64,000 nt of DNA from Alphaproteobacteria bacterium (GCA_963667785.2 CAXXMU010000001.1:384001-448000), one strand, 5' to 3'. Shown: positions 1 to 64,000, counted from the stretch's first letter. A program made the numbers and translations. The notes: a model not told the origin generated them from the letters alone.

Positions 1-401
1 ATGGCCGGCAGGCCGAGCTGGGCCGAGGGCGTGCAGGCGCGGATGTCGCAGGCCAGCGCGAGCTGGAGGCCGCCGCCGACGGCGTAGCCGTGGATCAGGC
101 AGAGCACCAGCTTGTCCATGGTCTCGAACGCCCTGAGCGCCGTATCCCACATGTGGAAATAGCTCGGGTCGATCTGCCCGGCGGCGAGGTCCTTGAGGTC
201 GATGCCGGTGGAGAACGCGCGGCCCGCGCCCGTGATCGACACCATGCGCAGGCTCTCGTCGTCGGCGATCTGCCGGGCGGCATCGAGCATCTCGCGCGCG
301 CCTGTCATGGCGACGGCGTTCAGCCTCTCCGGCCGCCGCAGCTCGAGCCGGGCGAGGCTGCCGTCGCGGGTGAGCGAGATGGTTTCGTAGTCGGCGGTCA
401 T
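1..401 (-). CDS. Enoyl-CoA hydratase/isomerase family protein (5' part; runs off the window start)
   Basis: Manual translation from ATG at 401: MTADYETISLTRDGSLARLELRRPERLNAV...GAGRAFSTGIDLK...IHGYAVGGGLQLALACDIR, which are crotonase motifs. Confidence 0.9.
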   Translation of the reverse strand, partial: MTADYETISLTRDGSLARLELRRPERLNAVAMTGAREMLDAARQIADDESLRMVSITGAGRAFSTGIDLKDLAAGQIDPSYFHMWDTALRAFETMDKLVLCLIHGYAVGGGLQLALACDIRACTPSAQLGLPA

Positions 402-603
402 GGCGGATATCCCTGGCAGCGATGCCGGCCGGGCCTAGAGCGCGCGGGCGGATCGGCTCGAAGAGGCCGCGCAGCATATCGTCGAACCTCCCGACGCGGA
501 ACCCGCGGGCCCCGAAGCCAGGGTCTCAGGCCGGGCGCGGCTCCCGGCTACGCGCGTCGCCGGGAAGAGTGCATAATCCGCGCAGACACCGGGACCGACG
601 CCC

Positions 604-2754
604 ATGGCCGAGCGATCGTTCGCCAAGGAAGTTCAGGACCTGCGCCTCGGCGCGGGCCAGGAGTTCCGCGGCGAGGGCATCCTGGCGATCACCAAGGCTC
701 TGCTGGAATGTGGCGTCGGCTATGTCGGCGGCTATCCGGGCGCTCCGGTCTCGCATCTGATCGACGTTCTTTCCGACGCCGAGGAGATCCTGGACGAGCT
801 CGGCGTGCACTTCGAGGCCAACGCCAGCGAGGCCGCCGCCGCCGCCATGCTCGCGGCATCCGTCAACTATCCGATCCGCGGCGCGGTCACGTTCAAGGGA
901 CCGGTCGGCGCCAATGTCGCGGCCGACGCGCTGGCCAATCTCTCCTCCGGCGGGGTGATGGGCGGCGCGCTGGTGATCCTCGGCGAGGACTACGGCGAAG
1001 GCTCCTCGATCATGCAGGAGCGCACCCATGCCTTCGCCACCAAGTCCCAGCTCTGGCTGATGGACCCGCGGCCCAACCTTCCCTCGATCGTCAAGGCCGT
1101 GCGGGACGGCTTCGCGCTGTCGGAGGCGTCCAACACGCCGGTGATCCTGGAGGTTCGCATCCGGGCCTGCCATGTCTACGGCGCGTTCGAGGCAGGGGAC
1201 AACCGCCCGCCCCAGCTCACGGTGCGCGAGGCGCTCGATAACCCGCAGCGCCGGACCGACCGCATCGCGCTGCCGCCCAACACCTACCGTCACGAGATCG
1301 AGAAGGTCACCCGGCGCATGCCCGCGGCGCTCGACTTCATTCGCGAGCGCGGGCTGAACGAGCGCTTCGGCGAGGGCGGCGAGGTCGGGATCATCCTGCA
1401 GGGCGGCATGTACAACGGCGTGATCCGGGCGCTGCAGCGGCTGGGGCTGGCCGATGCCTACGGCGAGACGCAGATTCCGCTTCTCGTCCTCAACGTCACC
1501 TACCCTCTGGTCGACTCCGAGGTGCTCGAGTTCTGCCGGGACAAGAAGGCGGTTCTGGTGGTGGAGGAGGGCCAGCCCGCCTACATCGAGGATGCGATCG
1601 CCGCCGCCCTCTACCGGGCCGGCGCCGGCTGCAAGCTCGAGGGCAAGGGCACTCTGCCAATGGCCGGCGAATACACCGGCTCCGTGCTGATGGAGGGGGT
1701 GACGCGCTTCCTGCGCGAACACGGGGAGCGGCATCTGCCGGACGCGGAGCGCGCGCCCGGCGACGGCGCGCCGGAGACGGCGCCTCCCGATCTCTCGGAT
1801 ATCGTCCCGATCCGCCCGCCCGGCTTCTGCACCGGCTGTCCGGAGCGTCCGATCTTCGCCGCCACGAAGCTGGTGGAGGAGGAGCTGGGCGTCCACCACA
1901 TCGCGAGCGACATCGGCTGCCACCTCTTCTCGATCCTGCCGCCTTTCGAGATCGGCTCCACCACCATGGGCTACGGCCTCGGGCCGGCATCTGCGGCCGG
2001 GCTCGGCGTCAAGGGAGGCCGGCGCTCGATCAGCTTCATCGGCGACGGTGGGTTCTGGCACAACGGGCTGACATCGTCGGTCGGCAACGCGGTCTACAAC
2101 CAGAGCGACGACGTGATCGTGGTGGTGGACAATTTCTACGCCGCCGCCACCGGCGGGCAGGACGTTCCCTCCTCTCGTGCCGCGCCCGCGACCAGGTCCA
2201 CGCAGCATTCGATCGCGGACGCGGTCAGGGGCCTCGGCGTCACATGGGTGCGGGAGATCGACCGGACCTACGACGTGGGACGGCTGAAGGAGACGCTGAC
2301 CGAGGCACTGACGACGCCGGAAGCCGGGCCGAAGGTGATCGTCGCCTCCTCCGAATGCATGCTGAACAAGCAGCGGCGCGAACGACCCCGGCGGGAGCAG
2401 GCCATCGCGGCCGGCGAGCGGGCGGTGGTGCCGCGCTTCGGCGTGGACGAGGACGTCTGCACCGGCGACCACGCCTGCATGCGGCTCTCCGGCTGCCCAT
2501 CGCTCTCGGTGAAGACTCTCGACGACCCGCTCCGCGACGATCCCGTCGCGGCGATCGACGAGAGCTGCGTCGGCTGCGGCAATTGCGGCGAGGTCGCGGA
2601 GGCCGCGGTGCTCTGCCCCTCCTTTCACCGGGTCGATATCGTCCGCAATCCGGGCCTCGCCGAGCGCATCGCCGCCCGGCTCGGCGGCGCGCTCATCGGC
2701 TGGCTGCAGGCCAGGCGCGACCGCCGACGGCTCGTGTTCGGAGAAGGCGGGTGA
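604..2754 (+). CDS. iorA: Indolepyruvate ferredoxin oxidoreductase alpha subunit
   Basis: GYPGAPVS, RPPGFCTGCPER, DIGC, TPP-binding GDGGFWHNG, C-terminal ferredoxin CVGCGNC. Confidence 0.92.
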   Translation: MAERSFAKEVQDLRLGAGQEFRGEGILAITKALLECGVGYVGGYPGAPVSHLIDVLSDAEEILDELGVHFEANASEAAAAAMLAASVNYPIRGAVTFKGPVGANVAADALANLSSGGVMGGALVILGEDYGEGSSIMQERTHAFATKSQLWLMDPRPNLPSIVKAVRDGFALSEASNTPVILEVRIRACHVYGAFEAGDNRPPQLTVREALDNPQRRTDRIALPPNTYRHEIEKVTRRMPAALDFIRERGLNERFGEGGEVGIILQGGMYNGVIRALQRLGLADAYGETQIPLLVLNVTYPLVDSEVLEFCRDKKAVLVVEEGQPAYIEDAIAAALYRAGAGCKLEGKGTLPMAGEYTGSVLMEGVTRFLREHGERHLPDAERAPGDGAPETAPPDLSDIVPIRPPGFCTGCPERPIFAATKLVEEELGVHHIASDIGCHLFSILPPFEIGSTTMGYGLGPASAAGLGVKGGRRSISFIGDGGFWHNGLTSSVGNAVYNQSDDVIVVVDNFYAAATGGQDVPSSRAAPATRSTQHSIADAVRGLGVTWVREIDRTYDVGRLKETLTEALTTPEAGPKVIVASSECMLNKQRRERPRREQAIAAGERAVVPRFGVDEDVCTGDHACMRLSGCPSLSVKTLDDPLRDDPVAAIDESCVGCGNCGEVAEAAVLCPSFHRVDIVRNPGLAERIAARLGGALIGWLQARRDRRRLVFGEGG

Positions 2755-4253
2755 GCGCGCCGCAGGTGATCAAGCTCGCGATCCTCGCCGTCGGCGGGCA
2801 GGGCGGCGGCGTGCTGACGGGATGGATCGTGGCGCTGGCCGAGGCCAACGGCTGGCGGGTCCAGTCGACCGTCGTGGCGGGCGTCGCGCAGCGCACCGGG
2901 GCGACCATCTACTACCTCGAGATGTCGCCGGCGGCGGAGCGGGAGCCGGTCTTCGCGCTCGCGCCGTCGGCGGGCGACGTGGACATCCTGATCGCCGCGG
3001 AGCTGATGGAGGCGGGCCGCGCGGTGATGCGCGGCTTCGTGACACCCGACCGGACCACGCTGATCGCGTCCACCCACCGCACCCACGCGGTCTCGGAGAA
3101 GATCGCGCCGGGCGACGGGCGGGCGCCCGAGGCCGAGGTCTTCGCCGCCATGGAGGGGGCGGCGAAGCAGCTCGTCACGGCGGACTACCAGCGGGCGGCG
3201 GCGGACGCCGGCTCGGTGATCTCCGCAAGCCTCTTCGGCGCGCTCGCCGCAACGGACGCGCTGCCCTTCCCCCGCGCGAGCTTCGAGGACGTGATCAGGG
3301 CATCGGGCCGCGGGGTCGACGCGAGCCTGCGCGCCTTCGAGGCGGGCGCGGCAGGCAACCCACCGCCCACCGAAGAGGCGGCCCGCAGCGAGGCGGGGCC
3401 GCGCGGGCCGGCCCGGCTGATGGCGGAATGGCGGGCGCTGGAGACCCGGCTCGCGACGCTGCCCGACCCGGTCCGCGCCATGGCGGCGGCAGGCCTCAGG
3501 CATGTGGTCGACTTTCAAGACCCGGCTTACGGCCGGGAGTATCTCGACCGCCTGGACCGCGTCGTGGCGGCGGACGATGGCGACTTCGCGCTCTCCGTCG
3601 CCGCCGCCAAGCATGTCGCCAACGCCATGGCCTATGACGACGTGATCCGGGTGGCGGACCTGAAGACCCGCCGCTCCCGCTTCGAGCGGGTGCGCCGCGA
3701 GATGGGGCTCGGCCCGGGCGACGTGGCCCATATAACCGAGTTCATGCGTCCGCGGGTCGAGGAGCTGTGCGGCACGATGCCGGCAGGCCTCGGCGCCTGG
3801 ATCGAGGCCAGGCCCCGGCTTGTCCGCTGGATCGACGCCCGGATCAACAGGGGCCGACGGGTGCGCAGCGACGGGGTTCTCTGGTTCGGCCTGCTCTACG
3901 TCCTCGCCGCGGGGAAGCGGTGGCGCCGCAGCATGCTCCGCCACCGGGTCGAGACGGCGCATCTCGAGCGCTGGCTAGCGTTGGCGCTGGAAGCCGCGCG
4001 GACGGACCGGGAGCTCGCGGCGGAGATCGTGAACTGCCGCAGGCTGATCAAGGGATATTCCGACACCCGCGCCAGGGGCGAGGCCACGTTCGACAAGGTG
4101 CTCGCGGCGCTCTCCATGCTGGAAGGCCGCGCGGATGCGGCCGACTGGCTGCGCCGGCTGCGCGAGGCGGCGCTCCGAGACGAGAAGGGCGAGGCCCTGG
4201 AGGGCGGGCTGAAGACGATCGCCTCCTTTGCTGCGGAGGCGGCGGCGACCTAG
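2751..4253 (+). CDS. iorB: Indolepyruvate oxidoreductase beta-subunit family protein
   Basis: GTG start overlaps iorA stop; AVGGQGGG, GVAQRTGAT, MAYDDVIRVADLK, LIKGYSDTRARG. Confidence 0.9.
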   Translation: MSAPQVIKLAILAVGGQGGGVLTGWIVALAEANGWRVQSTVVAGVAQRTGATIYYLEMSPAAEREPVFALAPSAGDVDILIAAELMEAGRAVMRGFVTPDRTTLIASTHRTHAVSEKIAPGDGRAPEAEVFAAMEGAAKQLVTADYQRAAADAGSVISASLFGALAATDALPFPRASFEDVIRASGRGVDASLRAFEAGAAGNPPPTEEAARSEAGPRGPARLMAEWRALETRLATLPDPVRAMAAAGLRHVVDFQDPAYGREYLDRLDRVVAADDGDFALSVAAAKHVANAMAYDDVIRVADLKTRRSRFERVRREMGLGPGDVAHITEFMRPRVEELCGTMPAGLGAWIEARPRLVRWIDARINRGRRVRSDGVLWFGLLYVLAAGKRWRRSMLRHRVETAHLERWLALALEAARTDRELAAEIVNCRRLIKGYSDTRARGEATFDKVLAALSMLEGRADAADWLRRLREAALRDEKGEALEGGLKTIASFAAEAAAT

Positions 4254-4412
4254 CCCGATAGCGGGCGCACGCGCCAACCGACCGAAACTTTTTCCCGAAG
4301 TCGGTATCACGGGCAAATAGGTGTTGCGACCCGCGGCTTGCGGGTATATGCCGCCGCTCCCGGGTTGGACCGTATTGTTTAGCCGGCCCCGCCACCCCAC
4401 ATCGGCATCGCC

Positions 4413-5663
4413 ATGACCACGACGCTTCGGCAGCTCGCCGCGCTGCTGCTCAGCACGGCGATCCTCTTCACCGGCAACGGGCTGATCAACACGTTGCTGC
4501 CCGTGCGCGCCGAGATCGAGGCGTTCTCCACGCTCGAGATCGGCCTGCTCGGCACGGTCTATTTCGCGGGCTTCATCCTCGGCTGCCTCAACGTGCCCCT
4601 GGTGGTGCGCCGGGTCGGCCACATCAGGACCTTCGCGGCGCTCTCCAGCGTGATCGCCGCGACGGCGCTGGCCCATGTCTTCTTCATCGACCCCATCGCC
4701 TGGGGGGTGCTGCGCTTCCTCGTCGGCTTCGCCTTCGCCGGCCTCTACGTGGCCATCGAGAGCTGGCTGAACGACCGCGCCGCGTCTGCCAACCGCGGTG
4801 CGATCATGTCGGCCTACACGTTCATCTGCCTGTGCGTGCTGATGGCGGGCCAGTTCCTGCTGACGGCGTACGATCCCGCCGGCTTCGAGCCGTTCGCGCT
4901 GGTCGCGATCCTGATCGCCATCGCGCTGGTGCCGGTGTCGCTGACCAAGGCGCCGGAGCCGCCCCGGCCCGTGACCATCGGCCTCGACATCGCGGGCCTC
5001 TGGCGGCTCTCGCCCGTGGGCTTCGTCGGCTGCCTGAGCGTCGGCCTCGTCAACGGCTCGTTCTGGTCGCTGGGGCCGGTCTTCGCCAGCCGCAGCGGGC
5101 TGGACATCGACGGCCTCGTCTACTTCATCGCCGGCGCGACCCTCGCCGGCGCCCTGCTGCAGTGGCCGCTGGGCCTCGTGTCCGACCGCATCGACCGGCG
5201 CTTCGTGATCGTCGGCGCAACGCTTTGCGCGGCGGCGAGCGGTGTCCTGCTCAGCACCTGGGCGGAGCCCTCGCGCCTCCTGCTGATCGCTCTCTCGGCC
5301 GCATTCGGCGGCTTCGCCATGCCGCTCTACGCCGTCTCGGTGGCGCATGCGAACGACCACGCGGCCGACACCCGCTTCGTGGCGACGGCGGGTGGGCTGC
5401 TGCTCGTCTACGGCATCGGCGCGTCGCTCGGGCCGCTGATCGCATCGACGCTGATGGGATACTACGGCAGCGGCGGGCTCTTCATGTTCACGACCGCCGT
5501 CCACGCGGCGCTGGCGCTGTTCACCATCGTCCGCATGACGCTGCGGCCGAGGCGGGCGGCGGAGGACCGCACCGGCTTTGTCGCCGTGCCGCGCACCTCG
5601 CCCACCCTCTACGAGCTGGACCCGCGATCCGAAGCGGAATCGGACGGCGACACGACGCGCTAA
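4413..5663 (+). CDS. MFS transporter (YcaD-like)
   Basis: About 12 hydrophobic segments; RRVGHIRTFA, IESWLN, QWPLGLVSDRIDRR. Confidence 0.88.
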   Translation: MTTTLRQLAALLLSTAILFTGNGLINTLLPVRAEIEAFSTLEIGLLGTVYFAGFILGCLNVPLVVRRVGHIRTFAALSSVIAATALAHVFFIDPIAWGVLRFLVGFAFAGLYVAIESWLNDRAASANRGAIMSAYTFICLCVLMAGQFLLTAYDPAGFEPFALVAILIAIALVPVSLTKAPEPPRPVTIGLDIAGLWRLSPVGFVGCLSVGLVNGSFWSLGPVFASRSGLDIDGLVYFIAGATLAGALLQWPLGLVSDRIDRRFVIVGATLCAAASGVLLSTWAEPSRLLLIALSAAFGGFAMPLYAVSVAHANDHAADTRFVATAGGLLLVYGIGASLGPLIASTLMGYYGSGGLFMFTTAVHAALALFTIVRMTLRPRRAAEDRTGFVAVPRTSPTLYELDPRSEAESDGDTTR

Positions 5664-5738
5664 TGCGGTCATGCTGGTAGGGTTCCGGCGGACGCCTGCG
5701 CGCGTCCCGGCCGCTCTCGCAGACCGTGAGGAGGCCTC

Positions 5739-6620
5739 TTGACCACGTTCTCCGGGCCCGATCGCGGCCGCATCACCGGCCGCCTGTGGGTGCTCGCGGC
5801 CGGGCTTTGCATGAGCCTCGGCGGGCCGATCATCCGGCTCGCCGATGAAAGCACCGCGTGGCAGTTCCTCTTCTACCGCTCCCTCGGCGCGGCGCTGGCG
5901 GTGCTCGTCTACCTGATCCTCACCCGTCGCCCCGTGCTCTCCACGATCCGCCGCGCAGGCCTGACCGGCGTGCTGGCGGGCGTCGGTCTCTCGATCGCCT
6001 TCACCGGCTACGTGTGGGGCGTCATGCACTCCACCGTGGCGAATGCGCTCCTCCTGATCAGCGCGTCTCCGTTGTTTGCGGCGTTCCTCGGCTGGGTGGT
6101 GCTGCGCGAGCGGGTGGCCCGTTCGATGTGGTTCGCCATGGCCGGCGTGATCGCCGGTGTCGCGATCATGATCGGGGAGGGTCTCGTCGAGGCCGATTTC
6201 CTCGGCGATCTGGCGGCGCTGGCGTCCGCGGTCGGTTTCGCCGGCTTCTCCGTCTGCATCCGACACGGCCGGCACACCGACATGAGCCCGTCGATCCTGA
6301 TCGCCGCCGCCATCACCATCGTCTTCAGCGGGACGATGGCGGCAGCCAGCGGCACCGGCCTCGCGCCGCCGATCGTGGACGTGGGCCTTGCCACGATGTA
6401 CGGCGTGCTGGTGATCGGCGCCGGCATCTTCATGCTCACCATCGGCGCGCGAAACGTCCCCGCCGCGGAGCTGCTCGTCCTGTCCTTGACGGAGGTGGTG
6501 TTCGCGTCGCTCTGGGTGGCGCTCGCCTTCGGAGAGGTGCCGAGCGTTCTTACCCTCGTCGGCGGCCTGATCATCCTCGGCAGCATTGGCGGCCAGGCCG
6601 CCGTCGGGATGCGCCGGTAG
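5739..6620 (+). CDS. DMT/EamA family transporter
   Basis: About 10 TM segments, two EamA-like halves (SPLFAAFLGWVVLRERV). Confidence 0.88.
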   Translation: MTTFSGPDRGRITGRLWVLAAGLCMSLGGPIIRLADESTAWQFLFYRSLGAALAVLVYLILTRRPVLSTIRRAGLTGVLAGVGLSIAFTGYVWGVMHSTVANALLLISASPLFAAFLGWVVLRERVARSMWFAMAGVIAGVAIMIGEGLVEADFLGDLAALASAVGFAGFSVCIRHGRHTDMSPSILIAAAITIVFSGTMAAASGTGLAPPIVDVGLATMYGVLVIGAGIFMLTIGARNVPAAELLVLSLTEVVFASLWVALAFGEVPSVLTLVGGLIILGSIGGQAAVGMRR

Positions 6621-6838
6621 CCGCGCCACAAGAACGCGGCATCCAACCGCCGAGGGAGCCATAAGGAGGCGCTATCCGTCCGCAAAGAAAACGGTATTGG
6701 TGCGCGGCGCCCGGCGTCGGGCACCATGGTCCCCATCCTGCGCAGGTTGAGCGGGGGTGGGAGCGGAAGCCTCCCTGACCGTAGTCCCGCCTCGTCGCCG
6801 CCGGCGCCGGTTGTTGCCGGCGCCGGCGGCAAGGGGGC

Positions 6839-8128
6839 TCACTCCACCTTCGACGGCCCCTGGCGCACCAGCCGGGTGCCGAAGCCCCGGCCCTTGACGA
6901 TGGCGTCCTCGCCGAACCTCTCCCGCACCGCATCGAGCGCCCTGTCGATCCTGTCCTCGGCCGGCGCGGCGGTGCCGAAGAGATCGGGCTGCACCGTCTC
7001 CCCGGCCGGGGAGAGATCGTGGGCGCCGATGCCGATGAGGCGAAAGGCGCGGCCGTCGGCCTCGCGGTCGAGCAGCGGGGCTGCGGCGCGGAACATCTCG
7101 TCGGCAGACTGAGTGGCGGCGCCGAGCCGGCGCGCGCGGGTGATGATGCGGAAGTCGGCCGTCTTGAGCTTGAGCGTGACCCCGCCGCCGGCGAGCTCGG
7201 CCTTCTTCATGCGCCGCGCCACCGTCTCCGCGAGCCGCCACAGGATCGGCCGCAGGGCTGCGGCATCGGATAGGTCCTCGTCGAGCGTGATCTCCGAGGA
7301 GACGCTCTTGGTCTCGCGCGCGGGATCGACCGGGCGGTCGTCCTCGCCGCGGGCGCACCGGTGGAGCCGCGTGCCGATCTTGCCGTAGCGGGCGACGAGC
7401 GTGGCCTCGTCGATGCGGGCAAGCTCGCCGATGAGCGTGATGCCGTCGTCGGACAGGCGCTTCTGCATGGCCCGGCCCACGCCCCAGAGAAGGCCCACCG
7501 GCCTGTCGGCGAGGAAGGCCCGGGCCTCCTTCCTGCCGATCACGGCGAAGCCCCGGGGCTTCTCCAGGTCGGAGGCGATCTTGGCCAGGAACTTGTTGTA
7601 GCTGAGGCCGACGGAGACGGTGATGGCGAGAGCTTCCTCCACCCGCCGGGCCAGCAGCGCCAGGGTCGCGGCTGCGCTGGCGCGGTGCAGGGATTGGGTG
7701 CCGGAGAGGTCCATGAACGCCTCGTCGATCGAGAGCGGCTCCACCAGCGGCGTGCACGCCAGCATCATCGCCCGCACCTCGCGGCCGACGGCGGCGTATT
7801 TCTTCATGTCCGGCCTGATGACGACCGCATCGGGGCAGGCCTCGAGGGCCTTGAACATGGGCATGGCGGAGCGCACCCCGTAGCCGCGGGCGATGTAGCA
7901 GCAGGCGGCGACGACCCCTCGGTGCCGACCGCCCACGATCACAGGGCGGTCGCGGATCTCCGGCCGGTCCCGCTTCTCGATCGCGGCGTAGAAGGCATCG
8001 CAGTCGAGATGGGCTATGGCGAGATCGTGGAGCTCGGCGTGTCCGAGCACGCGCGCGGAGCCGCAGGCCGGGCAGGCGCCGGCATGGGCGAGCGGCCGAT
8101 GGCCGCAGTCGCGGCACAGGGTTTGCAC
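6839..8128 (-). CDS. dinB: DNA polymerase IV (Y family)
   Basis: HLDCDAFYAAIE, YIARGYGVRSAMP, SIDEAFMD, NKFLAKIASDLEKPRG; N-terminal CxxC...CxxC. Confidence 0.95.
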   Translation of the reverse strand: MQTLCRDCGHRPLAHAGACPACGSARVLGHAELHDLAIAHLDCDAFYAAIEKRDRPEIRDRPVIVGGRHRGVVAACCYIARGYGVRSAMPMFKALEACPDAVVIRPDMKKYAAVGREVRAMMLACTPLVEPLSIDEAFMDLSGTQSLHRASAAATLALLARRVEEALAITVSVGLSYNKFLAKIASDLEKPRGFAVIGRKEARAFLADRPVGLLWGVGRAMQKRLSDDGITLIGELARIDEATLVARYGKIGTRLHRCARGEDDRPVDPARETKSVSSEITLDEDLSDAAALRPILWRLAETVARRMKKAELAGGGVTLKLKTADFRIITRARRLGAATQSADEMFRAAAPLLDREADGRAFRLIGIGAHDLSPAGETVQPDLFGTAAPAEDRIDRALDAVRERFGEDAIVKGRGFGTRLVRQGPSKVE

Positions 8129-8194
8129 GGGCCGATCATAGGACTCGATCCGGACCGTGCGAAGCGACGCCTTCCGCTATGCCGCCGCCGACCG

Positions 8195-9424
8195 CTACTC
8201 GAAGCCGCAGGCCGCCGCGCTCGTGCCGATCGATGCCCAGCGGCCGTCCTGCGTGCCGAAGCAGCCGTCGCGCCACTCACCCTTGAAGGTAGTACCGTCG
8301 CCCTGGACGTAGGTCCCTTGCCCGTGTGGCTTGCCGTCGCGCCAGTTGCCCTCGTAGCGCTCGCCGCTGGCCTCGGTGAAGGTTCCGTAGCCGTGCTGCT
8401 TGCCGTCGCGAAGCTCGCCCTCGTAGCGGAAGCCGTTGGCCCAGGTCAGGACCCCCCGCCCGTGCATCTTGCCGGCCTCCATGCCGCCTTCGTAGACCCC
8501 TTCGCCGCCGCGGTACACCAGCTTCCCTTCGCCCGAGGCCTTGCCCTCGACACAGGCGCCCGTCCAGGTGAAGGGCTCGTAGTCCCGGTTGCCGTAGTTC
8601 CAGACTTCGCAGGGCTGGTTCTCGGTGATGGACCAGTCCGCGCCCACGCGCGGGGGCGTGTCCGCCGGCCGCGGCGCTGCGTCGTCCTCCTGCACCGCCT
8701 CCGGTACCGCCTCCTGCCGCGTCGCCCTCAGGAGCGGTGCGTAGATGAAGGCGGTGCCGCCCTGGAAGGCGACCCGCAGCCAGTCCCGCCCCCTGACCTC
8801 GCCGGTCACGCGCAGCTCGTCGCCGGCCCCCACCGTGCCGATGATGTCGTAGTCAGGGCTCGGGCCCGTCCTCAGATTGGCGGCTTCCGACGCCCTCATC
8901 AGACGGTTTGCCTGCTCGATCCTGTAGCGATCCGCCGGCGGGCCTTCCTGCGCCGGCTGCTCTCCCTGCTCGCTGGCGACCGGATCGTCCGGGCCGGGGC
9001 CGTCGGTGCCGCACTTGCCCCGCTCGTAGGAGAAATGGACGACGCAGGCTCTCGCCTGCTCCTCGAACAGCGGCAGGCAATCGGGGAACGCGCGATTGTC
9101 CGTCTCCGACAGGAACTCGGTGTTCTCCCTGCAGAGCGCGATCTTTCGGTCGATGGTGCCGAGGCATTGCTGGCGCTGCGCGGGAAGCTGTGTGTAGATC
9201 ACGCCCGCGATATCGCCGTGTCTGGGCTTCACGATCCGCCCGTCGGAGGCCTCGCACCCGAAGACGAAGTCTTCGATATGCGTCTCCGTCGCCTCGGCGC
9301 CCGACCAGACCATCGACGCGGCAAGCGCTGCCGTCGCGGCCGCGAACAGCGTGGCGCTGCCGCCGCGCGGCACGGTGCGCAGGAGCCGTGCCGGTCGCGC
9401 TATATCAAAAATGCGGGTCATCAT
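8195..9424 (-). CDS. Secreted protein: Cys-rich N-domain + bacterial SH3 + MORN repeats
   Basis: Signal-like hydrophobic N-terminus; ANLRTGPSPDYDIIG (SH3_3); repeated YEGxxxxGKxHGxG (MORN). Confidence 0.82.
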   Translation of the reverse strand: MMTRIFDIARPARLLRTVPRGGSATLFAAATAALAASMVWSGAEATETHIEDFVFGCEASDGRIVKPRHGDIAGVIYTQLPAQRQQCLGTIDRKIALCRENTEFLSETDNRAFPDCLPLFEEQARACVVHFSYERGKCGTDGPGPDDPVASEQGEQPAQEGPPADRYRIEQANRLMRASEAANLRTGPSPDYDIIGTVGAGDELRVTGEVRGRDWLRVAFQGGTAFIYAPLLRATRQEAVPEAVQEDDAAPRPADTPPRVGADWSITENQPCEVWNYGNRDYEPFTWTGACVEGKASGEGKLVYRGGEGVYEGGMEAGKMHGRGVLTWANGFRYEGELRDGKQHGYGTFTEASGERYEGNWRDGKPHGQGTYVQGDGTTFKGEWRDGCFGTQDGRWASIGTSAAACGFE

Positions 9425-9507
9425 GCGCCCACTATAGTACAGACAGACGCCCGGCTGTGTCGCTACCGTGACAAGGCGGTTGGCGGCGTGCGAAAGGAAG
9501 GCCGCCG

Positions 9508-9927
9508 ATGGATGCCGACGAGATCATCGCCCGCTACGCGCTCGCGCCGCATCCGGAGGGCGGCCACTACCGCGAGACCTATCGCGCCGTCGCCGAAGAC
9601 GGCGGCCGCGGGGCGGTGACCGCCATCTACTACCTGCTGAGGGAGGGCGAGGTCTCCCACTGGCACCGGGTCGACGCGGTGGAGATCTGGCACTACCACG
9701 CGGGCGCTGCGCTGATGCTGGAGCTCTCTCCCGACGGTGTCGGGATCACCCGCCACCGGCTGGGCGCCGGCGCCGGCGCGGAGCCCCAGGTGACGGTTCC
9801 CGCCCGCGCCTGGCAGAGCGCCCGGTCGGAAGGCGACTGGACGCTGGTCGGCTGCACTGTGGCGCCGGCCTTCGAGTTCTCGGGCTTCGAGCTTGCGCCG
9901 GCCGGCTGGCGCCCCGGACGCCGGTAG
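9508..9927 (+). CDS. Cupin domain protein (DUF985/cupin_5)
   Basis: LAPHPEGGHYRETY, TAIYYLL, SHWHRV, GCTVAPAFEF. Confidence 0.92.
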   Translation: MDADEIIARYALAPHPEGGHYRETYRAVAEDGGRGAVTAIYYLLREGEVSHWHRVDAVEIWHYHAGAALMLELSPDGVGITRHRLGAGAGAEPQVTVPARAWQSARSEGDWTLVGCTVAPAFEFSGFELAPAGWRPGRR

Positions 9928-10084
9928 GGGTGCCGCGCAGCGCCGGGTCTGCTCCGCGTCTCTCGCCATCGTGACGAGTGGCGTCGCATTTTCCGTGGAT
10001 GAGGGGCGGGAACACGCCATATAGTCCGCCGAGCACACTCTGGAGCGGGGAGCGGCGGTCGCTGCCCGACGAACGGCGGGGACG

Positions 10085-11734
10085 ATGATCGACTTCCGGA
10101 CCCACCCGGACGACTATCGCCACTGGCGCCTCGCCACGTGTGGCGCCATAGCCACGCTGGCGCTCGACGTGGACGAGAACGGCGCCATTGCCGGCGACTA
10201 CGCGCTCAAGCTCAACTCGTACGATCTCGGGGTCGACATCGAGCTCAGCGACGCGATCCAGCGGCTGCGCTTCGAGCATCCGGAGGTGCGCGCGGTGGTG
10301 CTGGTCTCGGCGAAGGACCGCGTCTTCTCGGCCGGCGCCAACATCCCGATGCTCGCCGGGGCCTCGCACGTCGACAAGGTCAACTTCTGCAAGTTCACCA
10401 ACGAGACCCGCAACGCCATCGAGGATGCCTCGGCCAATGCGGGGCAGCGCTGGATGACGGTGATCGCCGGCACCGCCGCAGGCGGCGGCTACGAGCTGGC
10501 GCTGGCGACCGACCACATCATCCTGGTCGATGACGGCGCCACGGCCGTGTCGCTCCCCGAGGTGCCGTTGCTCGCGGTCCTGCCGGGCACCGGCGGCCTC
10601 ACCCGGGTCGTCGACAAGCGCCGCGTCCGCCGCGACCGTGCCGACTTCTTCTGCACCACAGGCGAGGGCGTGCGCGGGCGCCGCGCGCTGGAGTGGAAGC
10701 TGGTCGACGAGCTGGTGCCGCGCTCGGGCCTGGACGACGCCGTGGCCAGCCGCGCCGCCGCTCTTGCTGCAGGCTCCGACCGGCCGCCCGTTGCGCGCGG
10801 GATCGCGCTGCCCCGCCTCGAGCGCACGCTGGGCGAAGACGCCATCGCCTACAGCCACGTCCGCGTCACCCTCGACCGGGCGCGGGGCACGGCGACGCTC
10901 ATGGTCTCCGCCCCCGCTGCGCCGCCGCCGGCCGACCCTGCCGCGATCCACGCCGCCGGCGCCGATTTCTGGCCGCTGGCGCTCGCGCGCGAGCTCGACG
11001 ACGCGATCCTGCACCTGCGCTTCAACGAGCCGGGACTCGGCACCTGGGTCCTCGAGACCCAGGGCGCGGCCGACCATGTCGCGGCAGCCGACACCGCGCT
11101 CGCAGCTTTCGCCGACGACTGGCTGGTGCGCGAGATCACCCTCTACCTGAAGCGGACCCTCAAGCGCCTCGACGTGAGCGCGCGCAGCCTCGTCGCGCTG
11201 ATCGAGCCGGGCTCGTGCTTCACCGGCACGCTGCTGGAGCTCGCGCTCGCGGCCGATCGCAGCTTCATGCTGGACGGCACCTTCGAGGACTCGAATCTGC
11301 TGCCGGCCACGGTGCGGCTGACGGCGATGAACGCCGGCCCGCTGACGATGGCGAACGGCCTCTCGCGGCTCGCCAGCCGCTTCCTCGGCGACGATGCGGC
11401 GCTGGCGGCTGCGCACGATGCGCTGGGCGTCGACCTCGACGCCGCGGCGGCCGACGCGCTCGGCCTCGTCACCTTCGTGCCCGACGATATCGACTGGGAG
11501 GACGAGGTGCGCATCGCCATCGAGGCCCGCACGGCGTTCTCGCCCGACGCGCTGAGCGGCATGGAGGCGTCGCTCCGCTTCGCCGGGCCGGAAACGCTCG
11601 AGACCAAGATCTTCGGTCGCCTCTCCGCCTGGCAGAACTGGATCTTCCAGCGCCCCAACACCACGGGCCCAGACGGTGCGCTCAAGCTCTACGGGTCGGG
11701 CGTGCAGCCGACCTTCGACCGCAACCGCGTCTAG
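10085..11734 (+). CDS. boxC: 2,3-epoxybenzoyl-CoA dihydrolase
   Basis: YALKLNSYDLGVDIEL, KVNFCKFTNETRN, IFGRLSAWQNWIFQRPN; adjacent to boxB. Confidence 0.95.
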   Translation: MIDFRTHPDDYRHWRLATCGAIATLALDVDENGAIAGDYALKLNSYDLGVDIELSDAIQRLRFEHPEVRAVVLVSAKDRVFSAGANIPMLAGASHVDKVNFCKFTNETRNAIEDASANAGQRWMTVIAGTAAGGGYELALATDHIILVDDGATAVSLPEVPLLAVLPGTGGLTRVVDKRRVRRDRADFFCTTGEGVRGRRALEWKLVDELVPRSGLDDAVASRAAALAAGSDRPPVARGIALPRLERTLGEDAIAYSHVRVTLDRARGTATLMVSAPAAPPPADPAAIHAAGADFWPLALARELDDAILHLRFNEPGLGTWVLETQGAADHVAAADTALAAFADDWLVREITLYLKRTLKRLDVSARSLVALIEPGSCFTGTLLELALAADRSFMLDGTFEDSNLLPATVRLTAMNAGPLTMANGLSRLASRFLGDDAALAAAHDALGVDLDAAAADALGLVTFVPDDIDWEDEVRIAIEARTAFSPDALSGMEASLRFAGPETLETKIFGRLSAWQNWIFQRPNTTGPDGALKLYGSGVQPTFDRNRV

Positions 11735-11752
11735 CGCCGGGGAACGAGTCCG

Positions 11753-13164
11753 ATGCAGGTCGACTACAACGAACGCATTCCCAACAATGTCGGCCTGGCC
11801 GACGACCGCCGCCTGCTGCGCGCGCTGGAGCGCTGGCAGCCTGCCTATCTCGACTGGTGGCGCGAGCTCGGCCCCGTCGGCGCGCACGAGCACGCGGTCT
11901 TTCTGCGGACCGCCATCGGCGTCGACACCGACGGCTGGGCGCACTTCGACTTCGTCAGGATGCCCGACTACCGCTGGGGGATTTTCCTGTCGGAGCCCGC
12001 ACCCGACCGGCGCATCAACTTCGGCATCCACAAGGGCGAGCCGGCCTGGCAGGAGCTGCCCGGCGAGTACCGCGCGGAGCTGCGGCGCCTCATCGTCACC
12101 CAGGGCGATACCGAGCCGGCGTCGGTGGAGCAGCAGCGCGGTCTGGGCCTCACCGCGCCCTCGCTCTACGACCTGCGCAACCTCTACCAGGTCAACGTCG
12201 AGGAAGGCCGGCACCTGTGGGCGATGGTCTACCTGCTGCACGCCTATTTCGGCCGCGACGGGCGCGAGGAGGCGGAGGAGATGCTGGCCCGCCACGCCGG
12301 CGACGCGGACAAGCCGCGCACGCTCGAAGCCTTCAACGAGCCGACCGACGACTGGCTCTCGTTCTTCATGTACACCTTCTTCCAGGATCGCGACGGCAAG
12401 TTCCAGCTCCACGCGCTCTCGGAGTCGGGCTTCGATCCGCTCTCCCGCACCTGCCGCTTCATGCTGACCGAAGAGGCCCACCACATGTTCGTGGGCGAAT
12501 CCGGGGTCATGCGCATCGTGCAGCGCACCTGCGAGAAGATGCGCGAGCACGACACCGACGATGTCGGACGCTTCGGCGCGATCCCGCTGACGCTGCTCCA
12601 GAAGTGGATCAACTTCCACTATTCGATCTGCCTCGACCTGTTCGGCTCCGAGGACTCCACCAATGCCGCCAACTACTACGCCATGGGCCTCAAGGGCCGT
12701 TATCGCGAGACCAGGATCGACGACGACCATGTGCTCGCCGGGAGCACCGTCACGGTGCCTGCGGTGGAGGAGGGGAGGCTGGCGTCGAAGGAGGTGACGG
12801 CGCTGAAGGCGATGAACGAGACGCTGCGCAACTCCTACGTGGACGACAGCCAGCGCGGCATCGACCGCTTCAACAAGGTGATCCGCTCATTCGGCATCGA
12901 CGCCGAGCTGCGCCTGCCGCACCGCGCCTTCCACCGCAATATCGGCGCGTTCGCCGGCATTTGCGCGGCGCCGGACGGCACCCTCATGGGCGAGGCGAGC
13001 TGGAAGCGGAAGCGGGACGAGTGGCTGCCGAACGCCGACGACCACGCCTTCGTCCAGTCCCTGATGATCCCGGTGAGCGAGCCCGGCGCCATGGCGGGCT
13101 GGATCGCTCCGCCGAAGCGCGGCATCCACGGCCAGCCGCTCGATTACCGCTACGTCGAGTTCCA

Positions 13165-13168
<4 letters not shown>
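11753..13168 (+). CDS. boxB: Benzoyl-CoA 2,3-epoxidase di-iron subunit
   Basis: IPNNV, QGDTEPASVEQQ, VNVEEGRHLWAMVYLL, MLTEEAHHMFVG (EExH di-iron motifs). Confidence 0.96.
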
Positions 13169-14748
<1,580 letters not shown>

Positions 14749-14844
14749 GACGATCCTCCGCCATCCTGTGCGCGGGGTGCCCGACGCGAGGCTCGGTCGC
14801 GCGCGCCGGGCCAACGGGTGCGGTCCGGCAGATCGGTCCGACGT

Positions 14845-16377
14845 TCATCGGTCGAGCGCCCTGATGCGGGCGACCAGCCCGGCCGTCGACTGGTCGAGCC
14901 CAGCGTCGGCCCCGTCCTCGCCGCGCATGACCGGGACCAGACGCTGTGCGAGCGCCTTTCCCAGCTCGACACCGAACTGGTCGAAGGAGTTGATGCCCCA
15001 GATGGCCCCCATCGTCACCGTCTTGTGCTCGTAGAGCGCGATCAGCCGGCCGAGCGCGAAGGGGTCGAGCGCGCGGTGCAGGATGGTCGTGGACGGCCGG
15101 TCTCCGGGGAAGGCCAGATGCGGCGCGGGCCTGTCGGTCTCGGCCTGCGCGCGGCCGAAGGCCAGTGCCGCGCCCTGCGCCAGGCAATTGGCGAGCAGGA
15201 GCCGATGGTGCTCCGCGTCGGCGCCGCGCGGTTGGGCGGCGGCGATGAAGTCGACGGGGATCACGTCCGTACCCTGGTGCAGGAGCTGGAAGAACGAGTG
15301 CTGGGCGTCGGTGCCCGGCTCACCCCAGACGACCGGCGCGGTGGCGCAGGCGACGGGCGCGCCGTCCTGCGTGACGCTCTTGCCGTTCGATTCCATCTCG
15401 AGCTGCTGGACATAGGCCGGGAAGCGCTCGAGCCTCTGGTCGTAGGGGATCAGCGCCACTGTCGGCCAGCCCATGGCGTTGCGCCGCCAGATGCCGGCAA
15501 GCGCCAACAGCACCGGCAGGTTCTCTTCGAGGGCCGCCTCGCGGAAGTGCCGGTCCATCGCCGCGGCCCCCGCGAGAAAGGCCCGGAACCGGCTCGCGCC
15601 GATGGCGATGGCGAGAGAGAGCCCGATCGCGCCCCAGAGCGAGTAGCGCCCGCCGACCCAGTCCCAGAAGCCGAAGACCCGCTCCGCAGGCACGCCGAAG
15701 GCGGCGCAGGCCGCGAGATCGGTCGAGACCGCCGCCATGTTGTCTGCTGCGTGATCCCCCAGCCAGGCCCGGGCGGAGCGGGCGTTGGTCATCGATTCGA
15801 GCGTCGTGAAGGTTTTCGACGCGACGATGACTAACGTCGTTGCCGGGTCGAGCCCCCGGAGCGTATCGGCCAGATCCGCCCCGTCCACATTCGAGACGAA
15901 GTGCCCGCGAGGTCCGTCATGGTCGGGTGACAGCGCGCGTGCGGCCATGGCCGGGCCGAGATCGGAACCGCCGATGCCGATGTTGACGACGTCGGTGACG
16001 CTGCCGGCGCGCACATCCTCGGCGAAGGCGAGGACATCGGCGAGCGCTCCCTCGACATCGTCTCCCGGCGGTGCCGCCGCGCCGCCGCGAAGCGCCATGT
16101 GGAGCGCTGCCCGGCCCTCGGTCCGGTTGACCGCCGCGCCTGCGAACATCGCCTCGCGCCGGCCTTCGACATCGCCCGCCCGGGCAAGTGCGAGGAGCGC
16201 ATCGAGCGCCGCAGCGTCGAGCTTCTCCTTCGAGAGGTCGATGCTGAGGTCCTCGAAGGCGAAGGAAAGGCGCTCGAACCGTGCCGGATCGTCGGCGAAC
16301 AGGGTGCGCAGATGAGTGGGGCGCAGGCGTGCGGCCTCGCGGTGAACCCTCTCCCAGGCGGCTTCGAGCGGGGTCAT
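14845..16377 (-). CDS. pgi: Glucose-6-phosphate isomerase
   Basis: IGIGGSDLGP, ASKTFTT, WDWVGGRYS, QQLEMESNGK, FDQFGVELGK; ATG 16377 follows AGGAG. Confidence 0.95.
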   Translation of the reverse strand: MTPLEAAWERVHREAARLRPTHLRTLFADDPARFERLSFAFEDLSIDLSKEKLDAAALDALLALARAGDVEGRREAMFAGAAVNRTEGRAALHMALRGGAAAPPGDDVEGALADVLAFAEDVRAGSVTDVVNIGIGGSDLGPAMAARALSPDHDGPRGHFVSNVDGADLADTLRGLDPATTLVIVASKTFTTLESMTNARSARAWLGDHAADNMAAVSTDLAACAAFGVPAERVFGFWDWVGGRYSLWGAIGLSLAIAIGASRFRAFLAGAAAMDRHFREAALEENLPVLLALAGIWRRNAMGWPTVALIPYDQRLERFPAYVQQLEMESNGKSVTQDGAPVACATAPVVWGEPGTDAQHSFFQLLHQGTDVIPVDFIAAAQPRGADAEHHRLLLANCLAQGAALAFGRAQAETDRPAPHLAFPGDRPSTTILHRALDPFALGRLIALYEHKTVTMGAIWGINSFDQFGVELGKALAQRLVPVMRGEDGADAGLDQSTAGLVARIRALDR

Positions 16378-16567
16378 GATCTCCTGGACGACGAGCGCGG
16401 CACCGGTTACCGCCGGGTCGACAGTGCGGCGGAAGACGGCAGAGAGCGCGCCCGATGCCGCAGGCACTGGCCGAGGGATCGGCCCGCCCGCCGCCGGCTC
16501 AGGCATGGCATGGATGGCCGCCGGGCGCAGGATCCTGTCGCCCAGACTCGCGTGCGCACCTTCGCGC

Positions 16568-16630
16568 TGTCAATCGGCATTCGATACTGACCCCTGAGTG
16601 GAGTGGAGCGGGCCACTTCCACTCAGGGTG
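16568..16630. mobile_element. Probable isolated IS-end remnant (IS21-like) followed by a hairpin
   Basis: TGTCAATCGGCATTCGATACTGACCCC resembles IS21-family termini; followed by TGAGTGGAGTGG...CCACTTCCACTCA inverted repeat; related sequence at 24470-24530. Confidence 0.4.
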
Positions 16631-16752
16631 GGTCTCATCCCCCCAGGTGAGCTGTTCGCGACTGTAGGGCAGCGGCTGCTGCTCCGATATTTACGAAAAA
16701 ACGATTATTTTCATTCAAATCAATACGCACAATTTATCCAAACTTCCCGAAA

Positions 16753-17760
16753 ATGGAAATTGAGAGACGGAGCGAGCAAGAGCTGGTTCGAAGCCCTAGC
16801 CGGATCGAGCCCATGAATGGTGAGCACCCGAACGAGTCCATGCATCATCGCGGAACGTATCGGATTCCGCCCATGAGCACTCTGATCGCCTTCGAGAGTG
16901 CCGGGCGCCACGGCAGTTTCACGCGGGCGGCGATCGAACTCGACACGGCGCAGACGGCAATCAGTCGCCGCTTGGCACGTCTGGAAAAGCAGCTCGGCGC
17001 GCGGCTGTTCGAGCGCTCCAGAACCGGTGTTCGCCTGACAGAAGCCGGACGGCGATTTCGCGAAGCCGTACTCGTGGGTCTTGGAGCCCTTCGTTCGGGG
17101 GCGTCGGACATCGCAACCCTCTCGGACGACGGGCACACGGAGGTGACCGTCGCCTGTCCCGACGAGGTATCGCACCTGTTCCTGATGCCGCGCTATCAGG
17201 CGCTCAGGGAGGCGCTGGGCGAGCATGTTCGCATCCGAATCGTCGCTCATTCCGCCGCCAGTCGGGACTTTCCTCCCCTTCCGCCTGCCGACGTGGTCCT
17301 GGCCTGGGACGAGGGCCACTCCACGTCCGAGCACCGCGTCGTCGTCGCGAAAGAGGCGTTGCGGCCCTTCTGCTCAGCCGCCTATGCCGCCCAGCACGCG
17401 GAAACCCTGAACGGGCCGGTCGCGGGCTGGGGCGGCCTGAACTTTCTCTCCTTTGCGCGTCCCGGGGAGGGCAAGGCGTCGTGGAAGCGATGGTTCGCGG
17501 TGGCCGGCCGCCCCGGCGCCGGGCTGCGCTACGAGGACTTCGACCTGTATCTCTACGCGCTGGAGGCGGCCGTTGCCGGCCGCGGCCTCGTGCTGGGCTG
17601 GCGTCACCTGATCGAGCGGTACGTCGAGACCGGAGCTCTGGTGGCGCTGGGCGACGGCTTCGTCGAAACCCGCAGGTGCTTCACGGCGGCTCTTACGCCC
17701 ACGGGACGGCAAGAGCCGTTGGCACGTGCGTGCCTCGCCTTCTTCGACGGGAAGGGTTAG
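16753..17760 (+). CDS. LysR-family transcriptional regulator (GcvA-like); true start may be 16813 or 16840
   Basis: IPPMSTLIAFESAGRHGSFTRAAIELDTAQTAISRRLARLEKQLG HTH; EAAVAGRGLVLG. Confidence 0.9.
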   Translation: MEIERRSEQELVRSPSRIEPMNGEHPNESMHHRGTYRIPPMSTLIAFESAGRHGSFTRAAIELDTAQTAISRRLARLEKQLGARLFERSRTGVRLTEAGRRFREAVLVGLGALRSGASDIATLSDDGHTEVTVACPDEVSHLFLMPRYQALREALGEHVRIRIVAHSAASRDFPPLPPADVVLAWDEGHSTSEHRVVVAKEALRPFCSAAYAAQHAETLNGPVAGWGGLNFLSFARPGEGKASWKRWFAVAGRPGAGLRYEDFDLYLYALEAAVAGRGLVLGWRHLIERYVETGALVALGDGFVETRRCFTAALTPTGRQEPLARACLAFFDGKG

Positions 17761-17949
17761 CGCCGCGTCAGCACCGTCGTCGGTTGCGGTTGACCGGGGA
17801 AGTCCAATCCCCTGGATTCCCCCCGGTCAATCACCTGCCGTGCCGATTGGCGTCCAACCCACGAGCCGGACGACGAATCCGATCCGGAAACGTGCCGCTC
17901 CCCGGTCACGAGAGCGCCGGCAGGGTCTCCGAGGCACAGAACGACCGCG

Positions 17950-18288
17950 TCAGCGCTCCAGTGCCGCCAGCGCGTCGGCCCTGGTCGGATGGATCGTGAT
18001 GATCTTGTCGAAGCCGCTCCTCTTGAACGCGGTGCGGACAACGTCGGGAAGGGAGCACAGCGCGAACGCGACGTCGCGGCTCCGGAGGTCCTTCGCGGTC
18101 ATGAGCACGGCCCGAAGTCCGGAGCTGCTGATGTAGACCAGCCGCTCGAAATCCATGATCACCGCGCGGTCACCGTCTTCGGTGGCGGATCGGACAGTCT
18201 CCATGAACCGCCGGACGTTGGTGCCGTCTATTCGCCCCTGCACGCGCACGGACAGGATGCCGTCCTGCCGATCGGCGCTCACCTCCAT
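17950..18288 (-). CDS. STAS-domain anti-sigma factor antagonist
   Basis: GRIDG...DFERLVYISSSGLRAVL. Confidence 0.92.
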   Translation of the reverse strand: MEVSADRQDGILSVRVQGRIDGTNVRRFMETVRSATEDGDRAVIMDFERLVYISSSGLRAVLMTAKDLRSRDVAFALCSLPDVVRTAFKRSGFDKIITIHPTRADALAALER

Positions 18289-19194
18289 TGCCGTGACCTC
18301 CGCCGCTGAAGCTGGCCGCGGGCGAGAGGACCGCTACAGCCGACGGGCCGCAGGCGGAAAGGGCCTTCATGCTGGCCTCCTCCAAGAGAAAAGGGACCGC
18401 CCGCCCAAGCAGCACTACAGGACGTCACGAGGATAGGTCGGACGGGCGGCCCAAGGTTCGAAAGAAGCGATGAGGAACCGGGACTTGAGAAGGTGTCGCC
18501 CGCCCGCGCGGACGTTCCCGTCGCGAATTCAGGAACGTGGCGGACGACCCCGAAGGGCGGAGGCCGGGACCGGGATCGAGCCGAAGCTCCAAGGGCTCCT
18601 GCCCTTTCTCCGATGCTGTCGCTTCGTTTTTCTGAAGGGCCCGGCTTCCCGGGAGCAGGCCTTCCATGCGGGCAAGGCGTTGGCCGAACGAGCCCGGGTC
18701 CCTGTCGAAACCGTGCATGGTCCGGTACCCGCCCCGCTGTGGCCGCACGAACCGAACGGGACTCGACCGGAAACCGGCGAGCCAGACCCGCACCTGCGCC
18801 GGTGCACGAACGGCGTATCGGGACCGGCGACGTGGACCCACGTCGCTCTTCCTGCCTCTCGAAGCCGCTGGTCTGGCGTTCCCCGAGCCGGTCTCCGACC
18901 GTCGAACCAAAGTCAGCGAACACCGATGCATGGAGAGCTTCCTGCCATTCCTGCTGCGCGCGACGCCTGCGCAGCACGCACTGGCGGAAATTCTTATCGA
19001 ACTATTGATAAATAGTGCGTACCAAGCTCGGCCGGATTGGTGTTTTTTCCGTAAATACCGGAGTATGTCGGCCACGGCGCATTCGCGCCGCCGGCACGGC
19101 CGAAGCCTCGCCGAGCGTGCGTCCGGTGCGCCGCAGCGGTCGACCGGAGGCTGCGGGGGTTGGGGCGCGGACCGGGTCAGCGAAGGAGGAGGCC

Positions 19195-21549
19195 GTGAAC
19201 GAGGCCGGCGAACCGGGGCACGAGGTCGAGGCGCTGCGCGAGCGTATCTCCGCGCTCAGCGCTGCGATCCTGCGCATCAGCGCGAGCCTCGACGTCACCA
19301 CCGTCCTGCAGGAGGCCGTCGACAGCGCCCGCGTGCTGACCGCCGCGCGCTACGGCATCATCACCACCATCGACGAGGCGGGCGAGGTGCGCGAGTTCGT
19401 CACCTCGGGCTTTACCCCCGAGGAGAAGCATCAGTTCGTCGACTGGCCGGACGGGCCGAAGCTGTTCGCGCATTTCCGCGACCTGCCCGGCCCTGTCCGA
19501 CTCACCGACCTCCCCGCCCTGGTCCGCTCCCTCGGCTTCTCCCCGGACCTGATGCGCTCCAGGACCTTCCAGGGCACGCCGATGCGCCACCGGGGTGTCC
19601 ATGTCGGCAACTTCTTCCTCGCCGAGAAGGAGGGAGCGCCGGCGTTCACGGACGAAGACGAGGAGATCCTGCTCCTGTTCGCAAGCCAGGCGGCGACCGC
19701 CATCGTCAACGCCCGAACCCACCGCGACGAGCAGCGGGCACGGGCCGACCTGGAGGCGCTCATCGAGACCTCGCCGTTCGGCGTCGTGGTGTTCGATGCC
19801 CGGAGCGGCCGGCCGGTTTCCGTCAACCGCGAGGCGCGGCGCATCACAGAAGGCCTGCGCACGGCCGGTCGCCCGACGGAGGCGCTGCTGGAGGTGGTCT
19901 CCGTCCGCCGCGCCGACGGCCGCGAGGTGTCGCTCGGCGAGTTCCCCATCGCGGAGCGGCTCAACATCGGCGAGACGGTGCGTGCCGAGGAGATCGTGCT
20001 CTCGGTGCCGGACGGGCGCAGCGTCCGCACGCTGATCAACGCGACTCCGATCCATTCCGCCGATGACGGCATCGCCTCGGTCGTGGTCACCATGCAGGAC
20101 CTGGCGCCGCTCGAGGAGCTGGAGCGGCTGCGCGCGGAGTTCCTCGGCCTGGTAAGCCACGAGCTGCGCGCCCCGCTGGCGTCCATCATGGGCTCGGCCG
20201 CCACGCTTCTGGAAGAGGCGGCGGACCTCGATCCGGCGGAGATGCACGAGTTCCACCGCATCATCCGTGAGCAGGCCGGGCACATGCGCGGCCTCATCGG
20301 CGCCCTGCTCGACGCCGGGCGCATCGAAGCGGGCACGCTCTCGGTCTTGCCGGAGCCCTCGGAGGTTGCCGCGCTGGTGGACCGTGCGCGGAACACCTTC
20401 CTTTCCGGCGGCGGCCGGCACACCCTGCACATCGACCTGCCGCAGGACCTTCCCCGGGTGATGGCCGACCGCCGGCGCATCGTGCAGGTTCTGAACAACC
20501 TTCTGTCCAACGCCGCGAGGCACTCGCCGGAGTCCTCCCCGATCCGGGTCTCGGCCGAGCGCGACGGCGTTCACGTCGCCGTGTCGGTTTCCGACGAGGG
20601 CCGGGGCGTCGCGCCCGAGCAGCTGCCGCACCTCTTCCGCAAGTATGCCGACTCCGGCGGCGGCGAGCGCGCGACCGCAGGAACCGGCCTCGGGCTCGTC
20701 ATCTGCAGGGGTCTGGTGGAGGCTCACGGAGGCCGCATCCGCGCCGAGAGCGGTGGCACCGGCCAGGGTAGCCGCTTCACCTTCACCCTGCCGGTGGTCG
20801 AAGACATGGGTGAGGGCGAAGCCCCCCGTTCCGGCCGCCGCTCCGCCGCTCCGACGTCCGATCGGCGCGAGCCCACCCGCATTCTGGTGGTGGACGACGA
20901 CCCGAAGACACTTCGCTACGTGCGCGACATCCTCAGCGAAGCGGGCTACCCCCCCCTCGTGACGGGCGACCACGCGGACCTCTCCCACATCATCCGGACC
21001 GAGAAGCCATCCCTCGTCCTGCTCGACCTCATGCTGCCCGGCACCGACGGGATCGCGCTGATGGAGAGCGTGCCGGAGCTTGCCGACCTGCCGGTCGTCT
21101 TCATCTCCGGCTACGGACGTGACGAGACCGTCGCGAGGGCGTTGAAGGCGGGCGCCGCCGACTACATCGTCAAGCCGTTCTCACCCACCGAGCTCATCGC
21201 CAGGGTGGAGGCGGCGCTCCGACGCGTCGCACGCCCCGAACCCTTCGCGCTCGGCGAGCTCGCCATCCACTACGAGTCGCACCGGGTCACGGTCGCCGGG
21301 CGCGAGGTTATGCTCACCGCGACGGAGTACGAGCTACTGCGCGTCCTCTCGCTCAACGCGGGACGGGTCGTTACCTACGAGGCGCTGCTGCGCCAGGTCT
21401 GGGGCGGCCGCGAGGCCGGCGACATGGATCTCATCCGCAACTTCATCAAGAAACTCCGGGCGAAGATCGGCGAGGACGCGGCGAACCCGACCTGGATATT
21501 CAACGTTCGCGGGGTCGGCTACCGCATGGCCAAACCGGGCGAGGGGTGA
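19195..21549 (+). CDS. Hybrid GAF-PAS-histidine kinase-receiver-OmpR-type DNA-binding protein
   Basis: GTG after AAGGAGGAGG; GAF (GNFFLAEK..FTDEDE), PAS, H-box SHELRAPL, N-box NLLSNA, G2 GTGLGL, REC (VVDDD, LLDLMLP, KPF), wHTH (LTATEYELL, NVRGVGY). Confidence 0.92.
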   Translation: MNEAGEPGHEVEALRERISALSAAILRISASLDVTTVLQEAVDSARVLTAARYGIITTIDEAGEVREFVTSGFTPEEKHQFVDWPDGPKLFAHFRDLPGPVRLTDLPALVRSLGFSPDLMRSRTFQGTPMRHRGVHVGNFFLAEKEGAPAFTDEDEEILLLFASQAATAIVNARTHRDEQRARADLEALIETSPFGVVVFDARSGRPVSVNREARRITEGLRTAGRPTEALLEVVSVRRADGREVSLGEFPIAERLNIGETVRAEEIVLSVPDGRSVRTLINATPIHSADDGIASVVVTMQDLAPLEELERLRAEFLGLVSHELRAPLASIMGSAATLLEEAADLDPAEMHEFHRIIREQAGHMRGLIGALLDAGRIEAGTLSVLPEPSEVAALVDRARNTFLSGGGRHTLHIDLPQDLPRVMADRRRIVQVLNNLLSNAARHSPESSPIRVSAERDGVHVAVSVSDEGRGVAPEQLPHLFRKYADSGGGERATAGTGLGLVICRGLVEAHGGRIRAESGGTGQGSRFTFTLPVVEDMGEGEAPRSGRRSAAPTSDRREPTRILVVDDDPKTLRYVRDILSEAGYPPLVTGDHADLSHIIRTEKPSLVLLDLMLPGTDGIALMESVPELADLPVVFISGYGRDETVARALKAGAADYIVKPFSPTELIARVEAALRRVARPEPFALGELAIHYESHRVTVAGREVMLTATEYELLRVLSLNAGRVVTYEALLRQVWGGREAGDMDLIRNFIKKLRAKIGEDAANPTWIFNVRGVGYRMAKPGEG

Positions 21550-21673
21550 GGGTATCCCCCGATGCGAATGACGCGAGCGGCATTCGGCCGAATCCCGTCA
21601 GGAACCGTGCGCCCTCTCATTTCCCGGTAGGGCAATACGGAAACGACGGACACCGGCCCGGCGCCGGCCGCCT

Positions 21674-24235
21674 CTAGAACCGCCGGCTGTAGCGCGCGAG
21701 GATCGAGACTTCCCGTTCGCCCGCCACGTGTCCCGCGTCGTGCGAGGCGACCGCGGCCATGTGCGCCCGGCCGCCCGCCCAGGGACGCGAGTACGCGACC
21801 TCGAGGTCGAGTTGGCGGCCGGAGGGCTCGAGCCTCAGATCCGCCCGCTCGATCTCGACCCCTCCGCCGGGGCTCCGCCCGGACACCCACCGCAGCGCCG
21901 CGCGCCCCGCCTCGACGCGCAGCGGCTGCGACAGCCGGAACGCCAGCCGGTCGCCGCTCCGCCCGATATCCCGGCCCACGGCGCCCACCGCGAAGGCGCC
22001 GCTCCAGAGTCCCGATACCCCCCGCACGATGCCCTGGCGCAGACTGTCCGTCCGGTGCGTGCCGGCATGCGCGCTCCCCAACAGCGTCCAGTCCCCGCCC
22101 AGACGACGGGACGCCGTGAGGCCCGCGAGGATCGTCCCCGTCCCGAGCTCGCCGAAGGCGCCCTCGGGCCGGCTCCCCACCGCCCCGTCCGCTTCCGACA
22201 TCCATCCCGCCTGCAGTGCGAGGCCCGAATCGGCGAGCCCGCCGAAGCGGTACTCGGTGAGGGCGCCCGCGATCCCGTCGCTGCGCGCATCGGGCTGGCC
22301 GCCGTCCGGCCCCGTGGCCGCGAACGCCGCGATCCGGAGCGAGCCGGTGCCCAGGGGCGACGCCAGGCCGAGGCTGGTCCCGTCGCGGGCGAAGCCGAGA
22401 TACGGATTGGCGAATGCGCCGGCGTCGGCGAACGTGCCCGGCGCGAGCTCTCCCGCTTCCGGGCCGAACCGCGAGGCCAGCCGGCTGCGGTATCCGAACT
22501 CAAGTTGGCGGCTGCCGAAGTCGTGCATGACCGACAGCGACGCGAGCGCGGCCAAGCCGTCACCGACATCGGCACCGTGCGCGGCCGGGACGACATCGAG
22601 GCGCACCTGCAAGTCGTGCCCGTCCACCTCCCACGGCGTCCCCCGGGGATCGCGCCCCAATGCTCTCAGGCGGTCTGCGAGCGAGGAGCCGGCGAACCCC
22701 GCCAGCCGAAGGTAGTCGTCGAGGCGGCGGAAGAACGGTGCATCGAGCTCGTCGAAGCTCGCCACGTGCGCCGAGGCGAGTCCGCGTGCGAGCGAGTCCC
22801 CGAAGGCCGGGCCCAGGTAGAGCGCGCTCTGCGCCTCCGGCGACGATGCGCCGGAGAGCGAGACGCCGGTCAGCATCCGCTGTCCCCCGACCGGCCGGGT
22901 GGCCGTATCGAGGTCCAGGAAGCCTTGGCCGTACACGTCGGCGTCCGCGTACACGCCCGTCCTGTCGGCAGTGGCGAGAATGCGCTCCACGATCTCGTCA
23001 TTGCCGAGCTGATTGCGAAAATGCTGGGCGAGAAGCCCGATCCCGCCCGTCACGAACGGTGCCGCCGACGAGGTGCCGGCCTCTTCGACCGTAATGAAAC
23101 ACTGCGATGCGCCGGCCTCGCAGTGGAACGCCGGTGCCGGACCCGTGATGTCCACGCCGGGTGCCGCCAGACAGAACGCCTTGGCGATCCCGCAGCGGTT
23201 GGAGAAGTCGGCGATCGTGCCATCCGGGTTCGTCGCCACGACCGCCAGCGAATGGCCCCGTAGCTCCGGGAGCCGCACCGAAAGCCCGGGCAGGGGCTCG
23301 ACCGAGCTCGCCGACACCGGCGACCCGTCCGGTCCGATCTCGCCGTGGGCGTTGCCGGCCGCCCAGACGTAGATCGTGCGCTCGGCGGCCGCGGCATCCG
23401 CCTGCGCCATCGCCGCGATGGCGTTGGGAAAGCGTTCCCGCAGCTCCTGTGCGTCGAAGTCCTCGATGTTGCCGGGAACGCCGAAGCTGCAGTTGACCGC
23501 CGTCACCCGGCCGTTCAGCCGGGAGAAGGCAATCCCGGTGTCCCGCTCCAGTTCCCTCTCGAGCTGCGCTTCGACATCGAGGACCCGCGCCTGGAGCTCC
23601 TCGATCTGCTCGGGCGTGGGGTTCTCCGGGTACTCCGCAACGATCTCGTCGATGACCTCCTCCAGGTCGCGCGATCCCACGCCCACCGATATGACCCTGG
23701 CGTCGAACGCGACCCCGTGAACGGGCGGCCCGCCTGCCGCGTCCGTCTCCGGAGTCTCCTGCCGTGCGGCGGCCATGATGCCCGCGACCAGCGTTCCATG
23801 TCCCAGCCCGCTGAAGCACGTGCCGTCGGGGCCGACCTCGTCGCAGGTGCCGAAGTCGGGGTCGTAGTCCCCGACGTAGCTCGCTTCGAGCTTGCCTTCG
23901 AACTTGGGGTGATCGGGATCGACCCCGGTGTCGACGATCCCGAGCGTCACGCCCTCGCCGGTCGCGCCGCGGGCGTAGGCGTAGTGCGCCTTGATCCGGG
24001 CGAGCCCATCCTGGTTGCGGAACTCCTCGTGGCTGGCGTACTCCCCGCGCCGTTGCTCTTCCGTCTCGGGATCGGGGGTTCCGTCGACTAGGCGCACCGT
24101 CGTGCTGGTACCGCAACCCGCGAGCGCCAGGGCGAGAATCAGGACGACGGCGGGGGCTCCCGCCGCTCGGGCCGCCGCCCGGCGGGCTCGCGGTTTCGAA
24201 GCCGTGTGTCGGGTCGCCCACCCCACGCGTGTCAT
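21674..24235 (-). CDS. S8 (subtilisin-like) serine peptidase, lipoprotein, with a C-terminal beta-barrel-like region
   Basis: Lipobox LALAGC; catalytic triad IVDTGV / HGTLVAG / GTSSAAP; VWAAGN; ends in alternating strands and terminal F. Confidence 0.88.
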   Translation of the reverse strand: MTRVGWATRHTASKPRARRAAARAAGAPAVVLILALALAGCGTSTTVRLVDGTPDPETEEQRRGEYASHEEFRNQDGLARIKAHYAYARGATGEGVTLGIVDTGVDPDHPKFEGKLEASYVGDYDPDFGTCDEVGPDGTCFSGLGHGTLVAGIMAAARQETPETDAAGGPPVHGVAFDARVISVGVGSRDLEEVIDEIVAEYPENPTPEQIEELQARVLDVEAQLERELERDTGIAFSRLNGRVTAVNCSFGVPGNIEDFDAQELRERFPNAIAAMAQADAAAAERTIYVWAAGNAHGEIGPDGSPVSASSVEPLPGLSVRLPELRGHSLAVVATNPDGTIADFSNRCGIAKAFCLAAPGVDITGPAPAFHCEAGASQCFITVEEAGTSSAAPFVTGGIGLLAQHFRNQLGNDEIVERILATADRTGVYADADVYGQGFLDLDTATRPVGGQRMLTGVSLSGASSPEAQSALYLGPAFGDSLARGLASAHVASFDELDAPFFRRLDDYLRLAGFAGSSLADRLRALGRDPRGTPWEVDGHDLQVRLDVVPAAHGADVGDGLAALASLSVMHDFGSRQLEFGYRSRLASRFGPEAGELAPGTFADAGAFANPYLGFARDGTSLGLASPLGTGSLRIAAFAATGPDGGQPDARSDGIAGALTEYRFGGLADSGLALQAGWMSEADGAVGSRPEGAFGELGTGTILAGLTASRRLGGDWTLLGSAHAGTHRTDSLRQGIVRGVSGLWSGAFAVGAVGRDIGRSGDRLAFRLSQPLRVEAGRAALRWVSGRSPGGGVEIERADLRLEPSGRQLDLEVAYSRPWAGGRAHMAAVASHDAGHVAGEREVSILARYSRRF

Positions 24236-24529
24236 CGGTTCCTTGCCCCTCGCCGTTTCGGAGTCAGTCCCGGACAATCCGTCGATGACCCACCCGCGCA
24301 GCGGTGTGCAGGAGCGTAGCCGCATACGGGGACAATAGGCGGAACAGTGTGAAAATTGTGTGCTATATCGACTAAAGTAAGTATCTTTTCCGTATATTTC
24401 ATCGGCTCCGGGTAAGCGGTAAGAGCGCACCACCCTCGACGTCAAGTCGGACTTGAGGTGGGCGTAGGGTGTTGTTAAGCGTGGAAAACTGACCCCCTAT
24501 TGGAGTGGGCCCCAGGGGCCCCCTCCAGT

Positions 24530-24660
24530 CTCGACGGTTGCGACGATCGCATCCTGTCGCTCTATGCGCGCGGCATGACGGTGCGCGAGATCCAGGGTCA
24601 CCTGCGGGAGCTCTACGGCGTCGCGGTCTCGCCTGACCTGATCAGCCGGGTGCCGAACGC
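24530..24660 (+). pseudogene. IS256-family transposase fragment
   Basis: DDRILSLYARGMTVREIQGHLRELYGVAVSPDLISRV is typical of IS256 transposases; no start, truncated. Confidence 0.8.
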
Positions 24661-24734
24661 GATTGTTACCTGCAACTCGCACGCACCGACGTGCGCGAAT
24701 GGATACGGCAGGCCTCGCCGGGTCGGCCCTCCTG

Positions 24735-24876
24735 CGCCGGCGGTGCGGCATCGCCACCAAGCACCTCGACAGCTATCTCAGGCGGTTCCATCTCATCGCT
24801 CTCGGCAATCCGCCCGCCGAGAGCGTGTCTCGAGGCGGCGATGACCAACCCAGGTCTACGTTTCGCAAACTGAGCC
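24735..24876 (+). pseudogene. IS1595-family transposase C-terminal remnant with possible right end
   Basis: RRRCGIATKHLDSYLRRFHL resembles the ISXO2-like C-terminus; ends in TTTCGCAAACTGAGCC followed by AT-rich TAATTTTT. Confidence 0.6.
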
Positions 24877-25239
24877 TAATTTTTGGCCAATTTCCCCAAA
24901 GTTGGGGACGCGAGAAAATCTGAAGTCTTCTAATACTTGTAATGACAGGGGCCCAGGCACTGCGCGGAACAATGTCTTGTCGTTTCCGCCGGGAGTTGAT
25001 GACAGCGAGTGTGCAAAGGAAGCCCATGAGGTGCGGCGTCGTCCCGGCCTTACGCGCCTACGTCGGAACCCGGCTGATGCGAAGAGCCGTCGAGGCGCCC
25101 GCACGGCGTGGCGCCGGACGCGATTCTTCCCGGCGACCCGCACGCGCTGTCGTGGGCGAACGGTTCCTGCAGGCCTTGCCGGGCCGGCTCTTCACCCATG
25201 CTGCCACCCCGGTCCCGGCTTCCGGAAAGGACGTGTGAA
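24861..25239 (+). repeat. About 380-bp leader, copy A (upstream of Cys-rich paralog 1)
   Basis: Aligns over its whole length to 27303-27681; its 3' ~143 bp recur at 25942-26084, and a partial copy lies at ~24670-24730. Confidence 0.88.
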
Positions 25240-25878
25240 ATGAAGACGCGACGATCGATTCTCGGCCTGTTGGCATTCGCAGCGATCATGGTCGTGGCGG
25301 GCGCAGCCCACGCTGACTGCTGGGGCGACAATAGAGTGACTTTTCATCATTCCGAGTGTCTGCACGGCTGGTGGGACAATAATGACTGGCCCAGAAAAAG
25401 TACTTTCGGAGCTCAAGTTCAAAACGATTGCCACCTATGGGGCACGGTGGTTGCTAAAGTTGACCTGGCGAGTTGCTCGGACAAGACGTGGCACCTCAAC
25501 AACACCAGTAAGAGAAGAGGCAGTGAAGCTTGTCGAGTCAACGGCATCCATTGCTGCAAAGATGTCGGAGACTTGTGCAACAAGAGCGATCTCGTGACCA
25601 TAGATGGGTGCACGAGCCAGTGGAACAGCAGTCCCGCAAGCGATACGTGCTACCTTTCAGGCGGTGAAACTACTGTGTTCGGCACGATAATGGGAACTGG
25701 TGTGCAATCCGTCACCGCGTCGAGCGCCAACTACACGTGCAGTTTCTGGGCCAAATGCCAGCAAATAGGACCCGACTGGACCCAGCAGGAAAACGCGACT
25801 TCGATCAAGGACGTGCACTGGCTCGATGCTGACGATGTGGTCAATTGCAATGGGGTGTTGAAGGAAGATTCGTGTTGA
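25240..25878 (+). CDS. Secreted cysteine-rich protein, paralog 1 (14 Cys)
   Basis: RBS GAAAGGA; Sec signal MKTRRSILGLLAFAAIMVVAGAAHA; homologous to the two downstream genes. Confidence 0.88.
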   Translation: MKTRRSILGLLAFAAIMVVAGAAHADCWGDNRVTFHHSECLHGWWDNNDWPRKSTFGAQVQNDCHLWGTVVAKVDLASCSDKTWHLNNTSKRRGSEACRVNGIHCCKDVGDLCNKSDLVTIDGCTSQWNSSPASDTCYLSGGETTVFGTIMGTGVQSVTASSANYTCSFWAKCQQIGPDWTQQENATSIKDVHWLDADDVVNCNGVLKEDSC

Positions 25879-25941
25879 AGCAAGGGTGAAGACCACGTGC
25901 CTGACGGAAGTTCGTTCCTGGCAGGCGGGGTGGGGAGGGGA

Positions 25942-26084
25942 GCCCGCACGACGTGGCGCCGGACGCGATTCTTCCCGGCGACCCGCACGCGCCGTCGTGG
26001 GCGAACGATCCCTGCAGGCCTTGCCGAGCCGGCGCTTGACCTATGCCGCCACCCCGGTCCCAGCTTCCGGAAAGGACGCGTGAC
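25942..26084 (+). repeat. Partial leader copy upstream of paralog 2
   Basis: Closely similar to 25097-25239. Confidence 0.85.
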
Positions 26085-26729
26085 ATGAAGATGCGACGAT
26101 CGATTCTCAGCCTGTTGGCATTCGCAGCGATCATGGTCGTTGCGGGCGCAGCCTACGCCTCCTGCACGGGCAGCAATAGAGTGAGTTTTCATCAGGCCGA
26201 GTGTCTGCATGGCTGGTGGGACAACAACCCATGGCCCGCGAAAAGCACCTTCGCAGTTCGAGTTAAAAACGATTGCCATCTATGGGGCACGGTGGTTGCC
26301 AAAATTGACCTGGCGAGTTGCTCGGACAAGACGTGGCACCTCAACGACACCAATAGGAGAAGGGGCAGTGAACGTTGTACAGTCAACGGCATCCATTGCT
26401 GCAAAGATGTTGGAGACTTGTGCAACAAGAGCGATCTCGTGACCATAGCGGGGTGCACGAGCCAATGGAACAGCAGCCCCGCAAGCGATACATGTGATCT
26501 CTCAGATGGGTCGACGTCGTCCGTCACTGCGGACACGGACGACCACACGTGCGATTTCTGGGCGAATTGCCAGTACACGGCGGACGACGGGACCACCCAG
26601 GAAAAAGCGACTTCGATCGGAGACGTGCACTGGCTCGATTCTGACAACCTGGTCAATTGCAATGGGGAGTTGAAGAAAAGTTACAATGATTGTACGTCAA
26701 CGGATGTAGTTCCGAATTGGCGACCATGA
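26085..26729 (+). CDS. Secreted cysteine-rich protein, paralog 2 (14 Cys)
   Basis: Signal peptide ending AAYA; long stretches identical to paralog 1 (NDCHLWGTVVAK, GIHCCKDVGDLCNKSDLVTI). Confidence 0.88.
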   Translation: MKMRRSILSLLAFAAIMVVAGAAYASCTGSNRVSFHQAECLHGWWDNNPWPAKSTFAVRVKNDCHLWGTVVAKIDLASCSDKTWHLNDTNRRRGSERCTVNGIHCCKDVGDLCNKSDLVTIAGCTSQWNSSPASDTCDLSDGSTSSVTADTDDHTCDFWANCQYTADDGTTQEKATSIGDVHWLDSDNLVNCNGELKKSYNDCTSTDVVPNWRP

Positions 26730-27302
26730 GAACCGCTTGCAAAACTCCCGGTCGCGATTGCCCATGAAGGTATCAATGCGAGAATTTGCCTAAGCTGCAA
26801 GCAAAACAGGGCGGAACTCTCTTCCGTCTCTCCAATGTCGAGAGCTGATCTGGCGACGGCGAGCCGATTCGACGGTGAGGGCCGTGTGCCAGGCGGATGA
26901 TGATGGCAACACCTTCATCGGGAAAGGAGCGACGCGCCATGGCAACCGAAAGTAGGATTCGCCGGAGGGGGGCCTGCGGGATTTCGCGGGATGGCGAGGG
27001 ATTCCGGCGGGACAGGCGGCCTTCATGTCCCACGCCGCCGCCGGCCTCCCCTCCCGCGCGCCGCTCCTTTCCGCTTGCCTGCGCCCTCGCCCATCATGCC
27101 GCCACTCTCGCACGACCGCCCCACGCTCTGCATCGCACCATGGTGCGGGGTATCCGGTCCTGTAAGCGCGCGCCAACCGACAAGAGGTCGGCCAAAGAGA
27201 GGGTCGGAAAGCAGGTCTGAAGCGCCCCCTGAATCAACCGCTCGATGTAGTCGCGGTCCTTGGGGGTCAATTTTCCATGCTTAACAACACACCACGCCTG
27301 AA

Positions 27303-27681
27303 TTTCGCAAAATGAGCCTAATTTTTTGACCAATTTCCCCAAAGTTGGGGACGCGAGAAAATCTGAAGTCTTCTAATACTTGTGCTGACAGGGGTCGAGG
27401 CACCGCGCGGAACGACGTCTTGTCGTTTCCGCTAGGAGCCGTTGACAGCGAGTGTGCAAAGGGAGCCCACGAGGTGCAGCGTCATCTCAGACTTACGCGC
27501 CTTTGTCGGAACCCGGTTGGCGCGACGAGCCGTCGGTGCGCGCACGACCTGAGTGCCGGATGCGACTCTTCCCTTCAACTTGCACGCATCGGCGTGGGCG
27601 AACGAACGCGGCAGGCCTCGCCGAGTCGGTCCGCCGGACACGTCGCTACCCTGTTCCCAGCGTCCAGAAAGGAAATGTGAA
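27303..27681 (+). repeat. About 380-bp leader, copy B (upstream of paralog 3)
   Basis: Homologous to 24861-25239, including the identical block CCAATTTCCCCAAAGTTGGGGACGCGAGAAAATCTGAAGTCTTCTAATACTTGT. Confidence 0.88.
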
Positions 27682-28290
27682 ATGAAAACGCGATACCCAA
27701 TTCTCGGCTTGCTGGCATTCGTATTGATCGTGGCCATTGCGGGCGCAGCCTACGCCTCGTGCACAGGCAGCAACAGGATCACTCGCAGCAACGCCGAGTG
27801 TCTTTCAGGCTGGTGGAACAACAAGAGTTGGCCAAGTAACTCGACCTTTGGCGCGCAGAATCTGTGCCCGGACTGGGGAAAGGTCGTCGCGAAAGTGGAC
27901 ATCAAAAACGCCGGCGACAGGACGTGGCATCTCGCCGACGGCGGCAAGAGGCGCGGCAGCACCTCAAGCACGGTCCGTGACATATACTGCTGCAAGGATC
28001 TCGGCGACAAGATGTGCAACAAGGCTGACAGGGTCTCGGTGGATAGTTGCAAGACGCAGTTCGAGAAAAGCGCTGCCGACGACGACTGCGATCTCGACGG
28101 CGATCCGACCCTCGATGGTACTTCGTCTTGCGTGTTCGATATGACGTGCAACTATACAGGAAATGGTGGGGTAAACTACGAGTACGAGGGCAAACTCGGT
28201 TTATCCTGGCACCGCGCCGATGAGATCGTATTCTGCGGTGAACACATCGGAATACAACCGAGGATGTGGTTGACCACCGGCAGTTGCTGA
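27682..28290 (+). CDS. Secreted cysteine-rich protein, paralog 3 (12 Cys)
   Basis: Signal peptide ending AAYA; ECLSGWWNN..WP..STFGA, WG.VVAKVD, TWHL, RRGS, CCKDLGD.MCNK shared with paralogs 1 and 2. Confidence 0.88.
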   Translation: MKTRYPILGLLAFVLIVAIAGAAYASCTGSNRITRSNAECLSGWWNNKSWPSNSTFGAQNLCPDWGKVVAKVDIKNAGDRTWHLADGGKRRGSTSSTVRDIYCCKDLGDKMCNKADRVSVDSCKTQFEKSAADDDCDLDGDPTLDGTSSCVFDMTCNYTGNGGVNYEYEGKLGLSWHRADEIVFCGEHIGIQPRMWLTTGSC

Positions 28291-28405
28291 GCGCCTGACG
28301 ATGGCCGATAGCGGCGCGGCGGCATTCGCTGTTCGGCGTCGGCCGTCGCAGGGCGTTTCGTCCAGGCGAATCGCTGTCCGGACCGGATCGGTCCGGTTGT
28401 GAACG

Positions 28406-29872
28406 ATGAGCGAAGACGAACGGCGCCTAGGGTCCTGGCAGGGTGCCATCCTCCCGATGCGGCCCTGCATGCCCGCGTTCGTGCTGCTGCTCCTCGTGCC
28501 GCTGTTGGTGGCCTCCTGGTTGCCGGCGTCTGGACAGGCGCAGGAGGACGGCGGAGGGGCGGCACTCGAGCTGACGCTGGACGACGCGATCCGGCTGGCG
28601 CTGCATAACAACCGGGACCTGCTGGATGCGCGCCTCTCCCGCACCAACCAGGAGTTCTCCCTGGATGTGGCCGAGGACCGATACCGGCCGACGGCCGCCT
28701 TCAGCCCGGTCGTGCGGGCGGCGCGGGAGCGGGACACGACGGCGGAGCTTGCCGCCGAGACGGGGCTTCGGATCGAGACCGGCGGGCAGTTCTCGTTGCG
28801 CTTCTCGGAGCCCGTTGCGGGCCCGGACGACGCCGACGGGAGAGTCTCGCTCAGCTTCTCGCAGCCGCTGCTGCGGGGCTTCGGGATCGACATCGATACC
28901 GCCCCGCTGCGCATCGCCCGCCTCGGCGACAGGATCAGCGTCCTGGCGTTCCGCGAGACCATCGCCGGCGTCGTGGTCTCCACCATCAATGCGTGGCGCA
29001 ACCTGGTGCGGGCCAGGCGGCAGCTGGAGATCGGCGAGGCCTCGCTGGTGCGCGCCCGCCAGCAGCTCGAGACCAACCGCACGCTGATCGAGGCAGGCCA
29101 GATGGCGGCGCGGGAGATTCTGCAGAGCGAGGCGGACGTCGCGGACCGTGAGCTTGGCCTGGTGCAGACGCGGAACGGCGTGACGACGGCCAACTTCGGA
29201 CTGATCGACATCCTCGATATCGACAGCGCGACGGTGGTCCGCCCGATGGAGTTGCCCGCCGCGCCGCGGCCAACGCTCTCGCTGGCCGACGCGATCGAGA
29301 CGGCGCTCCGACAGTCGCCCCGCTATGCGCGCGCGCTGCTGAACAGGGAGATCGCGGAGATCGACCTGGAGTTGGCCGAGGACAACCAGCTCTGGGATAT
29401 GTCGCTGGATGCCGACGTGTCTCGGGGCGTGGGCGGGGGTGCCGGGGAGACGCACTATTCCGCGGGCCTGCGTCTGACCATCCCGCTGTGGGACCGCGAG
29501 CCCGAGCTCGGTCTCAGAGCGGCGCAGGCCGGGGTCACGCAGGCCGAGCGCGGGCTGGTGGAGCTGCGCCAGTCGATGGACATCCAGGTGCGCCAGGCAG
29601 TGCACGACGTTGAGGTGGGACTCAGGCAGATCGAGCTCGCCCGGCAGGCGCTCAGACTATCGGAGGAGAAGCTCGCGATCGAGCAGAGCAAGCTGCAACA
29701 GGGCCTGTCCTCCATCTTCCAGCTCGCCCGCTTCGAGGATGACCTGGTGCGGGCGCAGAACGCCGAGGTGGACGCACTCGTCGACTACGAGAACGCGCTG
29801 ACGGCGCTGGACCAGACGCTGGGCACGACGCTCGAGACCTGGGGCATCGCGGTGGAGCAGGTGGGGCGATGA
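28406..29872 (+). CDS. TolC-family outer membrane channel
   Basis: LTLDDAIRLALHNN, FSQPLLRGFG, LTIPLWD, two OEP-like helical repeats. Confidence 0.9.
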   Translation: MSEDERRLGSWQGAILPMRPCMPAFVLLLLVPLLVASWLPASGQAQEDGGGAALELTLDDAIRLALHNNRDLLDARLSRTNQEFSLDVAEDRYRPTAAFSPVVRAARERDTTAELAAETGLRIETGGQFSLRFSEPVAGPDDADGRVSLSFSQPLLRGFGIDIDTAPLRIARLGDRISVLAFRETIAGVVVSTINAWRNLVRARRQLEIGEASLVRARQQLETNRTLIEAGQMAAREILQSEADVADRELGLVQTRNGVTTANFGLIDILDIDSATVVRPMELPAAPRPTLSLADAIETALRQSPRYARALLNREIAEIDLELAEDNQLWDMSLDADVSRGVGGGAGETHYSAGLRLTIPLWDREPELGLRAAQAGVTQAERGLVELRQSMDIQVRQAVHDVEVGLRQIELARQALRLSEEKLAIEQSKLQQGLSSIFQLARFEDDLVRAQNAEVDALVDYENALTALDQTLGTTLETWGIAVEQVGR

Positions 29873-31653
29873 CGGAGCCGCACACGGACGTCCACGGGCG
29901 CGTGCTGGAGAACCTGCTCGACGGGGTGATGGTGGTCGAGCTCGGCGGCACCATCGCGGTGTTCAATGCGGCGGCCGGCCGTATCCTGGGCATGGCGTCG
30001 GACGAGGTGCTTGGGAAGAGCTTCGCCGAGCTGTTCGTCCCGCACGAGGAGCTGGAAGAGTTCAGCGAGCTCGTGCTCGGCACCGTCGCGGGCGAAGGCG
30101 CGAGCGGCCGGCAGGTGGTGACGCTCGATCCCGGCGGCCAGCCGCGCTCGCTCTCGGTTGCGACCTCCTACATCAGGCAGACCGTCGACGGCGCGTCGGT
30201 GCCGATGGCGCTGGTCGCCGTCTTCAGCGACATCACCGAGCTCAGGGAGTTGCGCGAGACAGAGCTGCGCATGGCGAAGGAGGTGGAGGCGCAGCACACC
30301 GAGCTGCAGTCCGCCTACCGCCAGATCGAGGAGCGCAACGAGACCCTGGCCCGGATGCTGAAGAAGGTCCAGGTGGCGCGGATCATGGCGACGGTGTTGG
30401 TGATCGGCGTGTTCCTGGGGGCCGGCACCTACGTGTGGCAGCCGTTCGACCACGTCGATCTGCCGTTCATCGGCGACTCGTCGGGCTCGTCGATGATCGC
30501 CGAGGCCGGTGCCGATACCGAGAGCGGCCTCTACACCCTGACGGTGGAGCCCGAGCCGGTGCGCGAGACGATCTCGCTGTCTGGACGGCTCGAGCCGTGG
30601 CGGTCGGTCGCGGTGACGAGCCCGCTGGCGAGCCAGATCGCCGTCGTGCACTTCCGCCAGGGCCAGGAGGTGAAGGAGGGCGACCTTCTGATCGAGCTCA
30701 ACACGTCGGAGGCGGTCCGCCTGCACCGCGAGGCGCAGGTGAAGCACATCGAGGCGCTGAGAGCGTTCGAGACCGTCAGGGACTGGGAGAGCGGGTCCGA
30801 GATGGCCGAGGCCCGGCGCTCCTATGCGCGGGCGCGCATGGCGCTGGAGAGCCAGGAGAATCAGTTGAAGCGAGCCGCGTTTCTGCTGGAGCAGGGCCTG
30901 ATTCCCGCATCGGAGCACGAGGATGCGGAGCGCCAGTATCGGGGCCAGCTGCTGGACTTCGAGGCGGCCCAGGAGGATCTCGCCGCGGCGCGTGCCAGGG
31001 GCGGCGGGGAAGCGCTGGACAAGGCGGCGCTGGAGCTGAGGACCGCCGAGGAGGAGCTGCAGGAGCTGGCGCAGAGCCTGGGTCAGAGCCGCATCCATGC
31101 GCCGCTCTCGGGCGTCGTGCTGGCCCATTCCGGCACCTCGCGCCTGCAGGAAGGCAGGAACATCGGCAGGGGCGAGGTGCTGGCGACCATCGGCGACTTC
31201 AGCCGCATGGCGGCGACGGCCAAGGTCGACGAGGTGGACGTGGTGCGGATCGCGGTCGGCCAGCCAGTCTCGGTGACCGGCAATGCCTTCGGCGGCCTGC
31301 GCTTGCGGGGGACCGTGACCCACGTCGCTTCCCAGCCCGACCCCCGGTCGCGGGGCACGCCCCTGTTCGACGTGGCGGTGACGCTGGATCCGCTCGACGA
31401 GGAGCAAAAGGAGCGGATCCGCGCCGGCATGTCGAGCCGCCTCAGGATCGTCGTCTACAGCAAGGAGGCGGCGCTGATGGTGCCGCTCGAGGCGGTGGAG
31501 CAGCGGGGGCGCTCCTACTTGGTGAGCGTGGTCGACCCGTCGACCCGGGAGGTGGGCGAGCGGGAGGTGGTCATCGGACCGACCACCCAGGATTCGGTCG
31601 AGATCACGGCCGGGCTGCAGGCTGGCGACGAGATCGTGATTCGAGAACGATAA
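29869..31653 (+). CDS. Periplasmic adaptor (MFP/HlyD-like) with an N-terminal PAS domain
   Basis: PAS (VLENLLDGVMVV...FNAAAGRILG...VFSDITE), coiled coil, one TM, lipoyl hairpin (GQEVKEGDLL; IHAPLSGVV), GLQAGDEIV. Confidence 0.88.
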   Translation: MTEPHTDVHGRVLENLLDGVMVVELGGTIAVFNAAAGRILGMASDEVLGKSFAELFVPHEELEEFSELVLGTVAGEGASGRQVVTLDPGGQPRSLSVATSYIRQTVDGASVPMALVAVFSDITELRELRETELRMAKEVEAQHTELQSAYRQIEERNETLARMLKKVQVARIMATVLVIGVFLGAGTYVWQPFDHVDLPFIGDSSGSSMIAEAGADTESGLYTLTVEPEPVRETISLSGRLEPWRSVAVTSPLASQIAVVHFRQGQEVKEGDLLIELNTSEAVRLHREAQVKHIEALRAFETVRDWESGSEMAEARRSYARARMALESQENQLKRAAFLLEQGLIPASEHEDAERQYRGQLLDFEAAQEDLAAARARGGGEALDKAALELRTAEEELQELAQSLGQSRIHAPLSGVVLAHSGTSRLQEGRNIGRGEVLATIGDFSRMAATAKVDEVDVVRIAVGQPVSVTGNAFGGLRLRGTVTHVASQPDPRSRGTPLFDVAVTLDPLDEEQKERIRAGMSSRLRIVVYSKEAALMVPLEAVEQRGRSYLVSVVDPSTREVGEREVVIGPTTQDSVEITAGLQAGDEIVIRER

Positions 31654-31667
31654 CCATAAGCTTCGCA

Positions 31668-32360
<693 letters not shown>

Positions 32361-32366
32361 GGCGCC

Positions 32367-33578
32367 ATGCGGAGCGTGCGCACGGACCTGGCGTCCACGC
32401 TGCGAGAGGCGGTGCGCAGCCTCCTGGGCGCCAGGCTGCGCACGCTGCTGGGGCTGATCGGCATCATGATCGGCATCGCCTCGGTCATCACCATGATCTC
32501 GATCGGGGAGATCGCGAAGTCCCAGTCGCGCAAGGATTTCGAGGCGCTGGGAACGGATATCGTCACCATCAAGCCGCCGGATCACCTGATCGGCCGTCCC
32601 GGTCGCGCGACCATCGGGCTGGAGGACGCCCTCGCCTTGGCGGAAGTGCTGCCGTCCGTCTCCGAGGCGGCGCCCCGGATCGAGACGCAGGGCTCGTTCC
32701 GCTACGCCGGCAAGCGTGTCGGCGGCGGCTCGGTGCAGGGGGTCTCCGCCTCCTTCGCGGACGTGAACAAGCTGCAGATGGCCGAGGGGCGCTTCGTCTC
32801 GAACCTCGACCGGGGCCGCTACTTCGCGGTCGTCGGCGCGGACGTGGCGAACGCCATGCGCCGGCGCGGCGCCGGTACCCTGGTGGGCCAGACCATGGAG
32901 GTCGGCGAGCGCCTCTATACGGTGATCGGCGCGCTGGAGTCTGCGCCGGAGACCTACGCGCTGCCGTTCTCGGTGGACGCGAACCGCTCGATATTCGTGC
33001 CCATCACCACCGTTCGCCGCACCGAGCCCGAAGCGCAGATCGAGCTGATCGTCGCCCGCGCGGCGCCGGGCGTGCACTACGCCGATGCCACGCGCGACGT
33101 GCGGGCCTACTTCCACGAGCGCGCCAGGGGGCTCGAGCTCGAGGTCGTCAGCGCCGAGCAGCTCATCGAGCAGATGGAATCGCAGCTCGGGCTGATGACC
33201 CTGCTGCTGGCCGCGGTCGGCTGCGTCAGCCTCCTCGTCGGCGGCATCGGGGTGATGAACATCATGCTGATCTCGGTGGCGGAGCGGCGCCGCGAGATCG
33301 GCGTCCGCCGCGCGCTCGGCGCGAACCGCGGCGATATCCAGCGCCAGTTCCTGATCGAGGCCCTCATCCTGACCCTCAGCGGCGGCATCGCCGGGGTGAT
33401 CGTCGGCACCGGCGCCGCCTACGGGATCGCCCACATCTACGCGTGGGAGTTCTTCATCTCCCCGGCCTCGATCGTCGTCGGCGTCGGCGTGTCCACGGCG
33501 GTCGGCATCTTCTTCGGCTTCCAGCCCGCCTACCAGGCCTCGCGCCTCGACCCCATCGTCGCCCTGCAGGGGGAATAG
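32367..33578 (+). CDS. ABC permease (MacB/FtsX-type)
   Basis: GIMIGIASVI, LLVGGIGVMNIMLISVAERRREIGVRRALGA, ASRLDPIVAL. Confidence 0.95.
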   Translation: MRSVRTDLASTLREAVRSLLGARLRTLLGLIGIMIGIASVITMISIGEIAKSQSRKDFEALGTDIVTIKPPDHLIGRPGRATIGLEDALALAEVLPSVSEAAPRIETQGSFRYAGKRVGGGSVQGVSASFADVNKLQMAEGRFVSNLDRGRYFAVVGADVANAMRRRGAGTLVGQTMEVGERLYTVIGALESAPETYALPFSVDANRSIFVPITTVRRTEPEAQIELIVARAAPGVHYADATRDVRAYFHERARGLELEVVSAEQLIEQMESQLGLMTLLLAAVGCVSLLVGGIGVMNIMLISVAERRREIGVRRALGANRGDIQRQFLIEALILTLSGGIAGVIVGTGAAYGIAHIYAWEFFISPASIVVGVGVSTAVGIFFGFQPAYQASRLDPIVALQGE

Positions 33579-33602
33579 CGTGGCCGCACGCAACGAGGGG
33601 CG

Positions 33603-35192
33603 GTGACGCAGCCGGCTGCCCGCGCGGGCGACGCCATGACGGGCGCGCTCGGCCGCGTCCGCACCCTCGCCGCCCGGCCGGTCTGCGGCCAGTCGCTCGC
33701 CGTCTTCCGCATCGCCTTCGGCCTGCTGATGCTCAACGACGTCGTCCACCTGTTGAGGTACGACTGGCTCACGGGCTTCTACATCGACCGCGCCATCCTG
33801 TTTCCCTACTACGGGCTGGAGGTGCCGGCGCTGCCGGCGCCCTGGCTGCACCTGCTGTGGGGCCTCTGCGGGCTCTGCTGCGTGCTCACGGCGCTCGGCG
33901 CCTTCTACCGGATCGCGATCTGGGGCTTCAACGCGATCTTCATCTACTTCTTCCTGCTCGATCAGCTTCTCTACCTCAACCACTTCTACATGATCGCGCT
34001 CTTCGGGCTGCTGCTGGGCTGCACCGACGCGCATCGCTGCTGGTCGTTGGACCGCCGCCTCGGGCGCATCGGGGGTACAACGAGGGTGCCGCTCTGGAAC
34101 CTGCTCATCCTGCAGTTCCAGGTCGAGGTGATCCTCGTCTTCGCCGGCCTCGTGAAGATCGAGATCGACTGGCTGCGGGGCGAGCCGCTCAGGACCTGGA
34201 TGCTGGAGCGCCCCTGGTCGCCGCTCTCGACCCTCTTCGAGGTGCACTGGATCACGCTCGCGGCTCCCGTTCTGATCATCCTGCTCCACACCGTGGGCGC
34301 GCCGCTGCTGCTCTGGTCGAAGACCCGGCTCTGGGTGTTCCTGCTCTATTGCGCCTTCCACGTGACCAATGCCCACCTCTTCAACATCGGCGTCTTCCCG
34401 TGGATGACCGTCGCGGCCACGACGATCCTGTTCTCGCCCGCGTGGCCCACGATCCTCGTCGGGCGGATCGGCGCCGCCCTGACATGGCTGCGGCTGCCAC
34501 GGCCGCCCGTGCCGGCGTGGATCGGCCATGCGGCACGCATCGTCGGTGGCGGGCCGGCGGCGCGCGGGGGAGAGCGCGCCGCGTTCCGGCCCCTTCACCC
34601 GGCGGCGCTGGCCGCGCTCGTCCTCTACGCCCTGGTCCAGATCTGGCTGCCGGTCCGCGACACCCTCTTCGAGGGATACGTAGGATGGACCGAAGAGGGC
34701 CAGAAGTTCTCGTGGCGCATGATGCTCTACGTCCACGGCGCAGACGGTCGCCTCATCGCGGTCACGCCGGAGGACGAGGCCTGGGTCATCGACATGCAGG
34801 CGCACCTCGACCCCCTGCAGACCTGGATGGTGTTCGCCAAGCCCGAGATGCTGCTGCACTTCGTCCACATGATGAAGGCGCACTACGCGGAGACCGGCGT
34901 CGGCGATGTGAGAATCTACGCCGACGTCGTCAAGAACGTGAACGGCCAGCCCTATCGGCGACTGATCGACCCCGACGTGGACCTCGCCGCCGTCGACGGG
35001 ATCAACTGGTTCGGCGAGGACCCCTGGGTGCTCCGCCCCGCCCGGATGCAGGCCGCCGAAGGTTTGGCCCCCGACTGGTATCCGCCGATTACCGCCACCC
35101 GCCTCGGCGCCATGCTGGACGCGCTCGGCGCACCGGACCCTGCCGCCGAGGCCGAGGCCGAGGCCGCCCCCGCGCGCGCGGTGAAAGAGTAA
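33603..35192 (+). CDS. HTTM-domain, vitamin-K-dependent gamma-carboxylase-like membrane protein
   Basis: SLAVFRIAFG, YLNHFY, FAGLVKI..DWLRGEP, FHVTNAHLFNIGVFPW, WTEEGQKFSWRMM, NGQP..RLIDPDVDL. Confidence 0.88.
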   Translation: MTQPAARAGDAMTGALGRVRTLAARPVCGQSLAVFRIAFGLLMLNDVVHLLRYDWLTGFYIDRAILFPYYGLEVPALPAPWLHLLWGLCGLCCVLTALGAFYRIAIWGFNAIFIYFFLLDQLLYLNHFYMIALFGLLLGCTDAHRCWSLDRRLGRIGGTTRVPLWNLLILQFQVEVILVFAGLVKIEIDWLRGEPLRTWMLERPWSPLSTLFEVHWITLAAPVLIILLHTVGAPLLLWSKTRLWVFLLYCAFHVTNAHLFNIGVFPWMTVAATTILFSPAWPTILVGRIGAALTWLRLPRPPVPAWIGHAARIVGGGPAARGGERAAFRPLHPAALAALVLYALVQIWLPVRDTLFEGYVGWTEEGQKFSWRMMLYVHGADGRLIAVTPEDEAWVIDMQAHLDPLQTWMVFAKPEMLLHFVHMMKAHYAETGVGDVRIYADVVKNVNGQPYRRLIDPDVDLAAVDGINWFGEDPWVLRPARMQAAEGLAPDWYPPITATRLGAMLDALGAPDPAAEAEAEAAPARAVKE

Positions 35193-35198
35193 CGCGGG

Positions 35199-35609
35199 TC
35201 AGTTCCGAAACCGGGCCACGCCCTTCGCCAGCAGCGCTGCGCGCCGCAGCCGGCGCAGCCAGGGATAGACCGCACGCACCCGCGCGGGGCTCGACGCGAA
35301 CCAGCGCGCGAACGCGTTGAAGCGGCCGAGGCCAGCGCTCATCGCCTTGAGCGCGACCATCGCCGCGGCCCCGTGATAGCGCCGGCCGTCGAGTGCCAGG
35401 ATCATGCCCTGTTCGAGATCGAAGCCTTCGCGTCGCAGCCGGGCGACGAGGTCGGGCGCTTCCCTGCCGTCGATCAGGCGCAGGGGCTTGCCGATGCGGG
35501 CCTCGAACTGCGATTTCGCGACGTAGTAGCTGCAGAACGGGCATTCGCCGTCATAGAGCAGGAAGGGGTCCGGCGGGGAAGCAGTGGCGGTTTCGCCCGT
35601 TTCAGCCAT
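35199..35609 (-). CDS. DCC1-like thiol-disulfide oxidoreductase (DUF393)
   Basis: LLYDGECPFCSYY (DxxCxxC motif). Confidence 0.85.
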   Translation of the reverse strand: MAETGETATASPPDPFLLYDGECPFCSYYVAKSQFEARIGKPLRLIDGREAPDLVARLRREGFDLEQGMILALDGRRYHGAAAMVALKAMSAGLGRFNAFARWFASSPARVRAVYPWLRRLRRAALLAKGVARFRN

Positions 35610-35982
35610 GCGTCGGGTCACTCCGGCTTCAGCTCCCCATGTCAACCGAGAAACATTGGGTCAACCGCGCGTCGAGATCAATAGCCCGCCCTCAGCCAGG
35701 CAAGACCCCAATTGCACATGCAGTCGCAGTTTCCCATGAGACGCTGCAGTTGCAGTCTTTGCCGCCTGACAATGACTTGTCGCGCCCAAGCGCCCGCCCG
35801 CGGCGACGCGGGCCTAACCCCAATACTGTTCACTTAGGGCTATAGTCGCGGGCCTGTGAACGCAGCAGGGGTCAGGCGGATGTCACGGGCTGTTGGGATA
35901 TCAATCGGCATTGAAGAAGGCTCAATTCGCAAAACGTAGGCATAGTCTGGTCATCGCCGCTTTCTTGGTAGACGCTTGGCTG

Positions 35983-36270
35983 ATGTCGATTGCCGAGGAG
36001 AATCCGGGCGCTGCGAGCGTTGGTCAGGTCCGTCGCCGCCGGCGGCGACGGTGGAGCGATGCGCTGAAGCGTCAGATGGAGGCGGAGACCCAGGAGCCCG
36101 GGGTCTCTATGCCGATGGTAGCGCAGCGCTACAACCTCAACGCCAACCAGATTTTCAGATGGCGGCGTCTGCTTCGCGAGCCTGAGCGCGCCGGTCCCAC
36201 CGGCCGGTTCGCGCCGGTGGTGGTTGAGGCAGCACCAGGCCAGGAGCCGGACGCGGCGCCGCCCTGTCAT
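35983..36270 (+). pseudogene. IS66-type accessory TnpA (HTH) remnant
   Basis: RRRRWSDALKRQM..ET.EPGVS...VAQRYNLNANQIFRWRR...F.PVVVE; no tnpB or tnpC follows. Confidence 0.75.
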
Positions 36271-37226
36271 GCGCCAATCCCGTTGTCAGCGAGGAAGCCG
36301 CTGAACAGAGCGAAGCAGCGTTCCGGCTCCTCAAGCTGCAGGAGATGGCTTGTCTCGGGCACGACGGCGTAGTCGATGCCGAACGTCTCGCAGAACAGCT
36401 TGCAGCAGGGCGCGGTCTTCGGCGCGTCCTCGGGCCTCGGGTCGGAGCCGACGATCAGAAGCGGGCGCGACGGCGGGGCCGGCTTCCGCCAGATCGGCAG
36501 CTCGGCGACCTCGACATAGAGACCGGCCTCGACCGGGCCGGGGCAACAGAGCAGCCACTCGCCGCTCGCGGGATCGAAGCGCAGCACCGAGCGCGCGTTG
36601 AGTTCCGCCACCCCTTTCCGCAGGCGGCGGAAGCGGTGCAGGTGACGAAACACGTCGGCTAGTCCGCCGGGGTCCGGGAACCGGTTCTGGCGGATCAGGG
36701 CGGCATCGCGCAGCACCTCGCCCTCGGTCATCAGCGGGCCGCGCAGCGGATTGCCTTCCGGCGGGACCACCGGCGGGTCGAACAGCACCAGCGCATCCCA
36801 GTGCCAGACGCCGTCGACAACCGCGAGCAGCGCCGCGATCGCCGACATGGAGTGGAAAACACCGATCGTGGTCTTCCCGCCCCATTCCTTCGCGATCGCG
36901 CCATGCACCGCCGCGTTGTCGCGCGCGAAGCGCGGATAGTCATGCGGCTGGGCTGCGTGGAACGGGTTGCGCCCGCAGTTGCGGATATCGAAGAGGGCGA
37001 GGTCGAACCGCTCCAGCATCAGCCGCCAGAATGGGAAGTAGGAATCGCTGGCGAAGCCGTTGCCGTGGCTCAGCACCACGCGCGGTCCGCCCGGGTTGCC
37101 GTGGCGCACGACGCGTATCGGCGCGCCGTCGTCCATCGCGAGATCGAGGGTTGCCGAGGGCTCGGGCAGGGCGAACTCGAGCGTTTCCCGGCGGTCCTCC
37201 ACGTCGGAACGTGACTGATCGGTCAA
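36267..37226 (-). CDS. Alpha/beta-fold hydrolase
   Basis: LSHGNGFA, nucleophile-elbow FHSMS, C-terminal SHLLQLEEP. Confidence 0.85.
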   Translation of the reverse strand: MTDQSRSDVEDRRETLEFALPEPSATLDLAMDDGAPIRVVRHGNPGGPRVVLSHGNGFASDSYFPFWRLMLERFDLALFDIRNCGRNPFHAAQPHDYPRFARDNAAVHGAIAKEWGGKTTIGVFHSMSAIAALLAVVDGVWHWDALVLFDPPVVPPEGNPLRGPLMTEGEVLRDAALIRQNRFPDPGGLADVFRHLHRFRRLRKGVAELNARSVLRFDPASGEWLLCCPGPVEAGLYVEVAELPIWRKPAPPSRPLLIVGSDPRPEDAPKTAPCCKLFCETFGIDYAVVPETSHLLQLEEPERCFALFSGFLADNGIGA

Positions 37227-37711
37227 CTGTTGGTGACTCCCGCAACAGCGATCCCGGCGATACGCTCACGGATCATCGACAGACTCCTCAAACTCAGGGT
37301 GGTCTCTACAGATACGCCTCGGGAGCGTCCGCTCCCCCGGTCGCTCACCCTGCCAGAGTTCCCGCGATTGAAACAGGCGGCCTCCGCCGGACGAATATAA
37401 CGGAGCGCGGCCTTCACCGGATGCTCACCAATCCGTCGCCATAGAGGCACAGATGGTCGGACGCGGCGCCCGCGGGGGCCTTGCGACGATACATGGGGTG
37501 GTTGAATCAGTAGCGGGACACCGCGATGATGCCGGCCGAGGCCCGGGCGGATACTAGTGGCGACAATCCTCGTGGCAGCGGCATGGCGGCCGCGCACGCG
37601 GATCTCACTCACCCGTCGACGGCATCCACCGCCGCACCTGGGAGCGCATCCAGCCGTCGGAACTCCACTCCAGCGCAACACTCGCGTCGCGGCGCACGTC
37701 AAAAGCGTGCA

Positions 37712-38353
37712 TCAATCCGGCGCGACCGTGTCGCCCGTGTAGAAGGCCGCCGTACGCTGCGCCGCTGCGCACGCAACGTCGGGGTCCGTTCCCGCCGCCT
37801 CGGCCGCCCGGCCCCACGCCGCGCTGCTTCCGAGGATGAGCGCCTTTCCGTCACGAGTCGTGTGGAACGTCGCCGCGTCCAGCTTGGGTTCGTTCGGCCG
37901 TGCAAGATGCAGTTCCATCCCCAGCAAGCCCATCTCCCAGCCGACGCCGACAGCGCCGGGACCGAACGTGTGCCAGTGGTCCGACACCAGCGCGGTATGC
38001 GTAATCGCAAGGCGCGCGCGGCCGGTACCATCGTTGCACAGACGCGCCTCCACCCAGCTCACGTTACCGCCGAACTCCCACGTCAGCCCGAGATAGGAGG
38101 GAGGCTCGCAGTGCCTGATCGTGCCGCCTGCGTGTCCCTCCAGCTGGTAGCGACCGCCGAGTTCGAGGCGGCCGCTGGCCGGCAGGAACCAGCGTGGGAT
38201 TCGTTCCGCGCTCGTCACGGCGTCCCAGAGGTCCTCCACCGTCGTCGCGTAGCTGCGCGCGAGGGTGACGGAGCGCGCGGCCTGTCCGTCGCGCTCCAGG
38301 GACGACACTGTGCGCTCCACGGCGCCGAGGAGGCGTTCGACATCCAGGTCCAT
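37712..38353 (-). CDS. SRPBCC/AHSA1-domain protein
   Basis: VEDLWDAVTSAERIPRWFLP, GPGAVGVGWE. Confidence 0.9.
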   Translation of the reverse strand: MDLDVERLLGAVERTVSSLERDGQAARSVTLARSYATTVEDLWDAVTSAERIPRWFLPASGRLELGGRYQLEGHAGGTIRHCEPPSYLGLTWEFGGNVSWVEARLCNDGTGRARLAITHTALVSDHWHTFGPGAVGVGWEMGLLGMELHLARPNEPKLDAATFHTTRDGKALILGSSAAWGRAAEAAGTDPDVACAAAQRTAAFYTGDTVAPD

Positions 38354-38459
38354 GGCTGCTCCGTTTCGTCAGGCAGGCGATCATCCAAGTACATGCCGCT
38401 GCGTACAGCAAATCGAGCCGCGTGGACGATGGCTCGGACCGCCCACAAGGTCGCAGACC

Positions 38460-39047
38460 CTCCGAAAACAGCCTCATGTCGTCCGTAGGAGCGAGCTCGC
38501 GCTGCTGCCACGCGACGTAGAGCCAGTCGTGAACGATGGAGGCTTCCAGGTACCGCCCGACACGGCCCACATACCAGCGGAATACCGGGGGCACGGAAGC
38601 AAGGTCGGTCACCGTTCCCCGCGGCACCTCAATGACGTGAACCGTCGTTCCACCCAGTTCAGCGTGTACGACATATTTCTTGGCGACAAGGTATTGCTCT
38701 TCCGGACCGAAAGGCGGGTCGCGCTCCTTCAGTCGCGCGAGGCACAAGTCGGTCTTGAACCAGAAACCGGTAATGCACTTCCAGCCGGGAGCGGGATAAG
38801 GGGAACCGGAAGGCGTGCATGCCTTATCGCAGGCGCGGGGCTTCGTTCGCTGTTTCCAGACCACCCACCAACGGCAGGCGAGGAGAGCAAGCGCGGAGAG
38901 AACGATGACGACGGCTGCGATCCAGTCTCCCGCCTCCAGGATCGTCCGATACCATTCCAGAATCAGGTCGTAACCCCAGATGGCCAGCAACCCGATGACG
39001 CTGATCGCCACGACGATCGCGGAATAGGCCAAGGCTTTAGGGATCAT
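38460..39047 (-). pseudogene. DUF1353-domain membrane protein, probably truncated or frameshifted at the 3' end
   Basis: Two N-terminal TMs; VPRGTVTDLASVP...ASIVHDWLY; the frame loses coherence after DDMRLFS and reads through into the SRPBCC gene. Confidence 0.6.
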
Positions 39048-39337
39048 ACTGCAGTTCCCCTTTGTCTTTGGGGATTATAGACAATAGTCCCAATTGGCGG
39101 GCTCAAGGGTGCCGCATTCTGCTGGTGGCCCATTCCTCAATCTGAGCCAGAGACATTCCCGCTTCTCGTTCAATCCGTCGCGTGTAGCTGATCGAGGTCG
39201 CTTCTACTGTGGGCGTTCAGAAGCCCTCGTGTTCCTTCCCCTGCAACAACCGGGCGGCGTTGTAGAAGTTCCAGTAACTGCGGTGGCTAGCTACCTTGAT
39301 GTCATTGGCTGTTCTCAGATCGGGCATTGCTTCGACA

Positions 39338-39514
39338 TCAGGCGTCTGGGTCCTCAACGAGTTTGACCGGCCCGAGCGAGCGGGCCAGTTCCTCGGGAGA
39401 GACAGCGCTGCCATCTGCCTTGCAGATCACAACGGGTTCCTCCATGTCGGCCTTCGTCGGGCGGTAGCTCATCGGCTTCACGCGCACCTCGCGTGGCTCC
39501 TGTTTGTCGCTCAT
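39338..39514 (-). CDS. Small IS-borne hypothetical protein (58 aa)
   Basis: Manual translation MSDKQEPREVRVKPMSYRPTKADMEEPVVICKADGSAVSPEELARSLGPVKLVEDPDA; ATGA overlap with the REase stop. Confidence 0.65.
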   Translation of the reverse strand: MSDKQEPREVRVKPMSYRPTKADMEEPVVICKADGSAVSPEELARSLGPVKLVEDPDA

Positions 39515-40053
39515 TGGCCCCTTCCTCCAAGATTGGTGATCGCCTTGGGAATGGGATGACCCACTCCGTCATGACGAAACGCTATGATCTGTACCGCCAT
39601 GTCCAAAGCGCGACTCTCGACATGCTTGATCGCAGTCCGCAGATTCGGTGTTCGGTCGGTGAGAAACCGAGATAGCGTGTCGTCCGGCACCACGATCACG
39701 CCAGCATCCAATTGCCCGGATGACAGATCACTCCGCAAATGAAGCACGTCGACTGCCAAGAGGTCGCTACGACCGGACACTTGAACCTCCACCCCTAGCG
39801 TACTTTGGCGCTGATTTCCCTTGCTCCAGTCGACGCCACCCGAGGTGATCTTCTTCCAGCCGCCAATCGAAGCGAAGGCTTCGTCTATCTTCTCTCGTAT
39901 CCACTTGGTTCCGTTTGCGTGCCTGGTTTCCTCAATGTGCAGAGAGAACCCCGTCACGGCACTTTCTATCTCCGCCAAGAGGGGCTGCAGCCCTAAGCGC
40001 TGCACCTTCTTGTCAAAGCCGTTGTAGCTGCGACGATCCGTAATCCGCGGCAA
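39511..40053 (-). CDS. BglII/BstYI-family type II restriction endonuclease
   Basis: GGVDWSK...GVEVQ (D...ExQ catalytic signature); directly downstream of the MTase. Confidence 0.75.
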   Translation of the reverse strand: MPRITDRRSYNGFDKKVQRLGLQPLLAEIESAVTGFSLHIEETRHANGTKWIREKIDEAFASIGGWKKITSGGVDWSKGNQRQSTLGVEVQVSGRSDLLAVDVLHLRSDLSSGQLDAGVIVVPDDTLSRFLTDRTPNLRTAIKHVESRALDMAVQIIAFRHDGVGHPIPKAITNLGGRGQ

Positions 40054-40055
40054 GG

Positions 40056-40940
40056 CTAGTGACCACCGTTAGGCAGTGACGGATCGTAGATCGGTTTGCC
40101 CATCGGGCGGGTGCGCAACTCGCCAGTGCGCAGCGCCTCAATCCGGTCAATAGCAATGTCGATGTACTTCTTCACCGTGTCACAGCCGTAGGCGACGCGT
40201 CCGTGCTTGAGGGCCGCTATGGCGCTCGATCCGACGCCTAGGTAGGGATCGAGCACCGCATCGCCCGCATCGGTCATCGACAGCACCAAGCGCTCAACTA
40301 GCTCCACCGGATACTGGCAGGGGTGTTCCGTCTTCTCAGGATGATTGCTCTTGACGTTCGGGAACGCCCACACGTCGGATGGGTTCTTGCCCTTCGGGTT
40401 GCACGAAAGCTGGCCCGCCTTCGGCCCCTTGAAGTAGCGCTTGTTCGGGTACTTCGGTGGGACGCGAATTGGATCGAGATTCCACGTGTAGTCGTCACCC
40501 TTGGTCCACCAGTTGATCGTCTCGTAACGGCCCGACAGGCGATGCGTGCAGTGCAGGCCGTGCCCGAAGTGCCAGATGATCCGATTGCGGAGCTTGAGCC
40601 CGTGAGCGGCGAAGAGAGGATAGAGCAACGTGTCGAGCGGGATGATCTCTCCGTTCTCGACATAGTTGCCCACTTGCCAGCAGATCGAGCCGCCGTCTTC
40701 CAGCAACCGCACGCACTGAGCGATCACGCGTTGCTGGTCCGCCAAGTAGGCGTCCAACGAGCGTCGATCATTCCCGTAGGACTTTCCGAGGTTGTAGGGA
40801 GGCGAGGTGACGATCAGCTTGAAACTGCCATCGTCCAGCCGAGCCATGAAGTCGAGATTGTCGCGGCACTCAATGATGAAATCGGGGAGACACGGATCAT
40901 CCGCGAGTGCGAGCGCGACCTGAGCGCCCATCGGAGACAA
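40056..40940 (-). CDS. N4/N6 DNA methyltransferase (beta class)
   Basis: Motif IV LIVTSPPYN precedes HPCQYP and motif I VLDPYLGVGSS. Confidence 0.92.
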   Translation of the reverse strand: MSPMGAQVALALADDPCLPDFIIECRDNLDFMARLDDGSFKLIVTSPPYNLGKSYGNDRRSLDAYLADQQRVIAQCVRLLEDGGSICWQVGNYVENGEIIPLDTLLYPLFAAHGLKLRNRIIWHFGHGLHCTHRLSGRYETINWWTKGDDYTWNLDPIRVPPKYPNKRYFKGPKAGQLSCNPKGKNPSDVWAFPNVKSNHPEKTEHPCQYPVELVERLVLSMTDAGDAVLDPYLGVGSSAIAALKHGRVAYGCDTVKKYIDIAIDRIEALRTGELRTRPMGKPIYDPSLPNGGH

Positions 40941-40943
40941 CCC

Positions 40944-41891
40944 CTACCGGATCAAGTCGCGATACCGCAGGCGCTTCCCTACCATTTCCTTGGCGAGGTG
41001 CCCCATCTGATCCGCGGTGTCTCTCTCCCGAATGTTGTGCCGGCCTGCGAACTCCGACACATAGCGGTCCAAGTGCTTTTCGCTGAAGTGATGGAAGGTG
41101 CCCTGATACCCCCGCTTCAGCATTGCCCAAAACGACTCGATCCCCTGCGTATGCGCCATGCCCCGGACGTACTCGCCGGCGCTGTGGTTCACCGCCTCGT
41201 GATCGAAGTCCATGCCCTCGTAACCGCCGTGGTCGTCGGTGTAGACTGTAGCCCCCGGCGCGGTGTGCGCCGCGATGAAGCCCTTGAGCGTCGCACCGTC
41301 GGTGCTCTCGATGGAGCGCGCCGCGATCCGGTTGGTGTCCCGGTCTTTCGTGCCCATCACGATGGCCTTCCCGACCGCTCCCCGGCCCGTCAGCGCGGCA
41401 CGCTTCGACCGGGACATATTCTTGCGCTTGCCGCCGATGTACGTCTCATCGGCTTCCACGGGGCCGGAGAACTGCGGGTTGCCATCGTCCTCGAATGCCT
41501 TGCGCAGACGATGCGCCAAGTGCCACGCCGACTTGTAGGAAATCTCCAGGTCGCGCTGGAGCTTCATCGCCGCGACGCCCTTCAGATTGGTCGTCACCTG
41601 ATAGATGGCGATGGCCCAAGTCTGGTAGCCGAGGTTCGACCCCTGCATCACTGTCCCGGTCTTCAGGGAGAACTGCGGCCGGTTCGGGCAATCCCGGCAA
41701 CGGTGCGTCATCGTGTTGTGCTTGGCGCCGCACTGGACGTTGGTCGAGCCGCAGTGCGGGCAGTGAGGGCCGTCCGGCCAGATGTGCTTCTCCAGCCACT
41801 TCCGCGCCGCGTCGTCATCGGGGAACATCCGCATCAGCTTGGTGAGGCTGATGCCCTCGCGGTGGCTCTTTCCCAGCGCCTTCTTGGTCAT
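40944..41891 (-). CDS. IS1595-family transposase
   Basis: Zn ribbon CPHCG...CRDC, VEADETYIGG, YTDD, HTQGIESFW, KHLDRYVSEF. Confidence 0.95.
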   Translation of the reverse strand: MTKKALGKSHREGISLTKLMRMFPDDDAARKWLEKHIWPDGPHCPHCGSTNVQCGAKHNTMTHRCRDCPNRPQFSLKTGTVMQGSNLGYQTWAIAIYQVTTNLKGVAAMKLQRDLEISYKSAWHLAHRLRKAFEDDGNPQFSGPVEADETYIGGKRKNMSRSKRAALTGRGAVGKAIVMGTKDRDTNRIAARSIESTDGATLKGFIAAHTAPGATVYTDDHGGYEGMDFDHEAVNHSAGEYVRGMAHTQGIESFWAMLKRGYQGTFHHFSEKHLDRYVSEFAGRHNIRERDTADQMGHLAKEMVGKRLRYRDLIR

Positions 41892-41905
41892 GGTCGCGCC
41901 CCCTC

Positions 41906-41944
41906 AATTGGGACTATTGTGCATCGGAGTCGCGATCAGGTCAA
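41906..41944 (-). promoter_or_regulatory. Transposase promoter with an IR-derived operator
   Basis: Minus strand TTGACC-N17-CACAAT; the 15-bp AATTGGGACTATTGT at 41906-41920 duplicates the inner IR (41950-41964) and overlaps the -10/+1 region. Confidence 0.65.
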
Positions 41945-41989
41945 GCGAAAATTGGGACTATTGTCTATAATCCCCTTTCGATGACCGCA

Positions 41990-43210
41990 TCACGCCCACA
42001 GACATGACAGCGGCGCCGCCGCCAACTTGTCGCCGAACGGCACGAAATCCGCACTGTCATAGAGAACGACGCCGCAGGCGAAACGCTCCTTGCACGCTTC
42101 GGCCAGGGTCCGCAGCCCGGCGAAATCTTTGGACGTCACCGTTGCGGCCGCCTTGACCTCGATCCCCGCGATCCTCCCGTCGTCGCGTTCCAGCACGATG
42201 TCGACTTCGCGCATCTCCCGGTCGCGGAAATGATAGGCGGCCAGCTGCAGGTCCGACGCGGTCATGAGCTTCAGCACCTCCGAGAACACGAAGCTCTCGA
42301 GCAGCGCGCCGAACTCGCTGCGGTCGGACCTGACTCGATCGAAGCTCAACCCGCGCACCGCCGCGAGCAGGCCGGAATCGAGGAAGTGCAGTTTCGGCGT
42401 CTTGGCGATGCGCTTCAGCGCGTTCGTGTACCAGGGCTGCAATGTCGAGACGAGAAACACCTGCTCCAGCAAGGCGACATAGCGCTGCCCGGTCTTGTGG
42501 CTGACGTCGATTTCGGAGCCGAACTGCGAGTAGTTGACCAGCCGTCCCGAATACTCCGCCAGCAGGCGCACGAACTTGGGCAGCTCGGCCAGCCTCTCGA
42601 TCTCGGCAATGTCTCTCAGATCGCGGGTTAGCACCGAGGTCAGATAGGACCGCGCCCAAGCCTGCCGCCGGCGCTCGCTCTCGCGTTCGATCGCCTCGGG
42701 GAAACCTCCGAGCAGCGCCAGCCGGACGAGGTCGTCGCCGATGACAGCCTGCCGCTCGCCTTCCAGCCTCCCCTCGAACAGACGCTCCAGGAAGGTGGGT
42801 GCGGTGCCCGCTATTTCAGCGCGGGCCAACGGCAGCATGCGGATGGTTTCGATCCGGCCCGCCAGGCTGTCGGCAACCCGGGGCAACGTCATGACGTTGG
42901 CGGAGCCGGTCAGCAGAAAACGGCCGGGGCGATAGTCTTCGTCCACGCTCCTCTTGATTACCAGCAGCAGGTCCGGGGCGCGCTGGATCTCGTCAATGAT
43001 GGCTCGGTCCAGGCCGCGGATGAAGCCGTTCGGATCTGACAGTGCGGCGTCGAGGACCGTGCGGTCGTCCAGTGTGATATAGATCCGGCCTTCTTCCGCC
43101 ATCTTCCGGGCGAGCGTGGTCTTGCCCGCACGGCGCGGTCCTACGATCAGCACCACCGGGGTATCCGCGAGGGCCTCCTCCGCCCGCCTCTCTACGAACC
43201 GTGGGTACAT
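41990..43210 (-). CDS. AAA+ ATPase with DUF4143 and C-terminal PD-(D/E)XK-like domain (COG1373-type)
   Basis: GPRRAGKTT, IIDEIQ, FLLTGSA, GGFP, KLHFLDSG, REVDIVLE...IEVK. Confidence 0.9.
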   Translation of the reverse strand: MYPRFVERRAEEALADTPVVLIVGPRRAGKTTLARKMAEEGRIYITLDDRTVLDAALSDPNGFIRGLDRAIIDEIQRAPDLLLVIKRSVDEDYRPGRFLLTGSANVMTLPRVADSLAGRIETIRMLPLARAEIAGTAPTFLERLFEGRLEGERQAVIGDDLVRLALLGGFPEAIERESERRRQAWARSYLTSVLTRDLRDIAEIERLAELPKFVRLLAEYSGRLVNYSQFGSEIDVSHKTGQRYVALLEQVFLVSTLQPWYTNALKRIAKTPKLHFLDSGLLAAVRGLSFDRVRSDRSEFGALLESFVFSEVLKLMTASDLQLAAYHFRDREMREVDIVLERDDGRIAGIEVKAAATVTSKDFAGLRTLAEACKERFACGVVLYDSADFVPFGDKLAAAPLSCLWA

Positions 43211-43224
43211 GCCTCCTCGGCCTT

Positions 43225-43312
43225 TCCGACGATTGGAACTATGACGACTGACGATTGGAAGTCAACAGACCGCAGATTGGAAGCCGTAGAACCGCGGACT
43301 GAGAATGGGCGG
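43225..43312. repeat. Direct repeats with a 22-bp period upstream of the AAA+ gene
   Basis: GATTGGAA at 43231, 43253 and 43275; a degenerate fourth unit near 43297. Confidence 0.75.
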
Positions 43313-43936
43313 GAGGCAAAACCTTCCCTCCTGAGCAACCGGGCTCACCTTGGCCGCATCGACAAGGGACCAAGCGGGCTTGCCGCCCGTGGTCCTGCGC
43401 TTGAGCGATGGCGAACAGCCGGACATCATACGCCTGTCACCGAGGCCGCCAATTCGCACAACGGTGATGGGCAGTGCCGATCGTCCGGCCGACGACACGG
43501 GTACGACATCAAGGATCAAGGAAGGTAATGGCTATCAAGAAATCCAGCGGGATCGGCCCGGAGCACGATCTCCAGATACTGACCCGCGATATCCTCCCCC
43601 TCCACGCAGATCACGGGCGCGGCCCCTTGAGCTCTGCTTGGCTCCGCTGTCCGCACCTGCTGAAAATCTCCTGCACCACCTCCCGGGAACCGACTCCGAA
43701 ACTTGCCGATAGACGTCCGCGGCCCGACTCGGCATTTGTAAGCCACCAGAAGCGCTCGACTGGGCTCCTGCCTACAGCGCAGACATGCCGCCGCCAGGGA
43801 CTCCGGCAGCGTGCAGACAGGAAACAACGTCACTGGCATCAGAAGAGCAGTACGCCAATATCCGTAGATCCCCTACAATCCATCTCTTGAACAATCCCTA
43901 CGAACACTCCGGAAATTTGGCAGTCCATTTCCTCTC

Positions 43937-46594
43937 ATGAAATACGAAGCCACATTGGAGGAACTTCACTCCTCCATCAACTCGCTCGATCAACCTACGA
44001 CGTTGGCCCTTCTAAACATTGATGAAGCCCTTCTGGATCTACCAGACACGACGCTTTCGTATATCGCGCGCTGGAATCACTGGAAGCGCTTGCGACACGT
44101 CGTAGCCTCAATCCCACATTTGATACACCAAGGCAGCACTGCCTACACTCCACTTGTAAGCTTTTTGGGACACTTTAGTTCCGGAAAATCTACTTTGATA
44201 AACGCCATCATGGAAATTGAACAAAACGAACACCCAGCTTACAGAAGGGAAGCGGGCCGCAACCCAACGGATAGAGGTATCACACTAACTACACACTTCA
44301 ACAATTATTCGAGCACAAGTAACGAGTTCCTGTCATTCATTGATAAAGTAGATGTAGTGCAGGGTCCCCGCTTGCCAGTCATGGAGCACATGACCCTGGT
44401 GGACACGCCAGGACTAGGAGACGATCCGTCTGAAATGGATAGACTCATTCGTTTCCTCCACCTAGTCCATGTGCTGGTTCTTACAGTCGACGGACGTCGC
44501 CCTTTCGCCGATACCGATAAGGACTTTGCATTGCTTGACGTCGCCTTTAATCGACTAGTCGGCGTACCAAAAATCTTCGCCATTACCAGCGCCGTTGATT
44601 TCCTCTCGGATCGCAGGGGGGAATTTGATACTGAGTGGGACCAGGCTGAAGCGGATGCATTTTGGCGACAAACCCTTGGCCGCCTTCTTTCCGATCCACG
44701 TTTCGCGGACCGCAAAGAAGAACTAGCCGGCACACCGCACCACTTCGTTGATTCTATCGAGAGCTTTCGCATCAACAATTTGGTGGGCACTATTCTTCCC
44801 ATTGTTTCAGACGACGAGCAACGAACAAGAACTGATATTGCTCGTGCAGAATATGTGATTACATCAGCTGTTGAATCCCTAAAGTACCTTGAGGAATATG
44901 TTGGCGAGCGGAGTCAGCACCTGGGCAAACTTCGGTCGGATGCTGAGCAACGAAGCGAGAATACCAAGACTGCTATAGAGAACTTAATTGTCGATCTCGA
45001 CCGGCGCCTCGCGAGCACTTTGGAATTACTACAAGGACAACAGAACGATAACACCGATATATCAGTTCCGCTCGATCATATAGTAACCATTGATACACTA
45101 TCGCAAGACATTGACATGCCAGCTACGGGGAGCGCTATTCGAGATGCTCTGCAAAACCTAATTGATTTGAGACGATCTCAGGTATTGCGCCGTTCACGGG
45201 AATACTACCGACGACGAAGCAGTGAGACGACGGAACAGTATAAGTCCGAACTTCTGGTGGATCGTGATATCGCTGCAACAGTTAAAGGGACAGATCTCCT
45301 AGGCCAATTGCGTCTGTGCGGACGGACTGCGCTGAGCAGTGCCTTAGTCAGGCATCGAGCGGCTCGTACCATGGGATTGGAGTTTCTAGAGCGACGGTCA
45401 GAGCGCGGTCGAGTTATGTCCGCAGCTCGGGATATTCAGAGTGAATTCGATCGCTTTCAAGAAGTCCACGACGATACCGTAAAGACATTGATTGCCTACA
45501 TAACCCAGCCGAGTTCTCTTGAACTGTTGCGCGAGCATGGTTTCGTCGGGTTTGATAGATCTGGCCAACGTTTAGCCGATCCCGATAGCATCGACATGAA
45601 CAATCGAGAGGATTATCGTCGATTGCTCACCGAGATTGAGAAATGTAAGGACGCCCTTAAGGACATATACGAGCAAGCAACCGTGGACCTTGAGACCAGC
45701 GTGCGGGGCAGTTTACCGGAGGACGATGAAGATGCCGACGAAGAGTTTTCATTCGAAAGTATGGGTCCGTCCGCACTAGAGCCCATAGTCGAGCAAATCT
45801 CTGCCAGAACCTCCGTTGGTGTACGCGAGCTGGACCAAGCGGTTAATGAGCAGGTCGCGGAACTGACAGAAGAAGTTGCGGAGAGGAAACAGGCTACTAC
45901 AGCACGTATAAGAGAAATTTGGCAAGCGCGAGGTCGAGTTGCAGCAAGATTGGCAGTAGTCATATTCGTCTTCGGTGGTGTCGGATTGATACTCAGAGAA
46001 CTCGCTCCCGACCTTTGGACAAGGATGTGGTCCTCACTGCCAGACTGGATGATTCAAGGAGCGGTAAGTAGCACTGTAACGTCGTTAATTCTTAGTATCT
46101 GTTTCTTTATCTTTATTGGATCCGCTAACGCAAATCTAAGAGTCGCATTCGGATCCACAACGTTTGTGCTATTAAAGCTTGCACTATTGCGACGAAAGCA
46201 TCGGCAAGAAGTTCGACGGATCACAGACGAAGGGCTGAGCAAAGCCAAAGCAAGAGTCAGTGAATCATTTAATTCCATAGAAGATGTCTTGCTCGGATCT
46301 GTAGTGCGTTGGCTCGAGAACGACTGCGTTATATATAGAAAGTCAGCTGGAGAACTACGTCAACTTAGCCAGCGCGCCGGCGAGCGGGGCCAGCATGTGA
46401 AGGAGTTGGTAGGCAAGATAGCTACATTTCGGCAGGAGCTGGGCGGTCAATTGCGAGAGAAATCGGAAGCAATTCGTTCGGCTGCCGTATCGACGCATAT
46501 GTCGACAATTCGAAAGGCGGCTGGGGACGTCGAACAACTAAGAGAAACTATTGCCGAGATAGAGGACAGGGCACAACGTGCGAGCGTTTCCTAA
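43937..46594 (+). CDS. Dynamin-like GTPase with coiled coils and two C-terminal TM segments
   Basis: G1 GHFSSGKS, G2 PTD, G3 DTPG; long helical region; hydrophobic LAVVIFVFGGVGLIL and LILSICFFIFIG; lower GC than the core genes. Confidence 0.8.
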   Translation: MKYEATLEELHSSINSLDQPTTLALLNIDEALLDLPDTTLSYIARWNHWKRLRHVVASIPHLIHQGSTAYTPLVSFLGHFSSGKSTLINAIMEIEQNEHPAYRREAGRNPTDRGITLTTHFNNYSSTSNEFLSFIDKVDVVQGPRLPVMEHMTLVDTPGLGDDPSEMDRLIRFLHLVHVLVLTVDGRRPFADTDKDFALLDVAFNRLVGVPKIFAITSAVDFLSDRRGEFDTEWDQAEADAFWRQTLGRLLSDPRFADRKEELAGTPHHFVDSIESFRINNLVGTILPIVSDDEQRTRTDIARAEYVITSAVESLKYLEEYVGERSQHLGKLRSDAEQRSENTKTAIENLIVDLDRRLASTLELLQGQQNDNTDISVPLDHIVTIDTLSQDIDMPATGSAIRDALQNLIDLRRSQVLRRSREYYRRRSSETTEQYKSELLVDRDIAATVKGTDLLGQLRLCGRTALSSALVRHRAARTMGLEFLERRSERGRVMSAARDIQSEFDRFQEVHDDTVKTLIAYITQPSSLELLREHGFVGFDRSGQRLADPDSIDMNNREDYRRLLTEIEKCKDALKDIYEQATVDLETSVRGSLPEDDEDADEEFSFESMGPSALEPIVEQISARTSVGVRELDQAVNEQVAELTEEVAERKQATTARIREIWQARGRVAARLAVVIFVFGGVGLILRELAPDLWTRMWSSLPDWMIQGAVSSTVTSLILSICFFIFIGSANANLRVAFGSTTFVLLKLALLRRKHRQEVRRITDEGLSKAKARVSESFNSIEDVLLGSVVRWLENDCVIYRKSAGELRQLSQRAGERGQHVKELVGKIATFRQELGGQLREKSEAIRSAAVSTHMSTIRKAAGDVEQLRETIAEIEDRAQRASVS

Positions 46595-46800
46595 GTCTGG
46601 TCAGCTGCAAATACAGGCTGCAGTTCGCTGTATGCCCCCTTCGGGTGATCGAGATCGCCGTCGAGGCCCACACGCGCAGGATCGTCCGCCCCCGGTAGCG
46701 GCGAAGCTGCGCCTGCACATCCTCGCCTCTGGAAGTGTCGGCGCCTCTGGTGCCAAAAAAGGGGAGTTATATACGAAAGTGACCAGCTTGCGTTGGGGAG

Positions 46801-47130
46801 TTAGTCGTGATCCCGAGCGCCCCTTGATACGTGACTGAGGATACGATCCAAGAGGCGATGGATTTCTTCTATACCCAAGCGCCTAGCCAAAAAGACGAGC
46901 AAGATAAGTTCAAGTATAAGGATGGCGATTGGACCGCCAAATGTGGGCATGAACGAGAACGCCGCTATATCAATCAGGATTATGATGCCCAGCACAAAGG
47001 CGAAGCGATCTTCTTTCCGGGCATCACGCTCACCAGCGAGGTCTCTTTGCAGATTTTCTATCTGCTCCTTTAGCTTCGACTCCTCTGATGGCTCAAGGGC
47101 GGATGCGATCTCGCCTCTTTCATCCGGCAT
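46801..47130 (-). CDS. Small coiled-coil + 2-TM protein, putative toxin partner of Panacea
   Basis: Start overlaps the antitoxin stop; FAFVLGIIILIDIAAF and IAILILELILLVFLA hydrophobic helices. Confidence 0.65.
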   Translation of the reverse strand: MPDERGEIASALEPSEESKLKEQIENLQRDLAGERDARKEDRFAFVLGIIILIDIAAFSFMPTFGGPIAILILELILLVFLARRLGIEEIHRLLDRILSHVSRGARDHD

Positions 47131-47569
47131 TCTTCGCGTGCTCAATCCGCTTATTGTACTCGACTAGAATATCTTCATTCGGAATGATGACGCTCCGCTC
47201 GCCTGAATGATAGTTCTTATACCATGCACCTTCCTTCCAGTGGGTAATAGCCACTAAGCGAGACGGCGGAAGCGACATGTCAACGATTTCGTCGAGCATG
47301 GAGCACTCCGTCCCATCTTCTATATCTTGTTGCGAGCGGAAGATGTTTTTCACCGGGTCTTTACCAAACACCTTCGCCTTATGGTACAGGGTGGGATGAA
47401 CTGGACCATAATCCCACGCCTCAAAGAAGCCAGGGATAAGGGCGTGGTCGTGCTTGCCCAAGTGGAACATATGGGCGAGATACAGCACTTTCTGCATTTC
47501 CAGATTGGACAGCGACCAATCGGATTGGTGTCCCATGCGCTTGGCCGCCGAGAGGACCGGTATCGGCAT
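47120..47569 (-). CDS. Panacea-domain (DUF4065/SocA-like) antitoxin
   Basis: LSNLEMQKVLYLAH, FEAWDYGPVHPTLY, LVAITH...AW; GGAGG RBS. Confidence 0.88.
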   Translation of the reverse strand: MPIPVLSAAKRMGHQSDWSLSNLEMQKVLYLAHMFHLGKHDHALIPGFFEAWDYGPVHPTLYHKAKVFGKDPVKNIFRSQQDIEDGTECSMLDEIVDMSLPPSRLVAITHWKEGAWYKNYHSGERSVIIPNEDILVEYNKRIEHAKNAG

Positions 47570-47654
47570 GGCAAACCTCCGCTCGGGCGACTCCACCTAC
47601 CACTGCAGGTGATTTTGGGCAAGTGCGATGTCAAGTGCCATCTGCCAATATCCC

Positions 47655-47683
47655 TTGACATCTGGCGTCGTGGTCACTATACT
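47655..47683 (+). promoter_or_regulatory. Consensus sigma70 promoter of transposase 2
   Basis: TTGACA (47655-47660)-N17-TATACT (47678-47683); TGGTCACT at 47671-47678 matches the element IR. Confidence 0.75.
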
Positions 47684-47706
47684 TCCATTATTGGACGGAG
47701 GCGATC

Positions 47707-48645
47707 ATGGCACACAAGGCACCCGGCAAGCACTACCGCGAAGGCATGTCGCTGGTCGAGATCATCCGCAAGTTCCCGGATGACGCGGCGGCAGAGCGGT
47801 GGTTCACGGAGGTCCGCTGGCCGGATGGCGTTCACTGCCCGCATTGCGGCTCGGTGAACATCCAGGACGGCACTAAGCACAAGACCATGCCCTATCGCTG
47901 CCGTGACTGCCGCAAGTGGTTCTCGGTCAAGACTGGCACGGTCATGCAGTCGTCGAAGCTGGGCTTGCAGGTGTGGGCCGTCGCGACCTATCTGCTGACC
48001 ACGGGCTTGAAGGGCCAAGCCAGCATGAAGCTGCATCGCGATCTGGGCATCACGCAGAAGTCGGCGTGGCACTTGGCCCACCGTATCCGCGAGACCTGGG
48101 CGAAGAAGAACGAACCGACGATGGCTGGGCCGGTCGAGGTTGACGAGACCTACATCGGCGGGAAGGAGAAGAACAAGCACTCTCACAAGAAGCAGCGCTT
48201 GGGTCGCGGCGGCATCGGCAAGGCCATTGTCGCTGGTGCCAAGGATCGCGCCACGGGCGCCATCAGCGCTCAGTCGGTCCCCGACACCACCAAGGGCACG
48301 TTACACGGCTTTGTCGGCTCTCAGGCGGCCCCTGGCGCCACGATCTACACCGACGAAGGTGGCGGCTATCAGGGCATGCCCTTCGATCACGAGACCGTCT
48401 GCCACGGTGTCGGCGAGTATGTCAGTGACATGGCCCACACCAACGGCATCGAGTCCTTCTGGTCCATGCTGAAGCGCGGCTACCACGGGACCTACCACCA
48501 CATGAGCGCCAAGCACCTAGATCGCTATGTCGGGGAGTTCTCGGGTCGGCACAACGACAGGGACGCCGACACCATTGACCAGATGGCCCGCATGGCACAG
48601 GGTATGGTCGGGAAGCGGCTCAGGTATCAGGACTTGATCGGTTAG
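47707..48645 (+). CDS. IS1595-family transposase
   Basis: CPHCG...CRDC, VEVDETYIGG, YTDE, HTNGIESFW, KHLDRYVGEF. Confidence 0.95.
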   Translation: MAHKAPGKHYREGMSLVEIIRKFPDDAAAERWFTEVRWPDGVHCPHCGSVNIQDGTKHKTMPYRCRDCRKWFSVKTGTVMQSSKLGLQVWAVATYLLTTGLKGQASMKLHRDLGITQKSAWHLAHRIRETWAKKNEPTMAGPVEVDETYIGGKEKNKHSHKKQRLGRGGIGKAIVAGAKDRATGAISAQSVPDTTKGTLHGFVGSQAAPGATIYTDEGGGYQGMPFDHETVCHGVGEYVSDMAHTNGIESFWSMLKRGYHGTYHHMSAKHLDRYVGEFSGRHNDRDADTIDQMARMAQGMVGKRLRYQDLIG

Positions 48646-48651
48646 AGTCGG

Positions 48652-48906
48652 TCACTGATCTTCTAGTGACACTACTCGATCAGGATCGCCCCAAGCATTG
48701 ACCAGCCAAAATGCTGCATCCAAAGAGCACACCTTGGCAAGAATCGTGATGCCCTTGCATCCCGGTTCATCCGATGTCTCAAAGAGAAAATATCCGTCGC
48801 AACCAAGGTGCCCCATGTCGTTTTCGATGATCGTTTGGTCCGACAGGGTTCCTATGTGAAGTGAGTGCTGGCCAGTACCGTAACCTGCATCAAGGATTTT
48901 CTCCAT
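48652..48906 (-). CDS. Hypothetical protein (84 aa)
   Basis: MEKILDAGYGTGQHSLHIGTLS...GYFLFE...; GGAGGG lies just upstream on the minus strand. Confidence 0.5.
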   Translation of the reverse strand: MEKILDAGYGTGQHSLHIGTLSDQTIIENDMGHLGCDGYFLFETSDEPGCKGITILAKVCSLDAAFWLVNAWGDPDRVVSLEDQ

Positions 48907-49624
48907 GGCTCGCCCCTCCCCCCGCAAGATAGCCAAACCCAGGATATCTGTTAACGAATTGGCCAACTTTATGGTTTCCACTGAGACGGCCCGCATGAGC
49001 ATTATTGAACGGGCTCGCAATCCGATTCGCCCCCCAATAATACGATATAGGGATGCTCGTCAAGCGATTTGTTCATTTCTAACAGATAAAAGCAGAAGTT
49101 TGCACTACTTAGTTGACGCAGAACAGATGTTTTTGCAACGGTCTAACGATGCCGCTGAATCGGCGCTCCGACAAGAAGACGCCCGCTTGTCAATCAGCGT
49201 TCTTCATGCAATCCAATCAATGCAAAATGAACTAGCGCCGCTTGCCTTTGTTCCGGCGCCGCGCAATCAACGCAAGCTGATACTTTCCGGGGTAGAGGTG
49301 TCGGTGCAACTGGATATGCTGATACACGGTCGCACGCGAGGTGCTGAACAAATTGGAGCGGCCGTCCTTAGGATGACAAAGGACGACGGAGCAACCGCAT
49401 CTGCGCGAGATAGACGTAAGCGAATGGGGCTTTATGCCGCTGCGTTAATCAGAAGGCACGTTGAGGAGAACATTTCCTCAGACCGCCAACCTGCGAACAA
49501 GTTGTGCATGTCAATCGACGTACAGCGCGGCGAGCTATTCCGAGCTCCACCCTCTGTTGCGCGGCGAATGAGGGATTTGGAATACGCCTGCAGAGTTATC
49601 GCAGCGCTTTGGCCACAAATGTAG
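48905..49624 (+). CDS. Hypothetical protein (239 aa), IS cargo
   Basis: Long, lower-GC ORF with a globular composition; AAGGA upstream. Confidence 0.75.
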   Translation: MARPSPRKIAKPRISVNELANFMVSTETARMSIIERARNPIRPPIIRYRDARQAICSFLTDKSRSLHYLVDAEQMFLQRSNDAAESALRQEDARLSISVLHAIQSMQNELAPLAFVPAPRNQRKLILSGVEVSVQLDMLIHGRTRGAEQIGAAVLRMTKDDGATASARDRRKRMGLYAAALIRRHVEENISSDRQPANKLCMSIDVQRGELFRAPPSVARRMRDLEYACRVIAALWPQM

Positions 49625-49640
49625 AACGAGGGACGGCAAC

Positions 49641-49844
49641 ATGAAAAGCCGACCAACCAATTCTCCTAAACGGGGGCGCCCAGTCGAGAAGCCGCTGCCC
49701 GAGCCTATCCCCGACACGCCTGAGAACGTGGCACGTGCGCTCGTGTCTTCCCCGCCCAAGGATGAGGGCGATTGGGACTATCTCAAGAAGCCCAAGCGGC
49801 TTGACGTGGCCGCTTCGCTTGGGAAACCGCCGAAAGACAAGTAG
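49641..49844 (+). CDS. Small IS-borne hypothetical protein (67 aa)
   Basis: RBS GAGGGA; KRGRP and PDTPENVARAL. Confidence 0.6.
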   Translation: MKSRPTNSPKRGRPVEKPLPEPIPDTPENVARALVSSPPKDEGDWDYLKKPKRLDVAASLGKPPKDK

Positions 49845-49871
49845 GGCATTGCACACAGCGGCCCCTGCTCC

Positions 49872-50102
49872 ATGCCTCGGTACATCTACACGCACCAAGG
49901 GCCAGCCAGGACCTTCGCCATTCTTGCCGCCCTCTGCGGCGTAGGGGCCTACTTCGCCGCTGAAGAGGCGTACTTCACCACTCTCAGCATCTGGGATGAT
50001 CCAGCGGTTGTGAGCGCGGTGGCAGGAGCCGGCATCTTCGCCATCATGGCCATATTCTTCGCGATCCAGAGGACGAAACACCCGAGCGGCAAACGGGATT
50101 GA
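49872..50102 (+). CDS. Small 2-TM hypothetical protein
   Basis: Two hydrophobic helices; ends just before the right IR. Confidence 0.5.
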   Translation: MPRYIYTHQGPARTFAILAALCGVGAYFAAEEAYFTTLSIWDDPAVVSAVAGAGIFAIMAIFFAIQRTKHPSGKRD

Positions 50103-50378
50103 CGGTGCGGCGGCTCAAAGCCCACTGGTCACTTTCGTATATAATCCCCCTTTTTTGGGGGATTATATACCGAGCTTGACGGCTGACCGCAATTCCCCGT
50201 AGCCTCTCCCCTGCAACGTTACACGGACCCGCATGTCGGGTCGCCCGTCGAATACAACAGCCCTAGACCGGGCGCGGGGTAGCTCCCTGCGTCTTGGCGA
50301 ATAGGCGGGGCTTCACGCTTTCCGTGTGACGTTGCAACGGCCCGGCACCAGCCGGTGCCGCAACAGCCGGAGGCGTCC

Positions 50379-52025
50379 ATGAAGCGGATCACATGCATCG
50401 CAGCAGTTCTAGCCGTTCTTTCCCTCGCCGCCTGCGGCGGAGGCGGCGGCGAATCGACAGGGCTCACCCAAGCCGAGAAGGAGGCCGCAGAACAGGCGGC
50501 CCGCGAGGAAGCCGAGCGCCAAGAGCGGGAGCGTCTGGAACGCGAGGCTCGAGAGAGGGCCGAACGCGAGGCGGCAGAACGAGCGGCGGCGCGACTGGCC
50601 TTCCCGTTAGAGGCGTGGAGCGGGACCTGGTATGACGCCGAGCAGAACATCACATGGTATCCCGCAGCCTTTGGCACCCAGCACTACGGCATCTCTCGCG
50701 TCGCGCCCTTCGCCGCTTCCGACGCCCAGCATATGCCGACCTACCACGACAAGGGGGTTGGCGGCGGGCTCGGGCTGGAAGCACCGGAACGTCGCTTCTT
50801 CGTCGGCGTGGACCAGGGGGAGAAGACCACCGACTACTTCACGGTCGGCGGACAGGTCCATTCCATCGTCCGCTCGTCCGGCCTTGCTGACCTTCCCGTC
50901 GTCAGCGAGCGCGACGCTATCGCGGTAAGGCATGGCAGCCTGAGCGACGGCGCCGGGCGCGCGGCGGTTGTCGAATACCTGCGCGACGCCAGCGCAGGGT
51001 CTGCCTCTATCCCGCTCTGGCAGAGCCCGCCTGAAGTGCGCTTGGTCGGAACCTCGACTGCAGCCGAGAGACAGCGCCTGATCTCCGCCGTGCAGCTCCT
51101 GAATGCTGCCCTCCCCGAAGGCGCCAAGCTCACAATGGGCACATCCTCGCAGGCGAGGGATGAGGGCATCGACGTGGAGTTCGTCGACTGCTATGGGCCG
51201 CGTCATTCGTGCGGCGGTGGCACCGCAGCAGCTACGGAGTTCACCCGGAAGAGCGATGGCCGGATCGAACACTCATACATCGTGTTCAGCCGAGAGACCG
51301 TTTCATACGGCCGTGAACGAGAGACGGTGATCCTGCTGGCTCACGAGCTGATGCACTCTCTCGGGCTGTACCATGCGTCTTCGGCTACCTTCGCCACCAT
51401 CTTGGAGGGCACTGGTGCGATCCACCATACCGAGCAGGCAGGCCAGCCACAGCCGCTCTCGCTGCTCTATTCGATCGACCGCGAGGCGTTGCGAGCACTC
51501 TATGGGGAACTCGAGATCGGCGATGGCCCCGAGGACCTCGGCCCCTGGAGCGCTAACTCCATGCACCTTGCCGGCAACGGTCCGCACGCGAATTTCGGCG
51601 TGGCGCTGAGGAATGGCTATGTGGAGCCCTGGGCGCACGGTTACCTGCCGGACACCGACCTCGCGTCCAACAGTGCGCTGTTCGGCTCCGCGACATGGAC
51701 GGGCACCTTGCTCGGCTTCTCCGGCCAGGCCCCCGTCGCGGGCGATGCCGAGATCGGCGTCAACCTCGCCACCATGGGCGGCACGGCAGACTTCACCCGC
51801 TTGGAGAGCTGGGCGGCCGGAGCAGCGCCTGGTGAGGCGGGAACCGGCGCGACATGGCTTGATGGCGACTTGGGCTACACGATCGCGGTGCGCGGTAACA
51901 CCTTCCGGGAAACGGGCGGTGATGATGGTAGACTCACGGGGATCTTCACGGGCCAGTCCCATGAAGGTGCCGCAGGCACGCTGGAACGCCAGGACCTCAC
52001 GGCCGCCTTCGGCGCGTCTCGCTGA
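50379..52025 (+). CDS. Lipoprotein with a zinc-metallopeptidase motif and a TbpB-like C-terminal barrel
   Basis: GGAGG RBS; lipobox LAAC-GGGGG; E/A/R-rich helix; HELMHSLGLYH (HExxHxxGxxH); ATWTG...G.F.G..HEGAAG...AAFGA. Confidence 0.82.
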   Translation: MKRITCIAAVLAVLSLAACGGGGGESTGLTQAEKEAAEQAAREEAERQERERLEREARERAEREAAERAAARLAFPLEAWSGTWYDAEQNITWYPAAFGTQHYGISRVAPFAASDAQHMPTYHDKGVGGGLGLEAPERRFFVGVDQGEKTTDYFTVGGQVHSIVRSSGLADLPVVSERDAIAVRHGSLSDGAGRAAVVEYLRDASAGSASIPLWQSPPEVRLVGTSTAAERQRLISAVQLLNAALPEGAKLTMGTSSQARDEGIDVEFVDCYGPRHSCGGGTAAATEFTRKSDGRIEHSYIVFSRETVSYGRERETVILLAHELMHSLGLYHASSATFATILEGTGAIHHTEQAGQPQPLSLLYSIDREALRALYGELEIGDGPEDLGPWSANSMHLAGNGPHANFGVALRNGYVEPWAHGYLPDTDLASNSALFGSATWTGTLLGFSGQAPVAGDAEIGVNLATMGGTADFTRLESWAAGAAPGEAGTGATWLDGDLGYTIAVRGNTFRETGGDDGRLTGIFTGQSHEGAAGTLERQDLTAAFGASR

Positions 52026-52041
52026 CATCGGGAGGGAGACC

Positions 52042-52185
52042 ATGACTGAACGAACCAGCGGCCCCGACCTGCTCACCCTGGCGATGCGCCGCGCGCACGC
52101 CGAGACGGCAGAAAGGCGGGAGCCGGAGCCCCCGCCCGATGCCGAAGATGTGTCAGCCGCGGATGCAGCTAACGGTGACGATTGA
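52042..52185 (+). CDS. Small hypothetical protein (47 aa)
   Basis: Strong RBS GGGAGGGAG; MTERTSGPDLLTLAMRRAHAE. Confidence 0.5.
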   Translation: MTERTSGPDLLTLAMRRAHAETAERREPEPPPDAEDVSAADAANGDD

Positions 52186-52419
52186 GCCGTCGATGAGCTT
52201 TTGCTCGTTGATCCGCGCGCTCAGCCATCCCTGGCGAGCCGCGCCTATCACTACGGCCTCGATCACGTGAGGGCTGGCGTCGGGAATGTGAGGGGCGAGG
52301 TCATCGACGCTGTTAAACTCGCGGTCTCGACAGACCGCGAGAATTTCCTGAAGCAGCGATGTCTGAGTCACTTCTTGGACTCCATCGTTGGAGGCCAGCT
52401 TGACCGCACCCTTCGTCAC
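52153..52419 (-). CDS. Small hypothetical protein (possibly wHTH-like); start uncertain
   Basis: LLQEILAVC...SVDDLAPHIPDASPHVIEAVVIGAARQGWL. Confidence 0.45.
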   Translation of the reverse strand: MTKGAVKLASNDGVQEVTQTSLLQEILAVCRDREFNSVDDLAPHIPDASPHVIEAVVIGAARQGWLSARINEQKLIDGSIVTVSCIRG

Positions 52420-52527
52420 TGCTATGGGGAGAACAGCTAAGGCGCGGCCGGCCGGAGCTCGGATGAACCCAACGCCCTCGGGACCCCAATCCCGGGGGCG
52501 TTGCCGTTCTAACGGGATTCGTGGGAA

Positions 52528-53127
52528 CTATGGCGGGGGCGCCGCTGCCGGAAAAGGACGTTCTTGGCGCTGAAATCCGTCTTTCGGCTTTGCGCCATAA
52601 GCGAGTTCCTCGGGAACCGCACTCGATAGAACAAAAAAAGTGATTTGGCATGGTCGATCTTTGATTGGTGTCAAATCTATGGGGAAACTACCGCTATTCA
52701 TAAGTTCTAAGATGATCCTTCCTTGCCATCCCGGCTGTATCCAAGGGGCCGTTTGATGCATACTCAATCCCATGCGCGCATAGCTACTGCGTCCTTCAAC
52801 TCTCGCAATCAAATGCCTGGGAACGCAGACCTCTTCATGTGTCCTTGCGAGAATGAACTCGCCCGGCTGTATCGTATAGCATCGTTGATTCCCAAAGCGA
52901 TCAGGCTCCTCCAAATCATCCTCGTCCCAGAGCTGCGCATCCGCCACTGCTCTGATTCCTTCCACTAGTGATACTCTTATCCCGGCTATTTTCTTGAGCT
53001 TCGTAAACTGATACCCCAGTCTAAGGTCAATAGAAGCCTCACCCCATTGACCTTCTTCCAGTTGAGGAGAAAAAGCGATGCTGCCGTCGGCAACACGTGC
53101 ACGAAGCTCAGCGTGAGACAAGATCAT
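52528..53127 (-). CDS. dcd: dCTP deaminase-like protein (trimeric dUTPase fold)
   Basis: MILS, ASIDLRLG, IQPGEFILA, EGRSSYARMGL, IQPGWQGRIILELMN, CQITF. Confidence 0.88.
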   Translation of the reverse strand: MILSHAELRARVADGSIAFSPQLEEGQWGEASIDLRLGYQFTKLKKIAGIRVSLVEGIRAVADAQLWDEDDLEEPDRFGNQRCYTIQPGEFILARTHEEVCVPRHLIARVEGRSSYARMGLSMHQTAPWIQPGWQGRIILELMNSGSFPIDLTPIKDRPCQITFFVLSSAVPEELAYGAKPKDGFQRQERPFPAAAPPP

Positions 53128-53408
53128 GGATAGCTCTCCACCATCTGTTGAGAGAAGTAAGCAATTCCCGTAGTTGTGAAGAATGATCCAGGGACGCGGA
53201 CAACCACAGTGTCTTGTCCGACTTCTTGGACGGTCCCCACGATATACTTCTTCCCTGCATCATCCTCCGTCACAAAACCGGCTTCAATGAACCCAGAGAT
53301 CACCCCATCTGCGGTCTCTACGGTGATCAGGTATTCGTCCCTGAATGCACCATTTTGGGTTGTGCAGGGAATCTTGAGCTTCGTGCCTGGACGCATTTCG
53401 GCCGACAT
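53124..53408 (-). CDS. Hypothetical beta-rich protein (94 aa) translationally coupled to the dcd-like gene
   Basis: GAGGA RBS; ATGA overlap with dcd. Confidence 0.7.
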   Translation of the reverse strand: MSAEMRPGTKLKIPCTTQNGAFRDEYLITVETADGVISGFIEAGFVTEDDAGKKYIVGTVQEVGQDTVVVRVPGSFFTTTGIAYFSQQMVESYP

Positions 53409-53668
53409 TTCTGAGTCCTCTCATTCTCATTGTGGGGGGATTTGTTCATCAGAGCCTCCGTTCGGGGAGGCGCTTGACGACGCACGTGGAGATGCTACGT
53501 TCATCCCGTTCGCCGTTCCGCGCGCCACCCAAGGTCTGCGCGGGACCATCGTGCAGGGGGTCGGGCGCCATCCCGACCCCTTGCGCTCTCGATGGCTATT
53601 CGATTCGCACCATATTGTCCTTTGGCACGAGAAAAATCACAAGAACGCGGGCGTGCTCTCAATCCCAA

Positions 53669-54661
53669 TCATCGCGACGCGGACCTCGCGCCGCTCGACA
53701 GGCCGTTGTCCGCGATCAGCGTGCGGTACGCCAGATGCTTGCCGATCATGTGCGTGACCGCGGCTTCCATCTGGTCGATGGTGTCAGCCTCGCGCACGTT
53801 GTGCCGGCCTGAGAACTCGTTGATGTAGCGCTCCAGGTGCTTCGGGGACATCTTGTGATAGATGCCCTGATGCCCGCGCTTCAGCATGGACCAGAACGAC
53901 TCCATGCCGTTCGTGTGGGCCTGTCCGCGGACATACTCGCCGGCCGAATGGTTCACGCTCTCGTGGTCGAAGAAGCGATCGAGCACGTTGTAGGCCGCGC
54001 CTTCATCCGTGTACACCGTAGCGCCGAGCCGGGTCTTCTCCGCGACGAAGCCCGCAACGTGCGGCGCATCGGTGTGCCTGACGTGCCGGGCCGCGACCCG
54101 GTTGGTCTCGCGGTCCTTGGCTCCGACCACTGCGGCCTTGCCGACCGCGCCCCGACCCGAGAGCTCCGCGCGCTTCGCCTTCGGCATGTTCTTGCGCTTC
54201 CCGCCCATGTAGGTCTCATCGGCCTCGACCGGCCCGCTGAACGGATCGGCGCCGAAGTCTTCGGTCCACGCCTCGCGGAGCCGGTGCAACATGAACCAGG
54301 CCGTCTTCTGCGTGACCTTCAGATCCCGGTGGAGCTTCACGCTGCTGACGCCCTTGAGGTTCGTGACGTAGAGGTAGACGGCGAAGACCCACTTGCGGAG
54401 CGGCAGGCGGGAGCTCTGCAGCATCGAGCCGGTGCGGACGCTGAAGTATGACCGGCACGACTTGCACCAGTAGGGCATCGGCTTCGCGTTCGGGACTTCC
54501 TTGGTCTCGGTCGATCCGCAGTGGCCGCAATGACGCTCGCCGTCAGGCCAGCGTGTGTCCTCGAACCACTTGATCGCCGAGGCTTCGTCCGGGAACATCT
54601 CGCCCAGCTCGATGACAGAGATTCCTTCGCGGTGGGCCTTTCCGGGTGCTTTGCGGGCCAT
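53669..54661 (-). CDS. IS1595-family transposase
   Basis: CGHCG...CKSC, VEADETYMGG, YTDE, HTNGMESFW, KHLERYINEF; promoter TTGACA-N17-TACATT at 54715-54687. Confidence 0.95.
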   Translation of the reverse strand: MARKAPGKAHREGISVIELGEMFPDEASAIKWFEDTRWPDGERHCGHCGSTETKEVPNAKPMPYWCKSCRSYFSVRTGSMLQSSRLPLRKWVFAVYLYVTNLKGVSSVKLHRDLKVTQKTAWFMLHRLREAWTEDFGADPFSGPVEADETYMGGKRKNMPKAKRAELSGRGAVGKAAVVGAKDRETNRVAARHVRHTDAPHVAGFVAEKTRLGATVYTDEGAAYNVLDRFFDHESVNHSAGEYVRGQAHTNGMESFWSMLKRGHQGIYHKMSPKHLERYINEFSGRHNVREADTIDQMEAAVTHMIGKHLAYRTLIADNGLSSGARSASR

Positions 54662-54856
54662 TTCTTGTCTCCCTCTCAACACCCTGAATGTAGGCGCTTA
54701 TCCCCCGTTTGTCAAGGTCGGTATATAATCCCCCAAAAAAGGGCCATCCGCTTTGCGCCGACGGCATCCTTGAGACGCCCGAGTGTCCGGTAGAACCGGG
54801 CGAGGTCCGCGGCCCTCGAACTGGCGTCGGTCGATCCCATCGTCAGCACCTCGCCG

Positions 54857-55290
54857 TCAATCGGCGGTGATCTCGATTCGCCTCTTCCAGACCGCGATCG
54901 CTCGATCGACCCGGTCGGAGGCAGGATCGAGGTCGTCGAGATGGGTGCTCAGGCAGACCCCTAACCACTCTCGCGCGAGCCCCGCCAAACTGGGGCACAT
55001 GCATTCGTCGATCAGGAACTTCACCCCGCCGTGCGCGCCGCATCAAAGTACGCGTCGTCCGAGAGCACCCGCTAGCGCGAGCGCCAAAAGGGCGTGTTCC
55101 AGGAACGGCCCCGACGCGGATAGGCCTGGTCGTAGAGGACTGCGGCTTCGATCTGTTCCTCCGTGCGCACGGGCAAGGCGTCGCGGATGGTGCCGCTGCT
55201 TTCGCCATTGGCGAGTATCTCGGCGATGTCATGAGCCAGAATGAGGGTTTCGCTGCCGTAGGAAGTGTCCGCGAGCATGGCGTCATAGAT
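54857..55290 (-). pseudogene. Degraded DUF433 / DUF5615 (PIN-like) toxin-antitoxin pair
   Basis: IAEILANGE...EEQIEAAVLY...YPRRGR (DUF433-like), then MKFLIDECMCPSL from 55024 (DUF5615-like, only 55 aa). Confidence 0.55.
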
Positions 55291-55339
55291 CATAATCGCC
55301 TCATGTAGCTCACGGGAAGTTTTTTCCCGCGTGTGCCTT

Positions 55340-56563
55340 CTACTTTGCAACATTGAAGTTTTGCATCAACCAAGCTTGAACAGAACTTAGAGTGGATAAA
55401 TTGTTGCCCCGTAGTATCGCTACGATATCCGCACCCGATATAACAACGATAGGATGTTCATCCTCCTTGATTTCACGATAAGCTTGAAGGTTGACATAGC
55501 TGGTCGTCACCAGAATACCAAACTGTCGATGTCGCAATCTGGAAATCAAACGAGACATATCTCTAACGCCTACTCCCGTTGACGTGTTATAGCACTTTGC
55601 TTCAAGCGCGAAATCAACCAAAATCCCTGATGCTCCGCTTCCAATGCGCAGCTTCCCAATTGCATCTCGACCTCCATCCCGAGAGGGTCGGGTCAAATCG
55701 ATTTCAGCGATATCGGGAAGTGACAGCGTTGCTATTGACGCTGCACAGCGCTCAAATGCATGAAAATGATCCTGAAAATGGTCATGGATTCTCTTCAGGA
55801 TTGCGCGGTCTTGGAAATTCTCGGGAATTTGCTCTAGTTTGGTTCTGTACTCGAGCGATCTGGTGGCATGCAGTGTGCGATGCACTCCAGTCTCAACCCA
55901 ACTCATCCAGGCTGGTGGGGCTTTAGGAGAGTGTAGGTTCCCGGCGATGATATCTTCGATCCAGTCTCTTGCAAGAAAAGACTCATTGAGGACCGAAAAA
56001 CGGGCGCGGTAATTCTGGAATCGACTGCCCTTGGAGATCCTCCATACAGCTACGAGATCTTCTGATGCGCGAAGGTCTGCGGTTCCAGGAACAGCCAAGC
56101 CGAGGAATACGACATCTCTCCATTCGCCCGTGTTTTCGAAAAGAAAGATTGGAGGCACCTGCTGGCGTCCCTCCACACCTGAATGAGCTAGGTCAAAAAT
56201 GCGTCGAAGAAGCTCGTTACCCTTTCTGGGAGTTTCGTGCAGTCTACGACCGGGACTTTTGTTGTCGCCGTAATATGTGTAAACGCCAGTTTCCCTGTCG
56301 AGTGCGTCCGGCCAGTCCGGATCCCTTCCTGACGATGTCAGCACAACCAGCTCCAGTGCGTCGACCTTTCCTCGATACCTGAAGCCACCGGAATTGCTCA
56401 CATTCAGAAGGCGAGGGAGAGGATCATCTCCTGCATGGCGGTTGCGCCCACCCTGATACACCGCATCGACTATGAGATCTGTAGAACGAGAGTCTGAGAA
56501 AGGCACAATCTGCATGTCTGTGTCCGGCGTCTGGGCTATTGGGGCGGCGCCAAAATGGGGCAC
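55340..56563 (-). CDS. MspJI/AspBHI-family modification-dependent restriction endonuclease (start may be 56515)
   Basis: DLIVDAVYQGG, NSGGFR, WPDALD..TG..TYYGDNK (SRA-like); SRDGGRDA...EAKCY...SRLISRLRHRQFG (Mrr-like catalytic domain). Confidence 0.85.
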   Translation of the reverse strand: MPHFGAAPIAQTPDTDMQIVPFSDSRSTDLIVDAVYQGGRNRHAGDDPLPRLLNVSNSGGFRYRGKVDALELVVLTSSGRDPDWPDALDRETGVYTYYGDNKSPGRRLHETPRKGNELLRRIFDLAHSGVEGRQQVPPIFLFENTGEWRDVVFLGLAVPGTADLRASEDLVAVWRISKGSRFQNYRARFSVLNESFLARDWIEDIIAGNLHSPKAPPAWMSWVETGVHRTLHATRSLEYRTKLEQIPENFQDRAILKRIHDHFQDHFHAFERCAASIATLSLPDIAEIDLTRPSRDGGRDAIGKLRIGSGASGILVDFALEAKCYNTSTGVGVRDMSRLISRLRHRQFGILVTTSYVNLQAYREIKEDEHPIVVISGADIVAILRGNNLSTLSSVQAWLMQNFNVAK

Positions 56564-56567
56564 TTTG

Positions 56568-58280
56568 CTATTGAATTGCCTTTGGATCGTCTGATGCTGG
56601 GGTCATGCCGCGCATGCGGTTGAGCACCTTCTCGGTACCCACAATGACCAGATGAGTGCGAGCTCGGGAAAGCGCGACATAGGGCAGTTCTTCGTTGATG
56701 ACGGTCTCCGGCGTTGCAGCGATGACGACGACCGGGCGTTCAAGACCTTTGAACCGCCTTATGCTGTCGACGACTATTCGTCCTTCGCACTGATCCTGGC
56801 AGCGAACCGTACGAAACCCGCCCAGTCGGTCGCCCGGCGCGATCTTCTCAATCGCGGTTTCGGTGGCTGTGAGGACGGCTATGTCGTCCGGAGGCACGTG
56901 CTCAAGAGAACACAGACGCTCCACGCAGTCGGAGACAAGTTTGCCCAGCTCGTCTGGCTTCTTGATCATAGCCCAGCGAATTTCCACGCCCTCTGGTCCG
57001 ACAGCATCGACTTCGTGGCCTGTGTAATGCTGCCGGACCAATTCGTGTATCCGCCGTGTGTTACGCAGGTTGAGGGTGAGACGGATGGGGATCAGGGAAA
57101 CCTCTTCGGGCAGTTCGTTGGCGCTGGCGTATACCCGTTGGTTGTTGTCGTAAAATATTCGAAGCAGCCCCGGCCCGTCCGGGTCCAGACCTGCCTGCAC
57201 CGCCGTCCACCAGAGCGGCAGAAAATCCTGCCCCTCGTCAACGATGACCGCATCGTATCGCTCTTCTTCCAGGCGGTCGTAAGCCTGCAGAAGAAGTTCC
57301 GGCCAGACGTCGTCGAACCGTTCATCTTCTGGACTACCGGCTGGAGGCGCGATTGCGGCGCGCGCGGTCAGAGTCTCGCAGAGCTCATGAAATGTCATGG
57401 CGGCCACTGGCGGCCCGTCCTTCAGGCGGTGGCGGATGTCCGTCGCCAAGCCGCTGTTGTAGCAGATCAACAGGGTGCGGGCGCCGCGTTCGGCGCAATG
57501 TCTGGCTTCCTCCAAGGCCAGCACGGTCTTGCCCGTTCCCGCTGCTCCGCTTATCGCGGCTCTAGGTACGGCCTCGATTGACCGCAGTATGTGGAACTGC
57601 TGCTGGGTAAGAACCTGCAGCGCTGCGTCGTCCTGGGAAAGCAGCGTCCGAAGCGGCATGCGCAACTGGAAGGGTTTCGCGAGAATTTTCTCTAGCGCCT
57701 GAAGTCCGTCAGGGCCCATTTTTCTGGTGCGCCCTTCATCTGCCGGCGTGTCTCCAAATCGCTCGAGAATCCAGTCCCCGAATCCAGCCTCGAAGGTTTC
57801 CGTGAAGCAGAATATTCGCTGTGGCAAGTCTGCGCCGAGATCGCCAGGCAGCGCTGACGAATGCGCTAGTACGACTCCATGCCGGGCTCGAATGCGGCGG
57901 GGCTTCCAGTGCGGAGACTCCTTCAGCTTTCTCAAGAGCTCGTGTTTGGCGCTTCGGGCCTGCTGCACCGGATTCTTGATATTATGTGTGACCTTCCATC
58001 GATCACGGCTTGTCCAGCGATCCGAGCGAGGGTTGTAGGCAACCGCGCCGCCCTTCACCTCAAGCGTGAGCATTCCCAGTTCGGCGTGTGCGATGACGAA
58101 ATCGCATTCGCCGTCAATTTCCTCCCCGTCCTGACTGAGGCCGAGCCAGGGCCGCGAATAAAAGACAACGAAGGAGTCGTCCAGCACAGCTTCCAGCCGT
58201 CTGAACACGTCGCACTCGGTGCTGCGCAGCGTATTGCGCGTGACGTCTGGTGGCAGCGTCCGGGGCCACATCACCGCCAT
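56568..58280 (-). CDS. NERD nuclease fused to an SF1 (UvrD-like) helicase
   Basis: GECDFVIAH...LEVKGG...NPVQQA; GAAGTGKT, IVDEGQD, NLRNT, FKGLE, YVALSRA. Confidence 0.88.
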   Translation of the reverse strand: MAVMWPRTLPPDVTRNTLRSTECDVFRRLEAVLDDSFVVFYSRPWLGLSQDGEEIDGECDFVIAHAELGMLTLEVKGGAVAYNPRSDRWTSRDRWKVTHNIKNPVQQARSAKHELLRKLKESPHWKPRRIRARHGVVLAHSSALPGDLGADLPQRIFCFTETFEAGFGDWILERFGDTPADEGRTRKMGPDGLQALEKILAKPFQLRMPLRTLLSQDDAALQVLTQQQFHILRSIEAVPRAAISGAAGTGKTVLALEEARHCAERGARTLLICYNSGLATDIRHRLKDGPPVAAMTFHELCETLTARAAIAPPAGSPEDERFDDVWPELLLQAYDRLEEERYDAVIVDEGQDFLPLWWTAVQAGLDPDGPGLLRIFYDNNQRVYASANELPEEVSLIPIRLTLNLRNTRRIHELVRQHYTGHEVDAVGPEGVEIRWAMIKKPDELGKLVSDCVERLCSLEHVPPDDIAVLTATETAIEKIAPGDRLGGFRTVRCQDQCEGRIVVDSIRRFKGLERPVVVIAATPETVINEELPYVALSRARTHLVIVGTEKVLNRMRGMTPASDDPKAIQ

Positions 58281-58281
58281 G

Positions 58282-60123
58282 TCATGCGGCTCGCAGCAGC
58301 GGGGAGAAAAAGCCTGCATCGGAGGAGTTCGGCGATCCGACGAGCAAGGCCCTGTCCAGGAACCGGTTGTACTCCTCGCAGGCCGTCTCAGGTGCGAACA
58401 CGCAGGCATGGCATGCGGCCAGGGACAAACCGTCGGACCCGGCAACAAGCCCTTCAATGCACAGGGGATCGGAGGAACACCACTCCATCGCCCGGATTGC
58501 AGCTTCGACGGCGCGTTCGATGCGGCGGGATTCACCCTGCCGCTGCAGACCGCCGAGGGTGCCGTCAGCGTCTGAAGTGGCGGTATAGATTAAGAGGCCT
58601 GCCATCCCGTCATCCCCTTCGCTCACGTATAGGCGCTCGCGCAGGGCGGCCGTCGAGTAACCACACTCCAGCGTAAGTTGGCGCATCAGTGCATGCGCGA
58701 ATGTGTGGGCCAACAGATAGCGAGGCGTGATGGGCCATGCCGGATCGCCTTCGCCGTAACGCTTCTGCCATTCGACATGCCAAGCCGCGTGAACCTTCCG
58801 GGCACGGTCCTGCACAATGCCCTGTACTTCCCACGGGCGAAGCGTCTCCTGATTGAAAGCCAGGAATATGCCTTCGCCGCGAACCTCAATTGCCGGAAGC
58901 CAGCCGGGCTGGCCGACAGCGATCGCCGCGATATCGGGGCTGTCTTCATCCCCAGGCGGATTGATGCGGGTGAAACCCTTCAGGGCGCGAACCTCGCGCA
59001 ACCGCACAACGCGGACGATTCGACTGAAAAAGGGGCCCAGGCTGTCAGGCAGTGAGACGCTCCGCACTTCGAACTCGCGCGCGTCCCTATCGGCGGTATC
59101 AGCTCCCAAGACGAACTGCCGGTATTCCTCCTGGCGAATATTCAGAATTGCGTCGTCATTGTAGCGAGCGAGCCGGTCTTCGACCTGCTGAGCCAGTTCC
59201 TCTGGGCTGAGGCCGAGTTCATTAAGAACGGGGTCCAGTTCACCCTGTGCCAGGATGCGGATGAATGTGGCCCGGTCCTCGGGATCTGCACGGACGATCG
59301 GGGTCCAGTAAACTCCGAGCGCTTCCTGAAGAGCGTCCGACCACGGAGGAATGCTCAGCGCCGACTCCAGGACGGGGAAATAGAGATTCGATGCGCCTCG
59401 CTGTAATGCGCGCGGTTGGTGGTTGCACGATTCGTTGGTTGCGGCCAGCCAAGGCCGGCGCCCCCGGCACTGGAAACCGTGCCATGTGCGTGCATTGAAA
59501 ACGCCGTCCATGGACCGTCGTGCCTTGCAGTCCGGGCAGCTCAGGATCAGTCCGGCCAGACCCGGCCGTTCCGATCTGAGATACAGGTCGGCGCGTTCCT
59601 TCTTCTCGCAGTCATCCTTGTGTCCGACCCAGAGATGCCACGGAAACTCGTCCAGGTGTCCCTTCGCACAGGCCATCACGAAGCGGATTGGCACCGCAAA
59701 GACCTTGCGTTGCCCAGGTGCCTGTCGCGTACAGCGTGCGCAGTACCGATAGGCCCGGCCAGGCTCATGCGACCAGCGGCGCGCCGGTGCAAGGCGGTCG
59801 CATAGCGGGCATTGCAGCCACTCGGGAAACCTCGCTGCAACCAGGGCGCGGCGGTCGGGATCGGCGTCGTCGTTCGGCCCACTTTCATCGACAACCGGCG
59901 GCAGACGAAACCCGTCTACCGAGAGCTTCCTCTGCAGCCGCGGTTCTGCAATTCGTTGGGGATTGCGAAGACCTGGGGGTGGAAAAGATCTGTCCCATTC
60001 CTCAAGGCCGGCCGCGACGGCGGATACAGCTGCGCCGTCAGCGCGGAAATCAACAACGGCACCCGGACCGAATGTCATCAGTGCGGCGCTTCTCCGCAGA
60101 TCCCCGAGACGATTATTGGCCAT
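58282..60123 (-). CDS. drmB: DUF1998-containing DrmB-like protein
   Basis: TFGPGAVVD, RFVMAC..GHLDEFPW, RGASNLYF, EVRGEGIF, HTFAHALM, CSSDPLC, ACHAC...ETACE..N..LDR. Confidence 0.88.
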   Translation of the reverse strand: MANNRLGDLRRSAALMTFGPGAVVDFRADGAAVSAVAAGLEEWDRSFPPPGLRNPQRIAEPRLQRKLSVDGFRLPPVVDESGPNDDADPDRRALVAARFPEWLQCPLCDRLAPARRWSHEPGRAYRYCARCTRQAPGQRKVFAVPIRFVMACAKGHLDEFPWHLWVGHKDDCEKKERADLYLRSERPGLAGLILSCPDCKARRSMDGVFNARTWHGFQCRGRRPWLAATNESCNHQPRALQRGASNLYFPVLESALSIPPWSDALQEALGVYWTPIVRADPEDRATFIRILAQGELDPVLNELGLSPEELAQQVEDRLARYNDDAILNIRQEEYRQFVLGADTADRDAREFEVRSVSLPDSLGPFFSRIVRVVRLREVRALKGFTRINPPGDEDSPDIAAIAVGQPGWLPAIEVRGEGIFLAFNQETLRPWEVQGIVQDRARKVHAAWHVEWQKRYGEGDPAWPITPRYLLAHTFAHALMRQLTLECGYSTAALRERLYVSEGDDGMAGLLIYTATSDADGTLGGLQRQGESRRIERAVEAAIRAMEWCSSDPLCIEGLVAGSDGLSLAACHACVFAPETACEEYNRFLDRALLVGSPNSSDAGFFSPLLRAA

Positions 60124-63100
60124 CGTCGTTTCCCCGCGACGGTCGTTCGCTCAGCCTTTCGGCGAGTCTGAATTGCGTCGAGGGTTCGACGCTTCGCATG
60201 TTGTTCAGTGTCGGCCACGCTTCTCCTGGCATACGTCCCATTGCGCGCAGTGTGGCGGCCCGCTCGGCGTCCTGCAGAAGGGAGCTTCCAATCCGCCAGG
60301 GCCACCAGTAACTCTCAGGTGCGCGGAATTCCCAGGTTTCGAGACAGCGCTCCAACTCCATCTGTACGGCTGTCTCCTCCGGATCAATTGCTGACGACCT
60401 CTGGACGACGTCGCGGATCAGGTCTCTCGCGGCGTCGAGGGCATCATCGTTCAGCGCCGGCCTGTCCAACATGCCGGGAACCAGATGCCGGACGAGGGCA
60501 ACCAGAACTGAGTGAAGCGCGCGGTCTCGGGCCCGCGATGCAAATGGCGTGACACTCGTCGGTTCGACATCCCGATAGAGCGTCTCGTGCCATGTGGGGA
60601 AGCTCTCGTAGTGCGACCGGTCGCGGGCCTTGGCATTGTTCAGGACAGCCACGACCAGACCGGGGACATCGCCGCGCCCCACACGGCTCGTGGCCTGTAT
60701 GTATTCGGCGATGCCCTTGGGCTGTCCGTTTACCAGCATCAGGCCGAGGCGGGGAATGTCGACGCCGACGCTCAGCATGTTGGTCGCAAGCACAACGTCG
60801 AGAGCGCCCTCGCCGACCGAGGGTATTTCGAGGCGGTCCAGCATGTCCCTTACATCGGCCTGAGTCCGCCTGGATGTCAGCTCCTCTATGAACTCGGGCT
60901 GACGTGCGGTCTCTTCGCGTCGCTGCGCGAAAATGGAAAGACTGTCGTTGACGTCGTCCTGCATCAGCACGAGTGCGCCGCCAAGTTCGCGCAACGAGTT
61001 GAAATAAGAGACCAGCGTCCAGTACGGATCCCGCGCGGGATCGTCTGGAGGGGCATTTGACGCAGATTGAAGAAGCGATGCCGCTACAGCCTGGAGCGTG
61101 AATTTCGCCGACCTTCCGGCCGTGGTAATCCCTGCATACCTGCGACCGGGCGCATCGCGGTCCACGACGGCGAAGGCAGAGTCATCCGCGTCAATACAGG
61201 GCGGTGGGAACTGAGCGGTCTCGCGGTCGAACAGGGATGCCACCTGTTCGGATGCGCGTCGGATTGTTGCTGTGGAGCCGATGATTTTCGGGCGCACAGC
61301 ACCTGTCGAGAACATTCGGTCGACTGCAGCCTCATAGAGGCCCGCGACGGTGCCAAGCGGACCGGAAATCAGATGCAGTTCGTCCTGCAGGATCAGATCG
61401 GGCGGCTGGCCGGTATCCAGGCCAAAAAGAGTGTTCACCTGCTTGCGACGGACGATCTGCGCATACTTGTCAATCGTGCCGATGAGCAGGGTCGGACGTA
61501 TCCGGTATACGTCCTCGTCCACGGTCCAGACTGGGAGAGGGACTTCGGGATCGAACAGAAGACATTCCTCGTTCTTGCATCGAACGTGAATGGCTCCGGC
61601 CTGTTCGTCATGCTCCCACGTCAGTTGCTTGCGACAGGCGGGGCACTGCACAAGCTGTTTCGGCGTTGGCTGATCCGGAGCGCCCCCAAGAGCGACGGCT
61701 GCATCCACCACCCTGTTCGGGACCGCCTCGCCACCAACCCAAAGCCCGATCGAGAAAGGAGTGGATCCCAATTCAGGGCGGGAAACGCCGGCCTCTGGGA
61801 TGCGTCCACGCCTGATTGCCTCGCACGCGAGCAGGACTGCGGCGGCGCGCACGAACTGCTGCGTCGTGAGGAGCCGCAGCGTGTAGCGCATGATCGCCGC
61901 GACGCCATGGCCCCGGTCTGGATCGTCAGCGGCGGATAGCCGTCTGAAGAATGCGAGAAACGCGATCAGTGCGAGGTAGGCTTCGGTCTTGCCGCCGCCC
62001 GTCGGAAACCAGAGCAGGTCCATGAACCGGCGTTCGGGGTGCTGGCGATCCACGACAGATGCCGCTGCGAGCAGGATGAAACCGAGTTGGAAGGGCCGCC
62101 ATTCGAGAGGGCCGCGCTCCCTTTTCTTCGGATCCCAGCCGTGTTGAACATCCATGGCGAGATTGGCGAGGCGGAATGCGCGCGACATTACGGCGTCTTC
62201 GGAAATGCGCGTCGCCCCTGCAGCCACGCGCGTGTGGACATCGCGGCACAATGTGATGTTCTTGTCGGCCTGATCCCGAAACTCCTCAGAGAGTGAAGAC
62301 ACTTCGGCAGCCCTGGCGTCAATCCATGTCTGGTAGGCCGCCGGAAGGAGATGCAGAGCGTCGGCGAGTTCATCTGATGCCGCCATCGCCAGCCATCGAG
62401 CGGACAGCGGATTGTGCTTTGCATTGGTGCGCAGTGATGCGAATACCTCGTGACCGGCGGAGCTCGTTGAATGAACCTTTGTGGTGGGAGTCCAGGTGGT
62501 GGCAACAAGTCCTGCCGTTGCCGGTTCGAGCCCAGGCTCCCATTCGACGGAACAGGTATGGCCGTTCGCAAACTCGTGCGCGTTCCGGTACAGAAGCGCT
62601 CCCGAGCGGTCATCGTCGTCGAGAACGGCACGTCGCGACGGCCGCGCGACCAGAACGGTCCCCCGTCGTGGCCTTATCTCGATGCGGACCTGAAACAGCG
62701 TCAGCCGCTCGATACCCTCGCGATCTTCGTCTTCATCCGGCTCGGCCTGGTTGAGGAGCGTGATGGTAGCGAGAGTGCCGCCAGACCAAGCGGCTGAGCG
62801 CAGGTGCAGCCTGATACCCGACGGCGCCCCAAGTGGTTCAAGATCGGTGAACCGGGCGCCGTCCTGGAGGGCAACGCCATTCACCGGGATCAGATATGCC
62901 TTGCGTCGCCATTCCGTCCGCCTTCGAACGCGGCCGTCATTGGCTGACTGGCCTCGCTCCGACCCGGGGCCGATTTCATCCTCCTCAGGTGTGACGGGCA
63001 CATAGGTTGCAAATCGGACGGACACGTCCACTTCGGCACCGGCGTCGGCAGCGGTGGCGGCGAAAGAGACACCTGCGGAGCAGGGTCGGCTCATACCGAC

Positions 63101-63316
63101 GAGGGAGACTTCCTCTTCCTCGCCTCCGCCGTCCGTCTCACTTTCTCCGACGCCCGACAGACCGAACCGTTCGTCTTCCTCGGCTCCCATGCGGGTTTCG
63201 CGCGGCCAAAGGATGCCGGTGAGATAGACATCCGACGGGCGTGATGTGAGAACTTCGTCCTCGGTGTATGGGCCGATCAGGTCCTGCTTCAGCCGGTCAA
63301 GCAGAGTTTCGCGCAC
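60113..63316 (-). CDS. drmA: DrmA-like SF2 helicase
   Basis: WRPFQL, WFPTGGGKTEAY, RYTLRLLT.QQF, QDELHLISGPLG, STAT, ELTSR, ATNMLSVGVD, YIQATSRVGR, RDRSHYE. Confidence 0.9.
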   Translation of the reverse strand: MRETLLDRLKQDLIGPYTEDEVLTSRPSDVYLTGILWPRETRMGAEEDERFGLSGVGESETDGGGEEEEVSLVGMSRPCSAGVSFAATAADAGAEVDVSVRFATYVPVTPEEDEIGPGSERGQSANDGRVRRRTEWRRKAYLIPVNGVALQDGARFTDLEPLGAPSGIRLHLRSAAWSGGTLATITLLNQAEPDEDEDREGIERLTLFQVRIEIRPRRGTVLVARPSRRAVLDDDDRSGALLYRNAHEFANGHTCSVEWEPGLEPATAGLVATTWTPTTKVHSTSSAGHEVFASLRTNAKHNPLSARWLAMAASDELADALHLLPAAYQTWIDARAAEVSSLSEEFRDQADKNITLCRDVHTRVAAGATRISEDAVMSRAFRLANLAMDVQHGWDPKKRERGPLEWRPFQLGFILLAAASVVDRQHPERRFMDLLWFPTGGGKTEAYLALIAFLAFFRRLSAADDPDRGHGVAAIMRYTLRLLTTQQFVRAAAVLLACEAIRRGRIPEAGVSRPELGSTPFSIGLWVGGEAVPNRVVDAAVALGGAPDQPTPKQLVQCPACRKQLTWEHDEQAGAIHVRCKNEECLLFDPEVPLPVWTVDEDVYRIRPTLLIGTIDKYAQIVRRKQVNTLFGLDTGQPPDLILQDELHLISGPLGTVAGLYEAAVDRMFSTGAVRPKIIGSTATIRRASEQVASLFDRETAQFPPPCIDADDSAFAVVDRDAPGRRYAGITTAGRSAKFTLQAVAASLLQSASNAPPDDPARDPYWTLVSYFNSLRELGGALVLMQDDVNDSLSIFAQRREETARQPEFIEELTSRRTQADVRDMLDRLEIPSVGEGALDVVLATNMLSVGVDIPRLGLMLVNGQPKGIAEYIQATSRVGRGDVPGLVVAVLNNAKARDRSHYESFPTWHETLYRDVEPTSVTPFASRARDRALHSVLVALVRHLVPGMLDRPALNDDALDAARDLIRDVVQRSSAIDPEETAVQMELERCLETWEFRAPESYWWPWRIGSSLLQDAERAATLRAMGRMPGEAWPTLNNMRSVEPSTQFRLAERLSERPSRGNDDGQ

Positions 63317-64000
63317 GCCCCCGCCTCCCTTTCTTGTTGCGACCGGGGAAAAACACCGTGCTGTAACCCAGGATCAGTGGTGCCAGCATGATCCCGCTGC
63401 TTCTCCAGGGCTCGTGAAGTGCCTCGCATTCGGGCGCGTCCGGGGGCAGGACGATTGTGCGGACCCCCTGTACATGCAGGTGCCGGATAGTGTCCGGGGG
63501 GCGTCTGCGGATTCCTCCAAGCTTTGCCTGAACGGCATCGGCGATGGCAAACAGGTCGGTATTCACGCTCTGCGACAGGACAGCCAGACAATGCCCACTT
63601 CCATCCTCCCTCAGGCGGAACGCGAAACGCGATGAGCGATCGCTTTCGGCCACGAGGGGTACGGACGCATCCGCAAAGCTGCGAATGCTGTTCTGGCTGG
63701 CGCGTACCGCGGCGCCGTTTGGGAAATAGGTGCGGCCGGCCAGACCTTCGGCGCCAATATCGGTGTCACGACCGATTTCGACCTGGGCGCGAGGTTTGCT
63801 GTCCCTTGTCTTGAGGCTGTATGCCCTGCCGGAACCCTCGACCCGGCTGGCGTACTGGCGATACCCGCGTCCGACCAGCAGTCGTGACCGCCCGCGTGTC
63901 GCACCCACAAAGACGACCCGGGCCTCTTCGTCCTGGTCAACGTGCTGGTTGTGTGTTCGGGGCAGCATCAGATGCACTGTGTCCGCCTCCCGGCCCTTGG
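63297..64000 (-). CDS. UvrD/SF1 helicase-like protein, C-terminal part (runs off the window end)
   Basis: KGREADTVHL...EEARVVFVGATRGR (motifs V/VI); overlaps the drmA start. Confidence 0.75.
   Translation of the reverse strand, partial: KGREADTVHLMLPRTHNQHVDQDEEARVVFVGATRGRSRLLVGRGYRQYASRVEGSGRAYSLKTRDSKPRAQVEIGRDTDIGAEGLAGRTYFPNGAAVRASQNSIRSFADASVPLVAESDRSSRFAFRLREDGSGHCLAVLSQSVNTDLFAIADAVQAKLGGIRRRPPDTIRHLHVQGVRTIVLPPDAPECEALHEPWRSSGIMLAPLILGYSTVFFPGRNKKGRRGRARNSA

Follow-up and report, generated by a model that had tools for sequence, protein, structure and literature searches.

The window analysed here, a stretch of 64,000 nucleotides from an alphaproteobacterium, raises the question of whether three genes for Cys-rich secreted proteins, the MacB-type export genes that follow them and the enzyme genes around both constitute one biological system. 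A preliminary description had read them as a single pathway that folds, modifies, exports and possibly processes a family of disulfide-rich proteins, and all genes it named were recovered at the same coordinates and strands using ORFs, translations, codon-position GC and Pfam searches. By our reading, the window unites two components that arose separately, namely a native pump/HTTM operon and a set of Cys-rich cassettes. Our preferred reading, to which we give a probability of roughly 45% based on sequence comparison, is that foreign cassettes lie beside a native pump which would export their products, with the HTTM and DCC proteins as accessories and the S8 protease as an unrelated neighbour.

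The export block comprises the following features:

28378..28396, plus strand: perfect palindrome (8 bp, 3-nt loop), read from the sequence, ending 9 nt before the TolC start codon
28406..29872, plus strand: TolC-family outer-membrane duct, 488 aa (Pfam OEP in two stretches, E 1.1e-35)
29869..31653, plus strand: periplasmic adaptor (membrane fusion protein), 594 aa, with PAS and HlyD Pfam domains
31668..32360, plus strand: MacB/LolD-class ABC ATPase, 230 aa, a separate polypeptide (Pfam ABC_tran)
32367..33578, plus strand: MacB-type permease, 403 aa, with a periplasmic core domain (Pfam MacB_PCD, E 3.2e-34; FtsX, E 4.5e-24)
33603..35192, plus strand: full-length vitamin-K-dependent gamma-carboxylase-like membrane enzyme, 529 aa, with HTTM and lumenal domains

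The five genes are co-directional and separated by -4, 14, 6 and 24 nt, matching the range of -4 to 24 bp given earlier, with the tolC and adaptor genes overlapping by 4 nt. The duct matches TIGR01844 below its cut-off (E 8e-24) and the adaptor TIGR01730 above it (134.9 bits, cut-off 94.9). PAS/PAS_9/PAS_4 matches at adaptor residues 11-127 and HlyD_3/HlyD_D23 matches at 245-520, together with a single TM helix at 166-190 placed by hydropathy, define a cytoplasmic N-terminal PAS domain followed by an HlyD-type periplasmic part. The best NCBIfam match of the ATPase is the N-terminal nucleotide-binding part of MacB (E 6.8e-75); being a stand-alone protein, it falls under the MacB equivalog cut-off. 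The permease aligns to MacB residues 252-646 (E 2.9e-58) and contains four hydrophobic regions. The block is predicted to be a MacB-type tripartite pump which, with the HTTM gene in last position, forms a five-gene operon native to its host, a Rhodospirillaceae-like alphaproteobacterium of high GC. The palindrome upstream, not called as a terminator in a consensus scan, may be an operator or hairpin.

The candidate cargo genes lie directly upstream:

25240..25878, plus strand: Cys-rich secreted protein 1, 212 aa, no Pfam match
26085..26729, plus strand: Cys-rich secreted protein 2, 214 aa, 14 Cys, no Pfam match
27682..28290, plus strand: Cys-rich secreted protein 3, 202 aa, 12 Cys, without the variable Cys pair

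Each protein carries an N-terminal hydrophobic signal ending in A-x-A, and the three are real, predicted Sec-type secreted paralogs, in agreement with the preliminary description. The mature forms of the window's three paralogs measure 19-21 kDa and contain 12-14 Cys (protein 1: 187 aa, 20.6 kDa, 14 Cys). Paralog 1 shares 76% identity with paralog 2 and 48% with paralog 3, and differences concentrate in a variable C domain following a conserved N domain (identity of 67% versus 82%, and of 29% versus 58% for paralog 3 against paralog 1). Comparing paralog 2 with paralog 1 gives dN/dS values of 0.48 (N domain) and 0.41 (C domain). An AF2 model of protein 1 has two beta-rich domains and a mean pLDDT of 83.6. 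Foldseek searches returned no PDB match at E<=0.001, no relative of the family was found in Pfam, NCBIfam or PDB and no known fold was recognised. The family, whose alignment of 27 members contains 24 invariant columns, is a previously unnamed, secreted and disulfide-rich one. A cyanovirin-N (CVNH) lectin identity, raised by language-model scores of 0.76-0.78 (tool threshold 0.9), was rejected, as none of the 27 members gave a CVNH match even at E<=10 and no CVNH entry was among the Foldseek matches listed.

The distinct origin of these genes is indicated by their composition and by the following features surrounding them:

24461..24497, no strand assigned: left inverted end of an IS256-type element remnant, a 37-nt inverted repeat 89% complementary to 27262..27298
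24500..24844, plus strand: Mutator/IS256-family transposase gene fragment (Pfam Transposase_mut, E 2.8e-8)
24850..25239, plus strand: conserved non-coding leader/promoter region of Cys-rich gene 1, identified by repeat comparison
27262..27298, no strand assigned: right inverted end of the IS256-type remnant, pairing with 24461..24497

The Cys-rich block has a GC content of 54-57% (GC3 0.64-0.72) and the pump genes one of 68-70% (GC3 0.91-0.95). The same holds in all hosts, with cassettes low in GC in every one of them (GC3 0.49-0.79 versus 0.76-0.95 for neighbouring genes). The 37-nt inverted ends enclose paralogs 1 and 2, and their 29-nt core occurs only at these two sites, with no chance matches in 100 shuffles. 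The transposase fragment matches over about 40 residues (profile positions 104-143 of 379), and transposase remnants are also found at related loci. Some 150-390 nt 5' of each of the three Cys-rich genes consist of repeated sequence: the leader of gene 1, which has no Rfam match, shares 81% identity with 27303-27681, 92% with 25939-26083 and 82-97% with positions 716-948 of L001, a locus in another genome. Non-coding flanks of the Cys-rich genes are 81-97% identical to those of L001 and L002, whereas the TolC proteins are only 48% identical. Because of the GC3 contrast, the conserved flanks and the transposase remnants, the Cys-rich genes are best described as horizontally moving cassettes foreign to their hosts. 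The family as a whole comprises 328 representative clusters, and members are known from three phyla. Mobile cassettes of this kind could merely pile up at a permissive site.

Whether cassettes and pump belong together was assessed across 10 related loci, for which three alphaproteobacterial, two Binatia and one cyanobacterial genome were fetched. A PAS-adaptor/MacB/TolC pump adjoins Cys-rich genes in all three alphaproteobacterial genomes as well as in the window, the three being related so that their linkage does not represent three independent events. Four differing arrangements were found: array and pump are co-directional in the window and in L005 and divergent in L009, while L004 carries a second pump, 47% identical, 5 kb away. 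A degraded form is seen in L001, where a LuxR-type gene separates array and pump. The proposed linkage between exporter and Cys-rich genes stands for the alphaproteobacterial genomes with context but not beyond this class, as no pump, HTTM or DCC gene is linked to the Cys-rich genes at any of five loci in the two Binatia genomes and the cyanobacterium. L002 likewise has no linked pump beside its Cys-rich genes. One Binatia chromosome also encodes a PAS adaptor, more than 10 kb from its Cys-rich genes (matching sizes, 4774547), and on two more contigs a close HTTM co-occurs with a PAS adaptor and a Cys-rich protein (identical sizes, 173297 and 24648). The PAS-adaptor family contains at least 259 clusters at 90% identity (E<=1e-10), and among 120 PAS adaptors listed, 2 match the contig size of any of 40 Cys-rich hits. 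This pump family is not dedicated to Cys-rich cargo.

It is likely that the pump in the window exports the Cys-rich proteins. Three cassettes would have inserted, together with IS256 debris, directly upstream of the pump operon. Their products would cross the inner membrane by Sec, lose the A-x-A signal peptide and be oxidised in the periplasm to form six or seven disulfides, whereupon the MacB pump would collect them for release via TolC, either onto the cell surface or into the medium, in a manner comparable to enterotoxin STII. A cytoplasmic signal sensed by the PAS domain might gate the pump. Once released, they would probably serve as binding or adhesion modules for which the Cys-rich proteins are suited, because longer relatives carry the Cys-rich domain before Calx-beta repeats (10 of 20 longer family members scanned). 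The HTTM and DCC proteins may then represent an accessory redox/modification module found in a subset of PAS-adaptor pumps.

Known systems provide partial precedents. According to the available portion of one source, E. coli MacAB-TolC exports the Sec- and DsbA-dependent STII from the periplasm, the 10-kDa dispersin is exported by a MacB-based pump and the adaptor DevB uses its cytoplasmic N-terminus to control its pump (PMC5985334). As in MacAB-TolC, the window encodes a MacB permease (core domain plus FtsX), an HlyD adaptor and a TolC duct, but its ATPase is a separate polypeptide, its adaptor carries a cytoplasmic PAS domain (~160 residues), its operon ends with a VKGC-like enzyme and its cargo genes adjoin the pump. 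The candidate cargo is, like STII as presented in that portion, predicted to be Sec-dependent and periplasmically disulfide-bonded; unlike STII, a small peptide with two disulfides, it measures ~20 kDa and would contain 6-7 disulfides. The Aat (AatPABCD) and CexPABC systems resemble the window in that a MacB-based pump serves one folded Sec-dependent surface protein (dispersin or CexE) encoded beside or near it. The Aat locus includes a modifying enzyme, the Lnt-like acyltransferase AatD. No Lnt-like acyltransferase domain was found among the window's genes, where the accessory enzyme is instead HTTM/VKGC-like and the candidate cargo, unrelated to dispersin by family, has twice its size.

The alternative that survives best, though we consider it somewhat unlikely, is that adjacency carries no transport meaning. 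The cassettes would simply occupy a permissive intergenic site, their products would stay in the periplasm or leave by another route and the pump/HTTM operon would serve a different substrate, such as a peptide, a lipid or a quinone-dependent product made or modified by HTTM. Composition and conserved flanks show cassette movement to be independent of the pump, IS remnants mark the insertion, the pump and HTTM families outnumber the Cys-rich hits and lie mostly on other contigs, and the family occurs without a linked pump in Binatia, the cyanobacterium and L002; yet in each of the four alphaproteobacterial genomes with context, window included, linkage survives rearrangement, and it holds for two paralogous pumps on one contig. 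By a rough estimate assuming one to three pumps per several-Mb genome, about 1% of random loci would fall within 10 kb of such a pump. The mature Cys-rich proteins, at 19-21 kDa and with 12-14 Cys, are also about twice the size of the largest folded MacB cargo known, which speaks against export.

The enzyme encoded at the end of the operon matches Pfam HTTM (PF05090, E 2.9e-64) and VKGC_lumenal_dom (PF22777, E 3.2e-31), and human GGCX chains match its residues 18-476 (E 3e-41). Residues N126, H127 and K185 are invariant in 40 homologues and align with human GGCX N159, H160 and K218 (aligned positions counted by hand). K218 and H160, and also N159, are presumably active-site or catalytic residues of the human enzyme. 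Close HTTM homologues share a contig with a PAS adaptor in 12 of 39 cases, judged by identical contig size, with 6 of these 12 contigs being <=33 kb; the same criterion yields 0 of 81 for the distant HTTMs listed. Additionally, two metagenomic ORFs are fusions (ABC+HTTM and HTTM+OEP). The HTTM gene recurs in the neighbourhood of this pump family, upholding one part of its proposed role in the system, but it accompanies only two of the five pump copies beside Cys-rich genes and is missing in L009, the second pump of L004 and L001. No description of HTTM inside a MacB pump operon was found in the literature searched for MacB and HTTM together, and the arrangement looks new.

The window enzyme shares its HTTM plus lumenal domain architecture and the three residues named above with vitamin-K-dependent carboxylases such as human GGCX; unlike in GGCX systems, no Gla-type Glu-rich substrate or propeptide is evident and the gene resides in a MacB operon. 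The accessible part of a recent preprint describes MloH, a bacterial homologue carboxylating Asp in malonomycin biosynthesis (bioRxiv 10.64898/2026.08.19.745780). Gamma-carboxylation of the Cys-rich family, as envisaged in the preliminary description, found little footing: within the family, no Glu-rich protein carrying a propeptide or a conserved site for carboxylation was found, none of the 24 invariant columns is a Glu and mature paralog 1 contains 5 Glu vs 18 Asp, so that Gla-type modification of a conserved site is not indicated. This comparison covers the Cys-rich family as substrate, and other HTTM substrates are possible.

Two further genes had been assigned to the pathway:

35199..35609, minus strand: DCC1-like thiol-disulfide oxidoreductase, 136 aa (Pfam DCC1-like, PF04134, E 1e-9)
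21674..24235, minus strand: S8 subtilase lipoprotein, 853 aa from a likely ATG at 24235 (ORF open to 24445)

The DCC gene does converge on the end of the block, lying tail to tail with the HTTM gene at a distance of 6 nt. Its D-G-E-C-P-F-C motif (D-x-x-C-x-x-C) includes D20, C23 and C26, invariant in three orthologues, and the protein shares 71-73% identity with its L001 and L004 counterparts, whose genes are both followed by a DsbA/ScsC-type oxidoreductase gene. Hydropathy revealed no signal peptide, TM helix or hydrophobic segment; the protein is therefore cytoplasmic and cannot touch periplasmic cargo. DCC adjoins HTTM in the window, in L004 and on a Paracoccus albus plasmid, as in other HTTM-DCC (DUF393) pairs, and L001 retains DCC without HTTM. 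A natural HTTM-DCC1 fusion protein has been described, as stated in the accessible part of the same preprint (bioRxiv 10.64898/2026.08.19.745780). Unlike the window pair, which is accompanied by pump and Cys-rich genes, the Paracoccus pair occurs without either, and DCC is a general partner of HTTM, not specific to the pump/Cys-rich system. The divergently transcribed protease has the expected S8 domain (Pfam Peptidase_S8, E 1.1e-34), a lipobox-like L-A-G-C after a hydrophobic stretch and a C-terminus ending in ...RYSRRF. Its PDB relatives cover the protease part only, and the autotransporter EprS model is matched only over residues 59-182 (79 bits, cut-off 1700). Of the features of lipoprotein subtilase autotransporters (NalP/SphB1/EprS-like), which also include a C-terminal beta-barrel, the S8 domain and a lipobox are present, and no autotransporter domain was matched in Pfam. 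With homologues in 0 of 10 related loci, the protease lies next to the system without being related to it or conserved as part of it. Gene-neighbourhood analysis, suggested earlier as a check, bore out the pump linkage in the alphaproteobacterial genomes with context, while HTTM, DCC and S8 are not consistently linked to Cys-rich genes.

The complete pathway as originally proposed, in which HTTM modifies the Cys-rich proteins in the periplasm, DCC aids folding, the pump exports and S8 processes at the surface, appears improbable to us. The position of HTTM, 24 nt 3' of the permease gene and likewise last in L005 and L004, and the retained GGCX-type residues are consistent with it, whereas the absence of HTTM from three of five pumps and from all five non-alphaproteobacterial loci, the Glu counts, the cytoplasmic and promiscuously paired DCC and the unconserved S8 all argue against it. 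A precedent of sorts exists in Bacillus subtilis, whose SdpB is an HTTM-family protein, to our knowledge without the VKGC lumenal domain. In the available portions of two sources, SdpB is a multi-pass membrane protein needed to process the Sec-secreted 203-aa SdpC (PMC6818787), and the SDP product is handled by YknWXYZ, an adaptor-containing ABC pump of MacB-like type (PMC4887032). An HTTM-type protein, a Sec-secreted precursor of ~200 aa and a MacB-like pump are common to both cases; unlike in the window, the Bacillus pump and sdp genes are unlinked, and SDP is a 42-aa hydrophobic peptide versus the well-folded two-domain proteins predicted here.

A bolder version, which we regard as a long shot, would make HTTM and the cytoplasmic DCC a built-in accessory of widespread PAS-gated MacB pumps, modifying folded periplasmic proteins before export by quinone- and oxygen-dependent Asp/Glu carboxylation or another base-driven reaction, with the pump moving ~20-kDa multi-disulfide host-interaction proteins spread among symbionts of three phyla. 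If true, this would be the first bacterial vitamin-K-carboxylase-type protein modification coupled to secretion, and the cargo would be twice the accepted MacB size limit.

MacB-type pumps release several peptide toxins and protect the producer. That the Cys-rich proteins are diversified bacteriocin-like antibacterial toxins, released by a self-protecting MacB pump, seems improbable to us: tandem paralogs with conserved N and variable C domains, horizontal spread and sub-threshold similarity of ATPase and adaptor to bacteriocin/darobactin export components would fit, but the array shows no small gene resembling an immunity gene, no similarity to toxin families was found in Pfam, NCBIfam or PDB, dN/dS values of 0.4-0.5 give no sign of positive selection and the Calx-beta fusions of longer relatives point to adhesion or binding.

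The GC content is high, at 0.65 across the window and near 0.70 for the 2-kb bins flanking the low-GC Cys-rich block on both sides, and third-position GC therefore sets real genes apart. Combined with Pfam searches, it recovered in the region exactly the genes listed in the preliminary description.

Genes of the region (window coordinates, strand, identity; assigned by Pfam unless stated otherwise)
21674-24445, minus strand, S8 subtilase
25240-25878, plus strand, Cys-rich paralog 1, no Pfam match
26085-26729, plus strand, Cys-rich paralog 2, no Pfam match
27682-28290, plus strand, Cys-rich paralog 3, no Pfam match
28406-29872, plus strand, OEP/TolC outer membrane protein
29869-31653, plus strand, adaptor with PAS and HlyD domains
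31668-32360, plus strand, ABC ATPase, start codon fixed separately
32367-33578, plus strand, permease with MacB_PCD and FtsX domains
33603-35192, plus strand, HTTM protein with VKGC lumenal domain
35199-35609, minus strand, DCC1-like protein

Genes of the export block are spaced by -4, 14, 6 and 24 nt. A promoter and terminator scan of 24200-36300 gave counts not above those of shuffled sequences and is uninformative on co-transcription. A perfect palindrome with 8-bp arms and a 3-nt loop (28378-28396) ends 9 nt 5' of the TolC start codon; located at the junction of cassette and pump operon, it may represent an operator or an RNA hairpin.

The three Cys-rich paralogs each carry the Sec signal previously ascribed to them, a hydrophobic N-terminus ending in A-x-A. 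The mature proteins are acidic, consist of 177-189 amino acids (19.4-20.8 kDa) and contain 12-14 cysteines. Paralog 1 is 76% identical to paralog 2 and 48% identical to paralog 3. The C domain of the window paralogs changes faster than the N domain (67% vs 82% and 29% vs 58% identity), with dN/dS values of 0.4-0.5. Tat export was considered given the R-R in the signal peptides of paralogs 1 and 2, but the second arginine is not kept across the family. A lipoprotein reading of the first cysteine was also rejected, as it is preceded by Asp or Ser following A-x-A, and as the conserved cysteines are even in number, which fits disulfides.

A word-indexed search returned 40 relatives of these proteins among 112 candidates, nearly all of them nameless, while a profile search of 1.84 billion representatives yielded 328 clusters at E ≤ 1e-3, of which 230 reached E ≤ 1e-10. 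In an alignment of 27 members, 12 cysteines are invariant, one more cysteine pair is variable and no glutamate is invariant. No Pfam or NCBIfam model was found for the family, and a PDB profile search with the family alignment gave nothing meaningful (best E 0.013, unrelated protein). The AlphaFold2 model (mean pLDDT 83.6, about 90 across the mature part) consists of two β-rich domains, and Foldseek matched it to no PDB entry at E ≤ 0.001 (top query TM-score 0.22). A protein-atlas language model had offered CVNH lectins as a lead, with scores of 0.76-0.78 that fall under the threshold of the tool; this reading was dropped because Pfam detected no CVNH domain in the 27 members at E ≤ 10 and because of the empty Foldseek result. 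Some relatives comprise the N-terminal domain only or tandem N domains. Calx-beta directly follows the Cys-rich domain in 10 of 20 longer relatives scanned, and these fusions point to a putative extracellular binding or adhesion role. If confirmed, the 328 nameless clusters, without Pfam model or detectable structural relative, would constitute a new, sizeable extracellular domain family whose traits fit a host- or matrix-binding factor.

Scanning genomes with the Cys-rich profile identified 10 related loci in six genomes, specifically, three alphaproteobacterial MAGs (L001 and L002; L004 and L005, on one contig; L009), two Candidatus Binatia genomes (L003; L006 and L007) and the cyanobacterium Aphanocapsa feldmannii (L008 and L010), described as an intracellular sponge symbiont (PMC6506613). 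Locus content was derived from tblastn with the window proteins and from Pfam searches of the ORFs of each locus.

Content of the loci related to the window
L005: window order (Cys-rich, TolC, PAS adaptor, ABC, MacB, HTTM, convergent DCC), then DsbA/ScsC-type and double-STAS genes
L004: second pump, its PAS adaptor 47% identical, HTTM absent; followed by an FG-GAP/ASPIC/VCPO-like protein of 1230 aa and two further Cys-rich genes
L009: pump 66-83% identical, transcribed divergently from three Cys-rich genes; HTTM and DCC both absent within 10 kb
L001: two Cys-rich genes, LuxR-type regulator, TolC, ABC, DCC, DsbA/ScsC and STAS; without adaptor, permease and HTTM
L002: Cys-rich gene among metabolic genes, close to the contig end
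L003, L006, L007, L008, L010: pump, HTTM and DCC all absent; transposases, recombinases and large genes of adhesin-like type present

The proposed linkage of Cys-rich genes to an exporter holds in all three alphaproteobacterial genomes and in none of the other three. Some lineages show signs of pump decay; since L001 retains TolC, ABC and DCC (3269-6080) and lacks adaptor, permease and HTTM, its pump is degraded. The Cys-rich copy of L010 (9800-10110) contains in-frame stop codons, and that of L008 (3811-4209) is N-domain-only. One adaptor match lies on a sequence as long as the Binatia chromosome of L003 (4774547), which places an adaptor elsewhere in that genome. A protein of about 1250 amino acids adjoins Cys-rich genes in three of the 10 loci (L003 5870-9793, L004 5469-9161, L009 11408-15247) and is absent from the window. 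It combines FG-GAP, UnbV/ASPIC and InlB-B-repeat-like domains with a vanadium-chloroperoxidase-like helical bundle, and its 67% identity between Binatia and Alphaproteobacteria makes it seem to co-travel with the Cys-rich cassettes. A tblastn search of the window for DsbA/ScsC, double-STAS and FG-GAP/ASPIC/VCPO genes produced nothing beyond one weak single-STAS match (17959-18291).

The adaptor of the pump has a single transmembrane helix (residues 166-190), placing its PAS domain in the cytoplasm and its HlyD part in the periplasm. This architecture is common, with at least 259 clusters at E ≤ 1e-10, and among the 120 adaptor clusters listed all but 4 carry a PAS family, at a length of about 590 amino acids. 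The plasmid collection contained only 4 adaptor records, in which no match covered the PAS part. The presence of a PAS domain on the adaptor suggests signal-gated export. As described in a MacB review (PMC5985334), STII is exported by MacAB-TolC after Sec transport and DsbA oxidation, and the cytoplasmic N-terminus of the DevB adaptor controls pump activity; the former supports a two-step export model and the latter supports gating by the PAS domain. We infer transport, modification and function of the system from gene content and neighborhood. In the best-supported reading, to which we assign a probability of about 0.45, the Cys-rich proteins would be exported by Sec and then oxidized in the periplasm, would cross the outer membrane via the MacB-type pump in a step gated by the PAS domain, and would act as binding modules outside the cell. 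The main argument against a 20-kDa cargo comes from the same review (PMC5985334), since the largest known folded cargo of MacB pumps has about half that size; each of the two predicted domains, however, measures about 10 kDa. Were this pump to export the 20-kDa Cys-rich proteins, the cargo sizes known for MacB would span twice the present range, and Gram-negative bacteria would be shown to have a further two-step route of protein secretion.

The main rival explanation holds that the adjacency results from cassette insertion and that the substrate of the pump is something else. The three-gene Cys-rich block is compositionally foreign, with GC3 values of 0.64-0.72 vs 0.91-0.95 for the pump genes, and in every host the Cys-rich genes (GC 0.47-0.58, GC3 0.49-0.79) fall below their neighbors. 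Within the block, Pfam detected an IS256/Mutator transposase fragment of about 40 residues. This fragment and paralogs 1 and 2 are bracketed by 37-nt inverted ends located 2.8 kb apart (24461-24497 and 27262-27298), which resemble a degenerate insertion sequence, or a pair of solo ends, involved in cassette duplication. The non-coding leaders of the three paralogs (24850-25239, 25939-26084, 27292-27681) are mutual repeats with 77-92% identity, and those of paralogs 1 and 3 share 81-97% identity with the sequence 5' of the L001 gene (L001 704-948). Leader conservation is about equal to, or above, that of the coding sequence, and the leader may represent a shared promoter or regulatory element; an Rfam search of 24200-28500 returned no match at E ≤ 0.1. 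The region 3' of paralog 2 shares 78-87% identity with the flanks on either side of the L002 gene, and between the window and L001 the adjacent TolC proteins share only 48% identity. Low GC, conserved flanks, divergent TolC and the conserved FG-GAP/ASPIC/VCPO neighbor together indicate that the cassettes move independently of the pump, and the family itself is mobile among Alphaproteobacteria, Binatia and a cyanobacterium. That the cassettes recur beside the pump in Alphaproteobacteria is due either to selection that favors linkage or to a common permissive site. Overall, we consider this rival explanation somewhat unlikely.

Besides the transport genes, the pump operon encodes a VKGC-like HTTM protein, which matches human GGCX chains with an E-value of 3e-41 over residues 18-476. 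Counting along this alignment pairs H127 with human H160 and K185 with human K218, two residues with catalytic roles; N126, H127 and K185 are invariant in 40 homologues. Among the 120 HTTM homologues listed, 39 show 60% identity or more and the remainder at most 49%. For 12 of the 39 close homologues, the contig is exactly as long as that of a PAS-adaptor match or cluster member (six of these are at most 33 kb), compared with none of the 81 distant homologues, the control for coincidence; equal length is a proxy for co-occurrence that misses true cases such as the L009 adaptor. Of two metagenomic ORFs (P0209, P0219), one fuses ABC_tran directly with the latter half of HTTM and the other fuses a truncated HTTM with OEP; both also count among the signs of pump decay. 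Based on these contigs and fusions, the close HTTM subfamily belongs with the PAS-adaptor pump family. HTTM is present in only two of the five pump copies seen beside Cys-rich genes.

The DCC protein has neither a signal peptide nor a transmembrane helix. On a Paracoccus albus plasmid, DCC (DUF393) adjoins HTTM and no pump is present, while on a Chondrinema plasmid HTTM lies within an imelysin/di-haem/TonB cluster without DCC; the plasmid collection contained only five HTTM records. A preprint (bioRxiv 10.64898/2026.08.19.745780) reports an HTTM-DCC fusion in another bacterium and cites the bacterial homologue MloH, which carboxylates Asp as part of a small-molecule pathway. Among the papers searched, none contained both MacB and HTTM, and none described an HTTM-in-pump arrangement or the Cys-rich family. 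The HTTM/DCC pair genuinely belongs to this pump family, though as an optional accessory. If confirmed, a full-length VKGC homologue with intact catalytic residues as the recurrent last gene of a pump operon would offer a concrete context in which bacterial VKGC homologues can be tested.

The complete pathway originally proposed, in which the Cys-rich proteins are folded, modified, exported and processed, is unlikely as stated. Beyond the window, HTTM is linked in one of six genomes and DCC in two of six, and the S8 protease, put forward as a possible processing component, was dropped because its homologues occur in none of the 10 loci, the gene being a bystander. On the P. albus plasmid (NZ_CP115776.1 6378-21712), small S8 peptidase and α/β hydrolase genes lie within about 5 kb of the HTTM/DUF393 pair. 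This setting echoes the flanking S8 and α/β hydrolase (36267-37226) genes of the window, a likeness that may be coincidence.

A GAF-PAS hybrid histidine kinase/response regulator of the window is 65% identical to its L009 counterpart over residues 70-199, and STAS-domain proteins turn up repeatedly in the vicinity of the pump and Cys-rich clusters in the alphaproteobacterial genomes. The kinase and STAS proteins (window 19015-21549 and 17950-18288; L009 1-571 and 15325-16014; L001 6840-8084; L004 12513-13235) are possible regulators. Further downstream, the window contains a lower-GC island (40056-63998) with three IS1595-family transposase genes and several defence genes.

Genes of the lower-GC island (window coordinates)
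40056-40940, type II DNA methyltransferase
40944-41891, 47707-48645 and 53669-54682, IS1595-family transposases
41990-43210, PDC-S01
55340-56563, methyl-directed AspBHI/Mrr-type restriction enzyme
56568-58535, NERD and UvrD helicase
58282-60123, DISARM-type DrmB
60113-63316, DISARM-type DrmA
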